Part shown: positions 1 to 64,000 of the stretch, one piece after another
Layout: every line of letters begins with the position of its first letter
How positions within the stretch are numbered: the first letter of the stretch is position 1
From: a virus
Lineage: Duplodnaviria; Caudoviricetes
Length of the DNA: 64,000 nucleotides
Virus record (IMG/VR): IMGVR_UViG_3300031998_000031
Coordinates: 46,940-110,939 of that record
Reading direction: 5' to 3' (one strand)
Position numbers and translations under genes: made by a program
Notes under the pieces: model-generated
What the model was told of the DNA's origin: nothing
Database searches by the model: none
The model's input: the letters and a program-made list of their open reading frames with translations, nothing else

Positions 1-50
1 TTAATGAGTGGCGGCTTGGTCCCGATTTCGGTTTTCCATGGCTTGAGGAC

Positions 51-242
51 ATGCTGGTCAAGAACCCTAATATTCCTAAAATAAAGCAAGCTATACGTGA
101 CGAGATAATGAAAGTCGAAGGTATCGACAGTGCGTATGTCACAGATGTTGAATATGATGCTGTGAAGCGTAAAGCTTGGTTTTCCTTCAAGATAGCCGTA
201 GGTCAAGAAACGTTTGTAGAAGAGGTGGAATTATATGCCTGA
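51..242 (+). CDS. Baseplate wedge (gp25/gpW-like) protein, C-terminal part; true start probably upstream of the window
   Basis: Overlaps start of baseplate J-like gene; 'IKQAIRDEIMKVEGIDSA' pattern typical of this position. Confidence 0.55.
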   Translation: MLVKNPNIPKIKQAIRDEIMKVEGIDSAYVTDVEYDAVKRKAWFSFKIAVGQETFVEEVELYA

Positions 243-1716
243 TACTGAATACGGAATAACTTCAAGCGGCCCGAATATCAAAAGGCTTGATGTGATACTT
301 AACGAGATGCACTCTGACCTCTCTGACCGCTGGGGCGTCAATACGAGGACAAATAAGGAGTCGCTCCTCAATCATCTTTTAACCAACTTTGCCGACCAGA
401 TAGCCCAGCTCTGGGAATTTGGTGCTGAAGTCTATTATTCTCAGTATCCAGCCACTGCTGAAGGCATATCTCTCGATAATGCGGCTCAGGCTGCCGGTGT
501 CTTTAGGGAGCAGGCCTCTAAGTCGATATATCCGCTTTACTGTACTGGTATCGAGGGCACGTATCTTGATATGACTACAAGAGTGTCTTCGAGCACGAGC
601 CCTACGGTATATCTGACTATCGTTGAAGGAAGTACGATAGGTTTGGATGAGTGCTACAGTCTGGTGCTGACTATACCCGGAACGCTCGGAAGGTTTGAGA
701 GTTTTTCTGTGAGCTATCGTATGCCTTCTGGCTCAGGGGGTGCTGGCGGGTACACTGTAGGGACGAATCCTCCGCAGACTAAGATTCCAGTGCTGAGTGG
801 CCTGCTTGAGGCTATAGTACGAAGCAATCCTGATATATCCGGCGTGGTGGATATTGAGGCGGAAACATTGACGCTTGTATTCCCGCAGAATTATAAAGTA
901 ACTGTATCTTCGAATATGAGCGTTGGTGATGTGACCACTATAATCAACTTTGAGACAGACGACTATGGCGACATATATCTTCCTGATAATACTATCACCA
1001 AGATAGTAAACGGTCCCCAAGGATTTACCAGCGTAACTAATTCCGGCAACTATATCCACGGAAGCGACGCTGAAACTGATGATGAATTCAGGCAGTCATA
1101 CACGGAAAAGATTCTTAAGGAATCGAGCACGATGGCGGAATCTATCAAGGTGGCGCTGCTTAATATAAATGGCGTGTATAGCGCTGCTGTTTACCAAAAC
1201 GATGGTGATACGACAGATTCTGACGGACGTTATCCGCACAGTGTTGAAGGCGTGGTATCTTGTGAAGCTGTCCAGTCTGTATATGAAGAGGTTGCAGCGG
1301 CCATATTCAAATATAAGGCTGCTGGCATAAATACCTATGGGAACACTGCTGAAACTGTTACTGGAAATAATGGCGAGAGCATCACTGTGCGATTCACTAT
1401 ACCGACAGCGCTGTATATCTGGTGGAAACTCGATATAACCACGCGCAATGTTTCAGATGAGGTCCCCGAAGATGAGGTAAAACAGATTATCATAAGCTAT
1501 ATATCCTCACTTGCGAGCGGTTCTGTGGTAGTTCCTCAGGAGATGTTCGGAACGCTTTACTCAAGATATCCATTCATAACGTATATCGACGTCCTACTTT
1601 GTTCGACCGATAGTCCGACTCCTGCACCGAGCGGTGCAAGTTATACATACCGCAGCATTGCTCTGACCCAGCGCCAGAGGGCTGAAACAACCACAGATAT
1701 GATAAGTTTTACTTAG
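235..1716 (+). CDS. Baseplate J-like protein
   Basis: 493 aa; YGIT..G N-terminus, 'TAEGISLD', 'GSDAETDDEFRQ', 'KAAGINTYG' motifs. Confidence 0.85.
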   Translation: MPDTEYGITSSGPNIKRLDVILNEMHSDLSDRWGVNTRTNKESLLNHLLTNFADQIAQLWEFGAEVYYSQYPATAEGISLDNAAQAAGVFREQASKSIYPLYCTGIEGTYLDMTTRVSSSTSPTVYLTIVEGSTIGLDECYSLVLTIPGTLGRFESFSVSYRMPSGSGGAGGYTVGTNPPQTKIPVLSGLLEAIVRSNPDISGVVDIEAETLTLVFPQNYKVTVSSNMSVGDVTTIINFETDDYGDIYLPDNTITKIVNGPQGFTSVTNSGNYIHGSDAETDDEFRQSYTEKILKESSTMAESIKVALLNINGVYSAAVYQNDGDTTDSDGRYPHSVEGVVSCEAVQSVYEEVAAAIFKYKAAGINTYGNTAETVTGNNGESITVRFTIPTALYIWWKLDITTRNVSDEVPEDEVKQIIISYISSLASGSVVVPQEMFGTLYSRYPFITYIDVLLCSTDSPTPAPSGASYTYRSIALTQRQRAETTTDMISFT

Positions 1717-1734
1717 CGAGAATCGGAGCCTAAG

Positions 1735-2328
1735 ATGAGAAACTTTGATTATTCGAAACAACTTATAGCCGACCTTGTGGAGCAGTTTAAGGACAAGCCC
1801 AGAATAGAGGGCCTTTGCTTGACGATAGCAAAGCAGCTTCAGGATGTCTGTGACTTTTTTGAAGAACTTGATATCGAGCGCTCTGTCGATACAGCGTTTG
1901 GGGCGCAGTTGGACCTGATAGGGGCGGCTGCCGGTATCAGCAGAGACGAGGCTCTTGAGCTTGCAAGAGAATCAAGCTTCGTTTATGAGGACGATGATGA
2001 GGCTTACCGAACATATATTAAATATATGATTTCGAGAAACTCAGCCACGGGCACGTATGAGGACCTTATGAGGTCCATAAGGATGCAGTGGAACGGAGAC
2101 GTCAGTTACTCAGAGAACCCCTCTGCACCAGCCACAATCAAGCTTACGACAACAAGGTTTACAGGCAATGACATAGCAGGCCTGCTTGATGTCCCGATAG
2201 TCAAGGCTGCCGGGGTAAAGGTAGAAACCTATACGACAGCGAGTATCGACGGCAATCTTTATGTAGGGGTAAGCCTTATTCAGAGGCGAAGTGATTCTTT
2301 TACAATAGGCAGTGAAGAGGAGGAATAA
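1735..2328 (+). CDS. DUF2612-like baseplate wedge protein
   Basis: 'VDTAFGAQLDLIG', 'DDEAYR', 'KAAGV' motifs; follows baseplate J. Confidence 0.75.
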   Translation: MRNFDYSKQLIADLVEQFKDKPRIEGLCLTIAKQLQDVCDFFEELDIERSVDTAFGAQLDLIGAAAGISRDEALELARESSFVYEDDDEAYRTYIKYMISRNSATGTYEDLMRSIRMQWNGDVSYSENPSAPATIKLTTTRFTGNDIAGLLDVPIVKAAGVKVETYTTASIDGNLYVGVSLIQRRSDSFTIGSEEEE

Positions 2329-2331
2329 TCT

Positions 2332-3180
2332 ATGGCTGACAATATCCTTACTATCATGACAACGCGTGGTATTCAGATGATAACGAATTCCATAGCAGGA
2401 GATGAGGTGACGTTTACCCGTCTTGGATTCGGCGATGGGGATATGCCGCAGAATCCAGAATCCCGTACATCGCTGGTACATGAGTGCCTTTCATCGAATA
2501 TCACGGACTTTTCGAGACAGTCTAATTACGTTCGGATAAAAACGGTTTTTGACAGTACAGATGTGGCATCCACATTCAACCTGAAAGAGATAGGCGTCTT
2601 CGGCACGAGCACTGCATATCCCACAGAACAACTTATAGCGTATATCTACCAGAGCGACCTTACCGAAACGGTGCTTGGCGATTCGGACAATAAATTTCTT
2701 GAGAACGAGTTCGCTGTGCAGATTATCATAGACGCCTCAGCTCAGGTGACCGCTAATATAGAATCCTTGGTCTATGTCAGTGAGTCTGAATTTAATGCCC
2801 ACGCTTTAGATTACAACAATCCACATGGCGTTACGGCGGCGCAGATTGGCACGCAGCGCGTCAAGACCATTACGGCCACTCTTGGAGCTTCTAACTGGAA
2901 TACTGTAATCATTAGCCCGGATATTACAGTGTATGATAACTTAATCAGTTTCGGCGCACGGCCAACGCCATATAGCTCTGATTCTCCTCAGGCCATAGTT
3001 TCCTTGGCTCCGCCTCTTACGGCTAACGCCGGTGTCTATATCAACGGAGAAGATGATGCGTGGGCGTGCGTGTTTGACGCAACGATAACCATGGTCAATT
3101 CTAACTGCAATGTAACAGTTCGTGCTTCAAAAAAGCCGTCTATAGATTTGAATGTTGTAGCCACGATTATAGGGTGGTAA
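2332..3180 (+). CDS. Tail fibre / tail-collar protein (baseplate-anchoring N-terminus)
   Basis: 'TTRG..FTRLGFGDG', 'LKEIGVF', 'H..D.NNPHGVTAAQIG' motifs. Confidence 0.75.
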   Translation: MADNILTIMTTRGIQMITNSIAGDEVTFTRLGFGDGDMPQNPESRTSLVHECLSSNITDFSRQSNYVRIKTVFDSTDVASTFNLKEIGVFGTSTAYPTEQLIAYIYQSDLTETVLGDSDNKFLENEFAVQIIIDASAQVTANIESLVYVSESEFNAHALDYNNPHGVTAAQIGTQRVKTITATLGASNWNTVIISPDITVYDNLISFGARPTPYSSDSPQAIVSLAPPLTANAGVYINGEDDAWACVFDATITMVNSNCNVTVRASKKPSIDLNVVATIIGW

Positions 3181-3217
3181 TGGCACGTTATTGTAAAAAG
3201 ATTAAGGAGGATAAACA

Positions 3218-3646
3218 ATGGGCTTTATTATTCCTGTAAATTCGCCAGTCCTCTCCGTAAAAAGGGGCGGTACAGGCAACACTTCTGTGGATACTGCGCC
3301 TACATCAGGAAGCAGCAGGATGGTGACGAGCGGCGGTGTGTACACGGCGCTTAATGGTAAACAAAATACGCTCACGTTTGATGAAGCGCCGACTGCTGGC
3401 AGCAACAACCCGGTCAAGTCGGGCGGCGTAAAAACGGCGCTTGACGGAAAAGCCAATTCGGCGCACACTCACTCGGCGACCGATATTGGGTCTGGTATAT
3501 TGCAAGGCCAAGTGACGGCAAATGATGCGGCGCAGCAGCAGACTCAGATTGCTCAATTGAGAAACATCAGTATGGGGACTACGAGTTATATTCCGGGCAC
3601 TACGAACATGGCCAACGGCCAGATTTACATCCAGTATATTCTTTAA
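3218..3646 (+). CDS. Short tail fibre protein
   Basis: Two 'D.APT.GS...V.SGGV.TAL.GK' repeats, 'HTHSATDI', ends 'GQIYIQY'. Confidence 0.65.
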   Translation: MGFIIPVNSPVLSVKRGGTGNTSVDTAPTSGSSRMVTSGGVYTALNGKQNTLTFDEAPTAGSNNPVKSGGVKTALDGKANSAHTHSATDIGSGILQGQVTANDAAQQQTQIAQLRNISMGTTSYIPGTTNMANGQIYIQYIL

Positions 3647-3658
3647 GGAGGCGGACAA

Positions 3659-4915
3659 ATGCCTTTATATGTGGGGGTCGAAGGAAAGGCCAGAGAGATG
3701 GCCGCCTGTTTCGTAGGGGTCGAAGGAAAGGCCAGAGAAGTACAGGCGATTTTTGTGGGAGTCGAGGGTAAAGCTCGGTTAGTTTACTCCAGTAATATCG
3801 ACCATATCGAGTGCTACGTAAAAAAAATCGGCATAGGCCAAATGGATACAGCCGGTGTAATCACCAACATCGTTTACGATGATTATTCACAAGTGTTTGC
3901 TCACGGCGATTTACAGGTCAGCGGCAATAGCATATCCGCGCTTGGATATGCTGGATATGTAGTAGTTGCATTCATAGGGATGAATGCTGTCTATGCGAGC
4001 GGCTACAAGATGGACCTGTATAACGTTCTTGCTCAAGGTAAGACCGTAATTCTCGATGCTTCAGGCACGCTTGGTTCAGAGACCGCTCAGTATTCAGTCA
4101 GAAGCGGGATAGCCCTTGCGAACGAGACGTTATCCATTGATACGAGCGGCATGACTCCGGGAGTTGCGAGAAACACCGTCGCTCAGGTCCCACAGAACAT
4201 GTCTTCGACGTGGACGGACAGTGTCTGGAGCCAGACGTTTACCGGCATGAATGACCGCATCTATCAGGGCACCGTGCCGGGGAACGGGGCATTATCTCTT
4301 GCCCTGACTGTAAACAGGGTGAATATTGACGGAACGGATTATAACGTCGTATTTGAAGCTCTTCCGTATTGGCTGGGTAACTTGTCACACTTCTTGGTCG
4401 AATGGAATGGCGCAGCGACCTACGCGGGTTCTTCAGGCTCTTCAATCAACGATGTAACCATCGGCTCAGGGCGGAGCATCCTTCTGCAACACGGGGAATT
4501 ATCCATATCCGAATCATCCGTCTATATCAAGACGAACGAGATTACGCCGTACGTATACACCACGAATTATATTTATGGCAACATGTATGCTGTACTCAGA
4601 GATGGTTCGAGAATCGCAGTTGGTTCCCCGGCAGATATTGGTTCTTATTCGGTGGTGGCTAATCTAAACTATTCAAATTATTCCTATAATGCAGTTGCGC
4701 CCGTCCCTTATTGTTGGGGGCTTGGAGATACTTCAGCCACGAGTATTACCTCAGGAAACTTTACGCGAGTATATTCAAACGGCGGAAGTTTTGGCCTGCG
4801 GTGTATTTGTGGTATGTGGAATGGTGTAGGAACGCAGGCTTTCAACCTAAATGCAGTGAATGTTTCGTGCCATGGCAAGTCTTATCCTCTTAAGTTCTCG
4901 GACGCCGTGCAGTAG
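3659..4915 (+). CDS. Tail-associated protein
   Basis: Three N-terminal '(Y/F)VGVEGKAR' repeats; AGGAGG RBS; tail module context. Confidence 0.6.
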   Translation: MPLYVGVEGKAREMAACFVGVEGKAREVQAIFVGVEGKARLVYSSNIDHIECYVKKIGIGQMDTAGVITNIVYDDYSQVFAHGDLQVSGNSISALGYAGYVVVAFIGMNAVYASGYKMDLYNVLAQGKTVILDASGTLGSETAQYSVRSGIALANETLSIDTSGMTPGVARNTVAQVPQNMSSTWTDSVWSQTFTGMNDRIYQGTVPGNGALSLALTVNRVNIDGTDYNVVFEALPYWLGNLSHFLVEWNGAATYAGSSGSSINDVTIGSGRSILLQHGELSISESSVYIKTNEITPYVYTTNYIYGNMYAVLRDGSRIAVGSPADIGSYSVVANLNYSNYSYNAVAPVPYCWGLGDTSATSITSGNFTRVYSNGGSFGLRCICGMWNGVGTQAFNLNAVNVSCHGKSYPLKFSDAVQ

Positions 4916-5008
4916 GCGAGATAGCCAAGGTCTATTCACACATTTACACGCTTTTACACTATTATTCATCTGTTAAACGTTTTATAGTTATAATAAGGAT
5001 ATCCCAGT

Positions 5009-5063
5009 TTAAAGAGGCTTGCCGGTTTCTTACTACTCACTCCTTTTCCGGCAAGCTCTTTAA
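5009..5063 (+). promoter_or_regulatory. Long hairpin with pyrimidine-rich loop between a TATAAT box (4989-4994) and the RBS of the next gene
   Basis: TTAAAGAG(G)CTTGCCGG / CCGGCAAGCTCTTTAA inverted repeat; loop contains CTCCT. Confidence 0.55.
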
Positions 5064-5081
5064 TTTGTATAGGAGAGTCGC

Positions 5082-7028
5082 ATGAGTTGGTATAGAGGCG
5101 GTACGCCTACACAGGTTTTCAAGTTTTATCTTAAAAAGGTAACGGGAGAATGCGAAGAGGCTGAGGTCCATGTAGCGCCGTTTGACATGTCTATATTCGA
5201 TGATTTTGTCATCACGTATAGTCAGAACGGCACGACTGTCATAGAAAAGCATAAGGCTGATTGTACGGTCGACCAGAACGAGGTATCGTTCAAGTTCACG
5301 CAGCAGGAGACGTTCCTCTTCGATGCTTCCGCGCCCGCAAAGATTCAGTTCCGGGGCGTTACCGGCAAAGGCGAAGTGGCCACTACTCAGGTCCAAAAGC
5401 GCAGTGTAAAGAACGTGCTGAATGAGCAAGTCATAGGTCACGACCTTCAGATAGATGCAGGGACCGGCTCTCCGTCGGCTTCGGATGTCGATTTCGTATT
5501 CGAGGAAAAAGAATATATCGAGATGGATTTGGAGGATATAAGCGTCCTCACAGAGACCGTCCATGACAAGCTGGGCAACAGGGATATACCCGACCAGCAC
5601 CCGATATCCGCTATCACCGACCTTACAGAATCCTTGGAGGCGAGGCCGCTTAAAGAGGATACGGTATCGTCTATCACTCTTGAGGATACGACCTTTACTG
5701 TCACGATGGCGAACGGGGATACTGAGACGTTCGACCAGAAGTGGCAACCTAACACCGCGTCTCAGGAAGGCTACGTTCCTTCAAGCGAGGGCGCGGCGAA
5801 CAAGGTCTGGAAGACCGATGAGTACGGTGACCCGTCGTGGCAGGATGCTGCTCCAGAGCTTTCGGCTCAGTCGCCGATAGCGATAGTAAACGGCGATATC
5901 GTTCACGAGGACAGCAACGTTACCGCCGGAACGTATGGAGACGCAAATGCTCAGACTCCGGGGTTCGGCGGTACGTTCAAGGTCACGCGACAGACGGTGG
6001 ACGCAAAAGGACACGTCACATCGCTGTCCGAGCATACGGTCACGATACCGAACGCTGTTGCGACTGACCAGAGCGATGGTCTGATGGGAGCGACAGAACA
6101 TGCGTTGCTTTCAAGCCACGACCAGCAGATTGCAGACATCGAAGGCGTCATCCCAGTTCAAGCGACTGCTCAGAATCAGCTTGCAGATAAAGAGTTCGTA
6201 AACGATAGCATAAATACGTCCCTTGCTCACTTCAGAGGCTCATTTGCGACCTACGCAGCCCTGATGGCTGTGCAGTGGCAGACATCTAATCCGTCTGGCG
6301 CAAATTACGTCTCCAATAATGACTACGCCGTAATCGAAGAGGATGAGACGCATGCCGGGGAGTCTTGGAGGTACGTCTATGTCTTAGAGCAGGGCGGACA
6401 GAATAATGGCTGGCAGCCGCAGTACAAGATAGGCGGCGGCACAGGGGACATGGAGTCCTCTGTATATGACCCGGAAGGGACCGTGGCAGAGTCCGGCGGC
6501 ATACCCGAATATGTGGCCGAGCACGCGCAGGCTGCACTGACGTTCGACGACAACCCGCAGCCCCAGAGCGATAATCCTGTAAAATCAAGCGGCATCTACG
6601 CATCCCTTTTGAATAGGCAGGCGTCTATCTGGTCCACGACCGTTACGCTCTCTACATCGTGGTCCGGTGACGACCCTTACTCTCAGGCTATATCCGTAAG
6701 CGGGACCACCGTGAACAGTATGGTGGACATCGTTTCCGATAACGCTCTCATCGACCAGATGATTGCCGACGGCACCATGGCTATGTGGATTGAGAACGAT
6801 AACGGGAGCCTTACAGTCAAAATCACCGGCGCAGAGCTTACAGCTGCCGTGACGCTCACACTTGTCATCATAGAGATAGGTAGCGTCGCCCCGTCTCAGT
6901 ACAACAGCAGCAACGAGGTCGTGTCGCATAAGGTGACCTCAATCACGAGTGCGTCCACAGACGTAGAGTATCCGTCTGCAAAGGCGGTATGGACGCTGTT
7001 CAATTCGATAACCAATGCAAATGAGTAG
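5082..7028 (+). CDS. Acidic tail fibre / appendage scaffold protein
   Basis: 648 aa; fibre motifs 'DQHPISAIT.L', 'VDAKGHVT', 'LTFDDNP...SDNPVKSSGIY', 'YPSAKAV'. Confidence 0.65.
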   Translation: MSWYRGGTPTQVFKFYLKKVTGECEEAEVHVAPFDMSIFDDFVITYSQNGTTVIEKHKADCTVDQNEVSFKFTQQETFLFDASAPAKIQFRGVTGKGEVATTQVQKRSVKNVLNEQVIGHDLQIDAGTGSPSASDVDFVFEEKEYIEMDLEDISVLTETVHDKLGNRDIPDQHPISAITDLTESLEARPLKEDTVSSITLEDTTFTVTMANGDTETFDQKWQPNTASQEGYVPSSEGAANKVWKTDEYGDPSWQDAAPELSAQSPIAIVNGDIVHEDSNVTAGTYGDANAQTPGFGGTFKVTRQTVDAKGHVTSLSEHTVTIPNAVATDQSDGLMGATEHALLSSHDQQIADIEGVIPVQATAQNQLADKEFVNDSINTSLAHFRGSFATYAALMAVQWQTSNPSGANYVSNNDYAVIEEDETHAGESWRYVYVLEQGGQNNGWQPQYKIGGGTGDMESSVYDPEGTVAESGGIPEYVAEHAQAALTFDDNPQPQSDNPVKSSGIYASLLNRQASIWSTTVTLSTSWSGDDPYSQAISVSGTTVNSMVDIVSDNALIDQMIADGTMAMWIENDNGSLTVKITGAELTAAVTLTLVIIEIGSVAPSQYNSSNEVVSHKVTSITSASTDVEYPSAKAVWTLFNSITNANE

Positions 7029-7036
7029 AGTTTCTG

Positions 7037-7192
7037 ATGGCAAACGTTCTTTTTGAAGAAAACAGTTTGAGCGCGATAGCCTCTGCGATACGTGCAAAGA
7101 ACGGGCTTTCGACTACATATAGGCCGTCAGAGATGGCTGCTGCCATTACTGCGATTCCAAGCGGTGGCGGCGATGTAACGATAGAGCTATAA
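7037..7192 (+). CDS. 51-aa fibre module protein (AIASAIRAK..TY.PSEMA family), absent from ORF track
   Basis: MANVLFEENSLSAIASAIRAKNGLSTTYRPSEMAAAITAIPSGGGDVTIEL; homologous to N-termini of 18435 and 19013. Confidence 0.7.
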   Translation: MANVLFEENSLSAIASAIRAKNGLSTTYRPSEMAAAITAIPSGGGDVTIEL

Positions 7193-7223
7193 GGGCCATA
7201 CATAAAACAAAAAGGAGCTTTTT

Positions 7224-9989
7224 ATGGGTACATCAGATGTAGTAAGGGTCACATATGGCGGCTCTCTGATATACGTGGCGGGCGCAGATACGCAGTTCAA
7301 ACTGGATACTGCCAATAAGCGCTTGACTGAAGATGTCATCGTTAACGTCGGATATGCCGAAGATACGCATGACGCGACCATGGACGATGCCGCGCAGCTG
7401 CTATCTGGCATTACTGCTTACGCTGGCGGCTCCAAGTATACAGGTACACTTCAGGACTATACCGGCTCGATAAACGGTGGAGAAGGCTACATCCCGTACT
7501 ACAGCGGTGCGTACTATATCGAGCCTACGAGCGAGATTCAGTCGATTTCCACGTCCGGCATGTTTATGTCCAGTGACATGACCATCGGACGCGGTGCGCA
7601 GCCGTCCGGGACGCTTTCAATCCGCGCAAACGGCACGTACGATGTTACGGACTACGCGAGCGCAGCGGTCTTGGTGTCTGGCTCAGAGTATTCCTTCGGG
7701 ACCATCCCGGCTTTATCTTCCACGCCGTCTTCGCTTGTAGATTCAGGCGTAAATATCGGATATAATGCCGCCGATAGTGATTATTATTTAGCGGTCTCCT
7801 CATTGAATCTGGCAGGAAAATCAGCCTATGGATTCTATTACAAGGCGGTAGGCAGTACGTATTATACTTTTTGCGTAGTATCAGACGAGAATCCTTCACC
7901 TGTTTATTACCAAGAAGTTATCGGTGGCACCGCAAGGGGCGTTGGTGCCAAGCAATGTAGTTATGATTCGCAGAACTATCTGTTCTACGCTTCGGGGATT
8001 GGACAGATACGCGATGAATACGTCAATTCGGCATTCCCGGTCTTTGTTGCCCAAACGCAAGAGGAGGCATTAGCGTCGGGGTTCGCGGCTTACCGCGAAT
8101 TCATGAATAACACCGCAGAGAGATATTTTGAGGTGTTGATGGGCAACAAGTCCGGCAGTGTCGTATTTTCCGGGAGCGCGATACGGACGTATGCGGCATA
8201 CTATGACGCTAACATAACTGCTATTGACGCAAGCTATGCTAAGACTGTAGGGACCGCCGCGTTTTCAAACTGTTATAGCCTATGTGAAGCTAATATCCCA
8301 GTTTGCAGCCAGATTGCCGCGTATGCGTTTTATGGCTGTAGAGAGCTTTCAAGTTTAAATTGCCCAGCCGTTCAAGAGATTGGCGATTTTGCGTTTTGCG
8401 CATGTTACGCATTGAGTGCCATAAGTCTTCCAAGCTGCACAGCTATTGGAAAAGCGGCATTTGCATCCTGCACCAGCCTTGCGGATATATATATGCCCAT
8501 GGTTTCCAGTATAGCGAACGCTAATCAATCGACCAGCGGTGCTTTTTACAGTGTGGCACTTACAAGTGTTGACCTTCCCGCATGTTCGTATATAGGAAAC
8601 TATGCTTTTTGCAAGGGTCGTTCTCTTGTGAGCGTACGCGCTTCAGCATGTTCTGTGATTGGAAACTGCGCATTTCAAAGCTGTTCACTTTTAACTGATG
8701 TATATATGCCCAGTTGTGTGTCTGTGGGGATTTTTGCATTCGCGTATTGCTCTTCACTCCAGAGCATCGATTTACCTGTGTGTGCATCGGTGGCAGCGGG
8801 GGCGTTTTCGGTTTGCTCAAGGCTTGTAAGCGTAAGTATCCCGCAGTGTTCTTACGTGGGCGATAATGCGTTCGCCAATTGTTCCGCGCTCCAATCCATA
8901 GAGCTTTCCCTTTGTTCAAGACTCCTTGCTGGGGCCTTCTATAATTGTCGCTCGCTTCAGGATGTATCCATACCTTTAGTGAGGTCGATTGGACAAAGCG
9001 CATTCTGGAGCGACGCAGCCTTGTCTCGCATCGAGGCTCCTCTTTGCAATACGCTTGATTTTTTTGCATTCACGTATTGCTCAATGCTTGAATATGTAAG
9101 CATGCCTGAGCTTCTGGCTACATCCAGCGGGACTAATTGGAGTACTGGCGCGTTCGCATCGACCGGCATATCGAGCGTTGAATTTCCTGCTTTGATGAAA
9201 GTAAATGCCTACACATTTGCTTCATGCAAGAGTTTGCAGCAGATATCTTTGCAGTGCTGTGACGCTATTATGGGAAGTTGTGCATTTCAGTCCTGTACAT
9301 CACTTGAGAGCGTGTATCTATTTGGAAATAGCGTGGCTTCGCTGTCAGCAGTGAACGCGTTTGCCAGTACGCCGATGTCTCTGAGTTCTTATCTCGGCCA
9401 CTTTGGCTCGATATTCGTTCCGTCAGATGTATATGCCTCCTATTTGACTGCTCAATACTGGTCGACATATTCATCGCGGCTGGTATCGTGCCCGGTAACT
9501 TACGGGAGCAACATAAGCCCGTTCGACGGGGAGGTCACCTTAGAGAATCCTCGCAACGTCACGCTTGTGTCGGCATCTTCTACGGATAATGTCTGGAATA
9601 TATCGCTCTCGGTCGTTACACAGAGCAGTGAGCATGAGGGCGTCAGCATTCCCTTGACCAATAACAGAGAGTCTGGCAAGTGGTATCGTCTGGACTTTGA
9701 CGTATTGATACCATCGGGGACGTCGATAAATGCAAATGCGAACAGACCAATCTTGGCCATCATTGCCCATAGTATTACCACCCAAGGTAATACCGCTTAT
9801 TATCAAAGCCCTGTTTATGCGACAGATACCTTTACGGCAGGGACGCCGAAGCACTATAGTCTTACCGTAAGCGGTGACGCGGATAAGAGCCTGATTCTTT
9901 ATCTTGCCGGTATAGCAGATGGTCAGACCAAGACCATCGAGATTACCAACATAACCATGTACGAGAAGACGGTAACATTACCGTCGTAA
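7224..9989 (+). CDS. BspA/TpLRR leucine-rich-repeat protein 1 with fibre-type N-terminal modules and an extra C-terminal domain
   Basis: 921 aa; many ~22-aa 'L..I.LP.C..IG..AF..C' repeats; cap 'GSIFVPS....Y.TA.YW'. Confidence 0.85.
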   Translation: MGTSDVVRVTYGGSLIYVAGADTQFKLDTANKRLTEDVIVNVGYAEDTHDATMDDAAQLLSGITAYAGGSKYTGTLQDYTGSINGGEGYIPYYSGAYYIEPTSEIQSISTSGMFMSSDMTIGRGAQPSGTLSIRANGTYDVTDYASAAVLVSGSEYSFGTIPALSSTPSSLVDSGVNIGYNAADSDYYLAVSSLNLAGKSAYGFYYKAVGSTYYTFCVVSDENPSPVYYQEVIGGTARGVGAKQCSYDSQNYLFYASGIGQIRDEYVNSAFPVFVAQTQEEALASGFAAYREFMNNTAERYFEVLMGNKSGSVVFSGSAIRTYAAYYDANITAIDASYAKTVGTAAFSNCYSLCEANIPVCSQIAAYAFYGCRELSSLNCPAVQEIGDFAFCACYALSAISLPSCTAIGKAAFASCTSLADIYMPMVSSIANANQSTSGAFYSVALTSVDLPACSYIGNYAFCKGRSLVSVRASACSVIGNCAFQSCSLLTDVYMPSCVSVGIFAFAYCSSLQSIDLPVCASVAAGAFSVCSRLVSVSIPQCSYVGDNAFANCSALQSIELSLCSRLLAGAFYNCRSLQDVSIPLVRSIGQSAFWSDAALSRIEAPLCNTLDFFAFTYCSMLEYVSMPELLATSSGTNWSTGAFASTGISSVEFPALMKVNAYTFASCKSLQQISLQCCDAIMGSCAFQSCTSLESVYLFGNSVASLSAVNAFASTPMSLSSYLGHFGSIFVPSDVYASYLTAQYWSTYSSRLVSCPVTYGSNISPFDGEVTLENPRNVTLVSASSTDNVWNISLSVVTQSSEHEGVSIPLTNNRESGKWYRLDFDVLIPSGTSINANANRPILAIIAHSITTQGNTAYYQSPVYATDTFTAGTPKHYSLTVSGDADKSLILYLAGIADGQTKTIEITNITMYEKTVTLPS

Positions 9990-10001
9990 CGGTGGAGCAT
10001 C

Positions 10002-10478
10002 ATGATTAGAGGCAATACTATAACCATAATAAGCAGCGGCATTACGCCATCTGGCAGCCTGAGCATCACGGAGAACGGGGCGTATGATGTAATGTCATAC
10101 GCCAGCGCGATAGTAAGCGTTCCGGGCATAGATACGTCGGACGCCACGCTGTCGTCCGGGTGGCAGATGCTGTCCGGCATTACGGCTTATGCCAGCGGTA
10201 TAAAATACACTGGTACGTTGGAAGACTACATGGGGTCCGTAAACAGCGGCTCTTGGAGCGCTCCGATTTACTCTGGCTCATACAGGATAACGCCGACGGA
10301 TGCGACGCAATCTTTCCCGACGGCGGGAATGTTTATGACCTACGACCTGATAGTGAATCCGGCGCAGGGCACGGCGCTGAAGACCCACGAGGATTCCGTA
10401 TTCGACTTTAACGAATGGACGAGGGGCAATGCGTCCGCCTTTTGGCCTAATACTACTGTTGGCGAGCTTACTGTTTAG
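10002..10478 (+). CDS. Fibre-module protein without LRRs
   Basis: Contains 'GSLSITENG.YDV..YAS', 'DATLSSG.QMLSGITAYASG.KYTG' and 'YSGSY.ITP....Q' modules. Confidence 0.7.
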   Translation: MIRGNTITIISSGITPSGSLSITENGAYDVMSYASAIVSVPGIDTSDATLSSGWQMLSGITAYASGIKYTGTLEDYMGSVNSGSWSAPIYSGSYRITPTDATQSFPTAGMFMTYDLIVNPAQGTALKTHEDSVFDFNEWTRGNASAFWPNTTVGELTV

Positions 10479-10489
10479 GAGGGTGAGAT

Positions 10490-11833
10490 ATGGTAACAAG
10501 GAATTTTAAGGCTTTATTGGGAAGAGCATTGTGTGTAGTGTCTTCTTACCCAAGTGGTTCTGAGAATAATAATAAATTTCGAACCAGTTTGCTTGTACAT
10601 GATATATACAATGGGGCATATTATCTCGTCTCTGTTTCCGCGAGCGGCGTGCAGTCGTTTCCCGGACAAGTGGTAAATGCTGTGAATGTCGGTGGCAATT
10701 ACGAAACCAACGGCATCTGGTTGGGTACAGGCAACCGTACGCCCTCCGAGGATGATTATGATTTGCAAAGCACTATTACAGCTGGCATTTCAGCGTCCGT
10801 ATCGGATGTCGTTCCGGGTCTCGATGAAGACGGCGACCCTTGCCTTACTTATACGATAGCTGTAACTAATACTGGGAGCGATAGCATTACTATATCTGAA
10901 GTCGGATACAGACAGAATGCTGCATGTTCGGTTATAAAGGACGTTGAGGCTACAACCAGTGTGATACGGATGGGTAGGCCCTTGTTGTTAGACCGAACCG
11001 TTTTAGAATCTCCCCTAACATTAGCCTCTAACGGAGATGCAGGGAGTATTATTTATACACTCAAAACTGCGATTAACGGTGCGAGAACAGTTAATGGCGT
11101 CAAGATTGTTAGCTGGGAATCCGGGTCCGACGAAGATGTTGCTGCCATGATTGATGCAGCTCAGCAAGGACTAATAAACCTTCAAACCGATGGCGGATGG
11201 CAGCTTGGGATGCAGAGATGGATACATTTAAACGCTTGGGAAGGAGCGAAAAACTCCCACGAAGCTGAGGATTTAGTTGTTGTTATATCAAGTTTTGATG
11301 ACTATAATAACTGCGGCGCAGTGATGCAGTTCGACTTTTGCATACTGCCATATTTAGCTGAGCACATGAACTCAACAAACACAAACACCGGGGGGTATGG
11401 TGCATCTGTCATGTATACTACAACTCTTCCGGCTATGGTAAACGCACTGCCCTCTTGGCTGTCTTCAAGACTGAAGACTTTTTCGGTTCTTGCGTCTGCG
11501 GGTTCTGATAGCTCTGAAATAGCCACTGTCGCAAATAATAAATTAGCCTTGCGAAGTGAAGTGGAGATATTTAATACAACAAGCAGTTCATACCCCGGAG
11601 AAGGCTCTCAAATTGCTTTATTTTCTTCTGTGGTTGCTGCGAGCAGGGTTTCTTTGGGGCGTCTTAGGAGCTGTAAGATTTATCTGACTGCATCTGCGCT
11701 TGGCTCGATGTATTGGCTGCGGTCCCCGTCGCGCAGTTCTGTTCGTTTTGCGGTTGGTAATGCTGATGGCCTTTCGTCGCTGGCGTATGGCGCATCAAGC
11801 AGCTACTACGTCGCCCCCTTCGGCTGTTTATAG
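10490..11833 (+). CDS. Putative receptor-binding protein with DUF6273-like C-terminal domain
   Basis: 'MNSTNTNTGGY..S.M....LP', 'L.L.SEVEIF', 'YWLRSP...VAPFGCL' C-terminus. Confidence 0.65.
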   Translation: MVTRNFKALLGRALCVVSSYPSGSENNNKFRTSLLVHDIYNGAYYLVSVSASGVQSFPGQVVNAVNVGGNYETNGIWLGTGNRTPSEDDYDLQSTITAGISASVSDVVPGLDEDGDPCLTYTIAVTNTGSDSITISEVGYRQNAACSVIKDVEATTSVIRMGRPLLLDRTVLESPLTLASNGDAGSIIYTLKTAINGARTVNGVKIVSWESGSDEDVAAMIDAAQQGLINLQTDGGWQLGMQRWIHLNAWEGAKNSHEAEDLVVVISSFDDYNNCGAVMQFDFCILPYLAEHMNSTNTNTGGYGASVMYTTTLPAMVNALPSWLSSRLKTFSVLASAGSDSSEIATVANNKLALRSEVEIFNTTSSSYPGEGSQIALFSSVVAASRVSLGRLRSCKIYLTASALGSMYWLRSPSRSSVRFAVGNADGLSSLAYGASSSYYVAPFGCL

Positions 11834-11842
11834 GTATATCCC

Positions 11843-12916
11843 ATGAGCATATCAGATATAGTAAAGGTCGCTTACAGCGGCTCTGTGATATACCGAGCTG
11901 GCGGCAACAGCAGTTTTACGCTGAATACATCGCATCGCCTGCTGAAGAGCGACATCGAGTTTGAAGTCGGCAATGCGACCGATACGACAGACGCCACGCT
12001 GTCCAGCTCGATGCAGATGCTGTCTGCGGTCACCGCATACGCGAACGATGTAAAGTATACCGGCGCGATAGGGACGTATTTGGGAGCGACCAATACCGGC
12101 GCGGCGATTCCGTATTACACGGGGACGTATAGCGTTACGCCAGCTGGTGTCCAGCAGACGTTCGCGACTGCCGGGAAATACTTGTCGCAGGATGTGGTGA
12201 TAGGCGCGTACTCTTCAATCGGACCGTCGGACCAGTATTTTAGGATTCTTGAAAGGATTGACTCTGGGAGCATAGTATACGGCGGTAGCACCGTAAGGCC
12301 CTACTTAGCCTTTCAATGCGATACGCTAACCGGTTTTCAGGGGGATAATGTTACCGAGATTGGCACAAGCGCATTTGATGGATGCCGGTCATTATTTTCT
12401 GTCAGTTTTCCAAGTTGCAGGACTATTGCAGCCTATGCGTTCCATGCTTGCTTCATAAGCTCGATATCTTTTCCCGCCTGTACGAATGTTTCGAATTATG
12501 CTTTTGAGTATTGTATGTCTCTTGAGTCTGCATCATTACCTGCCTGCACAGCTCTTGGATACTACGCATTTAATGGATGCTACAAGCTATCTTCAATATC
12601 GTTGCCTGTTTGCGTGCATGTATCGAACTATGCGTTTGCAAGCTGCTATGCGCTATCGACTATCGCGCTTCCATCATGCGCTTCCATTGGGGCATACGTG
12701 TTTAGCCGCTGTTATAGTTTAGTGTCGCTAAATCTCTTGGGGTCAAGCATTTGTGTGCTTTCCAACTCAAACGCTTTTTATTCAACGCCTATTGCGGGTT
12801 ATACCGCGTCAACGGGTGGCGTTTACGGTTCTATCTATGTTCCTGCGAGCTTGCTTGCATCCTATCAAGCAGCGACCAATTGGTCTTACTTTAGCTCTCG
12901 CTTCGTAGGCGTATAA
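11843..12916 (+). CDS. BspA/TpLRR protein 2
   Basis: Shared N-terminal modules, Cys-rich LRRs, cap GSIYVPASLLASYQAATNWSYFSSRFVGV. Confidence 0.85.
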   Translation: MSISDIVKVAYSGSVIYRAGGNSSFTLNTSHRLLKSDIEFEVGNATDTTDATLSSSMQMLSAVTAYANDVKYTGAIGTYLGATNTGAAIPYYTGTYSVTPAGVQQTFATAGKYLSQDVVIGAYSSIGPSDQYFRILERIDSGSIVYGGSTVRPYLAFQCDTLTGFQGDNVTEIGTSAFDGCRSLFSVSFPSCRTIAAYAFHACFISSISFPACTNVSNYAFEYCMSLESASLPACTALGYYAFNGCYKLSSISLPVCVHVSNYAFASCYALSTIALPSCASIGAYVFSRCYSLVSLNLLGSSICVLSNSNAFYSTPIAGYTASTGGVYGSIYVPASLLASYQAATNWSYFSSRFVGV

Positions 12917-12925
12917 GGAGAAGTA

Positions 12926-14182
12926 ATGGGTTTGTCAGATGTTGTAATAATCAAATACGGCGGTTCGACGATTCACGAGGCTGGATGCAACAGTAATTTT
13001 ACTCTTAAAACGGCTCAGAAGTGGCTTTCGGATGATATTTTGGTAGAGGTCGGAAATGTTATAGATACTTCCGACGCCACTTTGATGAGCGGCGGACAGA
13101 TGCTGTCCGCCGTTACAGCTTATGCCAGCGGAGTAAAGTATACCGGCACCATCGAATCCTACTCAGGCTTGGTTAACGGTTCGCAGTATGACCGTCCGTA
13201 TTATTCAGGGGAATATAACATCACTCCGATGGCAACGGCACAAAGGCTGTCTACCGCCGGAAAGATACTGTCTGAGGACGTTGTAGTAAATGCTGTCGAG
13301 GTGGACCTATATTTTAACATCATGGCTGGTGCTTCTTATGGAAGCGTGGTGTTTTCATCTGCATATTTGCCCAGCCACTTTGCTGAGAGCTGCGTTACAC
13401 TTACTGGATTTCGGGCGGATAATGTTTCGTCTGTTTATTCTGATACATTTCGGAATTGCTTTAATCTTGAGATTGTTAGTATTCCGAATTGCAATTACAT
13501 TGACTGCAACGCGTTTGCTTATTGTTCCGCGCTTTCGTCGGTCGACGTCCCAGCCAATAGAATTGGGTCCAACGCATTTTTGAGTTGTACGGCTCTTAAA
13601 AGTGTTAACTATCCGCACTGTACCATGATATCTTCTTGGGCATTTTGTGGATGTACTGCCCTTGAGGCGGTATCGTTCCCTGAGTGCGTGAGCATACAAG
13701 GAGGCGCATTTTCAGAGGCTGGCCTCAAGGAGGCCTCTTTTCCTTCGTGCACAGCAGTTGAGTCGTCTGCGTTTACGAGCTGTACATCTCTTAGCCTGAT
13801 ATCTTTCCCAAATTGCTTAAGGGTAAACGGAGACGCTTTCAAGCGCTGCTCGGCTTTAACGTCTGTGCATCTCCCCAAGTGCGTGGAAATTGACCAAGGG
13901 ACCTTTTTTATGTGTAGCCTGCTCTCCACGCTTTCGCTTCCGGCAGCTGGGAGGATAAGTAATTACGCTTTCCAAGGATGTTATAGGTTGTTGTCTTTGT
14001 ATCTAATGGCATCGTACGTTTGTCGTATAGATGTCGGAACATTTGCGAGCACGCCAATTGCTGGCGTAACGACATATACCGGCGGGGTGTACGGAAGTGT
14101 TTATGTCCCCGCAAGTTTATTGGCCTCATATAAGGCAAATGGCAGTTGGGCAGCTTTTAGCGACCGCTTAGTAGGTATTTAA
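12926..14182 (+). CDS. BspA/TpLRR protein 3
   Basis: Same architecture; ends GSVYVPASLLASYKANGSWAAFSDRLVGI. Confidence 0.85.
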   Translation: MGLSDVVIIKYGGSTIHEAGCNSNFTLKTAQKWLSDDILVEVGNVIDTSDATLMSGGQMLSAVTAYASGVKYTGTIESYSGLVNGSQYDRPYYSGEYNITPMATAQRLSTAGKILSEDVVVNAVEVDLYFNIMAGASYGSVVFSSAYLPSHFAESCVTLTGFRADNVSSVYSDTFRNCFNLEIVSIPNCNYIDCNAFAYCSALSSVDVPANRIGSNAFLSCTALKSVNYPHCTMISSWAFCGCTALEAVSFPECVSIQGGAFSEAGLKEASFPSCTAVESSAFTSCTSLSLISFPNCLRVNGDAFKRCSALTSVHLPKCVEIDQGTFFMCSLLSTLSLPAAGRISNYAFQGCYRLLSLYLMASYVCRIDVGTFASTPIAGVTTYTGGVYGSVYVPASLLASYKANGSWAAFSDRLVGI

Positions 14183-14192
14183 GGAGGCTCAA

Positions 14193-15749
14193 ATGAGCGT
14201 ATCGGATATCGTAAAAGTCAAATATAACGGCTCGGTCATCCACGTTGCTGGAGCTTCGAGTACGTTCACCATGAATACCTCAAGCAGGCGGCTTATCGGT
14301 GATATAGTCGTGGAGGTCGCCTCTGTATCTGGTACGGGGTCCCTCATATCCAAGTCCATCGTATCCAACGGCGTATACACTGCTGCAAGCGAGGGCGCAG
14401 ACGGTTATTCTGTCGTAACGGTCAGTTTGCCACCAGCTACCCTGATTTCGAAGTCGATTACCGCTAACGGGACCTATTCCGCATCAGATGAGAGTGCGGA
14501 CGGCTACTCTGTCGTGACAGTCAGCTTGCCCTCATTCGCGGGACCGTATTCTTTCGCGCCATCCACAACGGTGCAGACGTTCGCGACCGCAGGCCTGTTG
14601 ATGCAGTCCAATGTAACTATCGCGTCCTACACTCCGGGCACCGATACCACTGACGCGACCTTATCCTCCGGTGCTCAGATGCTCTCAGGCATCACAGCAT
14701 ATGCAAGCGGGGTAAAGTACACCGGCACCATCGAAGAGTATGCAGGCATGGTAAACAGCAGCCACGATAATATCCCGTATTATAGCGGGAGCGTAAATGG
14801 TGGTGCGCCTGATGTGCCCACTTATAGCGGGACCTATTACGCCACTCCATCCAATACGGAGCAGACGTTCCCGACTGCCGGACTTTTGATGAGTTCTGAT
14901 TTTACGGTCGCTTCGGTGGCGAGCGGCGGGATAATCCCGACCGGGACCATAAGTATCACCGAGAACGGCATATATGATATATCGCAGTACGCAAGCGCTA
15001 ACGTAAGCGTTCCGAGCGGGATTACACCTACGGGAACGCTGAGCATAAATGCGAATGGGATATACACCGTAACAGATTATGCAAGTGTTGATGTAAGCGT
15101 TCCCGGCGTGGTTCCTGTGGGAACAAAGGTCATCACGTCCAACGGAAATTATGATGTATCGAGCTTTGCGAGTGCTACTGTAAACGTCACAAGCAACAAC
15201 GACGCATTTAAGTCAATGGTCGAAGGAACGCTGACGGCTGCAACGGGTTCAACGGTATCTACTATCCGTTCAAATGCTTTTGCGGGTGCCCAGACGCTGA
15301 CACTTGTAAGTTTTCCTTCCTGCACAAACGTAGGGGCAGGGGCGTTCTATGACTGCACGCAACTTGTGTCAGTTTATCTTCCGTCTTGTATTAGCGTTAG
15401 TACGCAAGCTTTTGAGGGTTGCTCAGCTCTATCTGATGTTGAGTTACAATCTTGCCGTACAATTGATAGATACGCATTTATGGAATGCAGTAATCTGTCA
15501 ACTTTAACGATTGACGGAAGGTACATTTGGGATTCGGCGTTCCATCTATGCAAAAAACTACAGTCTCTGTATCTGACATACGACAGCTGCGGGACGCTTT
15601 ATGCGAGCAATGCGTTTAAATCAACCCCAATTACGGATTCCTCTTATACGGGTACTTTCGGCAGCATCTATGTACCAGCAAGTCTTTTAGCCTCATACAA
15701 GGCTGCAAATAACTGGTCTTACTTCAGTGATAGATTCGTAGGAGTTTAG
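14193..15749 (+). CDS. BspA/TpLRR protein 4 with expanded stalk modules
   Basis: Two 'LISKSI..NG.Y.A....ADGYS' and three 'GT..I..NG.YDV..YAS' modules, then LRRs and FVGV end. Confidence 0.85.
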   Translation: MSVSDIVKVKYNGSVIHVAGASSTFTMNTSSRRLIGDIVVEVASVSGTGSLISKSIVSNGVYTAASEGADGYSVVTVSLPPATLISKSITANGTYSASDESADGYSVVTVSLPSFAGPYSFAPSTTVQTFATAGLLMQSNVTIASYTPGTDTTDATLSSGAQMLSGITAYASGVKYTGTIEEYAGMVNSSHDNIPYYSGSVNGGAPDVPTYSGTYYATPSNTEQTFPTAGLLMSSDFTVASVASGGIIPTGTISITENGIYDISQYASANVSVPSGITPTGTLSINANGIYTVTDYASVDVSVPGVVPVGTKVITSNGNYDVSSFASATVNVTSNNDAFKSMVEGTLTAATGSTVSTIRSNAFAGAQTLTLVSFPSCTNVGAGAFYDCTQLVSVYLPSCISVSTQAFEGCSALSDVELQSCRTIDRYAFMECSNLSTLTIDGRYIWDSAFHLCKKLQSLYLTYDSCGTLYASNAFKSTPITDSSYTGTFGSIYVPASLLASYKAANNWSYFSDRFVGV

Positions 15750-15751
15750 AT

Positions 15752-16549
15752 ATGAGTTTAGTAAACGTAGCCTATAACGGCTCAATGATTTATACGGGCG
15801 ATAGTGACTTCACCCTTAATACCAAAGATACTTGGCTCGAAGGCAATATAGGGGTACAAGTGTCTGTGCCTACATATTCGGGCTCATACTCTGCTACTCC
15901 GACCAATGCTGAACAGACATTTCCCACGGCAGGGATGCTTATGGAAAGCGATTTTACTGTTGGCGCAGCGAGTGGAGGAAGTGATGATAATTTCAAAATA
16001 GCTATGGGTGCAATGAGCGGGAGTATATATGACGCGGACACCGTTTCTGTTCCCTCGTATGCTTTTAATTATAGGTCAAATCTATTTGGCGTTGAAATGC
16101 TGAACTGTATTTCCATCGGAGAGTATGCTTTTGCCAGCTGCCAATCCCTATCTTTTATAAGTTTTCCAAGATGTGCTTCTATATGCAACTACGCGTTTTA
16201 TGGTTGTATCGCTTTAACTGGAGTTATCTTTCCTGAGTGCGTACGTATAGAGGCCTATGCATTTAATTACTGTAATAATTTAAGTACTGCCATTTTTCAA
16301 AAATGCCGGTATATAGGTTCCTCAGCATTTTATAACTGCACGGCATTAAAAAGTCTGTACTTACTTGGGTCTTCTGTAATAGCACCTTCGGACATGCACA
16401 CGGATGCGTTTTATAATACGCCAATATCTAAGTCTACATACTTAGGAGAGTTTGGCTCGATTTATGTCCCTGCGTCTCTCGTAGGTGAGTATAAAGCCAC
16501 AAGAGGTTGGAGCGTATATTCAAATCGCATAACCGCTTATACTGGATAA
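15752..16549 (+). CDS. BspA/TpLRR protein 5 (short)
   Basis: N-terminal module, few LRRs, GSIYVPASL cap. Confidence 0.85.
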   Translation: MSLVNVAYNGSMIYTGDSDFTLNTKDTWLEGNIGVQVSVPTYSGSYSATPTNAEQTFPTAGMLMESDFTVGAASGGSDDNFKIAMGAMSGSIYDADTVSVPSYAFNYRSNLFGVEMLNCISIGEYAFASCQSLSFISFPRCASICNYAFYGCIALTGVIFPECVRIEAYAFNYCNNLSTAIFQKCRYIGSSAFYNCTALKSLYLLGSSVIAPSDMHTDAFYNTPISKSTYLGEFGSIYVPASLVGEYKATRGWSVYSNRITAYTG

Positions 16550-16560
16550 GGAGGTCCTAA

Positions 16561-18273
16561 ATGAGCACATCTGATGTCGTAAAAGTCGCGTATGGCAGCT
16601 CAATAATCTACATGGCTGGAAGTAACACCAGCTTCACCCTGAATACATCGCAAAAGTACATGGAGGACGATGTATCAATTGAAGTAGGGGCGTTCCCCAC
16701 AGCGGCTCTCATTTCCAAGACCGTGGCCGCCAACGGCGTCTATTCTGCGTCGAATGACGGTGCGGACGGATACTCCGAGGTCACTGTCAGTTTGCCTTCA
16801 TATACTGGTGCGTATACGTTTACACCGGCTACATCGCCTCAGACTATCCAGACGTCGGGACTGCTTATGTCCTCAAACGTTACGATTCAAGCATATACTC
16901 CGGCTACTCTGATATCCAAGACCATCACCTCTAATGGTACCTATTCCGCCGTCAATGATGGCGCAGATGGTTATTCGAAGGTGACCGTAAGCGTCTCTGG
17001 CGGGCCTGATACATCTGACGCTACTCTGTCGAGCGGTGCTCAGATGCTCTCAGGTATTACAGCATATGCGAGTGGAGTAAAGTACACTGGCACCATCGAA
17101 GAGTATGCAGGCATAGTAAACAGTCAGGCGGGGAATATCCCATATTATTCCGGAGCGTATCTAATAAATCCATCTGCCGAAGACCAGATTATAAGTACAA
17201 ACGGGCTTGTAATGAGTTCCGATTTTACGTTTAAATCATATTCTGGGGGTGGAGGAGGAAACGATGCTGAAATTATAAATAGAACAATAACAAAAATATC
17301 TAATTCGGATGTGGTAAATGTTGGCCCATATGCATTTGCTATGTGCTCTTTATTATCTCATGTTGATTTTCCTAACGTTGAATATGTTGGACAGTCCGCG
17401 TTTGCTTATTGTTATTCTTTATCGGCTTTTAATCTTTCTAACGTTATCAGCATAGACTCATTTGCTTTTTATGAATGCCATGCACTTTTATCTGCGAGTT
17501 TTCCTAGAGTGACCTCAATTGGAATTCATGCATTTGTCGGTTGTTCTTCGTTTTCTTATGCTGACTTTCCTAATGCTATTGAGGTCGGCTCTTATGCATT
17601 TTATAGGTGCTTTTCGCTTTTAAGTGCTAACTTTCCTAAGATGGAATATGTCCCGTCAGATGGTTTTATGAATTGCTGGGCGCTTTTAGAAGTTAGTTTT
17701 CCAAAGGCGAAACTAATTGACCAGCGGGCGTTTGCTTATTGCTCATCTCTTGCAGAGGCAAACTTTTCATCTGCGATTTCAATTTTTTCTGGTGCTTTTT
17801 ATGAGTGCTCTTCTCTTTCCATTATTAGTTTTCCAGTGGTGGAATATATAGGGCCTACCGCTTTTGCCGGATGCGGAATTAAAAGTGTATACCTATCGTT
17901 AATAACTAAGCTTGAAAACGGAACGTTTGCAAGGTGCCCATCTCTATCATTAGTAGATTGCCCAAATGTTACATCAATACAATCTACAGTGTTTGCTTTG
18001 TGCTCTGGACTTTCTGCCATTAGCTTTTCAAAGCTTGTATATTTAGGGAGCAATGCCTTCAATTATTGCGCCAATCTTTTATCATTATATTTAACTGGCA
18101 GCTCCGTATGTACACTTGCTAATTCTAATGCATTTACAGCTACCCCAATAGCAGGGTCCACAGCATCCACAGAAGGAGTTTATGGTTCCATTTATGTTCC
18201 ACAAAGTTTACTTACCACATATAAAGCAGCTACTAATTGGTCGTACTTTAGTAGTCGCTTTGTCGGAGTTTAA
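16561..18273 (+). CDS. BspA/TpLRR protein 6
   Basis: 570 aa; 'FP.V..IG..AF..C' repeats; FVGV end. Confidence 0.85.
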   Translation: MSTSDVVKVAYGSSIIYMAGSNTSFTLNTSQKYMEDDVSIEVGAFPTAALISKTVAANGVYSASNDGADGYSEVTVSLPSYTGAYTFTPATSPQTIQTSGLLMSSNVTIQAYTPATLISKTITSNGTYSAVNDGADGYSKVTVSVSGGPDTSDATLSSGAQMLSGITAYASGVKYTGTIEEYAGIVNSQAGNIPYYSGAYLINPSAEDQIISTNGLVMSSDFTFKSYSGGGGGNDAEIINRTITKISNSDVVNVGPYAFAMCSLLSHVDFPNVEYVGQSAFAYCYSLSAFNLSNVISIDSFAFYECHALLSASFPRVTSIGIHAFVGCSSFSYADFPNAIEVGSYAFYRCFSLLSANFPKMEYVPSDGFMNCWALLEVSFPKAKLIDQRAFAYCSSLAEANFSSAISIFSGAFYECSSLSIISFPVVEYIGPTAFAGCGIKSVYLSLITKLENGTFARCPSLSLVDCPNVTSIQSTVFALCSGLSAISFSKLVYLGSNAFNYCANLLSLYLTGSSVCTLANSNAFTATPIAGSTASTEGVYGSIYVPQSLLTTYKAATNWSYFSSRFVGV

Positions 18274-18285
18274 GGAGATTCTAAT

Positions 18286-18435
18286 ATGGACTCAATAATA
18301 GTAACTTACAACGGAACCCCAATTCATAGTGCAAACGACAACACCACATTTACTCTTAACACTGACGACAATTATCTTGAAGGTGACGTAGTTGTGGCTG
18401 TTTCATTTCCTGATGCGGATTTGGAGGCTTACTGA
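18286..18435 (+). CDS. 49-aa protein consisting only of the LRR-family N-terminal module, absent from ORF track
   Basis: MDSIIVTYNGTPIHSANDNTTFTLNTDDNYLEGDVVVAVSFPDADLEAY; AAGGAG RBS; TGATG overlap with next gene. Confidence 0.7.
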   Translation: MDSIIVTYNGTPIHSANDNTTFTLNTDDNYLEGDVVVAVSFPDADLEAY

Positions 18436-19016
18436 TGGGCCGAGCTTTGATAACCAATTCATATTTACAAGCAATCGCAAGTGCTATTCGGACTAAATTA
18501 CAATCTCAAAATACGTATACACCATCACAAATGGCACCGGCAATTCTGAGCATACCACCTAGAAGTGAACCGGTTTTAGGCACGAAAGTTATAACTTATA
18601 ATGGTGTTTTTAATGCTTCCGACGATAATCTTGACGGATACTCAGAGGTTACGGTTTCTCGAAATCCATCTCTGCATCCAATGGCGTATGACGCTACTAA
18701 TGGATATGTAAACGGTTCAACGTTTACCATAGGCAGTGGATATTATTCAGATATTTATGAAGTGGAATCTGGCCACACATATAGAATAGAAACCGGGTCT
18801 AGTTATGGGACACTTTTTAGGGTTCTGTTTACTACAACAGACACTTCAACAGCAACATCTGTTGTTTCCGGAACTAGCGTAGCTAGTGCATCGGCTTCGT
18901 CTTCATCTTTAGCCACTTACACAGCAACTTCGAATGGCTATATTACATTTACAAAAGGGTCCGTTTCAGGGAAAAGCTCTTGCGTATTTGATGTAACTCT
19001 TGCGGAGGATTTATGA
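18435..19016 (+). CDS. Fibre-module protein (AIASAIR family) with beta-rich C-terminal domain
   Basis: 'LQAIASAIRTK...TYTPSQMA', 'DDNLDGYSEVTV'; paralog of 19013. Confidence 0.7.
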   Translation: MGRALITNSYLQAIASAIRTKLQSQNTYTPSQMAPAILSIPPRSEPVLGTKVITYNGVFNASDDNLDGYSEVTVSRNPSLHPMAYDATNGYVNGSTFTIGSGYYSDIYEVESGHTYRIETGSSYGTLFRVLFTTTDTSTATSVVSGTSVASASASSSSLATYTATSNGYITFTKGSVSGKSSCVFDVTLAEDL

Positions 19017-19615
19017 AACAGATAATAACTGAATCATATTTACAAGCAATCGCAAATGCTATAAGAAGCAAAAACGGGTTGCAAAGAACATATACTCCGC
19101 AACAAATGGCACAAGCTATACTAGATATTCCAAGCGGAAGCGGAGCTGTTCTAGTTGAAAAAACCGTTGCGCTTAAAGGAACTTATAATGCTGAAGATGA
19201 TAATGCGGATGGGTATTCTAAGATTGTAAATAATATTTCATGGAGAATGATACCGTATTCTTTCGACCTTCATCCAAACGGTTATGTTATGAGTAAAAAA
19301 TGGATGATAAATGGGTCGACTGTAAATTATTCTGATGTATATTTGGTGCAAGCAAGCCATCGGTATTTTCTAACTTTAGGTGACACTACAGGCACTAGAT
19401 ATAGAGCCATTATTGTAACAACGGACCCAACAGGACAAGACCAATCTTTAGATGCCGTTGGAGGTAAAATGATTGTTGATATTGGTGGAAATGGTCCGTC
19501 TCCGAGAGCTAGTGCAGTGTTTAGTTCAACAGTTGATGGTTATTTCGTTGTGACTAAAGACAATAGTGGCCATTCTGGTATTCCGACATATCTATTCGAC
19601 ATTACTAAATCATAG
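19013..19615 (+). CDS. Fibre-module protein, paralog of 18435
   Basis: 'LQAIANAIRSKNG..TYTPQQMA', 'DDNADGYS', shared 'YSD.Y.V...H.Y' and 'FD.T' end. Confidence 0.7.
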   Translation: MKQIITESYLQAIANAIRSKNGLQRTYTPQQMAQAILDIPSGSGAVLVEKTVALKGTYNAEDDNADGYSKIVNNISWRMIPYSFDLHPNGYVMSKKWMINGSTVNYSDVYLVQASHRYFLTLGDTTGTRYRAIIVTTDPTGQDQSLDAVGGKMIVDIGGNGPSPRASAVFSSTVDGYFVVTKDNSGHSGIPTYLFDITKS

Positions 19616-19631
19616 CAAAAGGAGGTATTAT

Positions 19632-20993
19632 ATGGGCGTGTCAGATTTTGTAAAAGTTGCTTATAATGGCTCATTAATTCATGAAGCAGGAGCGGAAAGT
19701 GTTTTTACATTAAATACTTCTAAGAAATGGCTAGCCGGAGATATAGAGGTAGAAGTTGGTTCTATTCCACTTGCTACACTTATTTCTAAATCTATAACTC
19801 AAAATGGAACATATAAAGCCGAAGATGATAGCGCGGATGGGTATTCTCAGGTAATTGTAAGCGTTGCCGGAGGCCCCGATACATCGGACGCGACCCTTTC
19901 TTCGGGTGCGCAGATGCTCTATGGTATTACAGCTTATGCAAGTGGTGTAAAATACACAGGTGCTATTCAGACATATTCTGGCTCTGTTAATGGCCAAGCC
20001 GGAAGTATTCCATTTTATTCAGGAGCTTATAACATTACTCCGTCTACAACAGAGCAGATATTATCTACATCTGGTAAAGTGATGTCTGATGATATGGTTA
20101 TTGGTTCTTATAGTAATAGTGGATTAGCAATAAGCAGCCCATTAATGCTTGTCGGTAATGCAACATCGTTGGGTTCAATTTTGGACTATAACGAGTCTCT
20201 TGAGCGTTTAATTCCGGAAATGTATTTTCCGAATGTCACGTCTATTCCAGACTGGCAATTTAATGGATACGCGTCTTTGGAAAAAATAGATTTTCCAGTA
20301 TGCAGTTCAATAGGGGCCGAGGCATTTTGTTATCTGGAATATCTTTCTGATATTTCATTTCCGATGTGCCAATATATTGGCATGTCAGCATTTTTGCAAT
20401 GCACAACTCTTCCTTATGTTAGCTTTTCTTTGTGCAGCATAATGGAGGATGATGCGTTCGCTGGGTGTAGCAGTATATCGTATGCTAGTTTTCCGGTTTG
20501 CACAAGTATTGGCATGTCAGCATTTGCGTATTGTTTGAGTTTAGCAACCATTTCATTCCCATTATTATCGGATATTGGGTCGGAGGCATTTGAGGGATGC
20601 TACAATTTAGCTTCTGTAATATTACCTAGTTGCCCATACATTCATTATGCAACGTTTAGTGAATGCTATAATATATCTTATGTATCCTTACCTATTTGCA
20701 GTTATATAGAAAGTTATGCTTTTGCATCTTGTTCTAGCTTAACTGCAATTTCGCTTCCAGCTTGTACATCGATAGAAGATTATGCCTTTAATGGCTGTGC
20801 TTCATTATCGTCATTATATTTGATGGGTTCGGAAAAATGCATTTTGGAAGATACTCAGGCATTTTATGACACATTGCTTCATTTTGAAAACGACCCTTAT
20901 ATTGGTCGCATTTATGTTCCGTCGAGTTTATTAACGGCATATAAAACCGATAGTATATGGTCGTATTATGAAAGTGGATTTGTCGGAGTATAG
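19632..20993 (+). CDS. BspA/TpLRR protein 7
   Basis: Start moved to ATG 19632 behind AGGAGG (MGVSDFVKVAYNGS); LRRs; FVGV end. Confidence 0.85.
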   Translation: MGVSDFVKVAYNGSLIHEAGAESVFTLNTSKKWLAGDIEVEVGSIPLATLISKSITQNGTYKAEDDSADGYSQVIVSVAGGPDTSDATLSSGAQMLYGITAYASGVKYTGAIQTYSGSVNGQAGSIPFYSGAYNITPSTTEQILSTSGKVMSDDMVIGSYSNSGLAISSPLMLVGNATSLGSILDYNESLERLIPEMYFPNVTSIPDWQFNGYASLEKIDFPVCSSIGAEAFCYLEYLSDISFPMCQYIGMSAFLQCTTLPYVSFSLCSIMEDDAFAGCSSISYASFPVCTSIGMSAFAYCLSLATISFPLLSDIGSEAFEGCYNLASVILPSCPYIHYATFSECYNISYVSLPICSYIESYAFASCSSLTAISLPACTSIEDYAFNGCASLSSLYLMGSEKCILEDTQAFYDTLLHFENDPYIGRIYVPSSLLTAYKTDSIWSYYESGFVGV

Positions 20994-21025
20994 ATATTTT
21001 CATATTTTTTAGCAGGAGGTAAACT

Positions 21026-22105
21026 ATGAAATTACAAATTCTTGTTCCGCATTATCATGAGACTGCGGACGTAATCAAACCCTTATTGGATAGTGTAGCT
21101 ATTCAGCAGAACGTCGATTTCAATGAAATCGGCGTTATTATTTGCCATGATGGGTCACAGCCATCAATCGAAGATTGCAACCGTGAAGATAGCAATGACG
21201 CTAACTACAAAATCAAGGCAGATGAGAGCAGAGAATTTGAGTTCTATGATGATTACGCTATCGGTGGGCGATATTCTTTGTTTGGCGAATATCCTTTCAA
21301 AATAGAACAATATCATCTGCCTCATAAGGGCGTGTCGGCATGCCGCAATGGCTGCCTTGACCATGCGACCGCAGATTATGTCATGTTCTGCGACATCGAT
21401 GACATGTTTTGCAACGTTTGCGGCCTATGGATGATGTTCCGTGAGATTCAGATTGGATTCGACAGCATGGTATCAGTGTTCGTTGAAGAGACAAGGATGC
21501 CGAAGACCAAAGAGGTAATGTACATCAATCACGAACGGGACAGCACCTTTGTTCACGGCAAGCTCCACAGACGTCAGTATCTTCTGGATAAAAAGATAAG
21601 ATTTAACGACAATCTGACAATCCACGAGGACAGTTTCTTCAATATCCTCTGTCAGAACCTTTCGCAGAACGTCAAGTATTGCCAAACGCCGTTTTACCTG
21701 TGGCGCTGGCGTGATGAAAGTGTATGCAGGCATGACCCTAAGTATATCCTGAAGACCTATAAGAATATGCTGGATTCCAACGATGCGCTGATAGATGAGT
21801 TTATCAAGCGTGGAATGCTGGATAAGGCAGCGTTCTATACGGCGTTCATGACTTTTGATGCTTATTACACCATGAATAAGCCTGAGTGGATAAATCAGGA
21901 GAATCAGGAGTACAGGGATAGCACTGAGCTGAGATTTGCTGAATGGTTTTTGAAACACGAGAGTGCGTGGAATGACATCCCGTCGCCCGACAAGATGCAG
22001 ATATCCAATATGATTCGTGGCCGTGTCATCAACGAGGGCATGATGATGGAGGCAATCACCATAGACGCATGGCTTAAGCACGTAAAGAGCTTAAAAAATG
22101 AGTAG
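21026..22105 (+). CDS. Family 2 (GT-A) glycosyltransferase
   Basis: 'ILVPHY', 'ICHDGS', 'GVSACRN.CLD.A.ADYVMFCDIDD' (DxD), 'HED..F'. Confidence 0.85.
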   Translation: MKLQILVPHYHETADVIKPLLDSVAIQQNVDFNEIGVIICHDGSQPSIEDCNREDSNDANYKIKADESREFEFYDDYAIGGRYSLFGEYPFKIEQYHLPHKGVSACRNGCLDHATADYVMFCDIDDMFCNVCGLWMMFREIQIGFDSMVSVFVEETRMPKTKEVMYINHERDSTFVHGKLHRRQYLLDKKIRFNDNLTIHEDSFFNILCQNLSQNVKYCQTPFYLWRWRDESVCRHDPKYILKTYKNMLDSNDALIDEFIKRGMLDKAAFYTAFMTFDAYYTMNKPEWINQENQEYRDSTELRFAEWFLKHESAWNDIPSPDKMQISNMIRGRVINEGMMMEAITIDAWLKHVKSLKNE

Positions 22106-22346
22106 TTTTTCCAAGGAGGCACAAATGGAAGGCGAAAAGGATAAAACACAGATTCCATATTTCGTTATGGACGGAGTAATGGCAAGGATGGAAAGGTTTT
22201 TTCGAATCACGGTGCTTGCACTTGTGGCGGTATTGGCGATAGCCATCACCGCTTATTTGCTTAATGACAATTATTGGCGTGCGTTTTATCATGATATGAA
22301 GGGTGAAGATGAAGTATACGAACTGTATGATGGAGCTGTGGATTGA
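22098..22346 (+). CDS. Small single-pass membrane protein
   Basis: 'IPYFVMDGVMARMER' followed by one hydrophobic helix. Confidence 0.6.
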   Translation: MSSFSKEAQMEGEKDKTQIPYFVMDGVMARMERFFRITVLALVAVLAIAITAYLLNDNYWRAFYHDMKGEDEVYELYDGAVD

Positions 22347-22554
22347 TGAGTATATCCACAACAAGCGGAATCGTTCGATACTCAAAGACCATTACCTTGA
22401 TGGAGAAACACATGAGCAGATTGCAGAAAAGTATGATATGAGCACCAGACAGGTCTCAAACATCTGTCTGGCCGGTATGGATGAGATATCGAAATACGAC
22501 GATTTCGGACTACCTTTAATAGCTATATTGAGATACGTGTTCAGGATGCGTTAA
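22303..22554 (+). CDS. Sigma-70 region-4-like HTH protein
   Basis: 'RNRSILKDHYLDGETHEQIAEKYDMSTRQVSNI'. Confidence 0.7.
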   Translation: MKMKYTNCMMELWIDEYIHNKRNRSILKDHYLDGETHEQIAEKYDMSTRQVSNICLAGMDEISKYDDFGLPLIAILRYVFRMR

Positions 22555-22556
22555 AA

Positions 22557-22584
22557 TTGCATCAAAGTTGCATGTCCCTTTCAT
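22557..22584 (+). promoter_or_regulatory. Three direct TT(G/T)CAT repeats at 11-bp period, candidate operator
   Basis: TTGCAT 22557, TTGCAT 22568, TTTCAT 22579, upstream of CATAAT 22607. Confidence 0.5.
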
Positions 22585-22732
22585 GGCGGACATGTTTTTT
22601 ATTGCCCATAATAAAAGACGTAAGAGGGCTTGAAAATGCAGAAACTCAAACGTCTTTACAAACGCACGATGGCAACATGCTGCAAAAAGGAATCACTCGA
22701 AGAATACTTGCGGGATACCGAGCTGTTCTCTT

Positions 22733-23119
22733 TTGTGGCAGTATTATAACCCTAATCCGTATGGCCGAAGGGCTGGCGATTGCTCCGTCAGGGCGCTGAC
22801 AAAGGCTCTTAATCGGTCGTGGGAATGGTGCTATGTTGCTATCTGTGTAAAGGGCTTTATCTTAGGAGATATGCCAAGCTCCAACTCAGTTTGGGGCGCT
22901 GTACTGAAACAAAATAGGTTCGAGCGGATTTCGTTAAACAATGAATGCCCGGACTGCTATACGCTTGAAGACTTCTGCATCGACAACCCCTCCGGGACCT
23001 ATGTAGTAGGAATGGATGGTCACGTTGCTACTGTCATTGATAGTGTCATTTACGACGCTTGGGATAGTAGCAACGAGATACCCATGTACGTTTGGAGGAA
23101 GTCAAATGGCGTATTATAA
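22733..23119 (+). CDS. Hypothetical protein, possible Cys/His catalytic fold
   Basis: 'YNPNP.GRR.GDC.VRA', 'GHVATV.D....D.WDS'. Confidence 0.65.
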   Translation: MWQYYNPNPYGRRAGDCSVRALTKALNRSWEWCYVAICVKGFILGDMPSSNSVWGAVLKQNRFERISLNNECPDCYTLEDFCIDNPSGTYVVGMDGHVATVIDSVIYDAWDSSNEIPMYVWRKSNGVL

Positions 23120-23525
23120 CGGCAATTATCCGGCGACCTATAATCAGCTCTATCAACAGCCGCAGTTCTACCAACAGCCTGCGAGTTTTCCGCCATTCCA
23201 GCAACAGAATGGCGGGATAATCTTCGTGCAGGGCGAGGCTGCGGCTAAGTCGTATCCGCTGGCACCGGGACAGCGAGTCCTTCTGATGGATTCAGAGGCA
23301 TATCGTTTTTATATTAAGGCTGTGGATGCGAACGGCGTTCCGCTGCCCCTACAGACCTTCGATTACACTGAAGCAGGCGCAAAATCGGCTGCTACAGAGG
23401 AGAAAAAGGAGGAGTCGATAGACTTATCGGAATACGTAAAAAGAGACGAATTTGAGGCGCTTAAGCAGATTGTAGTGACAAAGAAACCTAAGCGCAGACC
23501 TGAAGAGGATGAAGATTATGCATAA
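23106..23525 (+). CDS. Hypothetical protein with Gln/Tyr-rich N-terminus
   Basis: ATG 23106 after GGAGG; 'FVQGEAAAKSY.LAPG..VLLMDSE..FYIK'. Confidence 0.7.
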   Translation: MAYYNGNYPATYNQLYQQPQFYQQPASFPPFQQQNGGIIFVQGEAAAKSYPLAPGQRVLLMDSEAYRFYIKAVDANGVPLPLQTFDYTEAGAKSAATEEKKEESIDLSEYVKRDEFEALKQIVVTKKPKRRPEEDEDYA

Positions 23526-23709
23526 CAATCCCGTCTATCAGGCGTTCGGACAGAACGACTTCGTCTCTCAGTTCAAAAAATTCATGAGCGACTTCCATGG
23601 GAATCCGCAGCAACAGGTCCAGCAGATGCTGAATACTGGGCAGCTCTCCCAAGCGAAGTTGAACAGCGCGATACAGACTGCACAGCAATTGATGCGGTTA
23701 TTGCGATGA
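23509..23709 (+). CDS. Small Gln-rich hypothetical protein
   Basis: 'GNPQQQVQQMLNTGQLSQ'. Confidence 0.65.
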   Translation: MKIMHNNPVYQAFGQNDFVSQFKKFMSDFHGNPQQQVQQMLNTGQLSQAKLNSAIQTAQQLMRLLR

Positions 23710-23834
23710 CAACTGAATAAAGGTAATAAAGTTTACTTATCTTGGCCGAGAATGAGTATATAAGTTATCTCTACTGGCTACCACTTAGGAAGGTAGTCAT
23801 AAATCCCCAAAAGTTAAGGGAGAAAGGTAAACCA

Positions 23835-24677
23835 ATGGCTTTAAATGAAGAGAGTGGCAATGGTCTCGTAATGCCGGTAGCTCCGATGTATGGCGGCAAC
23901 GGCGGCGGAAATGCCTTCGGCGGAGACACTCTTTGGTTCTTAGTCCTGTTTATCCTTCTGGGCGGCTGGAATGGCGGCTTCGGAGGCTTCGGCGGCGGCT
24001 ATGCAATGAATGAGCTGTATCCTTGGATGAATCAGTCCAATCAGATGAGCAACGGCTTCCGCGACCAGATGATGAATACCCAGATAAACGGTATTCAGGG
24101 CGCTATAACAGGCGGCTTCGGTGACGTTCAGAATTCTCTGTGCGCAGGCTTCGCTGGAGTGAACGCTACCGTCAATGGCGCTCAGAACGCTCTTGCTCAG
24201 CAGCTCTACTCTAATCAGATAACTGACCTTGAGAGGAGCTTTGCAGCTCAGACTGCTAACACCGCAGCCATGAATGCGCTTCAGTCTCAGTTCGCTTCCT
24301 GCTGCTGTGAGAACAGAATGGCAACAGCAGACACTAAGTACACCATCGCTACTGAGGCATGTGCCAACAGAAGCGTCGTGAACGATGCTCTCAGAGATGT
24401 CATCGCTGCTAACAATGCGTCCACTCAGCGCATCCTTGACCAGATGTGCCAAGATAAGATTGACGCAAAGAACGAAAAGATAGCAGAGCTTCAGAATGCG
24501 CTTACGATGGCGAACATCGCAGCAAATCAGAACGCCAACACTGCGGCCATCCTTGCCAACAACGAGGCTCAGACCGCAGCGCTTGAGCAGTATCTTGCTC
24601 CTGTCCCCAAGCCTGCTTATGTAGTACAGAACCCCGCTTGCTGCAATCAGACCTTTGGTTGCGGTTGCGCGGCTTAG
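23835..24677 (+). CDS. Gly-rich, membrane-anchored coiled-coil protein with CCC motif
   Basis: ATG 23835 after AGAAAGG; Gly-flanked hydrophobic segment, Asn/Gln/Ala coiled coil, 'SCCCENR', ends 'CCNQTFGCGCAA'. Confidence 0.75.
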   Translation: MALNEESGNGLVMPVAPMYGGNGGGNAFGGDTLWFLVLFILLGGWNGGFGGFGGGYAMNELYPWMNQSNQMSNGFRDQMMNTQINGIQGAITGGFGDVQNSLCAGFAGVNATVNGAQNALAQQLYSNQITDLERSFAAQTANTAAMNALQSQFASCCCENRMATADTKYTIATEACANRSVVNDALRDVIAANNASTQRILDQMCQDKIDAKNEKIAELQNALTMANIAANQNANTAAILANNEAQTAALEQYLAPVPKPAYVVQNPACCNQTFGCGCAA

Positions 24678-24689
24678 GGAGGTACTGCC

Positions 24690-25151
24690 ATGGCTTGCGA
24701 GTATCTTGCTTCCGGGCAGCAAAGCGTGTCTTTGAACAGCCCTGTAATCTTTACAGCATCTATACCCTGTAGGCGTGGTTATGTCTACCACGAAGACGAA
24801 ACGGGTATTTTTATCCTCCATGGCGCAGCGGCAAATTCATGTAATGGCTTCGCGCATTATCAGGTTACATGTAACGGAAACATTGCCATCCCAACAGGCG
24901 GGACCGCAGGTCCCATCGCCATTGCCCTCACGGTAAACGGCGAACCGAGGCTCACGAGCATGGCGGTCTTTACCCCTGCTGCCGTAGAGACGTTCGGCAA
25001 TGTTACAAGTACAGCGATTATCAAAGTACCGAAAGGCTGTTGCTTCTCACTCTCAGTCGAGAGCGTAGCCGCGTCTACTGACGCCACGGCCACCCCGGCA
25101 CCTACTATCGTTGCTTCAGACATGAACCTGACGATAACGAGAGTTGCTTAG
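24690..25151 (+). CDS. Beta-rich hypothetical protein (possibly C1q/BclA-C-like fold)
   Basis: 'YQVTCNGNIAIPTGGT.GPIAIAL..NGE'; fold is inference. Confidence 0.6.
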   Translation: MACEYLASGQQSVSLNSPVIFTASIPCRRGYVYHEDETGIFILHGAAANSCNGFAHYQVTCNGNIAIPTGGTAGPIAIALTVNGEPRLTSMAVFTPAAVETFGNVTSTAIIKVPKGCCFSLSVESVAASTDATATPAPTIVASDMNLTITRVA

Positions 25152-25163
25152 GGAGGACAAAAG

Positions 25164-25520
25164 ATGCATAACCTTTGTGAATATATTAAAAGGGAGCTGG
25201 ATGTACTTGATGACAAGTCCGCTACATCCAAGCTGACCATGAATGAGATTGAATATGCGGACCTGCTGTATCATCTTCTGAAGACTATGAAAGTCGTCTA
25301 CGCTATGGACGATGGCGGTTATTCCGTCACCTATAGCGATTATAGCGAAAGAGGCTACGACAGAGGTTACCACCACGAATATCCCAGATATTCGAGAGGA
25401 GGCTATTCAAGAGCCTCTAAGGATGATTTCCGCTCAATGCTTCAGGAAACGATGGATGCAGCGCCTGACGAACAAACGCGTCAGAAGATACAGCGTTTCA
25501 TGACCGAAATGGACAGATAG
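25164..25520 (+). CDS. Hypothetical protein with Tyr/Ser/Arg/Gly-rich tract
   Basis: GGAGG RBS; last gene before terminator. Confidence 0.65.
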   Translation: MHNLCEYIKRELDVLDDKSATSKLTMNEIEYADLLYHLLKTMKVVYAMDDGGYSVTYSDYSERGYDRGYHHEYPRYSRGGYSRASKDDFRSMLQETMDAAPDEQTRQKIQRFMTEMDR

Positions 25521-25545
25521 ATACGAGATTTCATGCTCCACAATC

Positions 25546-25588
25546 AAGAAAAGCTCTTGAGGACTCAACGTTCTCAAGGGCTTTTCTT
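25546..25588. terminator. Probable bidirectional intrinsic terminator
   Basis: AAGAAAAGCTCTTGAGGA / TTCTCAAGGGCTTTTCTT inverted repeat. Confidence 0.7.
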
Positions 25589-25625
25589 CGTTGTGTAACA
25601 TGGATGCAGAATTGGAGGTACAAAA

Positions 25626-26753
25626 TTGGACGATATTGGCCGCATTGCTGTTGCGCGGTATAAGAGACGTAGGCAACTTAGAATCGACGCTAAGGCTGAA
25701 GATTTAGACTGGATAACTCTTGAGAATGGAGAGCATGCGCCCATTGACTCGAATACCGGTGATATTCTTGGGGGACCGTTAAAGGGGCGCTCTTTTAAAG
25801 ACGCAAAGTCAGTCAAGCACACTCCAAAGAGCGCGGTATCGGCTGGCCGGAAGAAGTACGATGATTATGTAAAGAAGGTCCGTCCATTAAAGGACCGTTT
25901 CAGTAAGATAGAGTCTGAGTTGGACGAAAAGCGGACAAAGTATATCGAGCTGTTCCACGAGGGAAAGCTTACACCGGAGCTAAAGTCTTCGATGGATGCA
26001 GAGATTAGCGCCCTTGAGTCTGAATATTCCAGCACAAAAGACACTATCGAACAGCTTGATAAAGATGTCTTTTCGAGCGAGGCATTTCAGGAAAATGCCA
26101 ACGCGATTAAAGCTCTTATAGGCGAGAACAAAAAAGTCGACTTATCCGGCGTGGACTTTGACCAGCAGGTGGCGATAGTCGACTCTGTAAAGACTGTAAT
26201 CAACAAATATCCGAGCATGAAAGATGCTTTTTCTGGGATTACCGTTGAGGGCGTCGGCGATGTGTTCGCGCAGCACTCTACTTTCATTGCAGCTTTCAAT
26301 CCTTCAACTGGCTTGATTCATCTGAATACAGATTATTATGGTATTGGCAAAGTTGAATCGGCGCGTGAGGAGTATAATAAAGCACGTGAAAAGAAGTTTC
26401 ATCCGGAAGGTGTGGGCTTTGAGAGCAGTGTTGTTCATGAGATGGGGCATGCCTTGGATACATTCTTGTCCAAGGAGCTGTTCGGAATGGACTACTACTG
26501 GAAAAGCGAACGCATCAGCCGAAGGATATGGAATACGGATATCAAGGCGATGAAAAAGGCCAAGGGCGGCGCATCCGTAATGAAGTCAGATATTGCAAAT
26601 GTTCTGTGCGGCTACGCATCTGAATCGCCGGACGAATATCTTGCTGAAGGCTTTGCTGAATATATCTGTAGCTCGACGCCAAGAAAAACGGCCACGAAAA
26701 TCGGACACAGAATCGAGCAGTATATTAAGAAGTATGAGAATAAGGGGTACTGA
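25626..26753 (+). CDS. Zincin metallopeptidase-domain protein
   Basis: HEMGH plus downstream 'YA...PDEYLAEGF'; N-terminal 'WITLENGEHAPID' motif; central coiled coil. Confidence 0.7.
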   Translation: MDDIGRIAVARYKRRRQLRIDAKAEDLDWITLENGEHAPIDSNTGDILGGPLKGRSFKDAKSVKHTPKSAVSAGRKKYDDYVKKVRPLKDRFSKIESELDEKRTKYIELFHEGKLTPELKSSMDAEISALESEYSSTKDTIEQLDKDVFSSEAFQENANAIKALIGENKKVDLSGVDFDQQVAIVDSVKTVINKYPSMKDAFSGITVEGVGDVFAQHSTFIAAFNPSTGLIHLNTDYYGIGKVESAREEYNKAREKKFHPEGVGFESSVVHEMGHALDTFLSKELFGMDYYWKSERISRRIWNTDIKAMKKAKGGASVMKSDIANVLCGYASESPDEYLAEGFAEYICSSTPRKTATKIGHRIEQYIKKYENKGY

Positions 26754-26755
26754 TT

Positions 26756-26926
26756 ATGATTGGAATAATGCCTAAGTTCTATGAGAGCGAATACTTTGTC
26801 CCGGAGGTCGGCAACTGGCATTTAAAGCCCGGTGCCCCTAAAGAGATTAAGGACGAATTTAACACCTACATGAAGGAGCACAAAAAGTTCGAAGCTGAAA
26901 TGGAAAAAGCGGCCCAGAAAAAGTAA
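26756..26926 (+). CDS. 56-aa partner protein (possible inhibitor/immunity), absent from ORF track
   Basis: MIGIMPKFYESEYFVPEVGNWHLKPGAPKEIKDEFNTYMKEHKKFEAEMEKAAQKK; 2 nt after peptidase stop. Confidence 0.6.
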   Translation: MIGIMPKFYESEYFVPEVGNWHLKPGAPKEIKDEFNTYMKEHKKFEAEMEKAAQKK

Positions 26927-26945
26927 AGGTAATTACGTATTATTT

Positions 26946-26970
26946 AGGAGCGGTGTCCCGCTCCTTTTTG
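26946..26970 (+). terminator. Intrinsic terminator
   Basis: AGGAGCGG-TGTC-CCGCTCCT followed by T run. Confidence 0.8.
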
Positions 26971-26991
26971 TTTTAAGGAGGGTGAAAAGAA

Positions 26992-27477
26992 TTGGACAAT
27001 GCAGAAATCTACAAGAATACCGGGATAATATTGTTCCTTATCATCTCATGGTTCGTCGAGATTCCGAAGGTAAAGCTTAATGTGTGGAAATGGATTGGAC
27101 AGCAGATAGGCACGGTCCTAAATGCCAAACAGACTACAGAGATTAAAGCCTTTCAGGAGGAGGTCAAGTCCGAGCTGAAGGACATGAAGGCTGATATAGA
27201 CACTACGAAGGCTGCCTTTGAGGATTATAAGCACGACAGGACGCTCAAAGACCTTAATGACAAACGACAGCGCATATTGAGATTCAGTGATGAGATACGA
27301 CGCAAGGAGCGTCACTCAGAGGAGATGTTCAACAGTATCTTGGAAGATATAGATGAGTATGAAAAATACTGCGACGACCACCCGAAATATCGAAACAACA
27401 AGGCTGACTTCGCTATAGCGAATGTTAAACGAGTTTATCAAAAAACGCTTGATGAGAACGATTTTCTGAATGATTAA
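26992..27477 (+). CDS. Lysis-module membrane/coiled-coil protein
   Basis: N-terminal hydrophobic segment 'EIPKVKLNVWKWIG', 'RILRFSDE', 'YEKYC..HP.Y.NNKA'. Confidence 0.65.
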   Translation: MDNAEIYKNTGIILFLIISWFVEIPKVKLNVWKWIGQQIGTVLNAKQTTEIKAFQEEVKSELKDMKADIDTTKAAFEDYKHDRTLKDLNDKRQRILRFSDEIRRKERHSEEMFNSILEDIDEYEKYCDDHPKYRNNKADFAIANVKRVYQKTLDENDFLND

Positions 27478-27498
27478 AATTTTGTTGGAGGCGACGAA

Positions 27499-27894
27499 AT
27501 GAATATTTTAGAACTGATTGAAAAGAACCTGATAAATGTCGGTTGGGCGATGGCGATATTTTTGACAGCGTATCTGTCCAACATGTGCTTTTCGCTCTAC
27601 CTCAATATCGGACTGTTGAAGCAGTCATTTGACAAGGAAAAATTCCTTAAGTCGGTAATCAAGGCAGCTGTCTTTATAGCCGGATTGGCGTTGCTCACCA
27701 CTTCGGTCACGGTAATCCCACAGTTTGCAGAACTGATGTCTTGGACGATTCCCACGGAGTTCACTGAGATATTTTCCGGCATCGTAATAGTGGCTACGCT
27801 TTTGTACGTGACGTGCAGGTATGCAGTCGAGGCATTTCAGAAGTTTAAGGCTATCCTTGATTATCCAGAGATAAAGGAGGGTTCCAATGTCTGA
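27499..27894 (+). CDS. Putative holin
   Basis: 131 aa, three hydrophobic segments, overlaps endolysin start. Confidence 0.65.
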   Translation: MNILELIEKNLINVGWAMAIFLTAYLSNMCFSLYLNIGLLKQSFDKEKFLKSVIKAAVFIAGLALLTTSVTVIPQFAELMSWTIPTEFTEIFSGIVIVATLLYVTCRYAVEAFQKFKAILDYPEIKEGSNV

Positions 27895-28654
27895 TTTTCC
27901 AAGATTGACACCGCCTGAAGCAGGCAACCTCTACTACAACAAGAAACATGATGATAAATACTCTGCGGGGCTGGATGGATACAATCCGTGCATACTGGGC
28001 AATTACCCTTACAACTGTAAGAAGGAAGACAGGACAGGCTATCCCGGATTGACAGTGCTGAGTAACTGTACAGGATTCGTCACAGGCTGCTTCAACGAGG
28101 AAGGCGGATACGAAAAGTGCAAGTATCTTGGCGACTTCATGGCGTATTACATGATAACTGCCGCAAAAAAGCAAGGGCTTGAGATAGGTGAGAAACCCAA
28201 GCTTGGAGCCGTCATGTGCTGGGGCGGAGGAAACGGTCACGTAGCCATTGTGGCCCATGTAATAGATGAGAACACTGTCTATACCAGCGAGAGCGGATGG
28301 AATTCTGAGAAGCTGATGTGGAATCAGATTCGCAAAAAGGGCAATGGCAGATGGGGACAATCCTCTCACACGTTCCAAGGCTTCATATACAACCCGGACA
28401 TAGTATTCGGTACCTGTCCGTATACTCAGCCGCTCACACCTATCACCAAGGGCGCTAAGGGCGATTCCGCAAGATGGATGCAGTGGCATCTAAATTGGTA
28501 CAACTACGGTCTTGCGGTCGACGGCAGTTTTGGCCCCGCATCACTGGAGGCCCTCAAGGACTTCCAGAGCAAAAATGGGATACCTGTAACCGGATATCTG
28601 GATGAGCTTACACGCGCAAAACTCATAGTCAGTTTGCCATGGAATAGGAGGTAG
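27887..28654 (+). CDS. Endolysin, CHAP domain plus peptidoglycan-binding domain
   Basis: 'NCTGF' Cys, 'PKLGAVMCW...GHVAIV', 'SESGW'; C-terminal 'VDGSFGP.S..ALKDFQ..NG...G.LD..T'. Confidence 0.85.
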   Translation: MSDFPRLTPPEAGNLYYNKKHDDKYSAGLDGYNPCILGNYPYNCKKEDRTGYPGLTVLSNCTGFVTGCFNEEGGYEKCKYLGDFMAYYMITAAKKQGLEIGEKPKLGAVMCWGGGNGHVAIVAHVIDENTVYTSESGWNSEKLMWNQIRKKGNGRWGQSSHTFQGFIYNPDIVFGTCPYTQPLTPITKGAKGDSARWMQWHLNWYNYGLAVDGSFGPASLEALKDFQSKNGIPVTGYLDELTRAKLIVSLPWNRR

Positions 28655-28656
28655 TA

Positions 28657-29448
28657 ATGTCGTACAACATCATGCTTTTTGAGCCCGAAATCGTGGATAA
28701 AGCATGGTTCGCGGGTCAGGCATACCGGCAAAGAGTCACAAAGACCGTTAAAGACTGGTGCATTCAGGAGAATGCGGACCTATGCTTCAATCTGGGCATC
28801 TTTGGCCTATCGACCGGCTTAGGTTGTTCCTATGTCAGAGCAAAAGGCAAGGACATCGCCTACGGAAGCGAAAAACCTCACATACTTACTCTTAATGAGG
28901 CTAACCAGTGCAGAGGCTATTCCGACGGAATCGTCGAGCAGAAGATTAGCATCAACGTACCCATGGGCGGGACCCGTACCAGAAACGGTGTGGGTATGAC
29001 ATACGACGGAACTATCATCGTTGCGCAGACTGACCATGGAGTTACGGAAGCTGTGTTCTGCAACACGGTCAACAACTTCGTCAAGGACCGTGGCAAGGCT
29101 GTAAGGCTGTTCACGCTGCAAGATGGCGGAATGAGCACGCAAGAGTATTCTGCGCTGTCATCGCTGAATTTCGCGCCTGAGCGTGGCCGCCCTGTCGCGA
29201 ACGTCCTGTGCATAAAGCTCAAGCGCGGCATCATTATAACGCAACCTGTTTACAAGGATGTAAAAGGACGCAACGCGGAGCTTGTCCAGATTGCTGTTGG
29301 CGGAATCAGCTGCGATAGAAGATGTGGCCCTGCAACCGCAGCAAGAATCAAAGCTGCGCAAAAAGCGTGGGGCTGGGATACTCCGCTCCAGTGCGGCGTG
29401 GCCAGCTACTTGACGCTCAAGAAACTTGGCTTTGTCATAGGCTTTTAA
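28657..29448 (+). CDS. Phosphodiester glycosidase-like (NAGPA/DUF2233) protein with degenerate PG-binding tail
   Basis: 'RTRNGVG', 'LQDGGMST', 'RPVAN' resemble family motifs. Confidence 0.55.
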   Translation: MSYNIMLFEPEIVDKAWFAGQAYRQRVTKTVKDWCIQENADLCFNLGIFGLSTGLGCSYVRAKGKDIAYGSEKPHILTLNEANQCRGYSDGIVEQKISINVPMGGTRTRNGVGMTYDGTIIVAQTDHGVTEAVFCNTVNNFVKDRGKAVRLFTLQDGGMSTQEYSALSSLNFAPERGRPVANVLCIKLKRGIIITQPVYKDVKGRNAELVQIAVGGISCDRRCGPATAARIKAAQKAWGWDTPLQCGVASYLTLKKLGFVIGF

Positions 29449-29456
29449 TTTAATAG

Positions 29457-29544
29457 GCATATTCGGGGCTGGCCTCCACCCCGATATGTTCGCTGCCCGT
29501 GCTGCCGTATCCCCAGACGGCTGCCTCTGAAAAACGGGCGGCGA
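29457..29544 (+). ncRNA. Candidate structured small RNA with C-rich loops
   Basis: Hairpins 29457-29489 (loop CCTCC) and 29490-29544 (loops ATCCCC, CCTCT). Confidence 0.4.
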
Positions 29545-29554
29545 TATATACATC

Positions 29555-29591
29555 CCCTGCTTCGGCTTTTCGCCGGGGCAGGGCTTTTTTT
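29555..29591 (+). terminator. Intrinsic terminator ending late/lysis operon
   Basis: CCCTGCTTCGGC / GCCGGGGCAGGG plus T7. Confidence 0.85.
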
Positions 29592-29634
29592 GTTGCAATT
29601 ATCAATTATATCTGACTAAAATATCCTAAAACGC

Positions 29635-29663
29635 TTGACAATATATAAGTTGTATGGTATATT
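29635..29663 (+). promoter_or_regulatory. Repeated early promoter copy 1
   Basis: TTGACA-N17-TATATT with extended TG. Confidence 0.85.
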
Positions 29664-29699
29664 ATCCATAGAGGGGATGACCCTGAAAGGAGATTAAAT

Positions 29700-31861
29700 A
29701 TGTGCTACGTGGTTAGAAAATCAGACAATATGGTACTCAACAGGATAGATGCATGGGAGCTCGATTCTGTGGGAACCATGAGACGATGGGCTCAGGATAA
29801 CGGATTCAGCGTGATTGACGAGGAGATTACCGTTTTCGGTAACATGATTATCTGGGTAGAGTAGGGGGCACTTGATGATGAAGACTTACAGAGATTTTTA
29901 CGGAGCGCATGCTTGTATCAGAACGATGAGAGATGGCTCGGCAAGACTTACCGTTAGAGTCTGCGGTAAACTGATATATGCTAAAAATTATCAGACCGAA
30001 CGCGGCGCAAAAATCGCGATGGGGAAGCTCGGCGATGGCTGGCACGAAAAATAAGGAGGCTGACGATGAAGAGTTGCTCGAATTGCAAGAGAAGATTCTT
30101 TAAGGGCTGGGATGGCTGCTGGGAGAGCTGTCTATGGTATGAGATGGCGGGGACCGAGGAGGACATGATAGAGACCGCCAAAGACTGCTGCAAGTACGAG
30201 GAAGGCGAACCTGAGGGCTTAAATGAGCCGGAATACAGGCCGTCGGCGACAAATAGGGATTACGGTCCGAGCAATCCTTGGGATGCACCGGGGATGAGCA
30301 TTCACGATTTTATCTAAGGAGGTTTGCAATGAACGAATGGGAAAAGTTGTTCTCAAAGACTCTCAAAATGCTGGATTTCGGGCTTGGTAAAGACGAAGAA
30401 GGATACTTCCTTACAGATTATCTCGGAGCAAATCCCGGCAATATCGAGGCTGATAGATTCGATACTCCAGAGGGCATAGTTGATAGGATGGGTATCTATT
30501 GGAAGGACTATCTCTACGACGGTTTGGAGCGCGAGTTCCATGAAGATGGCTATGTAGATTCGGTCCCCTGTACTGATGAAGAATGGTACGACTTCATGAC
30601 CGCATATCCACCTTTCATAAAGAAGCACCAGTTCGAGTTCAATATAATCGACATGTTCTGCAATCATCTTGGAGATATAGCATTAGAAAATTGTATAGAT
30701 GAATAAAGAGGAAAAGATTATGGAGTTTAACAGAATCATCAACAAGGATTTCGTTCTCAAGAACGCAGTATTCGGAATGCAGAGAAAGACAGACGCTGAC
30801 TTTATCAAAAAGGACACGGAGTTCGAAGACATTGAATGTTTCGTGATAGTCCCCTTCATCGAAGACGGCATTACAGGATGTTGTAAACTCATGAGGAATA
30901 GTCTCGAACTTATCGGGTTGAGCGAGGACGAGCTTTTTGAAGCAGCACAGAAGAACACAATTGAAAAATCCGAGCTTATTAGTATGAGCGATGCTCTTGG
31001 GTTTCCTGTTCCCGGCAATATGACAGTCCTCACTAACAAGCTTAGGTACAGAGGCGCAGGCTCAATCTTTAACAAGGCTAAAATCAAGGAGTACGCTGAT
31101 TCTTGTTCCGTAGACAAGGTAGTAGCCATCCCGTCCAGCATAGATGAATGGATTCTTATTCCGTATACCAGTGACGAGGACGTAAATGCACTTAAAGGTG
31201 TCATACATTTTGTTAACGCCAATGAAGTCAAAGACGAGGAACAGCTCGGAGACAGAGCATATATACTGGAGGCTTAATTAGATAGACTTGGCGAGTATGA
31301 CTGGAAGGAGTGAATATGGCGAGATTAAAGCGGTATAGCAGGGTCTACAAGGTAGGCGACATGCGATTCAGGTACGACAAGGAAAATTGCATCCTTGAGT
31401 ATGTAAGGAAGGTGGATGCGCAGCTTGGCGCGATGATAACGAGGGAGAATGAGGAGTGGCGAGCCGAATTCGGCGATGACCTCTGGGAGGTCCGCGAAGG
31501 CTATGTGGTCATCTCTGAGATTGGACTCACGCGTGAGTCTTGGGATGAAAGCCCAAAGTGGTGGTGCGAGGTGTATGCTGATGAGCTTAGGCGTGAAGTT
31601 CAGGGCTATATAAATGAGTTCGTAAAGGAGGGCTGACAGATGGACAGAATCTTCAGAATGGAAAAGATGGTATCGAGGCTGACTGCTGAGGGTCGCAAGG
31701 ATGAAATCAGGCCCGAAGACTATGAGCTGATGAAAGAGCTCGATGGGAAGAAGGGGAGCGACTACAACTTCAGGTCGGTCGTTTATGGAGAGAATGTAGT
31801 ATGGATTGATTGCGATGGCGGCATCGATGGCGTGTACGTAAACGCTGCGGACTGCGAGTGA
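29700..31861 (+). other. Cassette of small early genes (29700-29864, 29872-30054, 30066-30317, 30329-30706, 30699-31277, 31310-31636, 31640-31861)
   Basis: Tightly packed ORFs with GGAG/GGAGG RBS downstream of promoter copy 1. Confidence 0.65.
30699..31277 (+). CDS. DUF5688-like protein
   Basis: 'MTVLTN....GAG', 'IPSSIDEWILIP', 'VN..EV..EEQL.D..Y'. Confidence 0.6.
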   Translation: MNKEEKIMEFNRIINKDFVLKNAVFGMQRKTDADFIKKDTEFEDIECFVIVPFIEDGITGCCKLMRNSLELIGLSEDELFEAAQKNTIEKSELISMSDALGFPVPGNMTVLTNKLRYRGAGSIFNKAKIKEYADSCSVDKVVAIPSSIDEWILIPYTSDEDVNALKGVIHFVNANEVKDEEQLGDRAYILEA

Positions 31862-31902
31862 AAGAAAAACTCCGTCTGTACGATATTAATATACTAAAAC
31901 AC

Positions 31903-31931
31903 TTGACGGATAATAAGTTATATGATATATT
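31903..31931 (+). promoter_or_regulatory. Repeated early promoter copy 2
   Basis: TTGACG-N17-TATATT with extended TG. Confidence 0.85.
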
Positions 31932-31954
31932 ATAGGTACAGGGAGGAACGTTGA

Positions 31955-33244
31955 ATGGAAAGATACGCAATACTGGAAGATAACATCGAACGCGTCGAGA
32001 AGAAGATTCTCACCGTTCAGAATAAATGCGCCAAGTACGGATGCGCCTTCAATTACAGAAGAGTCGGCGAGGAGTTCAAGACTCTCGTAGACGGCTTAGG
32101 CAACACTCATTACGCAAAGTTCATCATAGTCGAAGCGGAAGGCATCGCACTCATCAATGACTGGGAGTTCGTTGCGGCGGTAGACCATACCGAAGCTGGC
32201 AATGTAGTCAGGAAGTCGATAGAAGATGCGGAGATACCGGAAAGATACTTCACATCCGCTCCGAAATGCGAGCACTGTGGCTCGCCTCTTATCCACAGTT
32301 ATCTTGTCAGGAACACGAAGACAGGAGAATACAAGCAGGTCGGTAGCACTTGCCTCAAAGACTTCACTTGCGGCATGGACGCATCGGCGATTGCGGCGTT
32401 CTACTCGGCATTCGACAAGCTGATAGAGGGTGAAGCTCCAATGGAAGGTGGCTTCAAGTTCTACTACGAGACTGAAGAGATGCTCCAGATTGCGGCGGAG
32501 ACAGTAAGGAGATTCGGATACAGGAGCTCTTCAGAATATTATTCAGGAAGCACAAAAGAGCGTGTAAGTGAAATCTGGAGCTGGAAGAGGAACAGACTGA
32601 TGCCTGCAACTCAGGAGTATTACGACGAGGAGCTCGAAAAGGTCGGCTTCAATGAAATGAGTGACGAGAACATAGCTTATGTGCATGATGCTCTTGAATG
32701 GCTTAGTGAGCAGGAGGCAAGCACAGACTACATGAACAACCTGAAGGTCATCTGCTCGATGCAGTATCTCGACCCGAAACACCTCGGCTACCTCGTGAGC
32801 CTTTTCGCCTGCTATAACAGATACCTCTCAAAGAAGGAAGAGCAGGACAGGAAGAACGCCGAAGCCGCAAAGGAAGCTCAGGTCTCAAAGCATGTTGGAG
32901 AGCTCGGAGAAAGATTAGAGTTCATAATCGGTTCTGTCACCTGCGTCACCGGATGGGAGACTCAGTGGGGCTACACCTACCTGTATCGAATCAAGGATGT
33001 AGATGGCAATGTCTTCATTTGGAAGACCAGCAAGTTCATCGATAGCGACGAGGAGCTCGGCAACATCCTCCGTGGAACAGTCAAGGAACACTCCGAATAC
33101 AACGGAGTCCATCAGACGGTACTTACCAACTGCACCATTAAGGAAAACAAGGCGAAAATGCCCGAAGAGCATCCTGCATATACAGGCGAATGCGAGAAGG
33201 CTTTTAATGAAGCCTATGACATACTCCAATCTGGTGTATTGTGA
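31955..33244 (+). CDS. Phage protein with Zn-binding motif and C-terminal OB-fold-like domain
   Basis: 'CEHC...QVGSTCLKDF'; 'GNVFIWKTS...GTVKEHSEYNGVHQTVLT'. Confidence 0.65.
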   Translation: MERYAILEDNIERVEKKILTVQNKCAKYGCAFNYRRVGEEFKTLVDGLGNTHYAKFIIVEAEGIALINDWEFVAAVDHTEAGNVVRKSIEDAEIPERYFTSAPKCEHCGSPLIHSYLVRNTKTGEYKQVGSTCLKDFTCGMDASAIAAFYSAFDKLIEGEAPMEGGFKFYYETEEMLQIAAETVRRFGYRSSSEYYSGSTKERVSEIWSWKRNRLMPATQEYYDEELEKVGFNEMSDENIAYVHDALEWLSEQEASTDYMNNLKVICSMQYLDPKHLGYLVSLFACYNRYLSKKEEQDRKNAEAAKEAQVSKHVGELGERLEFIIGSVTCVTGWETQWGYTYLYRIKDVDGNVFIWKTSKFIDSDEELGNILRGTVKEHSEYNGVHQTVLTNCTIKENKAKMPEEHPAYTGECEKAFNEAYDILQSGVL

Positions 33245-33448
33245 CGGAGGCAATGTAATGGTATCTAAAATCCCAAAGTTTGATGAAAGATTCGCTGCCC
33301 ATTTGTTCGTAGAATTTATGCTCGGTAATGACTTGTCTGAGGAAGACAGGCTTAAGGTAATAGAACAATGGAACGCAGAACACCGAAAAAAAGGCCGTAG
33401 AAATATCTCTAAGTAGCATTTTTTAACAGAGTTGCATAGGAGGACAAG

Positions 33449-34285
33449 ATGGGTAAGAGAAACGATAAGCTCAACGAATTAGTAAACACGTATCAGGAAT
33501 GTGCTGCATGGAATCTGGTCAACGACAAGATAAGCAAGGCATTCGATGACCCCTCATTCAGCTTAGATATGCTGTTGGAGGAAGAAGAGCGCAGATTAGA
33601 TGCTCCCATCGCAAGGATAAGATATGAGGAGAGCGACCTGAACGGTGGTCGTGACGGTGGAGAGATTATAGTCGAGATAAGGCAGGCATACGAGGAGAAG
33701 TTCAGCTTCGAAAGTTCGTACAAGGTCTTTATGACAGACTTCCCAGACGGCAAGAAGTATCCGTTGATTTCGTACAACATCGTGCGGAAGATAGCTCATC
33801 TCGACCAGTACGGCTACCGAATCGTCTATCAATGCTCGATGATGGACGGCCCCTCTGAAAGAAGATATTAAGGAGGGGCTACAGATGCAGTATTGCGGAT
33901 ATGAGATAGAGTATATCGAACACAGGAATGATTACAGAGTATATGACCCTGCTCATTGTGCATGGACCATCGCCTACGTTGATAGCGTTCAGGAAGCCAT
34001 ACAGGGCATAGACGAGATGCTTGGAAGGAGGGAGAGATGATTCGGATTAAGGAACACTATACAGTCTATGGATGGTTCTGGAACCACTGGAACAATCGCT
34101 ATGAGAAAACGGTCATTGCGACGCGTGATACTTTTGCAGAAGCGCTTGCGGTCTATGATGCGATGGAGATAAGCGCAGATTTGCCACAGGTCGAATTGTG
34201 GTTCGAGTATTCCGATGGTTCCGAGAGAATGCGCATGAAGGATTCCGCAGGCGAATACGCCGATGACAGATTGAAGGTTGTTTAA
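33449..34285 (+). other. Small hypothetical genes (33449-33871, 33885-34040, 34037-34285)
   Basis: AGGAGG RBSs, contiguous, end at terminator. Confidence 0.6.
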
Positions 34286-34295
34286 ATTATTTGAT

Positions 34296-34318
34296 GACCA
34301 GCTTCGGCTGGTCTTTTT
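34296..34318 (+). terminator. Intrinsic terminator with UUCG loop
   Basis: GACCAGC-TTCG-GCTGGTC-TTTTT. Confidence 0.85.
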
Positions 34319-34352
34319 ATTGTTTAAAAATGATAAAAATATCCTAAAACGC

Positions 34353-34381
34353 TTGACGGTATATAAGGAATATGATATATT
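34353..34381 (+). promoter_or_regulatory. Repeated early promoter copy 3
   Basis: TTGACG-N17-TATATT, then GGGG..CCCC hairpin. Confidence 0.85.
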
Positions 34382-34521
34382 ATGTGTGGGGGTGGTAAGG
34401 CCCCTGAGGGTCTGTCAGGATGGCAGCTCGGAAGGACGCGCTTCGGTTGTTCAGCGGTCAATCGGGGAGCGCGAACGGGACAGCAAATGCTGACGGAACA
34501 AAGTGCTTAGGAGGTAATGAT

Positions 34522-36202
34522 ATGTTAGACAGAACGCAGCTCGATAGGATTCTTGAACTTTACAACAAGTTTGACGCTAAGGCAGATAAGGCCTATGAGA
34601 GGTATGAAACGCATTTGAAGTATGGTAATGAAAAGAGCGCCAGAGCTCAGCAGAACATCCACGACAAGAATATTGCGATTTTGGAAGGCATCCAACTCAC
34701 AGCCGCTGCTCTCGGATACGACATTGTTTACCAGAGAGACATTCACGGCGAATACGTTTACGTGATAGTGGAGAGATAGAAGGGCATATAGACTTATATC
34801 TCTCAAGCTCGGAACAGATTTCGTAAAGAAGGAGGTTTAGTATGTATCTCACCACAAGAAGACAGATTGCTATGGCAATGAACTTCGGGAAGTATCCCGT
34901 TCTTTATATAGACCGTGAAGACCATCACGGATTCGAAGATTCAGACTTCGCAAAGGGATGCGATGTCAGGATGAAGCTGGGAGATGGCAGATTCCATAAT
35001 GGCTACCTCATATTCTCAGAAGGCAAGTACATGATTCAGAGCGAAATGATTTGTCTTGATGGTTCGTTCGGCAGATACAGTGTTATGGAGATGTACAAGA
35101 ACGCTAACGCCCCATTAGTTTGGCGTGATACCCCTGTAATCATAGTAGAGGACTATCCGAAGCGTGAAGAGTGTGCTGTAAGGGTTATGTACCTCCCAGA
35201 CAAGAAGTTCGACATCTTCTGTCAGACCGCAGCAGTGTTGGTCCCGATTGAGGATAATCCTCTCGAAGAAGGACTGCTCCGCAAGTACCTGTCCTCAGTA
35301 GCGTAGCCGTAACGTAAACTGGAGGTTCGAAAACGATGACTTACAATGAATTGATTGAGAGATGCAGAAAGATTGCGAGCACGGTCATGAAGGGCTGTGT
35401 GAGCGATTTCACAGACTGTGACTGCCCGCGTCTTGCGTCGACCGCAGAACGATATTACAAAAAAGTAAAAGACTCGGAGCGTGCATCCTTCGTTTGGCTG
35501 GTGCGCGACATGGGCACTTGGCTTTTAGACATGGATTTGAGGGAGAATGCTCCGGTGGATATTGAATGGTATCGCAGCGTTTACTCGAATCAGACGGTAA
35601 GGCGGGAATACATCATCACGTTCAACTGCGGCGACTGGACCATTAAACAGAATCGTAAGCCGATGTTTTTAAAAGGGTAAGACTGTAGGAGGCACTGATG
35701 GTACTCACAAAAGAAAAAGCTCAAGCAATCGTTGATAAAGCGGGTGGCATGAGAGATTCCATCATCTCTATGCTCAGGAAGTCTGGATATGAGCCGGAGG
35801 TCTATTACCTGAATGAAGATGACAGTCCAAGGCATTGGAATGTGAGGGTTGCCAATCAAGATGGTAGCCATGTTAGGATTTATCGGAACTTCCGGGGTGA
35901 GATTCTGGTACAGATTTGGAATCCTATGAAGGTTGAGTGGTCAGGAATCCCAACATTCATGCCGAGCGGAAAAGGTACGCTGCGAGAGTGGTTTTAAGGA
36001 GGAAACTATGATAGCGCCGAGATTTGTAAAGGAATTCTATGGATACAACAAGAAGAGGCTGCTGATGCTTTGCGTTCCGTCGACGGAGAGGGACGAGGCA
36101 ATCTCTAAGGCCGAAAAGTATCTGGGCTTTTGTGAACGGGGCATGATATCCCCGAATGAGGCTGTGCAGGCGATTGGTGAGTGCTTTCGGGTCTTCCTGT
36201 GA
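34522..36202 (+). other. Cassette of small early genes (34522-34779, 34842-35306, 35336-35680, 35698-35997, 36008-36202)
   Basis: Each preceded by GGAGG. Confidence 0.65.
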
Positions 36203-36233
36203 TAGAATAAATGATTGAACTATACCAAAACGC

Positions 36234-36262
36234 TTGACAAAATATCATGAATATGCTATATT
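36234..36262 (+). promoter_or_regulatory. Repeated early promoter copy 4
   Basis: TTGACA-N17-TATATT, then GGGG-AATG-CCCC. Confidence 0.85.
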
Positions 36263-36520
36263 ATGTGTAGGGGGAATGCCCCGGTGAGATTTGGGTTTTG
36301 GGAGGAATCAAGTGTTCGTAATCATGAAGCAGCGGCGATATTGGGAGGGAGGCAAACAGATGTTCCGAAAGGTTCCGCAATATTATGTAGCTCATGATGG
36401 CGAAGCGATATTCAGCGAAGACATCAACGATGCTTGTCCATTCAAATCGAAGGCGGTTGCGGAGGTCTTCCTGATGGACAATGAATTGGAAAGAGGACAC
36501 TGCGTCAAGGAGGTTCAAAA

Positions 36521-36961
36521 ATGATGATGACAAACGAGGAATATAAAGAACGCAGGGACGAGATTTATGGAAACCCCAGCCTTGGATTTTGCGAGGTGCA
36601 GGACGCGCTGGACGCGCTTAGAGTTGAGTGGCTCAATTCGATGGAGGTTGGGGATAAAGCTCATATCCAACACTATTCGGACGTTACGCCCTGCACCATT
36701 ATCAAGAAGACGAAGACCACGTTTACGGTCCGCTGCGATAAGGCGGTCAAGACAGACAAGTGGGGTCCCAAGTGGGTCGTCGGCGGATTCTCTGCGCATT
36801 GCAAGAATAATGAAGACCAAGACGATTGGTGGGAGTGCATCGATGACCCGAACGGGCATACGGAGGTGTTCAGATGGTCGCGAGTCTACAACGCTTTCAG
36901 GAACACAGACGGTGAGAAGCTTTATCCCGGTTGGAGATACTACCATGATTACAACTTCTAA
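36521..36961 (+). CDS. Hypothetical phage protein
   Basis: AGGAGG RBS; ends 'GWRYYHDYNF'. Confidence 0.65.
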   Translation: MMMTNEEYKERRDEIYGNPSLGFCEVQDALDALRVEWLNSMEVGDKAHIQHYSDVTPCTIIKKTKTTFTVRCDKAVKTDKWGPKWVVGGFSAHCKNNEDQDDWWECIDDPNGHTEVFRWSRVYNAFRNTDGEKLYPGWRYYHDYNF

Positions 36962-37191
36962 TGGGGGTGAGAAAATGACATATCAGGATTTTATGAAACG
37001 GTACGAGGGCAATTTGTTAAACGTCAGTATATTCGACAGTGAATCAAGAAAGCCGGTAACGGCAACGACACTCGCGGACTTGGAAGCTGTATTAAAGGCC
37101 CCTGTAGCATCAATTGAAGATAATAACGTATACATCGTTTTAGAGAGATGAGGGGGCGGACGATGAATACGAATATTTGGGAGAGTAAGCG

Positions 37192-37539
37192 ATGAAGTTC
37201 TTGGAATATGGCGAGCTTACGATATGCCTTGGCATTGACAGATATAAACACAGTGACAATATTGGCATTGTTGTCTACATCGTTAAATATGAGCTCAGGC
37301 CCCTTAAACGCATTGAAGACGTGACGATGACGGTGGATTTCAACGACGAGAAACTTGAGGATGGATATGCGTATGTTGATACATACAGATGCCCGTTTGC
37401 TTGTGATTTGATTGAAAGGTTCGAACTGGGTATTCCAACCGGCGAGACGAAAAAGCGCGGGGGAGAGGTTTTCCCTAAATATAAATTCGATATTGAAAAA
37501 CTGAAAATGTATACACCGGCGAGCCGGAATTTTTTATAG
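37192..37539 (+). CDS. DUF4313-like protein
   Basis: 'AYVDT..CP.....I....LG.PTG......FPKYKFD.EKL'. Confidence 0.6.
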   Translation: MKFLEYGELTICLGIDRYKHSDNIGIVVYIVKYELRPLKRIEDVTMTVDFNDEKLEDGYAYVDTYRCPFACDLIERFELGIPTGETKKRGGEVFPKYKFDIEKLKMYTPASRNFL

Positions 37540-37828
37540 ATATATGCTGCCGAAAATATATATAATATATAATATAGGCATAATGAGTAAGGAGGAACCG
37601 AATGCACGAGATTGGAGAGAAGGTAGTAATGAGGGCTGAGACCGTCGGCAAGATATTGCCCGGAACCGTAGTGTACGTACACCCGCGGAAGTTCTTCTAC
37701 ACGGTTCAGTTTATATCACACATGGGCAATAAGTTCTGTGAGTCTTTCCCGATAGTTAAACAGCAAAGGCCGGTCGGCCTGCCTGAATACAGGGAAGCTT
37801 ACAGGAATAAATATTCTTAGGAGGTATC

Positions 37829-38239
37829 ATGAAGATAAGAATCAATACCCACGGCAATACGCTGCCGGAAAAGCACGGTGACTGGATTGACCTTGCCACA
37901 GCAGAGCCAATGTGGCTCAAGAAAGGCGATTACGCGATGATATCGCTGGGCGTCTCGATAGAACTTCCGAAAGACTGCTACGCCATGGTGGTCCCAAGGT
38001 CGAGCACCTTTGGCAAGTGGAAGCTATTGCAGGCTAATTCCGTAGGAGTCATCGATAATGCATATTCTGGAGACGGCGACATCTGGCACTTCCCATGCAT
38101 AGCATTTGAGGACACATATATCCCCAAGGGCACGAGGGTTTGCCAGTTCTGCATAATGAAGTGTCAGGAAGATGTGGAATTCGAACAGGTCGATAGGCTC
38201 GGTAATGAGGACCGTGGCGGATTCGGAAGCACAGGCTAA
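37829..38239 (+). CDS. dut: Trimeric dUTPase
   Basis: 'DWIDL', 'PRSS', 'GVIDNAYSG', 'RVCQF', C-terminal 'RGGFGSTG'. Confidence 0.92.
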   Translation: MKIRINTHGNTLPEKHGDWIDLATAEPMWLKKGDYAMISLGVSIELPKDCYAMVVPRSSTFGKWKLLQANSVGVIDNAYSGDGDIWHFPCIAFEDTYIPKGTRVCQFCIMKCQEDVEFEQVDRLGNEDRGGFGSTG

Positions 38240-38761
38240 GGGGGATAGCTATGGACGAAAGTAATATTGAGAGATATCTCAAAGAGATGGAGGAAGACGC
38301 AGCTCAGATAAAGGTGCTGTGCGACAAGATTAGAGTTAATGCTGAGCTGGTCAAAAACCATATGCAGAATAAGGACTCTGTGTCAACAGACTCGCTGAAG
38401 GTGATAGCGAGGTATCCGCTTGAGGGCAATAGCGATGTATTGGTCCACAAGATAGATAACTATACGGGCAGCGTGTTGGCAAGCATGACTGGGATTAAGG
38501 CAGAGTGGTGCCCGTTCACATGGCGGAGGACTTTGGGCAAGGATTCTTCCGTTGCAGGATTCTGTTTTGCAAAAATGTTTATTCCGCTTGAGGATTTGGT
38601 GAAAGAATGATGCCATCTCCATGTCTAAATTGCGAAGAACGAAAACTGGGGTGTCATTCAGTTTGTGAGCGATACAAAGAGTATGTAAAGAATGCCGCAT
38701 CTATCGTAGAGGCGAGACGAAAATTTAAAGGGCAGAATGTAATAAGGAGGGTTAGGAAAAG

Positions 38762-39355
38762 GTGAACATAAAAGCATCTCATAGCAAAGAAGGTATTGGC
38801 ACTCTTAGAAGCAACGCCGCCAGCTTCATTCGAAAACGCAGGCTACAGCTTGGATTATCTCAGAAGCTCTTTGCAGAACGGTGTGGTGTATCTCAGCCTG
38901 CTGTCTGTCGCTGGGAAACCGAATTGTCGAACATGTCGTTTGATACGGTTTCAAAAATCGCTGCGAATCTGGAATCGGAGGCCGTGCTGCTGTTCGTGCC
39001 CAAGGAGGTTGTTGATGAGAATAAGAACATATTCAATCTAATCGAGTGCATGGTCGAGAATCCTGATTTACCAGTCGTAACGGCGATGACTAAAGGGCAG
39101 TGTGGTGACCCGTTTGCGGAAGGACATTTTGGTGAATGCAAAGTGACCAGAAGCGTCTCTGGCGAGCAGGCCATCTACATGTACGATAACAGCAATCCGG
39201 CGTTGATGCAGGATACGTTGGATGCCGTGTCTGACGAAGAATACAGCGATATTTATACTGCCTCATTGGACGAGCTCGCAAGCAGATACAACAAGCTTCC
39301 TTGGAAGGATTGCATCTACGTCGAGGTCTTCTGTAACGAAACTACCGACATCTAA
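38762..39355 (+). CDS. XRE-type HTH protein (N-terminal) fused to unknown domain
   Basis: 'IRKRRLQLGLSQKLFAERCGVSQPAVCRWE'. Confidence 0.7.
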   Translation: MNIKASHSKEGIGTLRSNAASFIRKRRLQLGLSQKLFAERCGVSQPAVCRWETELSNMSFDTVSKIAANLESEAVLLFVPKEVVDENKNIFNLIECMVENPDLPVVTAMTKGQCGDPFAEGHFGECKVTRSVSGEQAIYMYDNSNPALMQDTLDAVSDEEYSDIYTASLDELASRYNKLPWKDCIYVEVFCNETTDI

Positions 39356-39680
39356 TTGCGGAGGTGAAGACCTATGCCTAAGATGATAATCGTAGACGAC
39401 AGATTCGAAAAGATGCTGCTTCGCTCGCTGCGCATAAGCGTGTCTGAGATGGCTACGGATGGAATAGTCTACATCGCAAGGATAATCTACAAGCTCTCAG
39501 ACGCCTGTCTATGCGAGATTTTGATGTACATGGATATTGTTACCCAAACAAAGAAAAAAGACCCGCAAATAGGGCGCTGCGACTTCAAAGAGGCATGTGA
39601 GGCTTTGAGGAGTGGATGCCATGACGAACTGATTCTTCGTAACGCAGCGGACGCGAAAAATATTTAGGCGCGGGGGCAAC

Positions 39681-40412
39681 ATGATGGATGATATGAAGAA
39701 GTGTGCGAACTGCCAGTATCACGAGTTCGAAGACATTACTAAGGGCTGGATTTGCGTCAATCAATCAAGTTCGCACTGCGCCGATTGGACTGAAGATTCT
39801 CAATCATGCCCATACTGGGAGCAGCGAAAACCGCCGAAGACTTGCGGTGATTGTCGCTATAACGACGTCGAGAATGACTTCCGGTGCCAGCTGATGGCAC
39901 AGTTTAGAGATGATTGTTACATAGACTTGGCTGTGCTGGATAACGTAAGGGATTCTGAATGTCCGATACTATGGAAGCGGGATAACTATAACGATGCCAT
40001 ATTTAATGGCGTTTGCCCTTGCTGCGGAAGCAAGCTTGTATTGAAAGATAGCTTTGTGTGTACATCTTGCGGGCAGGCTTTCAAAAATCCTTTTCGCCGT
40101 GTGATAGCAATCGATTTTGACGGGTGCCTTTGCGAAAATGATTGGCCTGATGTCGGGGACCCGCACTGGTCGGTCATACATGATGCGCTGGAGGCTAAGG
40201 CTTCGGGCGCGAAGCTGATATTGTGGACATGTAGAGATGGCGAAGACCTTAAGGTGGCCATTGAGGCCTGCAAGTCGTGGGGGCTTGAGTTTGATGCGGT
40301 CAACGACAATTTGCCTGAGCTAAAGAAACTTTGGGAGAATAATCCTCGAAAAATCGCAGCCAAAGAGTATTGGGACGATAGGGCGGTATTGAAAAATGGG
40401 AAGCAAGAGTAA
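39681..40412 (+). CDS. HAD-superfamily hydrolase with N-terminal Cys-rich domains
   Basis: 'IAIDFDGCL', 'LILWTCR', 'FDAVNDN', 'RKI...YWDDRA'. Confidence 0.75.
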   Translation: MMDDMKKCANCQYHEFEDITKGWICVNQSSSHCADWTEDSQSCPYWEQRKPPKTCGDCRYNDVENDFRCQLMAQFRDDCYIDLAVLDNVRDSECPILWKRDNYNDAIFNGVCPCCGSKLVLKDSFVCTSCGQAFKNPFRRVIAIDFDGCLCENDWPDVGDPHWSVIHDALEAKASGAKLILWTCRDGEDLKVAIEACKSWGLEFDAVNDNLPELKKLWENNPRKIAAKEYWDDRAVLKNGKQE

Positions 40413-40675
40413 GAAAAAGCCTCAGGTATTGACAAGGGCTAAAGAGGAGGCCATAAAGCATGATGCGATAAGTCACATTATGATTGTCTTCGTCGCAACG
40501 TGCGTCGAGGAGTTCGGCTGGCAGGATGCCGATATAAAGCTTTTTGTTGAGCGTTTTAAGAGGTATTCAAATGCCGTCGATGAAAAGCTGATAACGCTAA
40601 GGCATGTTCAAGAGCTGGTGAATGAGGAAGCGGGAACAGACCTGCATTTTTACTGAAAAATCTAAACCTAAACAC

Positions 40676-40704
40676 TTGACATTATACTAATGTAATGTTA
40701 TATT
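40676..40704 (+). promoter_or_regulatory. Repeated early promoter copy 5, upstream of the RNA island
   Basis: TTGACA-N17-TATATT with extended TG. Confidence 0.8.
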
Positions 40705-41291
40705 ATTTATGTAAATGGTTACATGGGAAGAGCAATGAGGAGAATGGGATGACAAAGTACGTAACGCGACTCGGACGGTTTATCGATGATTTGAGAGATG
40801 CAATCTATCGAAAGGGCGTGCCGAGCTATGTGGACATCAACTTAAGGTTTTATATTCTTAAGGACGCGGACGGAAGACCGTATTACGAGGTCACAAAAGA
40901 CCTTGGGAGCGAATACGGGCTAAGGACCGTTGACTGTGGATTCAACACAGGCACATGCCTGCTTGTCGGAGATAAGATAGGCGGGAACGAGTGCAAGAGC
41001 GTCGAGTTCTTCGCGGGTGAACATCCTGATGTATCGCACGGCAAGATGCTTATCCTTGTTTCGGACATTGCTGACGAAGAGCTTGTTGGAGACGAATCCA
41101 TAATCATGGTCGAGTCAGAAGAAGCAGATTGGTACGAAAAACTAATGGGATAATTGGGGCGCTATAAGTGCCTTGGTTATAAGGGGACGCTTGCCGAGGC
41201 GTGGACGAAGTCGGACGAATACCACATATTACTCCTAAAATATAAATGCATAAGCTAACATGTCCATGTTGGAAACGACATCCCCTTTTAT

Positions 41292-41366
41292 AGCGGTTTA
41301 GCCAAGCGGCAAGGCAACCGGCTTTGGTCCGGTCATTCGTTGGTTCGAATCCAACAACCGCCGCCA
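41292..41366 (+). tRNA. tRNA-Gln(UUG)
   Basis: ACCGG-CTTTGGT-CCGGT anticodon arm, GTTGG-TTCGAAT-CCAAC T arm, unpaired 1:72, encoded CCA. Confidence 0.9.
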
Positions 41367-41504
41367 CGTCGCATTATCGACGATAGACATATTGTTGTCA
41401 GGTAGACGGCTCTACCTTCTTGCCGTAAAGCCTTTGAAAATAAGGCTGCGAAAGGGTTCAACTCCCAATCGTGTTATGGACGGAAACGGCAGTCCTTTCT
41501 GAAG

Positions 41505-42749
41505 ATGAAGGAAGATTTGAAAATGAGTGAGATGATAATTGAGGGAAGATTTAATACAGCTAAAGTCTTTACGGACGTGATAGACGACGAAAGCATCCGG
41601 CAGATTAAGGAGCTTTTGAATCAGGAATTCTTTTCTGACTCAAAGATAAGGCTGATGCCGGACGTTCACGCCGGTGCAGGGTGTACGATAGGGACCACTA
41701 TGACCATAAAGGATAAGATAGTGGCTAACTTGGTGGGTGTGGACATATCGTGCGGAATGCGAGTAGCGAAGCTGAAAGAGACACATTTAGAGCTTCAGCA
41801 GCTCGATAAGGTCATCCATGAGAATGTCCCGTCGGGATTCTGCAAAAGGGGCAGCGTCCATCGGTTTGCAGATATGGTCGACCTATCAAAGCTCCGCTGC
41901 GCTGATAAGGTCAACATAGATAATGCTCGTGTCAGCCTTGGTACCCTTGGCGGAGGGAATCACTTCATTGAGGCGAATAGGGCTGATGATGGGAGTCTAT
42001 ACATCGTTATACATTCAGGAAGCAGGCACCTTGGTCTTGAGGTCGCGAACTGGTATCAGGAAGAAGCATTTAGACAGCTAAGCGGGGGCGAAAAACGCAA
42101 TCTTAAAGAGATGCGAGATGAGGTCATTGCAAAGCTGAGGGCTGAGGGCCGCGAGAAGGAAATCGGAGCAGCTCTCAAAGCTCTGCCCGCGAGCGGCAAA
42201 TCTGATATTCCTAAGGACTTGGCCTATTGCAGCGGCAATCTGTTTGATGACTACATCCACGACATGATAATCATTCAGCAGTTTGCGGACTTGAATCGCA
42301 GGGCCATGATGGATGAGATAGTAAGGGGCATGCACCTGCACGTAGAGGACGAGTTCACGACCGTCCATAACTACATCGACACTGATGCGATGATACTGAG
42401 AAAAGGCGCAGTCTCTGCAAAGGATGGGGAAGTGTTGATAATCCCGATAAATATGAGGGACGGAAGCCTCATCTGCTGTGGCAAGGGTAATCCTGACTGG
42501 AATTATTCAGCGCCTCATGGTGCCGGGAGACTTATGAGCCGCAAAAAGGCGAAGGAGTCTTTGACTGTTTCGCAGTTTAAAAAGGAGATGGAGGGTATAT
42601 ACAGTACATCTATCAATCATAGTACGTTAGACGAAGCTCCGATGGCATATAAATCAATTGATGACATCGTGAGTAACATTGGAGACACGGTAGACGTCCT
42701 TGGAGTAATTAAGCCGATATATAATTTCAAGGCCGGTGAAGATTACTAA
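41505..42749 (+). CDS. rtcB: RtcB RNA 3'-phosphate/5'-OH ligase
   Basis: 'MPDVHAG', 'VGVDISCG', 'GTLGGGNHFIE', 'IHSGSR', 'HNY', 'RKGA', 'PHGAGR', 'DEAPMAYK'. Confidence 0.95.
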   Translation: MKEDLKMSEMIIEGRFNTAKVFTDVIDDESIRQIKELLNQEFFSDSKIRLMPDVHAGAGCTIGTTMTIKDKIVANLVGVDISCGMRVAKLKETHLELQQLDKVIHENVPSGFCKRGSVHRFADMVDLSKLRCADKVNIDNARVSLGTLGGGNHFIEANRADDGSLYIVIHSGSRHLGLEVANWYQEEAFRQLSGGEKRNLKEMRDEVIAKLRAEGREKEIGAALKALPASGKSDIPKDLAYCSGNLFDDYIHDMIIIQQFADLNRRAMMDEIVRGMHLHVEDEFTTVHNYIDTDAMILRKGAVSAKDGEVLIIPINMRDGSLICCGKGNPDWNYSAPHGAGRLMSRKKAKESLTVSQFKKEMEGIYSTSINHSTLDEAPMAYKSIDDIVSNIGDTVDVLGVIKPIYNFKAGEDY

Positions 42750-42763
42750 GGTGGCTATACTGT

Positions 42764-42838
42764 GGGCGTGTAGCTCAGCGGTAGAGCACCCGGCTCATAA
42801 CCGGTTGGTCGCGGGTTCGAATCCCGAAGCGCCCACCA
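42764..42838 (+). tRNA. tRNA with CAU anticodon (Ile2-like or Met)
   Basis: CCGG-CTCATAA-CCGG arm, T loop TTCGAAT, ACCA end; mismatches at the acceptor/T-stem junction. Confidence 0.8.
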
Positions 42839-42937
42839 AGTAAGTGAGACTTAAATGCTGTAAATGATGATGCGGGGCGTCCGCGCCAGCCGCGTCTATG
42901 GGTGACGATGCTAACCGGAAGTACAGCAGCCCAGAAT

Positions 42938-43038
42938 ACTGCGGTGGCGGAATAGGTAGACGAAGGTAAGATGGTCGCTCCATCGCTGGGCGCATATTCC
43001 TGTATGCGCCATGTGAGGTGCAAATCCTCACCCGCAGT
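42938..43038 (+). ncRNA. tRNA-like scaffold RNA E1
   Basis: ACTGCGG/CCGCAGT helix, GCGGAATAGGTAGACG D arm, GTGAGG-TGCAAAT-CCTCAC T arm, two-hairpin insert, no CCA. Confidence 0.75.
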
Positions 43039-43042
43039 TTAT

Positions 43043-43119
43043 GCTTCGGTAGCGCAACAGGCAGAGGCAACCGCCTCAAAAGCGGAAGAGTGCTGGTTCA
43101 AGTCCAGCACCCTGCGCCA
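43043..43119 (+). pseudogene. Chimeric tRNA-Leu(CAA) with unpaired acceptor stem
   Basis: 5' part identical to 43334 copy; 3' strand ACCCTGC-GCCA mostly fails to pair with GCTTCGG. Confidence 0.7.
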
Positions 43120-43123
43120 ACAT

Positions 43124-43206
43124 GGGAGAGTGCGCTTAATTGGTGATAGCAGCGGGCTGTAAACCCGTGACGTAGAAACGCTGGAGGTTCGAGTCCTGCT
43201 TGCATT
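43124..43206 (+). pseudogene. tRNA-Tyr(GUA)-like copy 1 lacking acceptor 3' strand and CCA
   Basis: GCGGG-CTGTAAA-CCCGT arm, variable arm, T loop TTCGAGT, then TTGCATT not complementary to GGGAGAG. Confidence 0.7.
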
Positions 43207-43217
43207 ACTTAGTAAAT

Positions 43218-43330
43218 AACTGCGGTGACGGAATAGGTAGACGTAGGAGTAAGGGTAACCGAGGGATGATAAAACCCTGTATACACAAACGATAGACCCT
43301 CATACAAGGTGCAAATCCTTGTCCGCAGTT
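43218..43330 (+). ncRNA. tRNA-like scaffold RNA E2
   Basis: AACTGCGG/CCGCAGTT, D stem ACG/CGT (covaried), ACAAGG-TGCAAAT-CCTTGT. Confidence 0.75.
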
Positions 43331-43333
43331 CAT

Positions 43334-43410
43334 GCTTCGGTAGCGCAACAGGCAGAGGCAACCGCCTCAAAAGCGGAAGAGTGTGGGTTCGAATCCCACC
43401 CGAAGCACCA
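43334..43410 (+). tRNA. tRNA-Leu(CAA) with short variable loop
   Basis: GCTTCGG/CCGAAGC, CCGC-CTCAAAA-GCGG, GTGGG-TTCGAAT-CCCAC, A73-CCA. Confidence 0.8.
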
Positions 43411-43523
43411 ACGGGGTTGCAGAGCAAATGTACGTCCGACCCAGTGCGCCCAGCTTGTTAAGCTGGATACGCAGGCCAATAGGATGTGATGTGTGGTTAG
43501 CGGTGAATCCTTAAACCGCCCGT

Positions 43524-43599
43524 GCTGGGATAGCTCAGTCGGCAGAGCATCTGCCTCGTAAGCAGGAGGTCAAGGGTTCAAACCCCTTTCCCAGCTCCA
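43524..43599 (+). tRNA. tRNA-Thr(CGU)
   Basis: GCTGGGA/TCCCAGC, CTGC-CTCGTAA-GCAG, TCCA end. Confidence 0.9.
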
Positions 43600-43601
43600 T
43601 A

Positions 43602-43740
43602 TGATACCGTGGCGGAATATGTAGACGCATTCACGAGGCGACGTAAGACGGTAAGAGGTGCTGCCCTACCTATGGACGCATAGGTCGTGTCAACCGATGA
43701 GTAGCTGAGCTATGCAGGGTGAAAATCCCTGCCGGTATCA
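43602..43740 (+). ncRNA. tRNA-like scaffold RNA E3
   Basis: TGATACCG/CGGTATCA, GCGGAATATGTAGACGC, GCAGGG-TGAAAAT-CCCTGC. Confidence 0.75.
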
Positions 43741-43746
43741 AGATTT

Positions 43747-43837
43747 GCGGAATTAAGCCTAACTGGTAAGGCAGCGGTTTGCTAAACCGTGAGTAGGGTG
43801 AAAGCCCGTGCAGGTTCAAGTCCTGCATTCCGCGCCA
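43747..43837 (+). tRNA. tRNA-Ser(GCU)
   Basis: GCGGAAT/ATTCCGC, GCGGT-TTGCTAA-ACCGT, long variable arm, GCCA end. Confidence 0.9.
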
Positions 43838-43841
43838 ACAT

Positions 43842-43924
43842 GGGAGAGTGCGCTTAATTGGTGATAGCAGCGGACTGTAAATCCGTGACATTGAAACGTT
43901 GGTGGTTCGAGTCCTGCTTGCATT
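43842..43924 (+). pseudogene. tRNA-Tyr(GUA)-like copy 2 lacking acceptor 3' strand and CCA
   Basis: GCGGA-CTGTAAA-TCCGT arm; same non-pairing 3' tail as copy 1. Confidence 0.7.
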
Positions 43925-43933
43925 ACTTAGTAA

Positions 43934-44118
43934 ATAACTGCGGTGGCGGAATAGGTAGACGCTATGAAGAATACAGGTAGACAGGTCCTTCGGTTCGAAT
44001 CCGGCGCGGTGCTTGCGAAGTGGCTAATCGCATAGAGGGCGAAGTAGCCCATAGCGCAGTGGTTTTATGTCAGGGAATAGGCTTGTTATGCGTGGTGCAA
44101 ATCCACGTCCGCAGTTAT
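43934..44118 (+). ncRNA. tRNA-like scaffold RNA E4 (longest insert)
   Basis: ATAACTGCGG/CCGCAGTTAT, GCGGAATAGGTAGACGC, GCGTGG-TGCAAAT-CCACGT. Confidence 0.75.
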
Positions 44119-44123
44119 GAAAT

Positions 44124-44213
44124 GCAGAAGTGACCCGAACGGTAAGGGGCCCGTCTCGAAAACGGAGTGTAAGGTGAAAGCCTGTGGGGGTTCGATTCCC
44201 TCCTTCTGCGCCA
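44124..44213 (+). tRNA. tRNA-Ser(CGA)
   Basis: GCAGAAG/CTTCTGC, CCGT-CTCGAAA-ACGG, long variable arm, GCCA end. Confidence 0.9.
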
Positions 44214-44217
44214 ATAT

Positions 44218-44293
44218 GGGACATTAGCTCAGTTGGCAGAGCAATCGGCTGTTAACCGATGGGTCGTAGGTTCGAGTCCTACATGTCCCGCCA
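44218..44293 (+). tRNA. tRNA-Asn(GUU)
   Basis: GGGACAT/ATGTCCC, ATCGG-CTGTTAA-CCGAT, GCCA end. Confidence 0.92.
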
Positions 44294-44461
44294 CGCTGAA
44301 TTAATAGTAGGCGGCCAAAGAAAAAGTGTATGAATAAAAATAGGCCATAATAGGCCAGTTAGGGCAGGAAGGGATGGAGTTTACTTTTTCAACCCGGCTT
44401 AATAGAGCTTTTTCGAGACAAAGTCTCACCTGACCCATTTTGTTATTAGTAGGAGGAAACG

Positions 44462-47400
44462 ATGGAAGAAGTTAAAAGAGCAACTAATATGTACGAGGTT
44501 GCAACAGACAACAGCATTAAGCTTGCAAACATAAAAACAATGCTTGGCGCGATATGCTTTTTTATGGAGGGGACCACGCCTGAGGATGACGATTCAGTTT
44601 ATTCATCATCCTTTAAGGACCTGTTAGCGGGCCAACAGAGCGACATACGCTGCATCGAAGAGCGAGTGACCCATCTCTGTGCTGAGCTTGGGGTGGCTAT
44701 GAATCATAAATAGCTCGTAAAAACGAGCAAACGCGTTTTGAGGGGGTGATTTAAGTGAGCGCTTATAGCGACTGGAAGTATGGGTGCATATCTGATTCTG
44801 AATATCGTCACGACTGCTGGGCCGAGGACATGAGAGATAGGTCCGTCGGTTGCTCTGAGGACGTTGAGAGCGAGGAAGACGATGGATATTAAGTTTCAGA
44901 TTAAGGTCCCAGCAAAAGGCGATAGATACCGGGAAGAGGTACTGGAGCATGTCGAGTCAAACGCCAAGTTTCAACTCTTATCTCAGATGGTCGACTCTAT
45001 CACTGAAAACGAGACGTTTGTTTTCAAAATAAGCCATGATGAGAGGCCCTGCTGGGATACTTATGATGCGCTGGTTACATATCAAATCTTTTGCGAAAGC
45101 CTGAGTGATTATCGAATGAACCTTGAACGTTCTAAACCGCCGGAGCCTAAAGTCAGCGTTATGGGGCGTATAGCCAAGGCTGTCAATTATATCTTTACTG
45201 GTCAAATGTGATAAAAGCTACGCGGTGCGAGCAGACAATGGAATCACTATGCCTATAGTGCTGTAGATGCTTGGAATATGAGGGCCCAGATGCAGGATGT
45301 CTAAATGATGGGAGGTTGAACAAATGGTGATTCCGACATGCATAAATATTTGCGGTGTCCCGCATAGAGTTATTTTAAAAAAGGACCATTTCAGTGCGGA
45401 CGCACATTTCGGCGAGATTGATTATACAAATGCGGTCATTACTATAAACGAGGACATGCCACCGGAAATGCAATCTGCGACGATATGTCACGAATGGCTC
45501 CATGGAGCACTGGTCATGCTTGGCTATGATGACCTGACTTCCGATGAGAAGTTCGTGAGCGCCTTGGCTGCGGCGATAAACGCCACATTTATGTTTAAGA
45601 TTGGAAGGACTGAATGAGATGGATAATGTTACATTCTTAAAAGAGCTGGGCCGGATGTGTAAATCTTATCCTCGCTGTTACGGTTGCGATTTATTCGAAC
45701 TTGGATGTACCTTAGGAAATGTCGCGGAAAACGCTAACAAGGCTGACAAGATTGTAGCAATAGTCGAGCAATGGAGTAAAGAACATCCGATACAGACCAA
45801 CAGGCAGATGATTTACAACACAATCAGCGGAGCGTCAAAAAGGTTTTGTCTGCTTCATGGAATATTTTGTACTAATGCCAATTCAAATGGGTTTTGTGAA
45901 GTAACTGCTTGCACAAAGCGAACGGATGAAACTGTCACGATAGTCTGCGAAGTGCCGAATGAGGACTAATTATGGGGAAAAAAAGAGTTTACGAAACAGA
46001 GGCGGAATACGCTGCATACCGTGCAGGCTATCACGCAGGAGTGAGAAGCCGCAGCAGGAACCTCCGGGATGCAAGGACGGATTTAAACATAGCAGTAGCT
46101 TGTATAAGAGGCGTCTCTGCATCATGTAATGAGTTGGCCATTAAACAACTTGATTGGTGTGTTGAGCTTATATCCGATGTGGCGGAGAAAATCTATAGTG
46201 AGTCTCAGGGCGAATCAGCAGAAGGATGCGACGCGCCGGAGGGGGGAACAAAATGAAGGAATTTAAGGCTGGACAATATGTGAGCGTCGTGGAGCGCGAC
46301 GAAGATAACATCCCTTATGATGCGAGTACCTATATCCTTATTGCTCAAGTGAACAACTATGCGATTTGCTCGCCTCTGATAAACGGTCTGGATGACCTTG
46401 ACTACATACTTGACTACTACGTGAGCGTGAGCGCGAACAACTGCTTCACAGACATTGTAATCTTTGATGTGGATGATGTCTTCGATTCCTATGAGGAAGC
46501 CGCCGCTCAACTTCCGGGCGATGCCGATTAGCAGGAGGTAGACCATGAAGAGTTTAGAGCGCTATATTCAGGATATAAATGATGAGATTGATGTAATTCA
46601 TGCTAAAAATGCGCAGATTGCTTCAAATTCCAGAAGCATCGACCATGCTCTTGACTATATCATTAGGGTGAAGCTCGAAAGACTCGAACGCGTCGTTTCC
46701 GAAATGCCGGAACCTGCACGCTGGATTGATAACGGCAAATTCCTCCCGACGTGCTCAAACTGCCTGAATGGCGCTCTTATCTATGAATGGGGAGAGCTTG
46801 TGGGGTGCAGCGACCCGTCTGGCGAAACTGGCGGGCATTACGAGGAATATTCTAAGCCGTTGTGGTCGAAATACTGTCCGTATTGTGGCGCAAAGATGAC
46901 CAACGCGGAGGAATAAATGAGCGTATTCATTAATGACGAAGTTTATATCTGCTCAATAGCAAGTGTTGGAGATATGCATTGCATCCAGTTGTTTTTAAAC
47001 ATTCCCGTATTAGTTAGCTCACGTTGGGTGCCGTCGGTACAATCCCCTCACGGGCTTGAATCGTGGTGGATTTGGGGAAGCACAGGCCGAACGGGGGATG
47101 TGAAATATGTCGAATTACATCACCTTCTGGCTGCGCCAACAGTAATAGATGCTGAGAGCGGAGCGAAGATAAAGAGGGAGTGACATATGCAAAGCGCGAC
47201 AGTCAAACCCACTAAGCATATTTATGGAACATTCAATGCGAGAATGCAAACGACAGAGGCTGTGGTAGTTTGTTCCATTACCGGCCCGTGCACGTACCCG
47301 TGCACGCATATGTACGGGTCCGAGATTGAACCGATAAAAACATCCGCGAGGTGTTTCTTCTGTGATGCCGAAATCCCGGAAAGCAGAATCGAGATGTTAT

Positions 47401-48164
47401 TCCCGATGTGTGATACATGCGCTCTTAAGTTGCGCAAGCTGATAAGTACCGTTAAGCTTGATGGGGGTAAATAGTATATGCATGACAACATCATAGATAT
47501 AGATGCCTTGAAACCCCACAAAGTCTCAGAGGTGATATGCGTAAAGTGCGGTTATAGGTGGATAGCTGTAAGGCCCGTGGGAGTATTGCTTAAAGAGCTT
47601 GAGTGCGAAAGATGCGGGCAAGGTTTTGTGATAGAGACCGGTGAGGAGATTGAAATGTAGGAGGAGTCGGCATGATAGATATCATCGACGTGAAGAAAGA
47701 CATTAAAAAAGGACGGCTGAAGTGTTTCCTAAAGCATGGGCTGATTTATCTCGAAAACGATGCAGGTGCAGAGTTTGGCTCCGAGGGGGAACGAGTTGTA
47801 ATTGGTAAGGCTACTGAGGATGTTCTTAAAGACAGCCTCGCGTACCTCAAGAATTCAAAGCGCTTTAAAGATTTACTCGGTACGGTGAGTGATTGATATG
47901 GCAAGGCATGACCTTTTGACGATAAGTGAAACACCGGGCTTTTGCCGATGGCTAAAGGAAAAGGGATTTGTAATTGACCTCCGGACCCACCATCCTATTT
48001 TGTTTATCGCAAGAAATCCGAAGACGAAGGTTTTTGTTAAGGCATACTATAACAGCCACTATCCATCCGCCGCGTCCATAGAGAACAAAGATGAGGAGAT
48101 AGTAAGGGAATATCTGAGGGAAATGAATTCTGCCCCGTCTGTTGTGCCGCAAAGCGGATTGTGA
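44462..48164 (+). other. Run of small hypothetical genes, several with CxxC zinc-ribbon motifs
   Basis: Contiguous + strand ORFs of 60-125 aa with GGAG RBSs. Confidence 0.6.
45324..45617 (+). CDS. Small HExxH metallopeptidase-like protein (ImmA/IrrE-like)
   Basis: 'GEIDY....I.IN......TICHEWLHG'. Confidence 0.65.
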   Translation: MVIPTCINICGVPHRVILKKDHFSADAHFGEIDYTNAVITINEDMPPEMQSATICHEWLHGALVMLGYDDLTSDEKFVSALAAAINATFMFKIGRTE

Positions 48165-48196
48165 TATAATCTTCAGAATAACGGAGGTTTTTAATA

Positions 48197-48982
48197 ATGG
48201 ACATGACAATAGCGCTAAAGGCGCTGCTGGATAACTACCACGTATCATACAAGGAGATTGCTAAACGGATGGGAATCGGCGCTGCTGCCGTAAGCAAGGA
48301 TTGCCGTTCGGCGGGCATAAATATAAAGCTGTTCTGCAAACTAATAAATGCAGCCGGGATAGGCCTGAAAATTACATCTGCGGACGGAAATTTCATATCG
48401 CAGCTGGAATATGAGGACGATTACCCTGAGCACGAGCTCAAGCTTTTGCTTGAGACTATGGAAAACGGTAATGTTAGATGGCTTGCAAGACAGATGGGCG
48501 TAGATGACCAGACGCTGAGAGATTCTTTTAACCGCGAGTCGCTCAGAGCTAAAAGGTTTTTCGATGCTCTTGATGTGATTGGGGCCAAATACGAGTTTTA
48601 TTCGATTAAATCAGGTTTTGGGGTTTCTCCGCTGCCGCGCTGCATATCACCGGCAAGAAAGCTTGAGATTCGCAAGAACTTTGTGAGCTACAGGGTCCGG
48701 GATAGTTATCCGTTTGCCAACTCATTCTGGGCTGGCAAGACAGAACAGATTGGGCCCTACGGAGCCGATGAGCTTTTCGCAACAGACGAAGGCGTGCTGT
48801 TCAAGGCGCACTTCGAAAACGCTACGGATGCTCCGAAGCTGTCTTTCGTCTCAGTCGACGATGCGGTCCTGTTCACGAGAGTGTATGGCCGAATCACCAC
48901 AGTAGAGACTGATGAGGCTGACCCGGAGATAGTCCGCCGGATAGATACCCTTGCGGACATCAAGCCGATAGTAAAGCCGTAA
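48197..48982 (+). CDS. Protein with two HTH-like repeats
   Basis: 'SYKEIAKRMGI' and 'VRWLARQMGV'; own extended -10 (TGATATAAT 48162-48170) and terminator. Confidence 0.55.
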   Translation: MDMTIALKALLDNYHVSYKEIAKRMGIGAAAVSKDCRSAGINIKLFCKLINAAGIGLKITSADGNFISQLEYEDDYPEHELKLLLETMENGNVRWLARQMGVDDQTLRDSFNRESLRAKRFFDALDVIGAKYEFYSIKSGFGVSPLPRCISPARKLEIRKNFVSYRVRDSYPFANSFWAGKTEQIGPYGADELFATDEGVLFKAHFENATDAPKLSFVSVDDAVLFTRVYGRITTVETDEADPEIVRRIDTLADIKPIVKP

Positions 48983-48987
48983 GTTAC

Positions 48988-49013
48988 AAGCCCCTCATGC
49001 GAGGGGCTTTTTT
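48988..49013 (+). terminator. Intrinsic terminator
   Basis: AAGCCCCTC-ATGC-GAGGGGCTT plus T run. Confidence 0.85.
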
Positions 49014-49058
49014 GTTGCAACAAATTAGAATTAAAACGATAATAATATACTATATCGC

Positions 49059-49087
49059 TTGACAATATATAAGGAATATGATATATT
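49059..49087 (+). promoter_or_regulatory. Repeated early promoter copy 6
   Basis: TTGACA-N17-TATATT, then GGGGA-TGGTAA-TCCCC. Confidence 0.85.
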
Positions 49088-49509
49088 ATGCATGGGGATG
49101 GTAATCCCCCAAGGAGGTCTGGAATGACAAAGAAACAGTTAAAGGAATCGGTCGAAAAGGCCTTGAAGAAAAATCCCTACATCAAACAGTCGGTCAAGTA
49201 TTTCAGGCGCGGCGAGGATGCCTATCTGTGGAACCAAAAAAGCTACTCTTTCGAAGAGCTTCAGGATGCCTACAGAGAAACTGCTGAGCGCGATATTAAG
49301 GCTGGATATGAAGATAGACTTGCCGGGTATTACGACAAGTGGTATCGATATCGTCGGGCTGATGAAGGATATGCTTATGACCTTGGTGTCAGGCTTGCTG
49401 CTGACAGTCGCAAGTGCTCGGAGCTGATGGTCACCATTCCTTACATGCACTGATTTTTCTGGTCCGTATGTAACCAATAATATGCAATGTTTATTCAGGA
49501 GGTAGCAGA

Positions 49510-49692
49510 ATGACAAAGGAAATCGAAAAACAGATTGAGGCTGTTGCAGAAACTGGACTAACGAACATGTTTGATAAAAAGGCTGTTTGCCGGATATCGG
49601 AGGTTCTGGGGTTTAAAGAACTTGTCGGCTACATCAAGGCTGACCGCAATGGAAGGTATTTTCACTTCATAATGACAGGCGAAGAAGCATAG
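49510..49692 (+). CDS. DUF5049-like protein
   Basis: 'I.AV.ETGLTNMFD..AV..I......EL......Y.HFIMTG'. Confidence 0.6.
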   Translation: MTKEIEKQIEAVAETGLTNMFDKKAVCRISEVLGFKELVGYIKADRNGRYFHFIMTGEEA

Positions 49693-49703
49693 GAGGTGGT
49701 GAG

Positions 49704-50360
49704 ATGAAAAAGTTTGAACAGAAGGTAGATATGCGCAGCCGTAAGGCTATGACGGCATTCCTTGAAGACCATTTCAGATACGACACTGCTAATTCTTGTA
49801 ATAAGTTGACGTCCTACGCCAATAACCTGAAAATCTATTGTCTTGGACTTCCGGGCGATGTGGTAGATAAACTCTTTGACCTCATGGATTGTGAGGACGC
49901 GTATGACACTATAAACGACCTGATAGCGGACTTTGGCCGAGAAAATGGTTATAGATATCAAGCGGGGTTCAACGGACGTTCTGGCGGCTATTTGGTGCTT
50001 TACGAGGGCGGACGTAAGCAGCTGGAGTACAAATCCGTTTGTAAAAAATGTGGCCAGCTCAACTATAAGTCAGTCGAGGAATCCGGGACGAAATGCGGAC
50101 GCTGCGGCTCGGACGAGAGAATCAATCTGACTCATCCGATGTATCAGACATACGTTACCGCAAAAAGCATCGACCAAGGCGAAGATTTTGAGCTCTGGAG
50201 CATATATGAGCTCAAGGAAAGAGTAAAACTCATACAGAGATTCGACAGACTTTGCGATGATATCGTAGCTGAGGCAGTCTTTATTGCTGAAAACTATGAG
50301 GCTGCGGACGAAGAATATGAGGTTATTCAGACAAGGAAAGTGTTACAGGAAGCTTGTTGA
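49704..50360 (+). CDS. Hypothetical phage protein with zinc ribbon
   Basis: 'HFRYDT.NS.N...SYA.NLKI', 'GFNGRSGGYLVLY', two CxxC. Confidence 0.65.
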   Translation: MKKFEQKVDMRSRKAMTAFLEDHFRYDTANSCNKLTSYANNLKIYCLGLPGDVVDKLFDLMDCEDAYDTINDLIADFGRENGYRYQAGFNGRSGGYLVLYEGGRKQLEYKSVCKKCGQLNYKSVEESGTKCGRCGSDERINLTHPMYQTYVTAKSIDQGEDFELWSIYELKERVKLIQRFDRLCDDIVAEAVFIAENYEAADEEYEVIQTRKVLQEAC

Positions 50361-50405
50361 CCTATGATTTGAGTCAGAATGTTAGATATTAATACACTAA
50401 TACGC

Positions 50406-50434
50406 TTGACGCAATACAACATATATGTTATTAT
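50406..50434 (+). promoter_or_regulatory. Repeated early promoter copy 7
   Basis: TTGACG-N17-TATTAT with extended TG. Confidence 0.75.
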
Positions 50435-51016
50435 GGATGCGGGGACGGTGATAATATGGATAGGAAATACAAGATTGCAGCAAATGCTCTTGGATGGGAA
50501 GTGTACGAAGATTTTGAAGGGGCAGTGACATTCAAAAGGAATTCCCCGGCAGGCGAAGACTTCATGTTCTCAATCCCCGGTTTTAGAAAACCTGATGAAG
50601 AGGTAAGAACGTTTCTTGCCGGGTTCGATGCGGACAGGCATGCTGAAGGACGCATTTATTTGCGGCATGCGGCGAATAGGGCGGGCGAGTTGTGTGATAT
50701 CCCAAATTGTGAAGCTTGTATCAAGGATGCGAAGGATATTTGCAACATGGTGACAGAGCTTGCAAATGCGTTTACTTACGGGGGTGCGAAATGAAGAAAA
50801 TCTACAGGAAACTGACGCAGGACCAAATCGACAGAGGTGTTGTATTCAGTTCGACTCTGAGCAAGATGAAGATTGAGCAGCCGGGTGATACCATTCATGA
50901 GGTCACAAAGGACACATACGACAAGGATAGGCATATTGCCAACCTAAAAGATGACAGTTTCTTCAACGATTCGTCGTGGAAATACAATATCATAAGAAAC
51001 TGATGGAGGCAGAAAT

Positions 51017-51409
51017 ATGAGTATTTTCGAGGGCAATGGGAAAACAACAATAATCGAAGCGAAGGACCAACACATGGACTTAATAGAAAGAGATGGAGCG
51101 ATAGATGCCGTAAATCAAGTCTTTAAGTATTTATGGGAGCATTATCAAGAAACAGCATCTTTGGCAGCAGTAGTGGACGCAATATGTGATGTTCCCTCTT
51201 CAATGCAATGGATACCCTGTTTTGAAACAAAACCCGAAACACTACCGAAAAAAGATGGGCAATACTTCGTTACGATTTATCACTTAGATGCGGAAGGGCC
51301 TGAAGTAGAGGTCAGGACATTCAGGGATGGGCACTTTGATGCAGAACTGTATGAAGCATTTTGGGTGACTGCCTATATGCCCTTGCCGGAGCCGTGGAAA
51401 GGAGAATGA
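51017..51409 (+). CDS. DUF551-like protein
   Basis: 'QWIPC....LP..DG.YFVT', 'VTAYMPLPEPW'. Confidence 0.65.
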   Translation: MSIFEGNGKTTIIEAKDQHMDLIERDGAIDAVNQVFKYLWEHYQETASLAAVVDAICDVPSSMQWIPCFETKPETLPKKDGQYFVTIYHLDAEGPEVEVRTFRDGHFDAELYEAFWVTAYMPLPEPWKGE

Positions 51410-52512
51410 ATGAGTACAAAAGCATACAGAGAAGCATATAGGTTTATGACGGACGAACAGAAAGAGGCGATGTGCGAACTTTTTGATAAGGGGATAAATC
51501 TTGAAGATGGCCATGTTTATGTTACCTACTCAGACGTTGAAGATACTGTGGCCAATATCGTAATGGCTACAAAGGATAAAACTAATATGCCCGGATAAGG
51601 AGGGCTGACATATGGACACAATAGACAGAACAGAGGAATTATGTAGGGAATACTTATCAAAGGTAAAGTGTTGCGATGAATGTTTCATTGAGTTTTATTG
51701 TATCGAAAACCATTTACGCTCAAGCCGTGTTCCTCAAGGATATTGCGTTGAAAACCTCAAGGATTATTTAAGACCGAAGGGCAAGTGGGATATTGTCGGC
51801 AACAATACTTACGACTTTGAATATGACACAATTGCGTATGCGCCGATTTATAAATGTTCGGCTTGTGGCGGGATTTATGAAAGCTATCTGCGGCTTGATG
51901 AGCCTATTATGCCAGAGGACGCGAGCTTTCCAAAATACTGCCCTAACTGCGGGGCAGATATGAGGGAGGACTGACTTATGCCAAAGTTTACTGTTATAGA
52001 CCCCAAGACAGGCGGATATCCTGACTTATGGAAGATAGCACTTGAAGAGGATTGGGCGAAATGCTTGGAGTATTGCGACGTGGACGAGTTCGCAATCACC
52101 GAAAGCGGATTGCTGATTCTGACGGATGATTGTGGAAACGCAGTATATTGTCCGGATGGTAGATTCGAAATTATATTGTGCTGGGGTGCTGACAATGGAG
52201 ATAACTAAAGAACAAGCCATATATATTCTAACTCATATAGCAATAAAAGGTGGCTACGGAGCTGGAAAAACGCTGATTCAAGAGTCTGTGGATTTAGCTG
52301 TAAAAGCGTTACAGGCAATACCATGCAATGACAGCATAAGCAGAAAAGATGTGGTGGATGTAATAGATTCCCACGCACTCTTTAAAAGTCACCCATTAGA
52401 CTATGACGCTTATCAAATGGCTTTATCACACCTTAAGGAGTTTGTTTTAACAGCTCCTCTGGCTTCACAATGCGTAAAACCGAACTTGGCAGATATGAGG
52501 GAGGACTGACTT

Positions 52513-52878
52513 ATGGACAGACAGGCGGCAATAAACGAATTAAAAGAAATCATAGATGAGGAATTTTCCGTTTTTAGGGTTGACGCTTTAACAATGGCTA
52601 TTGACGCTTTGAAAGCTCAACCTACTACTACAGACTTACCGGAAGAAGTAGAAAACACTGACGGACTAAAACCTTGCCCGTTCTGCGGGAGCCAACCCAC
52701 ACTTAGAAAAAGTCCACTATGGTTCTCTTCGCGTGGGTATCATGGCTGTTATCAGTTTGACGTTCATTGTGAGAAATGCGGATGCAAACTCGATTTTTAT
52801 AACAACGATACTATTTATCGTTCAGAAGATGAGGCTGAAAGAAATGCTATTGATACATGGAACAGGAGGACTGAATAA
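52513..52878 (+). CDS. Lar-family (restriction alleviation-like) zinc-ribbon protein
   Basis: 'LKPCPFCG...V.C..CG...AI..WNRR'. Confidence 0.7.
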   Translation: MDRQAAINELKEIIDEEFSVFRVDALTMAIDALKAQPTTTDLPEEVENTDGLKPCPFCGSQPTLRKSPLWFSSRGYHGCYQFDVHCEKCGCKLDFYNNDTIYRSEDEAERNAIDTWNRRTE

Positions 52879-53723
52879 GTTGGATGCAGAGTTATTCTTT
52901 ATCGAACGCGAAAGGATGTGCAAGGCTACGTTTCATAGTGGAGATTGTCCGATTCACGCTATTCCCGGCTGGTCGTGCGTTGACTGTGATGCCCGAACGA
53001 TTATCCATTACGAAAATATAATACAGATTGTCGAGCAATGGAGTAAAGAAAACCCCATAAAAACGAATGGTGACATGATTATTGAGTTTATACGGGCAAA
53101 AAGGCACGAATCTCTCGAAGGATGCGACCGTCAAGATGAATGGCACTATGAATGGACAGCATCTATTAGGCAGTATTTTGGTAGTAAATGGTGGGATGCA
53201 CCCTACGAAGCACCGAAGGAGGACAACAAATGAAATATATAGCGATATTCGACATTCCCGAAGGGTACAAGATGGGGTGTGCCGTGGGAAAGATGATTAA
53301 CCCGGAGGGCAAGGGTGTCTATAACGAGGAAGATTATGAGAATGTTTATGCTCAGATTGAGCCTTTATCGGAGCAAAAAACGGAAGTGTTAAAGTGTTTC
53401 AATACTGTTGACAGAATAATGTATGATTTAGGCTTAGAAAATGCCTATGATATGCCGAGTTTTTGGACGAGTAAAGGGGATTTTAAGGTAATCAATACCA
53501 AGTATCATCAAGGCTATATGCAAGCATTAGAGGACGTCGAAAAGGAGGTAAGATTGCGGTTTGGCTTTTCCGAGAGATGATATATCTCAGCCGCCATTTT
53601 AAGTTTGGAAAGTGAGGAATAAATAGACATTGATGTAGGGTTTCGTTGCAGCAATCTAAAAGGATTATATGGGGAATTGAACGGCGGCTGTGAATTGTGG
53701 GAAGCACCGAAGGAGGAATAGCC

Positions 53724-54020
53724 ATGAGCGATATTTTCAAACGTGCTGTGTCAATTTACGGACGGGATATGCAAACGGTGATTTGCATAGAAGAAATGGC
53801 GGAATTGACAAAGGAATTGTCGAAGTGTTTTAGGGGTGATGGCAATGTTGTGAAAGTGGCAGAAGAATTAGCAGATGTTCAGATAATGCTTGCTCAAATC
53901 CCGTATGTCGTTTGTGTTCCTGATGAGGTATTAGAGTTTAATGAAATCGTCTCACAGATTAAAGATGAAAAGATTAAACGTCTTGAACAACGGCTTAATA
54001 ACGAGCCGAAGGAGGAATAA
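53724..54020 (+). CDS. MazG-like nucleotide pyrophosphohydrolase
   Basis: 'IEEMAELTKELSK', 'VAEELADVQIML'. Confidence 0.75.
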   Translation: MSDIFKRAVSIYGRDMQTVICIEEMAELTKELSKCFRGDGNVVKVAEELADVQIMLAQIPYVVCVPDEVLEFNEIVSQIKDEKIKRLEQRLNNEPKEE

Positions 54021-57000
54021 ATGAAAATTGGAGATATTGTAGTCAATCCTTTTGTCAGTAAAGACTTTGATGGTAGACCAAATCCTATGTATGCAACTAT
54101 TTACATTGGGAATGACACACTGATAGATTATCTTGGACGGATGCACAAATGGAGTGCATTAAGTCAAAGATGGAAAGATAGAGATAAATGGCGTGTTATC
54201 GGTCATTATCCAATTAAAGAGGCGATATGTGCTGAGATAATGCTTGCGAGAAGTAATGACGCACCGAAGGAGTAATAAAGTTCATGGTCTTAAGTAAAGA
54301 TGCTATTAGACAAATAAGGGATGATATGAAGCAAGGAAACATGGGAATAATAGGATTTGAAGACAAAGAACTGTCGCCAATTTATGTGGTCCAAGACAAC
54401 CCCAGAGTCTTGACCATTGATGATATTGGAAGAGGCTATTCGAGTTATGACACGGCGTTAGGCTATGCAGTGCGCAGCTCATACAAAGACGGTAAAGACA
54501 GATACATCACAGAAGTGTGCGCTGTTTGCAATACGCTAACTGTTGTTGTAGCACCGAAGGAGGAATGACACAAGTTGGAAGTTATATACAGAAAGGAGGA
54601 TTCATGAAATGTTCAGAGTAGTATGCAAGATTCTTAGCGTGTTATTCTTTTCTTTTCCCGCTATAGTAATTGCCATGTGGTTATGTCATGGTTTGGATGT
54701 AGATGTGATTATTGAAATCTTGAAGGATATAGGCATTTGTATAGTAGGTGGAATCACCACTGGTCTGTGCTTTATGATTGGTGCGTGGCTATGGGACCTT
54801 TAAAGGAGACTCTTATTCTCACAAAAGAAAACGCAAGCGAGTTCATAAAGAATATGTTCATGCCGAGCAAGGAGTATCTAAGAGGTCTCGAAGAGATTCA
54901 TAAGAAGTTTGATGGCATCAAGATTACCGACACAGAGCGAGGATTCACAGCAGATTGTGATATTAACTTGGAGGAATTGCCGTTGGACAAGTACAAATGC
55001 TTAGTTGCCTTTTCATTTGAGACCCCTGATGGACATACTGGTTATGGCAACAAGATGACTCTATGCAGAAAACTGGATGAAAATTGGATAGTCCATTTCA
55101 AGGAAGAGCTTCGCAAAGAAATGGCTTTTAAGAATGTTGTCATCTTCAATATTATCAAGTTTGATGGAGGTTTGTAAGTATGGATTTTGGTGCATATTCC
55201 AACATCGATAATCTAAAGTACATATATGGACATCTATGCAAAGATAAAATCACCTTTGGAGGTCATTAAATGAGTGTACTTGTAGAAGGCATGGAGATGC
55301 CTAAATATTGTTGTGATTGTCCTTTTTCGCATCAAAAAGGTGAATATCCGTTTTGGTGTTATGCTGGCGATTTTTCTGTAAGAGCGTTTGAAAAAAGATT
55401 AGAAGTCAGTAAATGCCCTCTTGTTGAGGTCGAAACACCGCACGGGCGGCTGGCTGATTTAGATGCAGCTCTTAAATGCGTTGATGATGACAGTATAGAA
55501 GACTGCGATGCAAAATGGCAAGCAATCAGACTGTTTGACTGGGCAATGAGCAAAAGGGTTGTAATCGAAGCGGAGGATTAACAAATGGAATTAAGCTTGT
55601 TAGGAATAACATTGATGCTGTTTTCTGTGGCGATTGCATTAAACACTATAGGGCGTCACCTGAAAAAAATTAGCAGTTTGCTTGCGATGATAGTTGATGA
55701 AATGCAAAGCGTAACAAGGAGTGCTAAATGACCAAAGAAGAAAAAATCTTTGAGTATATAAAGGCGCACGCAGTAGAAGGCGATTTATTCCCGGAGTTGT
55801 CTGCAAGGCAAAAAGCAAGGAACAGAAGGAGGGTAAGGCGTGAAAACAAAATGCGAAAAATATATCGAAATCTGTCAGCTCTGTGGAGAAACTTTTTACG
55901 GAGGGCCAAAGGCCTATTTATGCCCTGATTGCAGAAAAAGAATAAATAGCGAAAATGCAAAACGGCTGAAGCTTAATGAGCTTGGGGCGCAGGCAAGATG
56001 GGGGAGAAAGACGAAAAATGAGTGAGGATATTACCTACTGCTACTTCAGTAGATGCCCTAACAAGAAGTGCGAACGCCACGCTTCAAACATCAAGGTATT
56101 CTACATCCCGCACAGCTATGCGTTTTTCAAAGAGTGCGAATATTGGGATGTGTCGGAAACGTACTTTTAGGCACAGAAGGAGGACTAACGATGACCTGTA
56201 ACAAAGATTGTGAGCGTTGTTACTTTGGGCGAGCAGTGGTGTCATACATCTGTTCAAACAAAGTGACGTGTGGAGGAAATTGCAGTTCTTGTCCTCATAG
56301 TATGATTATCAAACGCTATAAATGCACTGCCATGAAAAGTGTTATGTATGAATAAGAGTGTTTTGTTTTGAAAGATGTTGAACTGATTATAGAAACGGAG
56401 GATTGAATGAGCGGAGGATATTTTTCTTACAGAAACGACGAAGCAAAAGAGGCGATATTCGGGTGCTACGTGAATGAAACAACGGTCCCCAACGTATTTG
56501 GCGACCGTGAGATATCAAGCCTTGTATTCGACGTATTCAATCTGATACATGCTTATGATTGGTACATGTGTGGCGACAGTGGCAAGGACTCTTGGTTAAA
56601 GAAGAAAAAAGCATTCAAGGATAAGTGGTTCAAAAAGTCCGAGAGCGACAGGGCTAAGGAACTGATAGATGTTGCTATAAGAGAACTTAGGGAAGATTTA
56701 TATGAGACATTCGGCGTAGAAGAGGGAATATCATGACCGATGGTATTGAATATAAGAGAATGTATTACGATACTCGCTATGGAAGATATTGTCTGCCAAG
56801 CCATGAAGATTTAAGGTCAGCTCCCCCGGAAAGATTTATTAAGATAATTCGAGGAATCCCTGACACATACACAGAATCTTGGGTGACGCAGGAACCTGAA
56901 CGGGAATGCATTAGCTTGGCCTATTCTTCTGAAGATTCGGCAGGAGATGCGAGAGCTTCAATTTCAAATCAGCATGATGTGAAGCTTGCTTATCTGGTCA

Positions 57001-58649
57001 GGAAGATGATTCCACCTGATGAGTTCGATGGGTATTGGAATCAGTTCATTGTGGAGGATGCGGATTGATGAAAGATGTAAAACACTGCATGGATTGCGCC
57101 TATTATCATTGCACGATTTGCAGAATAGACAGTAGCTTTACCTTGCCGGAGTTCTGCGCCTGTAATGATTATAATCCAAAACAAGATGGGGTCCCAGAGG
57201 AGAAACAGAATGGATGATTTAGTAAAAAGAGAAGCTGTTCTTGCATTGACATGCGACCTTCATTTTGAGAACATCCCCGGCTTTGAGCACTATAGACAGG
57301 TGTATAGATATGGCTGACGATGATAAACTTGCTGTATTTTTTCACGATACGCTGGAGGAGATAAAGAAAGAGGTGGCGGAGGGGCGTCCGTTGGAAGAGA
57401 TATTCCCTATTCTTGATTGGTGGCCGGAATGTTATTACGTCCTTGAAAATCCGACGAATTCGGCCACTGCGGTTGCGATATGGCCTGAAAAAACAATAAC
57501 CAACAAGGATAAATTCGAAGAGATATTTGGGTTTGAGCCAGAAAGAGATGGGCATGGAGACCCGGATGCGTGGCTTAGTGATGGCAGACAAGAATGGTGG
57601 AATAAACCATACGAGCCGCCAGAAGATGAAAAAAATGAAGATAATTAATAGGAGGTTAAAGATGAGTTTGTATAATGCGATATATGGTTTTAATCCTGCC
57701 TGCGTGCTGCTTATGCCCATGCTGGGCAGAAAACAGGAAGAGTATCCACGTTTCAGAGATTGTTTTCTTGAGGATGGCAAGATTGCAATCTATACGAGAG
57801 TCGGCGGTAACAACAGGGGGAGTGGCTATGGTGAAGAAAAGTTATACGAGGACCCTAATTATGTGTCCACATACGACGACGATTTCGACAACACGTATGC
57901 GACCTACCTTTTCAACGTTCCTGAGAAGTGGAAGAGCGACTTCGACAAAATCGTTGCAGGGAACCTACACGATATTTCAGATGAATATTTTAAATATGTA
58001 TGTGAATTCTATCCCACACTTGCGGAGAAGGGTGTTATACAGAAGATTTTCGGCAGGATAGTCGAACCTTTAAAGGAGGAGTGAATAAGATGGACGCAGT
58101 AATGTTTCTGAAAGAAAAAGAAAGGTTGTGCGATTGGACAAGGCTGATTTGCACTTTCAAGAAACCAGTTAATTGCCGTAAATGTCCGCTCGGAAATCCG
58201 GGATTTGATTGGGAGGATTGCGACAGAACGATGGCCGAAATGCCTGAAAAAGCAGTTGAAATAGTCGAACAATGGAGTAAAGACCATCCACAGATTACGA
58301 ACAGGCAGAAGTTTAAGGAAGTTTTTGGGCTTGAAGTCAGCACGGATACAGAACTTACAAAACGTGATGATAGGGCGTTTGTTGTAGTGTCGGATGAGCC
58401 GTGGATTTTAAAGGTGGCTGGTTGGTGGGATAAGCCATATCAAGCACCGAAGGAGGAATAAACCGTGGATGATAAAAACCTCAGAGAAATAATAAATGAT
58501 TTGAATTATGCTCTCGGTCTTGTGTGTGGGATGTCCTACGTTGCCGAAGGTGGTTTCGCTGATGGCTTAGGTGGCGTTATTGAGTGCATTAACGACATAG
58601 TTAATAGGTTGGAAGGTCGAATAGATGGATAAAGATGGAGGACTAACAC

Positions 58650-59021
58650 ATGGACTTGATAGAAAGACAATCAAATGATATGAGTGTTGAAGAAGCAATA
58701 AAAGTATTAGAGCCGTTTAAACTATGTATGTTTGACCAATACGGCTATCCTATCAGCGATGCCGCAATAGCATTAGATGTGGCAATAAAGGAATTAAAAA
58801 GGATGCAATGGATACCCTGCAAAGAGCACTTGCCGAAAAAAGACGACAGATATAAAGATGTGTTGATACAGTTTGAACACAATATGGCTGTCGGCAACTA
58901 TAGAGTAGAAGAACTAACATGGTGTGTTTCTTCGGGTGATAATTGGGAAACTCCGGTTTTAGAGGGAGATGGTCAGCCTATTGCGTGGATGCCGTTGCCA
59001 GAAAGGTATGGTGTGAAATAA
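58650..59021 (+). CDS. DUF551-like protein
   Basis: 'QWIPCKEHLP', 'IAWMPLPE.Y'. Confidence 0.65.
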   Translation: MDLIERQSNDMSVEEAIKVLEPFKLCMFDQYGYPISDAAIALDVAIKELKRMQWIPCKEHLPKKDDRYKDVLIQFEHNMAVGNYRVEELTWCVSSGDNWETPVLEGDGQPIAWMPLPERYGVK

Positions 59022-59353
59022 TGTCCTATATTAGCTTAGAAGATGCGATAAAAGCAATACATGACGATTGGGATAAGCTGGGAGTTTGTGTCTATGAAGG
59101 AGGTACAATAGCGGATGATGTTGAAGAAACCTTATTGGCGTTGCCCGCCGCCGATGTAGTAGAGCGTCCACGATGGACCCCATGCAAGGATAGGATGCCG
59201 AAGGTTGATGGAATGTACCGTTTTTGTACTTTAAATGGTGAGACTCACGTTTGGCACTCGTCTACTGTTAAATACTCATTAGAACTCAAATTATTTAAGC
59301 CAACGATGCCTATTGCTTGGATGCCCTTGTCGGAGTCATATAAGGAAGGTTAA
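59021..59353 (+). CDS. DUF551-like protein
   Basis: 'LPAADVVE', 'WTPCKDRMP', 'IAWMPL'. Confidence 0.6.
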   Translation: MSYISLEDAIKAIHDDWDKLGVCVYEGGTIADDVEETLLALPAADVVERPRWTPCKDRMPKVDGMYRFCTLNGETHVWHSSTVKYSLELKLFKPTMPIAWMPLSESYKEG

Positions 59354-59475
59354 GTAATGACAGAGCTTGAAGATGTTATACAGACTGAATATGGCAACAT
59401 TGAAATATGGTCGCAAGATGAAATGGAATATTTTTTTCAAGATAAAATGCCGGAGACGTATAAGGAGGAGATTAT

Positions 59476-59940
59476 ATGGCATTAAATTTGCGCCCAATAA
59501 AATTTAGGGAAGCCTCCGCGTTTGTGTTGAATAATCACAGACACAATAAACCGCCTGTTGGGCATATCTTTTCAATTGCTGTTTATGACGATGAACGACT
59601 TTGCGGTGTGTGTATGGTTGGACGCCCTGTTGGTAGATATTTCGACGATGGATTAACCTTGGAGGTTAATCGATGCTGCACTGATGGGACTAAAAACGCT
59701 TGCTCTATGTTATACGGCGCAGCGTGGCGGGCGGCAAAGGCACTTGGATATAGACGACTCGTAACATATACCAGACAATCAGAAAATGGTGCAAGCCTAC
59801 GTGCCGCAAATTGGAGATGTGACGGTCCCGCAGGCGGGACGCATTGGACCGGTGAACGTTACATTCAGCAAGAAATGGTCATTGACGAACCAAAAGTTAG
59901 ATGGAGTAAAGAAATAAATGCGCCGTACAAGGAGGAATAA
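59476..59940 (+). CDS. XF1762-family / Mom-like GNAT-fold protein
   Basis: 'HRH..P.G..F', 'VGRPV.R..DDG.TLEV.R.CTDG..NACS.LY.AAWRAAKALGY.R..TY....E.GASLRAA.W'. Confidence 0.75.
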   Translation: MALNLRPIKFREASAFVLNNHRHNKPPVGHIFSIAVYDDERLCGVCMVGRPVGRYFDDGLTLEVNRCCTDGTKNACSMLYGAAWRAAKALGYRRLVTYTRQSENGASLRAANWRCDGPAGGTHWTGERYIQQEMVIDEPKVRWSKEINAPYKEE

Positions 59941-60786
59941 ATGGGCTACATCAGCAAAGAAGATGCAATAAACGCAATAAAAGCCGTACCCGAAGGGAAT
60001 TGGGCGAACAAGAGATATGTTGTTGCAATTAAAGGTGTGCCCTCCGCAGACGTAGTAGAGCGGAAGAAGGGCAAGTGGCACGATTGTTACTTAATGGGGA
60101 AAATGGATGTGTCTTTAATGGTTTGTTCTTATTGCAACGAACACGCTTTAATGGCTGGGGCATGGATGCCAAAGTTTTGTCCTAACTGCGGAGCAGATAT
60201 GAGGGAGGGCTGAGACATGGATGCAAAAGAAGCTCGCAATGAACTGTATTTTTTAAAAAGACATGTCCCGATGGATTCTAAACCAGATGAAGCTATTGAC
60301 ATGGCTATAGACCTTCTCAACAGAAAAATGGGATATTGGATACGTCGCACAGACACTTATATGATGTGTTGTTCTCAATGCTTTAAAGAATATGAAAGGA
60401 AGCCTTTTAACTATTGCCCTAACTGTGGTGCAAAGATGGAGGATTAAAATGCAAGCGAATCTATTAAAAGGAACAATACAAATTCTTGAAAATTATGGAA
60501 AGACGCTTACGGATGTTGAATGGATTGGCACTTCTGGTTATGAGATAACCTTTGAGCAATTTATAACGCTTGCTGATGTTGAATACGACGCAGGATACGG
60601 GGCGCAAAAAGTTGCCACAGACTTACTTGTTGTAGGCAATGGATGGTGGCTTGAACGTCACGAATATGACGGCTCCGAATGGTGGGAGTATAAGGAATGC
60701 CCGAAACGTCCTGCCGAGATTCGAGAGGTCAAACGTCTTGTCGGAGGGATGTGGAATACTTTGGAAGAATTGCAGGAGGACTAACA

Positions 60787-61047
60787 ATGGATGATTTGAA
60801 ACCCTGCCCGTTCTGTGGGAGTTATCCAATAAGGGGAAAAGGCGGTTTGGACGTTATTGGTAATTATTTCGTCACTTATAGATGCCCTAACAAAGACGAA
60901 GTTCCTGAAAATTATGAGCACAGAAACTTGGGCGGCTTTGCACACAGTTACTCTGGGAGGTCTATTGAGGAGGCATATAGTTATGCCGCAAGAGGATGGA
61001 ATCGAGCCGTAAATAATATCCTTAAAAGAAGAAGATTGGAGGACTGA
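60787..61047 (+). CDS. Lar-family zinc-ribbon protein
   Basis: 'LKPCPFCG ... WNR'. Confidence 0.6.
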   Translation: MDDLKPCPFCGSYPIRGKGGLDVIGNYFVTYRCPNKDEVPENYEHRNLGGFAHSYSGRSIEEAYSYAARGWNRAVNNILKRRRLED

Positions 61048-61257
61048 ATAATGTCGTTTTATCCAGATATTAAAAAATTTGTTTTTGATAGCGATTTGAG
61101 GTCAACCACTTCTGCGACGCCGGAGCATGACGATAAGGAAACATGCGTTACATGTAAGTATTATGCAGGGCTGGTATGCCACAAAGATTTTGAAATGGCA
61201 TTTCCGAACATATCAGCTTGTGGGTGCAAATATTATAAGCCTAAGGAGGACTGACTT

Positions 61258-61476
61258 ATGCAAGAGCTTAAACCTTGCCCGTTTTGTGGTGGTGAGGCAA
61301 AATTAATACGCAAAGAAATAAAAGGAACAGAACATTGTTTTATTCAATGCATGGAGTGCGGTGGTGCATCAGGAATGTTTACTGTAAAGGCTGGGCTTAT
61401 ATCACCAAGAGCAAAAGTATCTGATAGTTACTTTTCACAAGTGCGTGAGGCTTGGAACAGGAGGACTGACCCATGA
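61258..61476 (+). CDS. Lar-family zinc-ribbon protein
   Basis: 'ELKPCPFCGGEA...C.ECG...AWNRR'. Confidence 0.75.
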   Translation: MQELKPCPFCGGEAKLIRKEIKGTEHCFIQCMECGGASGMFTVKAGLISPRAKVSDSYFSQVREAWNRRTDP

Positions 61477-61700
61477 AGGTTTTAAAGCCTTGTCCGCATT
61501 GTGGAGGGATAAAGCTATCCACGCCAGACGTTAGAAAGATAGGCAACCTTTACGACGACCTTTACGAAGCAAGTATTTTTTGCCTTAACGTAGTTGAGTG
61601 TGGTGCTGGAATGGAAGTTGTTGATGTATCGAAACAGGCCGCTCTCGATAGGTTAGCAAGGCAATGGAACAGGAGGGCTAACAATGGGCAAGCGATATAA
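61473..61700 (+). CDS. Lar-family zinc-ribbon protein
   Basis: 'LKPCPHCG...CGA...WNRR'. Confidence 0.65.
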   Translation: MKVLKPCPHCGGIKLSTPDVRKIGNLYDDLYEASIFCLNVVECGAGMEVVDVSKQAALDRLARQWNRRANNGQAI

Positions 61701-62867
61701 GCCTGAAATAAAACAAAGCGAAACGGAAACTTTTACGGCAAGTAATATTCCATACGGGCATCTAAACATAGTCGAGTGTCCGCAATGCGGGAGACATTTA
61801 TTCTCATACTATGACGGGGATATGGTTGAGAGACCCGACCGATTTCAGATAGCAGAAGATTTGAATTATTGTAGCAAATGTGGAATATTGCTTGACCTTG
61901 ATAAATGGAAACATACAAGGGACAAATATGTTTTCGATAACGAAGATGTGAAATGGGAGGACTGAATAAATATGATAGATGCTTTAACATTTCAAAATGA
62001 ATTAAGCAGAATGTGCAAAGCCTTCGACGGTTGCCTTGAGGGTTGCCCTGCTCATAAGTATTGCTTCCTTAACCTGTCAGAAGGAGATAACGAAAGTCAC
62101 CGCAAGCTGATTGAGGTTGTCGAACAATGGAGCAAAGAGAATCCTCAAAAGACAAGAGCAGATAAGTTTAAGGAAGTATTCGGTGTCAGTAAAGAAGAAC
62201 TAATGACTGGATATTCTTGCGGATATAGCCAATTGGGTATGCCTAAAGTTTGGTGGAATGCACCTTACGAAGCACTGAAGGAAGTAATTCATGAGTAATA
62301 ATTGGAAAAGCATGAACTATTGTATGGATTGTGAGTATTGCGTATACAGTAATACTGGCTCGTGGATGCATCTTAAATGCAGGCTTAAACCTGAACATTT
62401 TATTGATATGGACATATTCAGGGCTCCTTATGAGACGGTAGTGGCATGGGCAAATTCGCCTTATGAGACGTCAGTGGGTGAAGGGAGGGACCTATGATTG
62501 AATTGAATAACTATCTCGAACCAGAGCTCCTTTGTGATGGATGCGAAGGCTCTGACTCAGTCCAGAGCATCATCGTTAGACGTGCCGGGATAAGGCAGGA
62601 TGTGGCTATCGAAATACATCTTTGCAAAAAGTGTCGAGGGTTTTTGAGAGATAAGCTGGAAGAGGAGCTTGGCAAAAGACTGTGGCTCCCGATACGAAAG
62701 AGAGCTCAGATTTCCCCGGCAAGCTTTGAATATAAGGAATTCATCGTCACCGGTGAGCAGGTCTTGAAACTGGTTGAAGAAAATGAAAGGCTCAAAAAAG
62801 AGCGTAAGGAGCTGCTCGATGATTATAATGTGCTGGATTGTGATGGTGGTTATAATTAGGAGGAAGC

Positions 62868-63323
62868 ATGGATATAAACAAGCGGATTAAGATAGCTATA
62901 AAACGTTCAGGTATGACATATGAGCAATTATCACAGCATATAGGCGTGAGCAGGGGGACCATATCCTCACTTGCTTCACGTAACTACTATCCATCCATTC
63001 CGACGCTAATAAAGCTCTGTAAAATTCTTGGCATGTCGGCTGATTATATTCTGGGCCTTTCCGAGTGTGAGGAAAGGTGTGAAAATTGCGGCTGCATGAA
63101 GCGTTTAATGTTTACTAATAATGGGGACCCTGAAGTGAGGTTCTTCTGCACAAAGGATGCTCGCCAGCTTGTTGAGGTCTCTTTGAAAGATTCCTGCAAA
63201 GACTTCTGTGAATGGTGCGATTCAGATGATGCGTTGGAGAATAGCAGCATCGCTCGCGTTAAAGTAGACAAAAAACGGGTCTCGCCGTTAACGGTGGATG
63301 AACCTCATGTGGGCTCTATGTAG
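62868..63323 (+). CDS. XRE-family HTH regulator with Cys-rich C-terminus
   Basis: 'GMTYEQLSQHIGVSRGTIS......PSIPTLIKLCKILGMSADYILGL'. Confidence 0.8.
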   Translation: MDINKRIKIAIKRSGMTYEQLSQHIGVSRGTISSLASRNYYPSIPTLIKLCKILGMSADYILGLSECEERCENCGCMKRLMFTNNGDPEVRFFCTKDARQLVEVSLKDSCKDFCEWCDSDDALENSSIARVKVDKKRVSPLTVDEPHVGSM

Positions 63324-63343
63324 TATTATGGTGTTGAATTTAT

Positions 63344-63610
63344 ATGGAAAAAGAACGGAAGGTCCGGCTGGACGATAAATATGTGCTTTGTTCTGACCAG
63401 CATTGCTGGTGGGTAGAACGGAATGAAGCTGCCAAGGGGAAAAAACCGCTGATGAGACGATGCAGTGGATACTGTACCACATTTGCAGAAGCTATCAATT
63501 CTTGCCTTGAATTTCGGCTCAGGGATGCCGAGGCGGCTGACCTTGCAGAATTAAGGCATGAGATATGGAAAGTCAAGCGCGATGTGAGGTCGTGGAAATG
63601 TAAGGTGTAG
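63344..63610 (+). CDS. Hypothetical protein
   Basis: 88-aa ORF in operon orientation. Confidence 0.55.
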   Translation: MEKERKVRLDDKYVLCSDQHCWWVERNEAAKGKKPLMRRCSGYCTTFAEAINSCLEFRLRDAEAADLAELRHEIWKVKRDVRSWKCKV

Positions 63611-63744
63611 TGGTGTAAACTTGATTTGCCGCCTGAAATCGTCGATTTGAAGGGATTTAGCTACCATGTTAATGCAAATATCCACCATGAATGTAAACGG
63701 TTCTATTTGAGGCGTTTTTCGCCCTAATGTAAGGAGGTAAAAAG

Positions 63745-63960
63745 ATGTCTGCACTCACGGAAGCCGCTGATTGCATTGCAACCAAAATAGATATGGCTCT
63801 TGCTCAGATAGAGGCATTCGAGGAGACATATCTGCCCGTCATCCAAAATTCTGAGGATGAAAGAGCCGGACGTGCGATTAGTATGTTCTATGCCATAAAA
63901 GAAAATATCGAAGCGATAGAAAAGTCGACTATAGACCTGTGCGAAACTATAATAAAGTAG
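63745..63960 (+). CDS. Hypothetical helical protein
   Basis: AAGGAGGT RBS; followed by terminator. Confidence 0.65.
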   Translation: MSALTEAADCIATKIDMALAQIEAFEETYLPVIQNSEDERAGRAISMFYAIKENIEAIEKSTIDLCETIIK

Positions 63961-63965
63961 GCGAT

Positions 63966-64000
63966 TGGAAGCCTGCCTTTTCGGCAGGTTTCCATTTTTG
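63966..64000 (+). terminator. Intrinsic terminator
   Basis: TGGAAGCCTGCC / GGCAGGTTTCCA plus T run. Confidence 0.8.

Follow-up and report, generated by a model that had tools for sequence, protein, structure and literature searches.

An uncultured myovirus with a contractile tail, whose complete genome of 110.9 kb (~111 kb) contains the 64,000-nucleotide window analyzed here (all coordinates refer to this window), carries a tandem set of seven paralogous genes coding for proteins with LRR_5-type leucine-rich repeat (LRR) heads. We consider it probable that these are accessory virion receptor-binding proteins, which share an N-terminal docking module and direct their LRR heads at the host surface, with their most likely role being that of alternative host-recognition fibers. 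This reading draws on the position of the genes in the tail region, the LRR_5 heads, the lack of an export signal, the conservation pattern of the individual parts, the occurrence of the same modules elsewhere, and the neighboring genes in the cluster, which are likewise of fiber or binding-head types (the DUF6273-like and N′-C-head proteins; Table 1). From gene order we infer that the seven proteins are incorporated into the virion.

The array lies 3′ of the sheath, tape-measure, hub, wedge, and tail-fiber genes, in agreement with the tail-module location given in the preliminary description, and farther 5′ the genome codes for the major head, terminator, sheath, tube, chaperone, tape-measure, hub, and wedge components. 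The gp6/J-like wedge gene marks the boundary where the core baseplate genes stop. The PHROG matches of the block that follows it include phrog_587, phrog_7037, and phrog_1780; within this block the genes starting at 3218 and 5082 share a fiber-type motif in pairwise BLAST, and the latter is additionally matched by phrog_15594 and phrog_21765. All of the array and upstream tail genes are on a single strand, the array genes are separated by 9–13 nt, and nearly every one of them is preceded by an AGGAGG-type Shine-Dalgarno (SD) site. The seven reading frames are all present at the starts originally proposed, the seventh being best begun at ATG 19632, which is preceded by the SD site AAAGGAGG; given this site, an upstream GTG (19566) was rejected as its start. 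The characterization of the region as a 14-kb tandem array of seven genes is correct for the LRR genes themselves but incomplete, as the cluster additionally contains four non-LRR fiber-like genes and two stand-alone N-type mini-genes.

Table 1. Features of the tail-fiber cluster and its flanks.
Feature	Coordinates	Strand	Basis
Baseplate wedge protein (gp6/J-like)	235..1716	+	phrog_6 'baseplate wedge subunit', E 2.1e-40
Baseplate protein	1735-2328	+	Baseplate/tail-fiber PHROG matches in 1735..7028 block
Tail fiber N-terminal protein (g2332)	2332-3180	+	PHROG matches in 1735..7028 block
Fiber-like gene	3218-3646	+	PHROG matches in 1735..7028 block
Fiber-like gene	3659-4915	+	PHROG matches in 1735..7028 block
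Fiber-like gene	5082-7028	+	PHROG matches in 1735..7028 block
51-aa mini-ORF, N′ module alone	7037..7192	+	N′ module HMM, E 1.6e-14
LRR paralog 1 (g7224), 921 aa	7224..9989	+	LRR_5 E 2.3e-52; module HMMs
Shaft-only protein, 158 aa, no head: third N-terminal type (MI.GN..), then D-A-B	10002..10478	+	Module HMMs
447-aa DUF6273-like (C-type-lectin-like) candidate receptor-binding head	10490..11833	+	ESM Atlas
LRR paralog 2 (g11843), 357 aa: N-A-B, 6 LRR units, cap	11843..12916	+	LRR_5 E 1.4e-31
LRR paralog 3 (g12926), 418 aa: N-A-B, 9 LRR units, cap	12926..14182	+	LRR_5 E 8.5e-49
LRR paralog 4 (g14193), 518 aa: N-C-C-B-A-B-D-D-D, 5 LRR units, cap	14193..15749	+	LRR_5 E 8.5e-19
LRR paralog 5 (g15752), 265 aa: shortened N, B, 5 LRR units, cap with divergent end	15752..16549	+	LRR_5 E 7.7e-20
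LRR paralog 6 (g16561), 570 aa: N-C-B-C-A-B, 12 LRR units, cap	16561..18273	+	LRR_5 E 2e-69
49-aa mini-ORF, N module alone	18286..18435	+	N module HMM, E 1.9e-13
Small fiber-like paralog: N′-C + ~120-aa non-LRR head	18435-19016	+	N′ + C HMM matches; phrog_29123
Small fiber-like paralog: N′-C + ~120-aa non-LRR head	19013-19615	+	N′ + C HMM matches; phrog_29123
LRR paralog 7 (g19632), 453 aa: N-C-A-B, 9 LRR units, cap	19632..20993	+	LRR_5 E 1.5e-34
Family 2 glycosyltransferase (GT2)	21026..22105	+	PF00535 E 1.5e-7, 31.9 bits vs cut-off 23.3

The seven proteins follow a common plan, in which an N module of ~44 aa precedes short shaft modules in shuffled order, LRR repeats, and a C-terminal cap. 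We labeled the shaft modules A (DTSDAT...KYTG), B (PxYSGxY..TP..Q..TxG), C (LISK..NG.Y.A..DGYS), and D (P.G...I..NG.YDV..YAS). The single plan earlier ascribed to all seven holds inasmuch as the modules are present and alignable, with the exception of g15752, whose N module is shortened and which has no A module. The longest protein, g7224, displays an N-A-B-D arrangement followed by ~170 aa without a module assignment, ~15 LRR units containing two insert loops, then the cap and an additional C-terminal domain (residues 778–915), which is modeled by AF2 as all-β (pLDDT 50–75) and is CBM_4_9-like by ESM features (score 0.93), a resemblance that we treat as a lead only.

The preliminary description took the heads for BspA/TpLRR repeats and suggested an LRR_5 profile search and monomer structure prediction; the profile, AF2, and Foldseek concur on this assignment. 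All seven proteins score above the gathering threshold of Pfam LRR_5 (PF13306; 68–232 bits vs a cut-off of 27.7; E from 8.5e-19 to 2e-69), with a total of 61 units, 5–15 per protein, repeating with a period of 22 aa and conforming to the consensus PxCxxIGxxAFxxCxxLxx[VI]x[LF]. A cysteine occupies position 14 in 53 of the 61 units and position 3 in 34, the first cysteine of the repeat being mostly missing from the units of g16561. AF2 models the repeats of g11843 and g7224 and the cap with pLDDT >90 (N-A-B of g11843 <65; N module of g7224 70–77). Among solved folds, those of LRR_5 surface proteins from gut bacteria, of PcpA, and of TpLRR come closest: the best Foldseek matches of g11843 are 4gt6, 4fd0, 4fs7, 4cp6, and 6mlx (probability 1.0), and g16561 recovers 4fs7 (2.7e-27) and TpLRR 6mlx (5.8e-16) in PDB sequence searches. 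Thus, by profile and predicted structure, the heads are BspA/TpLRR-type solenoids. The cap had been listed as a conserved element of the set and is indeed present; however, because it is also found in 82 of 116 foreign homologs, it is a family-wide feature of this LRR_5 subfamily rather than peculiar to the source phage.

The bacterial surface proteins of the BspA/TpLRR/PcpA type (4fs7, 4gt6, 4fd0, 4cp6, 6mlx) thereby share the repeat type, fold, and C-terminal cap with the phage proteins, but the latter are without a secretion signal or a cell-wall, lipid, or T9SS anchor, have an N-terminal half made of phage shaft modules, and in six of the seven paralogs show a second cysteine per repeat (PxC). 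A crude hydropathy script, used in place of a dedicated predictor, found no signal-peptide-like or membrane segment in the seven proteins (hydropathy maximum over 12-aa stretches of the ~40 N-terminal residues, ≤1.24), and their N-termini are phage modules in lieu of the export and surface-anchoring elements of BspA-like adhesins. It is highly improbable that the proteins are non-structural and have their function inside the infected or lysogenic cell or at its surface, e.g., by serving as conversion adhesins or by binding host or defense proteins intracellularly: while many intracellular systems use LRR domains for sensing and binding, and an LRR_5 gene of one annotated Lachnospiraceae phage sits among replication genes rather than tail genes (hence, LRR_5 in a phage does not by itself imply a tail protein), the genes described here are embedded in a late tail operon, encode nothing that would display their products on the cell surface (signal peptide, lipobox, or anchor), and have N-terminal halves built from modules common to tail-region proteins of many phages.

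In pairwise BLAST the N-terminal parts of the paralogs match one another at E-values down to 4e-30 and are hence alike far above chance. The N module is 53–68% identical among the paralogs, as against 34–49% to the best foreign N module (40–60 own vs 34–38 foreign bits); for the A-B shaft the best own and best foreign matches are about equal; and for the head plus cap the best foreign match equals or exceeds the best paralog match in all seven proteins (177 vs 133 bits for g11843), with the heads not being monophyletic in a tree of 130 sequences. Given that the N module is closest within the phage and the shafts and heads are mosaic with those of foreign phages, the pattern, as read from sequence comparison, fits one phage-specific docking piece with exchangeable heads, and the earlier notion of a common module bearing variable heads is sustained. 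AF2 folds N-A-B as a monomer with low to moderate confidence (pLDDT 53–77 for the N module, <50 for A), and a comparison of N-A-B with solved structures returned no match.

A comparable arrangement of receptor-binding genes in a row after the baseplate genes is seen in branched systems with multiple receptor-binding proteins (RBPs), viz., TSP1-4 of Ackermannviridae such as CBA120 and the two-to-many depolymerase RBPs of Klebsiella phages; in these, assembly depends on N-terminal parts that are conserved inside one phage, and the distal parts are exchanged between phages and set the host range (PMC11414711, PMC7506556, PMC6872550, PMC13352976). The division into an N-terminal part conserved within the phage and exchangeable distal parts recurs here; however, our system has LRR solenoids in place of trimeric β-helix tailspikes with enzyme activity, an N module of only ~44 aa that matched no solved anchor domain, and probably a gut or rumen anaerobe rather than an enterobacterium as its host. 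The DUF7941 proteins of the Goslar gp86/gp92/gp161 type from chimalliviruses similarly have an N-terminal assembly module common to several paralogs, which is coupled to carbohydrate-binding, hydrolase, or LRR/β-helix domains in a proposed host-recognition 'fiber cloud' (bioRxiv 10.64898/2026.04.21.720040). They differ in being dispersed in the genome rather than forming one tandem block; we saw no sequence relation between the N modules, and Pfam gives only LRR families in our seven proteins.

Searches with an N-A-B profile covering the shaft modules recovered 766 matching representatives of 50%-identity clusters, some with recognized tail-fiber N-terminal domains; the best 89 of these include 23 with LRR_5, four with DUF285, two with Phage_tail_C, and one with Phage_tail_fib. 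The DAT...KYTG module thus recurs in other phage tail-region proteins, as was surmised at the outset. In the foreign loci such genes occur 3′ of tape-measure and distal-tail genes, with one copy (L043) adjoining a holin, and in another phage the N module heads a discoidin (F5/8 type C) protein that adjoins an LRR fiber gene. In uncultured phages, tail-region proteins with LRR_5 heads, deposited under names such as 'Leucine-rich repeat protein [Siphoviridae sp. ct...]', agree with the present set in head and cap (≤62% identity in the ~150 C-terminal aa), shaft modules, and genomic place, and an ESM Atlas cluster joins DUF6273 and LRR_5, but the N-terminal types of these proteins are mostly different. 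Each foreign locus examined has one or two LRR_5-headed genes as opposed to seven in the source phage, and no INPHARED record has more than three matching places. LRR_5-headed fiber proteins are widely found among uncultured phages, most often singly or in pairs at a locus; with its seven genes, the source phage has an unusually large set of a widespread, little-studied type rather than a unique invention.

The remaining genes of the cluster are of related kinds. The shaft-only protein has the same N-terminal start as two foreign proteins (P0020 and P0024), and phrog_38337 matches both it and the tail-fiber N-terminal protein g2332. The DUF6273-like protein gave nothing at threshold in a Pfam search, but its top ESM Atlas match (score 0.98) is a viral cluster with DUF6273 in 50% of its members, and its structural neighbors combine DUF6273 with Collagen, Big_3, Mtd_N, or LRR_5 domains. 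The two small N′-C proteins are 38% identical (BLAST E 1.8e-38), with their Pfam search giving no family. As for the mini-genes, the first encodes an N′ module (..AIRxK..Y.PSEMA.AI..) that is 59% identical to both the N-terminus of g19013 and the foreign protein P0012, and inspection of its upstream sequence found no clear SD; the second has a GGAG 8 nt upstream, a TGA overlapping the ATG of the next gene, and 61% identity to a 56-aa N protein that stands alone in another phage (L006:10947-11117), vs 40–49% to the N modules of the seven LRR paralogs.

The presence of a DUF6273-like neighbor, and the combination of an anchor, small β modules, and a binding head, also recall the tentaclins and Mtd-like DUF6273 targets of diversity-generating retroelements (DGRs) in gut phages (PMC10743442, PMC11792537); however, those heads are C-type lectins rather than LRRs, and the diversity here resides in seven fixed, intact, separately translated genes without a reverse transcriptase or template repeat. 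There is no sign of a DGR: the complete genome has no RVT_1 match, the 3′ end of the DUF6273-like gene is not repeated elsewhere, and the array has no near-identical repeats. Phase-variable RBP expression via homopolymer slippage or invertible segments finds no counterpart either, with no invertase, no A/T run of ≥8 or G/C run of ≥7 within 6900–21200, and a single weak pair of inverted repeats amid genes on one strand. The LRR fold is used by jawless vertebrates for antigen receptors; the likeness to a variable-receptor repertoire drawn in the preliminary description is nevertheless a loose one, since there are seven complete genes with their own starts, nearly all with a clear SD, in place of lamprey VLR-type somatic assembly or any diversifying machinery.

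Between copies the DNA identity is mostly 60–75%, reaching 60–86% in short blocks only; the A modules are 62–73% identical except for one pair at 86%, which suggests an exchange between g14193 and g16561. This pair, the shuffled module order, the heads as near to foreign genes as to one another, and the two stand-alone N-type stubs resembling leftovers of cassette replacement would also be expected if one or a few of the seven were used and the others were redundant copies or a stock of cassettes for heads and shafts, kept because new fibers arise when they recombine with one another and with other phages. We nevertheless regard this as quite unlikely, as all seven frames are intact and nearly all have strong SD sites, the general inter-copy identity is too low for frequent homologous exchange, there is no invertase, notable inverted repeat, or homopolymer switch, and an N-only mini-gene is kept as such in another phage and so is not mere debris. 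A variant of the receptor-binding reading, which we hold to be unlikely, is a germline repertoire of LRR binders, wherein the seven heads, by way of their common phage-specific N module, compete for or spread over one kind of docking site, particles differ in their binders, and the stand-alone N/N′ mini-proteins act as occupancy plugs or adaptors; if true, it would offer a repertoire-based route to recognition breadth as an alternative to DGR hypermutation.

Under the favored receptor-binding interpretation, we propose that the phage-specific ~44-aa N-terminal β module might attach to the baseplate periphery or another fiber protein, and the shaft of interchangeable 30–40-aa modules would project the BspA-type solenoid, with the cap closing its C-terminal end. 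The variable solenoid surface could then bind a host cell-surface structure, and the seven unlike LRR heads, together with the DUF6273 lectin-like head and the two small non-LRR heads, would allow several receptor variants or strains to be recognized. The docking role of the N module, the oligomeric state, and the kind of target are all predicted in this scheme. Weighing on the other side, LRR solenoids are normally monomeric, so 'fiber' may be the wrong picture, and seven proteins with one docking module exceed the need of a simple six-fold site.

Alternatively, the virion proteins could bind non-receptor targets such as mucus glycans, plant fiber, biofilm matrix, or non-host cells, and so keep the phage near its hosts, a role reportedly proposed for Hoc-like Ig domains and tentaclins. 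This would suit the adhesion of bacterial BspA-type LRR proteins to host tissue and other cells, the extra all-β, possibly CBM_4_9-like domain of g7224, and the presence of conventional fiber genes (2332–7028) that could carry out infection. The same alternative has been raised for the C-lectin proteins of gut phages (PMC10743442; bioRxiv 10.1101/2024.10.15.618418). It appears doubtful for the present set in that heads differing so strongly among the seven are better suited to bacterial surfaces, which vary, than to environmental ligands, which are fairly constant, the genes are at the position of receptor-binding proteins and not among the head genes, the usual place for decoration proteins, and in some smaller phages no distal tail gene is obvious besides one with this LRR head type.

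A Gram-positive Firmicute of the gut or rumen is the probable host, a placement for which there are three clues: the strong SD sites, weak LRR matches with a Lachnospiraceae phage among them, and the occurrence of DUF6273 in Faecalibacterium phages according to published work. Directly 3′ of the array is the GT2 gene, whose tie to the array is uncertain; in the foreign loci L004, L006, L043, and L044 a GT2 gene likewise adjoins or is near an LRR fiber gene.

The window spans positions 46940-110939 of an IMG/VR virus record that is complete at 110,939 bp and carries direct terminal repeats, and the genes 5' of it code for a major head protein, tail terminator, tail sheath, tube-type protein, tail chaperone, tape measure, baseplate hub, and gp25-like wedge protein. 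Since these head, sheath, tape-measure, hub, and wedge genes, along with the baseplate and tail-fibre genes at the start of the window, precede the LRR array, the region reads as the late operon of a contractile-tailed phage. The earlier assignment of the array to the tail module is thus borne out: baseplate and tail-fibre genes directly precede it in the window, with the sheath to gp25-like wedge genes lying further upstream, and it occupies the site expected of receptor-binding genes. All genes of the array region are on the + strand, the array genes are spaced by 9-13 nt, and nearly every gene of the cluster is preceded by an AGGAGG-type ribosome-binding site. The strong Shine-Dalgarno sites, the weak LRR matches, including one from a Lachnospiraceae phage, and the publications on DUF6273 in Faecalibacterium phages (PMC11792537) together suggest that the host is probably a gut or rumen Firmicute. 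Seven clustered tRNA genes (Gln, Met, Leu, Thr, Asn, and two Ser) are found at 41292-44293 in an early or middle phage region.

Genes of the LRR array and its surroundings, with the modular architecture of the encoded proteins
Feature	Position	Strand	Length (aa)	Architecture or remark
gp6-like wedge protein	235-1716	+		opens the window
Baseplate protein	1735-2328	+		
Protein with tail-fibre N-terminal domain	2332-3180	+		
N'-only mini-ORF	7037-7192	+	51	between the 648-aa fibre-like gene (5082-7028) and the first LRR gene; no clear ribosome-binding site
g7224	from 7224	+	921	N-A-B-D-x-LRR-cap-y
C-terminal domain of g7224	9486-9986	+		residues ~755-921, after the cap
Shaft-only protein	10002-10478	+		third kind of N-terminus, then D-A-B
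Candidate DUF6273-like protein	10490-11833	+	447	grouped by the ESM Atlas with viral DUF6273 proteins (score 0.98)
g11843	from 11843	+	357	N-A-B-LRR-cap
g12926	from 12926	+	418	N-A-B-LRR-cap
g14193	from 14193	+	518	N-C-C-B-A-B-D-D-D-LRR-cap
g15752	from 15752	+	265	N(short)-B-LRR-cap
g16561	from 16561	+	570	N-C-B-C-A-B-LRR-cap
N-only mini-ORF	18286-18435	+	49	stop codon overlaps the start of the next gene
Two paralogous proteins	18435-19016 and 19013-19615	+		N'-C and a small non-LRR head
g19632	from 19632	+	453	N-C-A-B-LRR-cap
GT2 glycosyltransferase	21026-22105	+		directly after the cluster

The seven ORFs of the preliminary description are present and share the common plan attributed to them. 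All seven score above the Pfam threshold for LRR_5 (BspA-type; E values from 8.5e-19 to 2e-69), the domain itself being a full member of this family. The 61 repeat units of 22 aa cut from the seven proteins have the consensus PxCxxIGxxAFxxCxxLxx[VI]x[LF], with an invariant Phe11, a Cys14 in 53 and a Cys3 in 34 of the units, and an entropy near 3 bits at the remaining positions. Profiles built from the copies fully cover the N-terminal halves with five short module types, viz., N (44 aa), A (DTSDAT...KYTG, 40 aa), B (PxYSGxY..TP..Q..TxG, 34 aa), C (LISK..NG.Y.A..DGYS, 33 aa), and D (P.G...I..NG.YDV..YAS, 32 aa), and in the whole 111-kb genome these modules are confined to positions 7049-20105 of the window. 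The proposed N-terminal module and variable stalk modules are therefore real, but N is shortened in g15752. Likewise, the copies do carry the conserved cap, but it is not special to this phage, being conserved in the alignment with foreign homologs and present in 82 of 116 close head homologs. The first paralog, g7224, has additional regions: residues ~127-307 lack a Pfam family match or a confident AlphaFold2 model, whereas the all-β domain after the cap is modeled with low confidence, has only sub-threshold Pfam matches and, within the length range searched, no homologs. Language-model features offer a lead that this domain might lie near the CBM_4_9/galactose-binding-like domains.

The array was originally described as a 14-kb tandem series of seven; the seven LRR genes are there, but the series is not pure, the cluster also comprising four non-LRR fibre-like genes and two mini-ORFs. 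The structural neighbors of the candidate DUF6273-like protein in the ESM Atlas are DUF6273 proteins fused to Collagen, Big_3, Mtd_N, or LRR_5 domains. DUF6273 has been described as a C-type-lectin-like receptor-binding domain of gut-phage proteins (PMC10743442; bioRxiv 10.1101/2024.10.15.618418; PMC11792537). The N' module of the two paralogous proteins with small heads (..AIRxK..Y.PSEMA.AI..) is unlike N. The short ORF at 7037-7192, comprised of N' alone, could be a stub from cassette replacement or a real mini-protein. The N-only peptide shows 61% identity to a stand-alone 56-aa N protein of an unrelated phage contig, where it is encoded after the LRR fibre gene (L006:10947-11117), as against 40-49% to the N modules of the seven paralogs in the same genome, which argues that the stand-alone N protein is a conserved gene and not simply debris. 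The two mini-proteins could be adaptors, plugs, assembly factors, or leftovers. Another phage has the N module at the start of a discoidin-domain protein, encoded beside an LRR fibre gene.

AlphaFold2 models of g11843 and g7224 show an LRR solenoid with a helical cap at pLDDT above 90, while the N module is modeled with moderate confidence as a four-stranded β unit (pLDDT 53-64 in one model and 70-77 in the other), and confidence is low for the A module and for those parts of g7224 that were left unassigned. The head fold matches LRR_5 proteins of gut bacteria (4gt6, 4fd0, 4fs7), pneumococcal PcpA, and Treponema TpLRR, as well as, in BFVD, many predicted 'leucine-rich repeat' proteins from tailed phages that are uncultured; no solved structure matching the N-A-B profile was found. 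The export and anchor features that define the BspA-type bacterial adhesins are absent from the seven phage proteins, and a crude hydropathy scan picked up neither a signal-peptide-like nor a membrane segment in any of them, leading us to reject their interpretation as secreted adhesins. That they serve on the virion for adhesion to non-host material rather than for receptor binding is unlikely, though it deserves some weight.

The modules differ markedly in their divergence, with the mean pairwise identity among copies being 70% for A, 51% for N, 50% for the cap, 47% for B, and 35% for the last four repeats, where the commonality is almost only that of the scaffold. An exhaustive search of 1.84 billion representative proteins with an N-A-B profile recovered 766 proteins with these modules (representatives of 50%-identity clusters). 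Compared with the 150 best of these 766, each N module of the array is far closer to its paralogs (identity 53-68%, score 40-60 bits) than to its nearest foreign counterpart (identity 34-49%, score 34-38 bits), whereas for the A-B shafts foreign proteins and paralogs are about equally close. For the head and cap, each of the seven has a foreign match at least as good as its best paralog, with the foreign set having been retrieved partly with one paralog only. In a tree built from 130 C-terminal regions, no clade short of the whole tree contains all seven; given its short repeat alignments and a foreign set likewise retrieved partly with one paralog, we use it only as supporting evidence alongside the BLAST comparison. 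Judged from these comparisons, the proteins combine a phage-specific N module, a generic shaft vocabulary, and heterologous heads, a pattern that would arise if exchangeable distal parts shared a common docking module. As the DNA identity between copies is mostly 60-75%, with a single A-module pair (g14193/g16561) at 86%, exchange within the array appears to be old, one pair at most being a later exception.

The diversity of the array resides in fixed genes. No reverse transcriptase is encoded in the complete genome, and no template-like repeat of the 3' end of 10490-11833 occurs elsewhere in it; hence, diversification by a diversity-generating retroelement (DGR) was rejected. The DUF6273-like gene at 10490-11833 nevertheless resembles the usual DGR target of gut phages. 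No near-identical repeats, long homopolymer tracts, or invertible arrangements were detected in the array, and with neither of the latter two present we also rejected phase-variable receptor-binding proteins (RBPs) switched by homopolymers or inversion. Assembly in the manner of the lamprey-type LRR receptors was tested for the seven paralogs and found not to apply. A partly idle cassette reservoir is an unlikely explanation of the array.

We favor, with reasonable though far from complete confidence, the proposal that the seven are accessory receptor-binding proteins of the virion. The N module would dock the protein onto the virion, the shaft modules would extend the head outward, and the variable LRR surface would bind the target; the seven heads, together with the lectin-like head and the small heads of the cluster, might thereby widen the usable range of surface variants. 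A non-structural role is very unlikely; if the proteins were absent from the virion, the tail-fibre label that such genes commonly receive by automatic annotation would have to be revised. Closest in function are the branched multi-RBP complexes of the Ackermannviridae and Klebsiella phages, whose N-terminal assembly parts are conserved and distal parts exchangeable (PMC11414711, PMC7506556, PMC6872550, PMC13352976); however, the heads here are LRR solenoids rather than tailspikes with enzyme activity, and a small module unrelated to theirs is the putative anchor. A common N-terminal module is also combined, in the recently proposed DUF7941 'fibre cloud' of phage Goslar, with carbohydrate-binding, hydrolase, or LRR domains (bioRxiv 10.64898/2026.04.21.720040). 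With the above corrections, the array is real: a large tandem set of phage binding proteins from an abundant class, which varies the multi-RBP theme without amounting to a new kind of system. Little is known of how phages recognise their hosts among gut and rumen anaerobes, and LRR-headed tail proteins are abundant yet experimentally unexplored, with no experimental work on them found in the literature. The array offers a compact natural experiment, since a single complete genome devoid of a hypermutation system combines one putative docking module, a small shaft vocabulary, and seven heads that are unlike each other. Should the docking rule hold, the N module and its partner would define a plug-in site for head exchange, and the heads would be ready probes for the surface structures of uncultured Firmicutes.

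A megablast search with 20 kb against 50,697 phage records recovered no close relatives, nor did tblastn of the shaft-only protein and an N'-type protein against these records yield a match. A word-indexed search with N-A-B returned only the window's own proteins, pattern scans with the neighboring 648-aa and wedge proteins only distant or partial loci, and profile scans of genome contigs (A-B alignment) and metagenome contigs (N alignment) nothing that was confirmed. Among the top 89 foreign proteins with shaft modules, 23 contain LRR_5, four DUF285, two Phage_tail_C, and one a tail-collar fibre N-terminal domain. One head has 831 homologs at E <= 1e-10 in a word-indexed database, all unnamed metagenomic proteins; PF27094 often accompanies LRR_5 in the head homologs, and the N-termini inspected are of phage types, unlike signal peptides. 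The same number of phage records was searched with one head, and 13 of the 50,697 matched, with a maximum of three places per record. In the foreign contigs fetched, such genes follow the tape-measure and distal-tail genes, with one or two per locus, making seven per block the largest set in the small sample of loci examined. A caution comes from an annotated Lachnospiraceae phage of Ca. Heliusvirales (PV036455.1, 21389-23185), where a 598-aa LRR_5-matching gene lies among replication genes, between those for a helicase and a methyltransferase, outside the tail module. The LRR_5 genes of two large phage contigs, L015 (record G003; 49 kb, CheckV 21% complete) and L044 (134 kb), have in-frame TAG codons, one homolog being translatable only with TAG as Gln, which suggests that stop-codon-recoded phages possess the same head type. 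Near the foreign LRR fibre genes, there is a holin gene in one locus, small CBM_5_12 protein genes in three (L043, L044, L045), and a GT2 gene, as directly after the present cluster, in four (L004:14177-15178, L006:4034-5008, L043:6364-7347, L044:11416-12456); this recurrent linkage suggests a functional tie, e.g., glycosylation of the fibres or of the host wall.

Follow-up and report, generated by a model that had tools for sequence, protein, structure and literature searches.

The complete 111-kb genome of an uncultured phage carries an RtcB ligase gene within a packed row of tRNA and tRNA-shaped RNA genes, at positions 41292-44293 of the window, the 64,000-nucleotide stretch analysed here. 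Besides rtcB, which is intact and lies between tRNA-Gln and tRNA-Met, this island holds seven good tRNAs, three decayed tRNA copies and four anticodon-less tRNA-Leu-like RNAs (scaffold RNAs, E1-E4), all on the + strand with spacers of 3-14 nt; the gene content listed in an initial annotation was thus confirmed. We interpret the region as a phage translation-maintenance island, in which one rightward unit starting at about 40.7 kb would join tRNA supply to RtcB repair and in which the scaffold RNAs would not be RtcB partners, and we put the probability of this reading at roughly 0.6. The features are as follows.

40630-40645, + strand: terminator-like hairpin, directly 5' of the promoter match
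40676-40704, + strand: sigma-70-like promoter match, TTGACA-17-TATATT with TG, 11 of 12 consensus positions, the best in the region
40749-41153, + strand: small ORF, first gene of the apparent unit, 134 aa from an internal ATG behind GAGGAAAA
41292-41366, + strand: tRNA-Gln(UUG); ARAGORN; Rfam RF00005, 57.2 bits
41367-41504, + strand: rtcB leader, strongly structured, with T-arm-like GGGTTCAACTCCC
41505-42749, + strand: rtcB, ORF of 414 aa, RNA 3'-phosphate/2',3'-cyclic-phosphate to 5'-OH ligase; PF01139, phrog_1075
42764-42838, + strand: tRNA-Met(CAU), 14 nt past the rtcB stop; ARAGORN, Rfam
42938-43038, + strand: scaffold RNA E1; motif pattern, fold
43043-43121, + strand: chimeric pseudo-tRNA; weak RF00005 match at 43043-43116, 28.5 bits
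43129-43207, + strand: decayed tRNA-Tyr(GUA)-like copy A; RF00005, 32.9 bits
43219-43329, + strand: scaffold RNA E2; motif pattern
43334-43410, + strand: tRNA-Leu(CAA), without a long variable arm; ARAGORN, Rfam
43524-43599, + strand: tRNA-Thr(CGU); ARAGORN, Rfam
43603-43739, + strand: scaffold RNA E3, T loop TGAAAAT; motif pattern, fold
43747-43837, + strand: tRNA-Ser(GCU); ARAGORN, Rfam
43847-43925, + strand: decayed tRNA-Tyr(GUA)-like copy B; RF00005, 29.1 bits
43937-44115, + strand: scaffold RNA E4, with the largest insert of the four; motif pattern
44124-44213, + strand: tRNA-Ser(CGA); ARAGORN, Rfam
44218-44293, + strand: tRNA-Asn(GUU); ARAGORN, Rfam

Transcription of the unit probably starts at the promoter-like site at 40676-40704, and no terminator-like site was found on the + strand from this match to 45500. 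The initial annotation had placed the island behind an early promoter; the sequence at 40676-40704 offers a consensus match, from which timing cannot be read. The upstream ORF (40695-41153, with its internal ATG at 40749) has no match in Pfam, PHROG or NCBIfam, and in the ESM Atlas its sequence is present from residue 19 on, with no usable relative returned. The rtcB leader folds at -32.8 kcal/mol (window 41367-41475, z -3.4) and matches no Rfam family. Nucleotide-metabolism and regulator genes (dUTPase, HTH protein, HAD phosphatase) neighbour the island, and megablast of 41100-44450 against 50,697 phage records returned no DNA relatives.

Seven tRNAs show a cloverleaf with an anticodon arm, an RF00005 score above the gathering threshold (45-72 bits) and an ARAGORN call, which together we took as the mark of a canonical tRNA, and CCA is encoded in all seven. 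The tRNA-Met(CAU) is not initiator-like, because it has a G1-C72 pair. A C34 anticodon directs three tRNAs to the single G-ending codons TTG, ACG and TCG, whose RSCU in the phage genes is 0.88-1.12, a phage usage that by itself does not discriminate for or against simple codon supply.

RtcB is the tRNA-splicing ligase of archaea and animals. The phage protein probably starts at the ATG at 41523, behind AAGGAAG, giving 408 aa, and it matches Pfam PF01139 (8.9e-62, 210 bits, cut-off 27) and, over residues 6-412, phrog_1075 'tRNA splicing ligase' (1.7e-137, 460 bits). It falls below the cut-offs of both NCBIfam equivalogs, PRK09588 and release_rtcB, and is therefore not assignable to those subfamilies. 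Aligned to 1uc2/4dwr, its GVDISCG spans Asp95 and Cys98 of the P. horikoshii enzyme, GGGNHF spans Asn202/His203, IHSGSR spans His234 and PHGAGR spans the guanylylated His404; the equivalent of His329 lies outside the aligned blocks, and a VHNY motif in the translation may supply it. The catalytic motifs are intact, and the protein is predicted to show the family's GTP- and Mn-dependent joining of 3'-P or 2',3'-cyclic-P to 5'-OH ends. The complete genome encodes no Archease, RtcA, Ro60, CCA-adding enzyme or Rnl2-type ligase. The sole AAA_33 kinase match is no Pnkp but the Zeta-toxin domain of a head-module protein.

The four scaffold RNAs begin with a 7-bp acceptor stem, TG, the D arm GCGGAATAGGTAGACG and a variable insert, and end with a 6-bp T stem, the loop TGCAAAT (TGAAAAT in E3) and the acceptor 3' strand; the anticodon arm and an encoded CCA are absent in all four. 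Our operational definition of the family, which takes in E1-E4, is a 7-bp acceptor stem, TG, a GCGGAAYAGGTAGACG D arm and a variable insert, followed by a 6-bp T stem with a TGCAAAT loop and the acceptor 3' strand, with no encoded CCA. A scan with only the D-arm motif returned 119 viral loci; at 71 of them the T arm and an acceptor strand able to pair are found as well, and the stems of these 71 covary and come in many different sequences. Members measure 60 to ~250 nt, with the insert at the position of a tRNA intron or an amputated anticodon arm.

None of the three broken tRNAs is called by ARAGORN, and their acceptor or T stems are mismatched. The chimera at 43043-43121 has tRNA-Leu(CAA) as its 5' two-thirds, a tRNA-Ser(GCU)-like T arm and 3' end, and unpaired acceptor strands. 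In Tyr-like copy A the T stem is mismatched and no 3' strand matches the acceptor; the copy sits in a segment (43090-43243) to which the 154-nt repeat at 43808-43961, holding copy B, is 92% identical, with one compensatory change in the anticodon stem between the two copies. The broken tRNAs are located at duplication junctions, and on this evidence we take them to be by-products of segmental duplication and recombination and not designed decoys.

Contact between rtcB and tRNA genes recurs in unrelated phages. In at least three unrelated lineages, this phage among them, the two adjoin at 14-41 nt, a recurrence that suggests co-transcription; in the L021 clade (4 records) a tRNA-Met ends 14 nt 5' of rtcB, a 15-tRNA array precedes it by 41 nt in L081, and in G017, G046 and L045 the distance from rtcB to tRNAs is at most 2.5 kb. 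The closest RtcB found is that of G017, at 64.6% identity, and G017 has only 3 of 236 ORFs in common with this phage (range over G017 and G046, 3 to 8 of 236). The L021 clade has the same flanking tRNA species as this phage, but a co-transferred tRNA-Gln/tRNA-Met/rtcB module was rejected, as the tRNAs are only 71-75% identical, no more than expected of the same isoacceptors. It is possible, if doubtful, that the island reflects co-location only, being an accessory hot spot in which tRNAs provide codon supply and RtcB serves general RNA or ribosome repair or has another role. This is consistent with the ordinary usage of the codons read by the C34 tRNAs, with the dUTPase, HTH and HAD phosphatase neighbours and with the position of most RtcB relatives away from tRNAs: 16 of 20 protein clusters among the closest relatives have no tRNA within 6 kb, and in large phages with both rtcB and tRNAs the two are mostly 15-70 kb apart, so that a tRNA-island location is not required for RtcB function. 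Chance, however, would give abutment in only ~0.4% of cases per genome (estimated as tRNA number x 100 nt / genome length), which argues against mere co-location in three unrelated lineages, as does the finding that among tRNA-holding records rtcB lies within 2.5 kb of a tRNA in 6 of the 8 lineages first scored against 1.2 expected (Poisson-binomial P 1e-4, or 0.02 once three lineages chosen with hindsight are dropped). Later additions brought the tally to about 7 near and at least 10 far, and the proximity signal is tempered because most RtcB clusters have no tRNA nearby.

The data do not support a functional link of RtcB to the scaffold RNAs. Among phage records with a scaffold, RtcB is encoded in just 3 of 71, and among those with RtcB the scaffold is present in just 8 of 80, counts from an exact pattern that misses divergent scaffolds and from records many of which are genome fragments. 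In one clade of near-identical phages, moreover, the scaffold is an indel cassette, gained or lost while rtcB is kept in every member. The co-occurrence check proposed in the initial annotation thus points to a largely independent distribution of the two. Where they share a genome they are usually near, at 0.2 kb in this phage, 2.4 kb in G017 and ~2 kb in a clade with 63% RtcB identity (the '63% clade'), with 7.6 kb in G130 and 57 kb in G046. Of the four lineages whose RtcB proteins are closest (>=62% identity), all but the L021 clade have a scaffold no more than 2.5 kb from rtcB: this phage, G017/G109 and the 63% clade. Residence of both in tRNA islands would account for this proximity. This nearness, the packing of all components on a single strand within 3 kb, the compensatory change that keeps the anticodon stem of the Tyr-like copies and the published 'sponge' role of array tRNAs (PMC8421152) would fit an integrated three-layer module, in which replacement tRNAs, scaffold and broken-tRNA decoys and RtcB repair evolve as one anti-defence system. 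We judge this unlikely given the independent distribution, the exchange of the cassette and the mismatched T and acceptor stems of the broken tRNAs at duplication junctions; further, the scaffolds lack the anticodon loop that anticodon-specific nucleases target and therefore cannot be decoys for them. That RtcB and the scaffolds cooperate in some way, the scaffolds absorbing nucleases that recognise the tRNA body or elbow with RtcB resealing the cut RNA, or RtcB ligating or circularising cleaved scaffolds, seems to us very improbable, although the three of four lineages just named speak for it. Processing of the RNase P/Z type would leave 5'-phosphate and 3'-hydroxyl ends, which RtcB does not join, and with the independent distribution this also counts against the earlier suggestion that RtcB ligates or circularises these RNAs. 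Maturation of phage RNAs by RtcB more generally, whether by scaffold ligation or circularisation, insert splicing or the joining of split or broken tRNAs, recalls the splicing role of the enzyme in archaea and animals and the intron-like position and variable length of the inserts. We nevertheless regard it as the most improbable of these proposals: 96% of scaffold-bearing records have no RtcB, the ends expected from RNase P/Z are not its substrates, and intron-bearing or split tRNAs were rejected as an identity, as a search for a splicing endonuclease or ribozyme detected none and removal of the insert restores no tRNA with an anticodon arm.

Our preferred reading, supply plus repair, has precedents. 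The classic repair case is that of T4 Pnkp/Rnl1 against PrrC. In phages, RtcB or Rnl ligases have been proposed to back up the tRNA set where anticodon loops are cleaved (Iyer et al. 2021, PMC7824862), and evasion of tRNA-targeting defences through phage tRNAs is also in the literature (PMC10264068, PMC11555353). The present island shares the logic proposed in PMC7824862, own tRNAs with a ligase predicted to seal the ends left by metal-independent RNases, and differs from those systems in that the ligase gene is embedded in the tRNA array, with tRNA-Met 14 nt away, and encodes the sole repair enzyme, this phage having no Pnkp, Rnl, RlaP or CCA-adding enzyme. The Anabaena trn operon has a long tRNA array with a neighbouring, co-regulated rtcB (Santamaria-Gomez et al. 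2021, PMC8421152), for which array tRNAs acting as toxin-RNase sponges together with repair were proposed; supernumerary tRNAs, a compact operon and the link to rtcB are common to both, but the Anabaena operon is cellular, plasmid-borne and stress-induced via promoter repeats, whereas here rtcB lies inside the array of a lytic-type phage. The use of tRNAs and RtcB against tRNA-cutting nucleases is thus an already published idea (PMC7824862, PMC8421152), and one that would fit this island. The layered module proposed in the initial annotation stands to this extent, that RtcB is intact, shares an apparent unit with the tRNAs and has supply-plus-repair precedents (PMC7824862, PMC10264068, PMC11555353, PMC8421152); its scaffold and decoy layer does not, the scaffolds having no anticodon loop and the broken tRNAs being apparent recombination products.

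Two further systems bear on the scaffold RNAs. The Salmonella rsr-yrlBA-rtcBA RNA-repair operon and phage Ro60/Y RNA loci (Chen et al. 2014, PMC4201824; Hughes et al. 2020, PMC7790460) likewise have RtcB encoded beside tRNA-mimicking noncoding RNAs. Unlike in Ro60/Y RNA loci, there is no match to Ro60/TROVE, RtcA or YrlA in this genome, and a Ro60/Y-RNA/RtcB repair locus was rejected, PF05731 (TROVE) and RtcA being absent from the complete genome and YrlA giving no match in the Rfam search at E up to 10; the scaffolds moreover have the normal tRNA strand order closed by an acceptor stem, where Y RNA has a Ro-binding stem instead. T5 RNA1 (AY543070 30501-30644), annotated as 'tRNA-like stable RNA with unknown functions', resembles the scaffolds in form: it lies in a phage tRNA cluster, its D arm is of the tRNA-Leu type (GCCGGAATTGGTAGACGG), a T arm and a closing acceptor stem are present, and an enlarged middle replaces the normal anticodon arm. 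Its T loop, in contrast, is of the canonical type (TTCAACT, against TGCAAAT in the scaffolds) and its T stem has 5 bp, not 6; no rtcB is annotated in the 3-kb stretch of T5 compared.

In the assembly that we propose the unit would run from the small ORF through tRNA-Gln and rtcB to six tRNAs interleaved with the scaffolds and the decayed copies, and host RNase P, RNase Z or E would cut the precursor at every tRNA or tRNA-shaped element, the cuts at tRNA-Gln and tRNA-Met freeing the rtcB mRNA. RtcB would then reseal host or phage tRNAs nicked by host ribotoxins or anticodon nucleases, at 2',3'-cyclic-phosphate/5'-OH ends, while the phage tRNAs would top up or replace the tRNA pool. The scaffolds would be ordinary tRNA-island residents of a very widespread family, with no RtcB partnership, and the broken tRNAs debris of unequal recombination among repeated tRNA-shaped units.

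If supply plus repair holds, the island would be a compact defence against bacterial immune systems that cut tRNAs, suitable for transfer to test strains, and the excision of rtcB mRNA by host tRNA-processing enzymes would couple the dose of ligase to tRNA output. The negative result is the more useful: the distribution of the widespread anticodon-less tRNA-like phage RNAs does not follow that of RtcB, and their function should therefore be sought elsewhere.

The island at 41292-44293 lies in a complete virus genome of 110,939 bp with direct terminal repeats, and the window covers the final 64 kb of this genome. The island holds the genes and RNAs that the initial annotation had listed: an intact RtcB (PF01139), seven + strand tRNAs on which ARAGORN and Rfam agree, three broken tRNAs and four tRNA-like RNAs, the scaffold RNAs E1-E4. 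No tRNA beyond these seven was found elsewhere in the complete genome.

tRNAs and scaffold RNAs of the island (all tRNAs called by ARAGORN and Rfam, with CCA encoded)
within 41292-44293, + strand, tRNA-Gln-UUG
within 41292-44293, + strand, tRNA-Met-CAU
43334-43410, + strand, tRNA-Leu-CAA
within 41292-44293, + strand, tRNA-Thr-CGU
within 41292-44293, + strand, tRNA-Ser-GCU
within 41292-44293, + strand, tRNA-Ser-CGA
within 41292-44293, + strand, tRNA-Asn-GUU
42938-43038, + strand, E1, anticodon-less tRNA-like plan
43219-43329, + strand, E2, anticodon-less tRNA-like plan
43603-43739, + strand, E3, anticodon-less tRNA-like plan, T loop TGAAAAT
43937-44115, + strand, E4, anticodon-less tRNA-like plan

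The top sigma-70-like match between 38.5 and 45.5 kb, TTGACA-17-TATATT with TG, is at 40676-40704, just after a terminator-like hairpin, and no terminator-like site follows it on the + strand up to 45500; the sequence fits a single predicted unit running from a small ORF through tRNA-Gln and rtcB into the array. The tRNA-Leu(CAA) is of class I shape, its variable region being short, and carries A73; a long variable arm is usual for bacterial tRNA-Leu, and the aminoacylation identity of this tRNA is tentative.

ORF 41505-42749 encodes RtcB, matching PF01139 (8.9e-62) and, over nearly its full length, phrog_1075. Alignment to P. horikoshii RtcB reveals equivalents of Asp95, Cys98, Asn202-His203, His234 and the guanylylated His404, and a VHNY motif in the translation probably supplies that of His329. 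The preferred start is the ATG at 41523, preceded by AAGGAAG, and the stop is 14 nt ahead of tRNA-Met. The protein scores under every NCBIfam equivalog cut-off, which places it in the RtcB family generally, as a member of phage type. Archease, RtcA, Ro60/TROVE, a CCA-adding enzyme and an Rnl2-type ligase were sought in the genome and not found, and its one AAA_33 match proved to be the Zeta-toxin domain of a protein from the head module. Outside the window, a 459-residue protein with a Zeta-toxin kinase domain (PF06414, 2.2e-22; G000:C1:30752-32131, L216 753-2132) is encoded directly after a Mu F-like head-morphogenesis gene, and may be a head-associated, ejected toxin-domain protein. The rtcB leader, 41367-41504, contains a T-arm-like GGGTTCAACTCCC, and its stretch 41367-41475 is predicted to fold far more stably than shuffled versions of it (z -3.4); the leader may be either what is left of a tRNA or a regulatory element.

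The broken tRNAs are weak matches (28.5-32.9 bits) at 43043, 43129 and 43847, and are explained by two segmental repeats. One, of 154 nt (43090-43243 versus 43808-43961, 92% identical), carries a Ser-type tRNA 3' end, a Tyr-like element and a scaffold 5' end; the other, of 106 nt (43016-43121 versus 43307-43412, 86%), combines a scaffold tail with the 5' two-thirds of tRNA-Leu. At 43043 lies a chimera of Leu and Ser tRNAs, with its junction in the T arm and with unpaired acceptor strands. In both Tyr-like copies the T stem is mismatched and a matching acceptor strand is missing, though one anticodon-stem change is compensatory. These elements look like debris of unequal recombination, not designed decoys.

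E1-E4 share a 5' part comprising a 7-bp acceptor stem, TG and a tRNA-Leu-type D arm, GCGGAATAGGTAGACG, followed by a private insert, and a 3' part in which the acceptor 3' strand comes after a 6-bp T stem whose loop is TGCAAAT (TGAAAAT in E3). All four lack an anticodon arm and encoded CCA, and spacers of 3-8 nt, typical of tRNA arrays, separate them from adjacent tRNAs. Within the E4 insert, 43982-44032, a canonical T arm (TCGG-TTCGAAT-CCGG) precedes a D-arm-like hairpin (GCGA-AGTGGCTAA-TCGC), an arrangement predicted to give a second, permuted elbow; for a Y RNA reading of it there is neither an Rfam Y RNA match nor a Ro60 gene in the genome. Scanning IMG/VR located the D-arm motif alone at 119 loci or more, and 71 of the 119 listed have the same T arm (loop TGCAAAT) and then a 7-mer that would pair with the 7 nt preceding the D arm. 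The scaffold RNAs are a large phage family: their stems are of many different, covarying sequences and their total length is 60 to about 250 nt; 45 of the 71 have no tRNA in the fetched flanks. Phage T5 RNA1 is likewise a stable tRNA-Leu-like RNA with an enlarged middle, encoded in a tRNA cluster, but its T loop is of canonical type. Inside a 15-tRNA array of another phage (L081 5284-5432), a tRNA-Leu-like element of 149 nt has a large insert and the canonical T loop TTCGAAT; it is a variant on the scaffold theme that resembles T5 RNA1.

The proposed tie between these RNAs and RtcB was checked by co-occurrence. Among the 71 scaffold-bearing records, taken from the listed D-arm matches, three have RtcB (79-116 kb; 2/29 of those at least 90% complete). 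Conversely, scaffolds matching the exact pattern are present in 8 of the 80 records with the closest RtcB relatives (3/21 at least 90% complete). Seven of these eight belong to one clade of phages of about 51-59 kb with 63% RtcB identity, in which near-identical genomes have or lack an indel of ~565 nt (scaffold, tRNA-like neighbour gene and some 400 nt of noncoding sequence) while rtcB is kept in all. RtcB and scaffold RNAs are therefore largely independent in distribution, with the caveats that exact patterns overlook divergent scaffolds and that fragments make up many of the records; independence of the two is one half of what the initial annotation named as refuting its proposal. Where both occur they tend to be near each other, 0.2 kb apart here, about 2 kb in the 63% clade, 2.4 kb in G017 (the phage with the closest RtcB found) and 7.6 kb in phage G130, but 57 kb in phage G046, and we attribute their closeness to residence of both in tRNA islands. 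The indel cassette, at L006 9238-9803 and also in L014, L018, L019 and L025 (variant in L017), includes a tRNA-Trp-like gene whose T arm is aberrant; in sister phages free of the cassette, both flanks of its site are 96-100% identical.

RtcB of G017 is 64.6% identical to that of this phage, with which G017 has 3/236 ORFs in common, and its gene is 1.4 kb from a scaffold/drum/Trp/Thr/Thr island. The drum RNA (RF02958, 71.5 bits; L203 17540-17645) lies between scaffold RNA and tRNA-Trp, 2 kb upstream of rtcB. Elsewhere rtcB follows a tRNA-Met by 14 nt (L021, a 97-kb phage clade) or a 15-tRNA array by 41 nt (L081). That rtcB should abut tRNA genes by chance in three unrelated lineages is improbable, and the pattern suggests co-transcription. 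The arrangement is not general, however: of 20 RtcB clusters (80% identity or more), 16 lack any tRNA within 6 kb of the gene, and 15-70 kb separates the two in most large phages having both. A co-transferred rtcB-tRNA module leaves no sign, since the flanking tRNAs are 71-75% identical between lineages, the usual same-isoacceptor level. Other features accompany rtcB in these phages. About 700 nt of noncoding DNA without an Rfam match, between tRNA-Gln and tRNA-Met directly upstream of rtcB (L021 5204-5911), could be a large structured RNA. The 21-nt motif GTGACAATCTAAGCGGGAAGC, absent from the window, recurs without change at L006 9991-10011, at L203 17953-17973 and at 11 further loci. These lie in noncoding DNA no more than about 3 kb from rtcB and belong to the 63% clade and to the G017 lineage, which is unrelated to it; the motif may mark another small RNA of rtcB/tRNA islands. 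In the window, ORF 39681-40412 (+ strand) is Cys-rich in its N-terminal half and has at its C-terminus a HAD-type phosphatase domain of the BT0820 family (NF046079, 8.7e-21, under the curated cut-off; PDB 2obb, 1.8e-13). A domain homologous to it (47-54% identical) is encoded downstream of rtcB, at a distance of 0.4-1.1 kb, in a 31-member RtcB cluster (L029 7832-8893 and about 30 more loci), giving an rtcB/HAD-phosphatase neighbourhood in two unrelated lineages.

RtcB joins 3'-phosphate or 2',3'-cyclic-phosphate ends to 5'-OH ends, the kind of ends that metal-independent ribotoxins and many anticodon nucleases leave behind. Scaffold RNAs, which have no anticodon loop and would be released with 5'-phosphate and 3'-OH ends, seem ill suited as decoys for anticodon nucleases or as substrates of RtcB; conceivably they might act against nucleases that read the tRNA body. 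Phage tRNAs and ligases have been proposed to counter tRNA cleavage attacks (PMC7824862), evasion of tRNA-targeting defences by phage tRNAs has been shown (PMC10264068, PMC11555353), and for bacterial tRNA arrays adjoining rtcB, repair and 'sponge' tRNAs have been proposed (PMC8421152). The layered anti-defence module suggested initially is partly supported: supply and repair by tRNAs and RtcB fit published proposals, and the scaffold tie and designed decoys find no support. Given the end chemistry of RtcB and these proposals, we favour, at a probability of roughly 0.6, a supply-plus-repair kit in which phage tRNAs would provide supply and RtcB repair, and in which the tRNA precursor would contain the ligase mRNA.

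Follow-up and report, generated by a model that had tools for sequence, protein, structure and literature searches.

The window, a stretch of 64,000 nt from a 110.9-kb phage genome, contains a tRNA array at 41292-44293. All array genes lie on the + strand, in the order Gln, RtcB, Met, E1, a chimeric Leu-like copy, a Tyr-like element, E2, Leu(CAA), Thr, E3, Ser(GCU), a second Tyr-like element, E4, Ser(CGA) and Asn. Seven real tRNAs were called by ARAGORN, and no promoter or terminator signal above chance was found between the array genes. The gene for an RtcB RNA ligase inside the array (41505-42749, + strand; PF01139, E 9e-62) lies ~190 nt upstream of E1. Of these genes, the chimeric Leu-like copy (43043-43116) joins Leu and Ser parts and both Tyr-like copies are weak; these three are debris within the array. 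Close relatives of the phage were sought via a neighbouring protein and none was found.

The initial annotation had placed four tRNA-shaped elements in this array, and re-reading of the frame located E1, E2, E3 and E4 where it had placed them, all on the + strand. The motif TGRCGGAATAKGTAGACG occurs four times in the window (0.12 expected), and a motif search of the 110.9-kb genome gave no occurrence beyond E1-E4. The common frame comprises a 7-bp acceptor stem, U8-G9, a Leu-type D arm, U48 and a 6-bp T stem. The D arm follows TG and has a 3-bp stem with the loop GAATA(G/T)GTAGA, and the T loop is UG(C/A)AAAU, read as TGCAAAT in E1, E2 and E4 and as TGAAAAT in E3. The full frame of the UGCAAAU type (acceptor, UG, D arm GCGGAAUAGGUAGACGC, N-U48, 6-bp T stem and UGMAAAU loop) is present in all four. 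The terminal helix spans 7 bp in E1, 8 bp in E2 and E3 and 10 bp in E4, in agreement with the 7-10 bp first proposed.

E1 (42938-43038, + strand, 101 nt; 77.3 bits under covariance model R1) begins with the 5' acceptor strand (42938-42944), followed by U8G9 (42945-42946), the D arm (42947-42963), a middle of 47 nt (42964-43010), A47-U48 (43011-43012), the T arm (43013-43031; GTGAGG TGCAAAT CCTCAC) and the 3' acceptor strand (43032-43038). Its middle consists of two hairpins, GATGG-TCGCT-CCATC and then an 8-bp hairpin abutting U48, and the layout is that of a class II tRNA in which a loop of 5 nt takes the place of the anticodon loop. E2 (43219-43329, + strand, 111 nt, with the 8-bp helix at 43218-43330; 84.5 bits) has its D arm at 43228-43244 with a compensated D stem ACG/CGT, a 57-nt middle at 43245-43301, AT at 43302-43303, the T arm at 43304-43322 (ACAAGG TGCAAAT CCTTGT) and the 3' acceptor strand at 43323-43329. 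E3 (43603-43739, + strand, 137 nt, with the 8-bp helix at 43602-43740; 67.2 bits) has the D loop GAATATGTAGA with U18, an 83-nt middle at 43629-43711, AT at 43712-43713 and the T arm at 43714-43732 (GCAGGG TGAAAAT CCCTGC). The longest, E4 (43937-44115, + strand, 179 nt, with the 10-bp helix at 43934-44118; 68.4 bits), has its D arm at 43946-43962, a 125-nt middle at 43963-44087, AT at 44088-44089 and the T arm at 44090-44108 (GCGTGG TGCAAAT CCACGT), where the single G.U pair is compatible with the + strand only. The R1 scores of the four (67-85 bits) are circular, since E1-E4 are in the seed alignment of the model.

The claim that structure is kept while sequence changes stood for most helices. 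Four different T stems are all paired, and E3 and E4 share the D stem GCG/CGC, which in E2 is ACG/CGT; the D stem of E1 (GCG/CGA), however, is mismatched at G10.A25. The acceptor stem is ACTGCGG/CCGCAGT in E1, E2 and E4 and GATACCG/CGGTATC in E3. A tertiary covariation between U18 and A56 in E3 was considered and is unsupported, as U18 is combined with C56 in other members of the family described below. Two segmental repeats run through the array on the + strand. The first (43090-43243) is 92% identical to 43808-43961 and extends from a tRNA T arm through a Tyr-like element to the D-arm end of E2 or E4. The second (43016-43121) is 86% identical to 43307-43412 and extends from the T arm of E1 or E2 through the Leu(CAA)-like gene. 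The repeat junctions fall within the element frames, and only the middles are left as unique parts outside the two repeats. Because the flanks of E1, E2 and E4 are common by segmental duplication, the four copies alone are weak evidence for covariation.

Decoding capacity was assessed from the middles and the 3' ends. No canonical anticodon arm (5-bp stem, 7-nt loop with U33 and R37) could be drawn in E1-E4, as had been claimed, and across the family such arms were no commoner than chance, with 6 among 181 middles and 5.5 among shuffled ones. ARAGORN made no call on E1-E4, and Rfam, including the tRNA model RF00005, gave no match to them even at E<=10, so that they belong to no known Rfam family by this search. 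None of the four encodes CCA, whereas all seven ARAGORN tRNAs do; the contrast first drawn with the array's other genes does not extend to the two Tyr-like elements, which also lack it. The discriminator base is T, T, A and T in E1, E2, E3 and E4, and in the family as a whole (A 41%, T 34%, C 15%, G 9%) it equals the flank composition; no CCA was found after the family frames. With anticodon-type arms at chance level and the discriminator unconserved, the family RNAs are unable to read codons. Leucylation is likewise unsupported, there being neither a conserved discriminator A73 nor CCA.

To place the frame in a wider set of sequences, IMG/VR was searched with a pattern of 15 fixed bases that covered the T arm and acceptor only. 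At least 120 unique sites matched among the matches listed. Of these 120 listed sites, 102 formed 4/4 of the free T-stem pairs, and 102 carried the Leu D-arm motif upstream, outside the search pattern; 98 of the 102 with that motif formed 6-7 of the 7 acceptor pairs. A second T-arm pattern yielded ~70 full frames, mostly from Bacillota genomes. The E1-E4 frame is thus real and selected, being common to >170 other members that were retrieved by T-arm patterns alone. Members are 85-334 nt long, occur in hosts from Bacillus to Clostridia, and are found, in no case annotated, in SPP1, Listeria, Enterococcus and D6E phages. This is a large, unannotated phage RNA family, and carriers that are tractable as models include Enterococcus phiFL, Listeria PSA, phi3T and SPP1. 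As SPP1 has one copy, of about 109 nt at about 6647-6755 of NC_004166.2, the role of such RNAs is directly testable there.

Covariation was measured in alignment A3 (66 members); two T-stem and four acceptor pairs are uninformative there, being set by the pattern used for the search. Pairing was seen in 97.6% of the pairing cells, compared to 82.2% in shuffles and 34-51% in slid controls, and both sides had changed in 13 of 16 pairs. The covariation score was 0.470 against 0.157 for shuffled alignments, and none of 500 shuffles reached 0.470. Compensatory changes occur in all three helices across the family, so that the case for covariation, weak in the four copies, is strong in the larger alignment. 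The invariant columns are U8, G9, A14, A15, G19, U48 and the T loop, and the D- and T-loop sequences are near-invariant. For sequences independent of the seed, R1 gave 81.6 bits for SPP1, 64 for a Listeria phage and 55.7 for D6E, compared to 16-20 bits for the best real tRNA-Leu, and thereby sets the family apart from tRNAs.

All nucleotides that make up the top half of a tRNA are kept in the family, namely the 7-bp acceptor, U8, A14, A15-U48, G18-G19, the 3-bp D stem, and a T arm with U54, C56 and A58. The acceptor, U8, A14, A15-U48, G18-G19 and a 3-bp D stem with an 11-nt loop are shared with class II tRNA-Leu (RF00005), with U18 in E3 and the G10.A25 mismatch in E1 as exceptions. In most members the helix closing the middle is separated from the T stem by 2 nt (A47-U48) and from the D arm by ~10-17 nt; this is the place of the long variable arm of class II tRNA-Leu rather than of an anticodon stem. 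The family differs from tRNA-Leu in having no anticodon arm, no conserved A73 and no CCA, and in its diagnostic marks, a 6-bp instead of a 5-bp T stem and G55 instead of U55, with the T loop UGCAAAU or UGAAAAU in place of the T-Psi-C loop (UUCRANY).

'Extra' stable RNAs of phage tRNA clusters, such as T4 species 1 and 2 and T5 RNA1 and RNA2, have been known for ~50 years. The closest known RNA is T5 RNA1 (NC_005859 misc_RNA T5s03), annotated as 'tRNA-like stable RNA with unknown functions'. Like the family, it lies in a phage tRNA cluster; its 7-bp acceptor and UG are followed by a Leu-type D arm (CCGGAAUUGGUAGACGG), then by a large middle without an anticodon arm, and by a T arm. R1 aligned it end to end at 24.8 bits, a score only slightly above that of the real T5 tRNA-Leu (20.3 bits). 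It differs in its canonical UUCAACU T loop, a shorter T stem that is gapped in the R1 alignment, and a Gram-negative host, and on these sequence features it is treated as either distantly related or independently invented, and as lying outside the UGCAAAU type. The T4 species 1 and species 2 RNAs (rnaC, rnaD) are also small stable RNAs, at the end of a phage tRNA cluster, and a canonical T arm (CCGGG UUCGAAU CCCGG) is present in rnaC, whose MFE fold pairs bases near both ends. Both were rejected as members, having no Leu-type D arm and no R1 match, and are analogous in setting only. The present family shows that such RNAs are more than an oddity of two coliphages; it is large and strongly selected in Bacillota phages and prophages.

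Two other tRNA-like RNAs were compared. YrlA is encoded in an rsr-yrlA-rtcBA operon, and its topology is permuted, with a capped acceptor and free ends at the Ro-binding stem. One account of it (PMC4201824) describes YrlA (RF02553) as a tRNA mimic that has D and T arms, does not decode, and is RtcB-linked in some bacteria. YrlA and Y RNA were rejected as identities for E1-E4, on which neither RF02553 nor RF01053 matched, and no TROVE/Rsr gene (PF05731) was found in the phage genome; the only weak matches to these models (E 1.9 and 6.8) fell on real tRNAs at 44160-44242. tmRNA was also rejected, as neither ARAGORN nor Rfam called one, positions 3 and 70 pair as U-A or A-U rather than as G3.U70, and CCA is absent.

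The middles were then considered as a population. Their length ranges from about 30 to 280 nt, and the 181 members form 117 insert clusters. Those of E1-E4 are mutually unrelated, as first described; that of E4, however, belongs to a recurrent insert class also found in four other members (L195, L275, L218 and L295), in which an internal stem covaries and the block GGYGAARTAGCC is kept. In E4 this class includes a canonical T-arm-like hairpin, TCGG-TTCGAAT-CCGG, at 43990-44004 (+ strand). The description of the inserts as hairpin-rich held for E1 only (insert-only folding z -4.6) and not for E2-E4 (z +0.2 to +0.7). In two members (L007 and L018) the upstream DNA and the frame are the same to the letter, yet the middles are unrelated, and the middles are swapped between otherwise identical frames in the manner of cassettes. 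A 51-nt form that has no middle was found at 94-100% identity in ~10 Enterococcus phage records, showing that the frame can stand alone. Candidate roles and sources were also tried. Against the phage's own genome the E1-E4 middles gave no significant match or complement (best 11-13 nt, E>=0.16), and a guide function against that genome was rejected, the sole recurring match being the internal T-arm motif of E4 against real tRNAs. An origin in known phage DNA was rejected in the same way, as the E3 and E4 middles had no match in GenBank phages. A copy of the T-stem strand in the linker was rejected as a possible switch, since its occurrence, judged by eye only, was not systematic.

E1-E4 are four paralogues within a widespread RNA family borne by phages, and class II tRNA-Leu is its likely ancestor. 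They would be co-transcribed with the neighbouring tRNAs, excised by RNase P and RNase Z type enzymes, for which the top half should suffice, and kept as stable small RNAs, as is consistent with the record of T5 RNA1, of the same layout, as a stable RNA. The reading we favour, at a little under even confidence, is that they are tRNA-Leu-derived, non-decoding phage tRNA mimics that mature like tRNAs; they would be neither charged nor bound by EF-Tu. A function is proposed tentatively, as rather less likely than not, in which the mimic acts in trans and occupies or diverts a host factor that recognises the tRNA body. The most plausible target would be a tRNA-directed defence nuclease or modifier; Septu and retron-Eco7 cleave class II tRNA-Tyr in its variable loop, a cleavage that phage tRNAs counter (PMC13096335). 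The near-invariant frame would be the recognised part and the variable middle might tune or protect it, and the pairing of an unchanging tRNA top half with a middle that can be exchanged points to tRNA shape being used outside decoding. If the frame alone is active, it is hard to see why a genome should have several copies with unrelated middles, and the 13-bp acceptor/T stack with G55, unlike real tRNAs, might hinder recognition by tRNA enzymes. The position in late-operon leaders of temperate phages would also fit a role in cis.

The copies that trouble the mimic reading support a display scaffold, in which the frame serves processing and stability only and each exchangeable middle is a different functional RNA, such as a guide, a protein sponge or a decoy for an RNA-guided or RNA-antitoxin defence. 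Engineered tRNA scaffolds, in which a foreign RNA likewise replaces the anticodon arm in a tRNA body, reportedly stabilise the inserted RNAs and are processed by tRNA enzymes (work of Ponchon and Dardel); these are man-made, whereas the natural family is known here from its sequences. Several copies of one frame per genome with unrelated middles, and cassette replacement between near-identical phages, fit such a display. So do the recurrent classes formed by some of the middles, with conserved blocks and covarying stems of their own, and a second expansion site in the D loop between G18 and G19, with a GGTAAAG motif. Nevertheless, the middles are barely stabler than shuffled sequence (mean folding z -0.49, with z > 0 in 34%), a search of 21 long-insert members (E<=0.05) gave no Rfam module, and the middles of E1-E4 in their own genome, and of E3 and E4 in GenBank phages, have no significant match. 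The form without a middle persists, and the conservation of the D and T loops far exceeds the needs of a processing handle. A display scaffold is, on balance, somewhat unlikely. The initial annotation had proposed a tRNA-scaffold class with variable payloads; a real, selected, non-decoding class with an exchangeable middle was borne out, but the payload role of the middles found no support in their folding or in Rfam and phage matches. A related proposal, which we rate as unlikely, is a natural 'tRNA-chassis', in which the constant frame, handled by tRNA enzymes, would make, stabilise and recombine a pool of anti-immunity RNA modules, for example decoys for RNA-guided, RNA-antitoxin or tRNA-cutting defences.

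The genomic neighbourhood bears on a role in cis, with the fold as an RNase P/RNase Z entry site or a 5'/3' stabiliser of polycistronic transcripts and the excised RNA as a by-product. As fits the mimic reading, members lie in tRNA arrays in the window phage, a Schiekvirus, another member genome (L082) and other places. When 1094 neighbouring ORFs were clustered by blastp, no constant protein neighbour emerged, the largest cluster being present at 10 of 115 sites, and terminase large-subunit genes make up four of the commonest clusters. In phiFL2A, Listeria LP-LmcIH1-8, PSA and D6E, the element lies between a late activator gene (ArpU, LmaC, RinA or a 'putative transcriptional activator') and the packaging genes, and in temperate phages it occupies the late-operon leader. 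The SPP1 copy is immediately 5' of scaffold gene 11, and a Listeria phage copy directly 3' of an rliG-like RNA. These positions would suit punctuation of transcripts. In the window, however, the seven real tRNAs already offer such sites beside the four copies; shape suffices for processing, so that near-invariant D and T loops would be unneeded, and the long, diverse middles are unexplained. We consider this role improbable.

An interrupted tRNA-Leu, with the middle as an intron and the halves joined, for example by RtcB, into a working tRNA, is suggested by the ligase gene just upstream of E1, by the Leu-type frame, and by some RtcB-linked loci elsewhere that also bear such elements. It is very improbable, given the chance-level anticodon arms, the absence of a conserved A73 or CCA, and the shortest members (85-101 nt), which are too small for an intron plus an anticodon arm. 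A group I intron in particular was rejected, there being no Rfam intron match of that or another type and no anticodon loop to interrupt. In the regions fetched around the SPP1, Listeria and Enterococcus members no annotated RtcB was present, and RtcB is genomic context rather than an obligate partner of the elements. Pseudogene decay of tRNA-Leu, or debris left by recombination as an array shuffles, is scarcely credible despite the genuine debris in this one: the 6-bp T stem, G55 and missing anticodon arm recur in >170 independent elements in hosts from Bacillus to Clostridia, with compensatory changes in three helices, and the covariation in A3 refutes decay, as the initial annotation had argued from four copies. 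For annotation, genes of this family are missed by tRNA finders and Rfam, and some members are covered by 'hypothetical protein' calls.

Four tRNA-shaped RNA elements were claimed for the window in the initial annotation, and all four were found on the + strand, at 42938-43038 (E1), 43219-43329 (E2), 43603-43739 (E3) and 43937-44115 (E4), confirming that the feature is real. They belong to a phage RNA family that was shown to be a selected, non-decoding top half of a tRNA with an exchangeable middle. The terminal helix of each element has 7 bp (8 bp in E2 and E3, 10 bp in E4) and is followed by UG and a 3-bp D stem enclosing the loop GAAUA(G/U)GUAGA. The middle, the stretch between D arm and T arm, measures 47, 57, 83 and 125 nt in E1, E2, E3 and E4, respectively; the element is completed by AU, a T stem of 6 bp whose loop is UGCAAAU (UGAAAAU in E3), and the 3' acceptor strand. 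A small correction concerns the D stem of E1, which contains a G.A mismatch; G.U pairs, for example in the T stem of E4, fit the + strand. An encoded CCA was indeed missing from E1-E4, in contrast to the called tRNAs of the surrounding array, where it was present in seven of seven. The 18-nt D-arm motif occurred four times against 0.12 expected and was absent from the rest of the 110.9-kb genome. E1-E4 received no ARAGORN call and, in line with the initial annotation, could not be matched to a known family, since none of 4227 Rfam models matched them even at E<=10.

A scan of IMG/VR with the pattern GGTGCAAATCCNNNNCCGC, in which 15 bases are fixed, gave at least 120 unique sites. Among the matches listed, all four unconstrained T-stem pairs were formed at 102 of 120 sites, and a Leu-type D-arm motif, which is absent from the search pattern, lay within 420 nt upstream at 102 of 120; 98 of these 102 D-arm-bearing sites had 6 or 7 of 7 acceptor pairs. 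A second pattern, applied to one genome per prokaryote species, added 71 full frames (acceptor stem, UG, D arm, U48 and T arm), nearly all in Bacillota (Lachnospiraceae, Oscillospiraceae, Clostridia, Bacillus, Paenibacillus and Ruminococcus). Frameless matches in Streptomyces, Brucella and archaea were about as numerous as predicted by chance. Both scans combined yielded at least 181 distinct elements, 85 to 334 nt long.

In an alignment of 66 members, E1-E4 included, the pairing cells reached 97.6%, compared with 82.2% when shuffled and 34-51% with slid partners. Changes on both sides were seen in 13 of 16 pairs, and the covariation score was 0.470, a value reached in none of 500 shuffles, versus 0.157. 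Two T-stem and four acceptor pairs were preset by the search pattern and carried no weight in this test; the free pairs are the source of the signal. The invariant columns were exactly the positions of the tRNA tertiary core (U8, G9, A14, A15, G19, U48 and the T loop). Conservation of structure with covarying sequence, as proposed from the four elements, was thus borne out. The covariance model built from this alignment (R1) scored 81.6 bits on SPP1 (NC_004166.2, about 6647-6755, between genes 9 and 11), 64 bits on Listeria phage LP-LmcIH1-8, 55.7 bits on deep-sea phage D6E, and 47 and 33.6 bits on two RtcB-adjacent elements of another locus (L082). Real tRNA-Leu genes gave 16-20 bits at most; the 67-85 bits of E1-E4 are circular, as these were in the seed.

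The acceptor/T stack of the family has 13 bp, not 12. Within the T loop U54, C56 and A58 are retained and position 55 is G, making the universal pseudouridine impossible. A helix of at least 5 bp abutting the dinucleotide before the T stem and enclosing at least 60% of the middle was present in 85 of 175 members (a local hairpin in 19 of them, E1 included), its 5' strand most commonly starting 10-14 nt past the D arm. Because an expansion that follows a long 5' linker and stops 2 nt short of the T stem has the geometry of a class II variable arm and not of an anticodon stem, we read the family as a probable class II tRNA, with the anticodon arm shrunk to a linker and the expansion at the variable-arm position. 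The anticodon arm of E1 is read as putatively reduced to a hairpin whose loop has 5 nt. In 24 of 114 IMG/VR members among the matches listed, the D loop contained a further expansion of 38-130 nt, placed exactly between G18 and G19; about half of these expansions carried the motif GGTAAA(G/A) and several a T-arm-like hairpin. At the other extreme, about ten E. faecalis phage records share, with 94-100% identity, a 51-nt frame without any middle, as in phiFL2A (locus L207, 2479-2529; GTCACTG TG GTGGAATATAGACC AT GCAAGG TGCAAAT CCTTGC CAGTGAC), with a real tRNA about 120 nt to its 3' side. In a weaker relative (26-28 bits), upstream of RtcB in L022-L025 at about 4474-4594, the T stem has 6 bp and its TTCAAAT loop is canonical; the D arm is degenerate, and ACCA is encoded at the end.

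The middles of the 181 listed elements formed 117 similarity clusters, 95 of them singletons. Middles are swapped between frames: three loci (L007, L020 and L018) were identical over 120 nt upstream, the acceptor and the D arm, after which L018 had a shorter, unrelated middle, and identity returned at the T arm. As a population, middles hardly exceeded dinucleotide shuffles in stability (mean z -0.49), and the description of the inserts as hairpin-rich held for E1 (z -4.6 versus shuffled) and failed for E2-E4 (z +0.2 to +0.7). No Rfam modules were found in 21 long-insert members at E<=0.05; the middles of E1-E4 had no significant match or complement in their own phage genome, and those of E3 and E4 had no match in GenBank phages. 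A canonical T-arm hairpin was present in 12 of 181 middles among the matches listed (0.5 expected), 21-32 nt into the middle in 10 of the 12 cases; that of E4 lies at 43990-44004. The cargo was indeed unrelated between E1, E2, E3 and E4, except that the E4 middle proved to be a recurrent module, as its conserved blocks and covarying internal stem are shared with elements of four other loci, two of which are a Ruminococcus and an Oscillospiraceae genome.

Several identities were rejected. Decay products were ruled out by the covarying helices, as the initial annotation had argued against simple pseudogene decay. A canonical anticodon arm was found in 6 of 181 middles among the matches listed, versus 5.5 in shuffles, which excludes a decoding tRNA. 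Nor are the RNAs an obvious LeuRS substrate: the base after the acceptor (A 41%, T 34%, C 15%, G 9%) follows flank composition and CCA is absent. For an intron-bearing tRNA the short members are too small, and no intron model matched. The YrlA model had no match on E1-E4, with no Ro/TROVE gene in the phage, and no tmRNA call was made on E1-E4 by ARAGORN or Rfam.

The closest known RNA was T5 RNA1, annotated as a 'tRNA-like stable RNA with unknown functions', which aligned end to end with R1 (24.8 bits). It shares the 7-bp acceptor, UG, D arm CCGGAAUUGGUAGACGG, large middle and T arm, and differs in having a canonical T loop. T4 rnaC and rnaD have the setting alone in common with the family and did not match R1. 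The family is a further case, large and unannotated, of an old and unexplained kind, the phage tRNA-like stable RNAs. From the known needs of tRNA enzymes, the elements would be co-transcribed with tRNAs, cut out by activities of the RNase P and RNase Z type, and stable once excised. Tentatively, we favour a trans-acting mimic of the tRNA body, which would occupy a host factor that reads it. Cleavage of class II tRNAs in the variable loop by defence nucleases is documented, as are phage tRNAs that counteract it (PMC13096335), and this makes a decoy role plausible. The scaffold interpretation stood as far as the selected top half and exchangeable middle are concerned. Display of a payload, with the middle as the functional part, is judged rather unlikely; it would be favoured by the presence of several copies that differ in their middles and by recurrent classes of structured inserts. 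D and T loops that are nearly invariant, together with the middle-less form, favour the frame as the recognised part. A role in cis-processing appears quite improbable; it would fit the late-leader position in temperate phages.

That position was seen in four annotated temperate phages (phiFL2A, LP-LmcIH1-8, PSA and D6E), where the element occupies a long gap from the late activator gene (ArpU, LmaC, RinA or 'putative transcriptional activator') to the packaging genes. In LP-LmcIH1-8 (L206) this leader is crowded with RNA elements: a strong rliG match (RF02415; 2338-2536, 160 bits), restricted to the first ~160 positions of the model, continues directly into the tRNA-like element on its 3' side, and an mcrA RNA motif (RF03010; 2775-2824) follows about 130 nt downstream. 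No constant protein family was found among the neighbours examined; of the commonest clusters, four were terminase large subunits and one a portal protein. In large lytic phages (the window phage, L082 and a Schiekvirus) the elements lie within tRNA arrays. RtcB was near elements in the window phage and several RtcB-baited loci, and the regions fetched around the SPP1, Listeria and Enterococcus members had no annotated RtcB; we read the link as shared residence in tRNA neighbourhoods. The L082 array also contains an ARAGORN tRNA with a 4-base anticodon (agaa; 3825-3913). In the tRNA array of Enterococcus phage vB_Edu_21C1 (L304), a member (1501-1617) lies immediately downstream of a putative 348-nt 'tmRNA SsrA' (1145-1492). 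The L020 member is directly followed by a tRNA-Trp(CCA)-like gene (9751-9823) that received no ARAGORN call; its acceptor, anticodon arm and CCA end are intact, and its T loop (AACAGAG) is non-canonical.

The IMG/VR record is a complete 110.9-kb phage genome bearing direct terminal repeats, and its right-hand 64 kb make up the window. The tRNA array (41292-44293, + strand throughout) includes the RtcB RNA ligase gene (41505-42749) and seven ARAGORN tRNAs (Gln, Met, Leu(CAA), Thr, Ser(GCU), Ser(CGA) and Asn), to which Rfam added two weak Tyr-like matches and a chimeric Leu-like copy; no promoter or terminator signals within it exceeded chance. The tRNA-Leu(CAA) (43334-43410) has a class I shape without a long variable arm, unusual for Leu. 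In the chimera (43043-43116; 28.5 bits, just below the Rfam cut-off) the 5' three-quarters match Leu(CAA), the T arm and 3' end including the next CCAACATGGGAGAG match the end of tRNA-Ser(GCU), and the acceptor stem is mismatched. The class II Tyr(GUA)-like elements (43129-43207 and 43847-43925; 32.9 and 29.1 bits, at threshold) are 92% identical, with mismatched T stems, a weak acceptor, no CCA and no ARAGORN call. They lie directly 5' of E2 and E4, respectively, within a 154-nt segmental repeat (92% identical) that stops precisely at the D arms of E2 and E4; another repeat (106 nt, 86% identical) begins in the T arm of E1 and E2. Because these repeats end or begin in their frames, E1-E4 are not independent but share flanks by segmental duplication, and the middles are therefore their sole unique parts. 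Two array spacers of ~100 nt each (42839-42937 and 43411-43523) contained no tRNA, E element or Rfam match.

More members or fragments were found by blastn in phi3T and in Enterococcus, Lactobacillus, Brochothrix and other Listeria phages, the annotation beneath all of them being 'none' or 'hypothetical protein'. A description of the family was not found in the literature; parts may sit among 10,006 viral candidate RNAs in a catalogue that refers to 'tRNA-like structures' in general terms only (PMC10690425). The 2018 re-annotation of SPP1 mentions no tRNA-like gene (PMC6316719). SPP1 makes the family testable. Its member is overlapped by a 55-codon ORF on the coding strand (L205, 2430-2597), so the annotated 'gene 10' may in reality be an RNA gene. 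Just 3' of the member, at 2619-2670, a second mini tRNA-like hairpin (ACGGAC...CGGG-TTCAATT-CCCG...GTCCGT) precedes a T run and weakly matches the tmRNA model (E 0.05).
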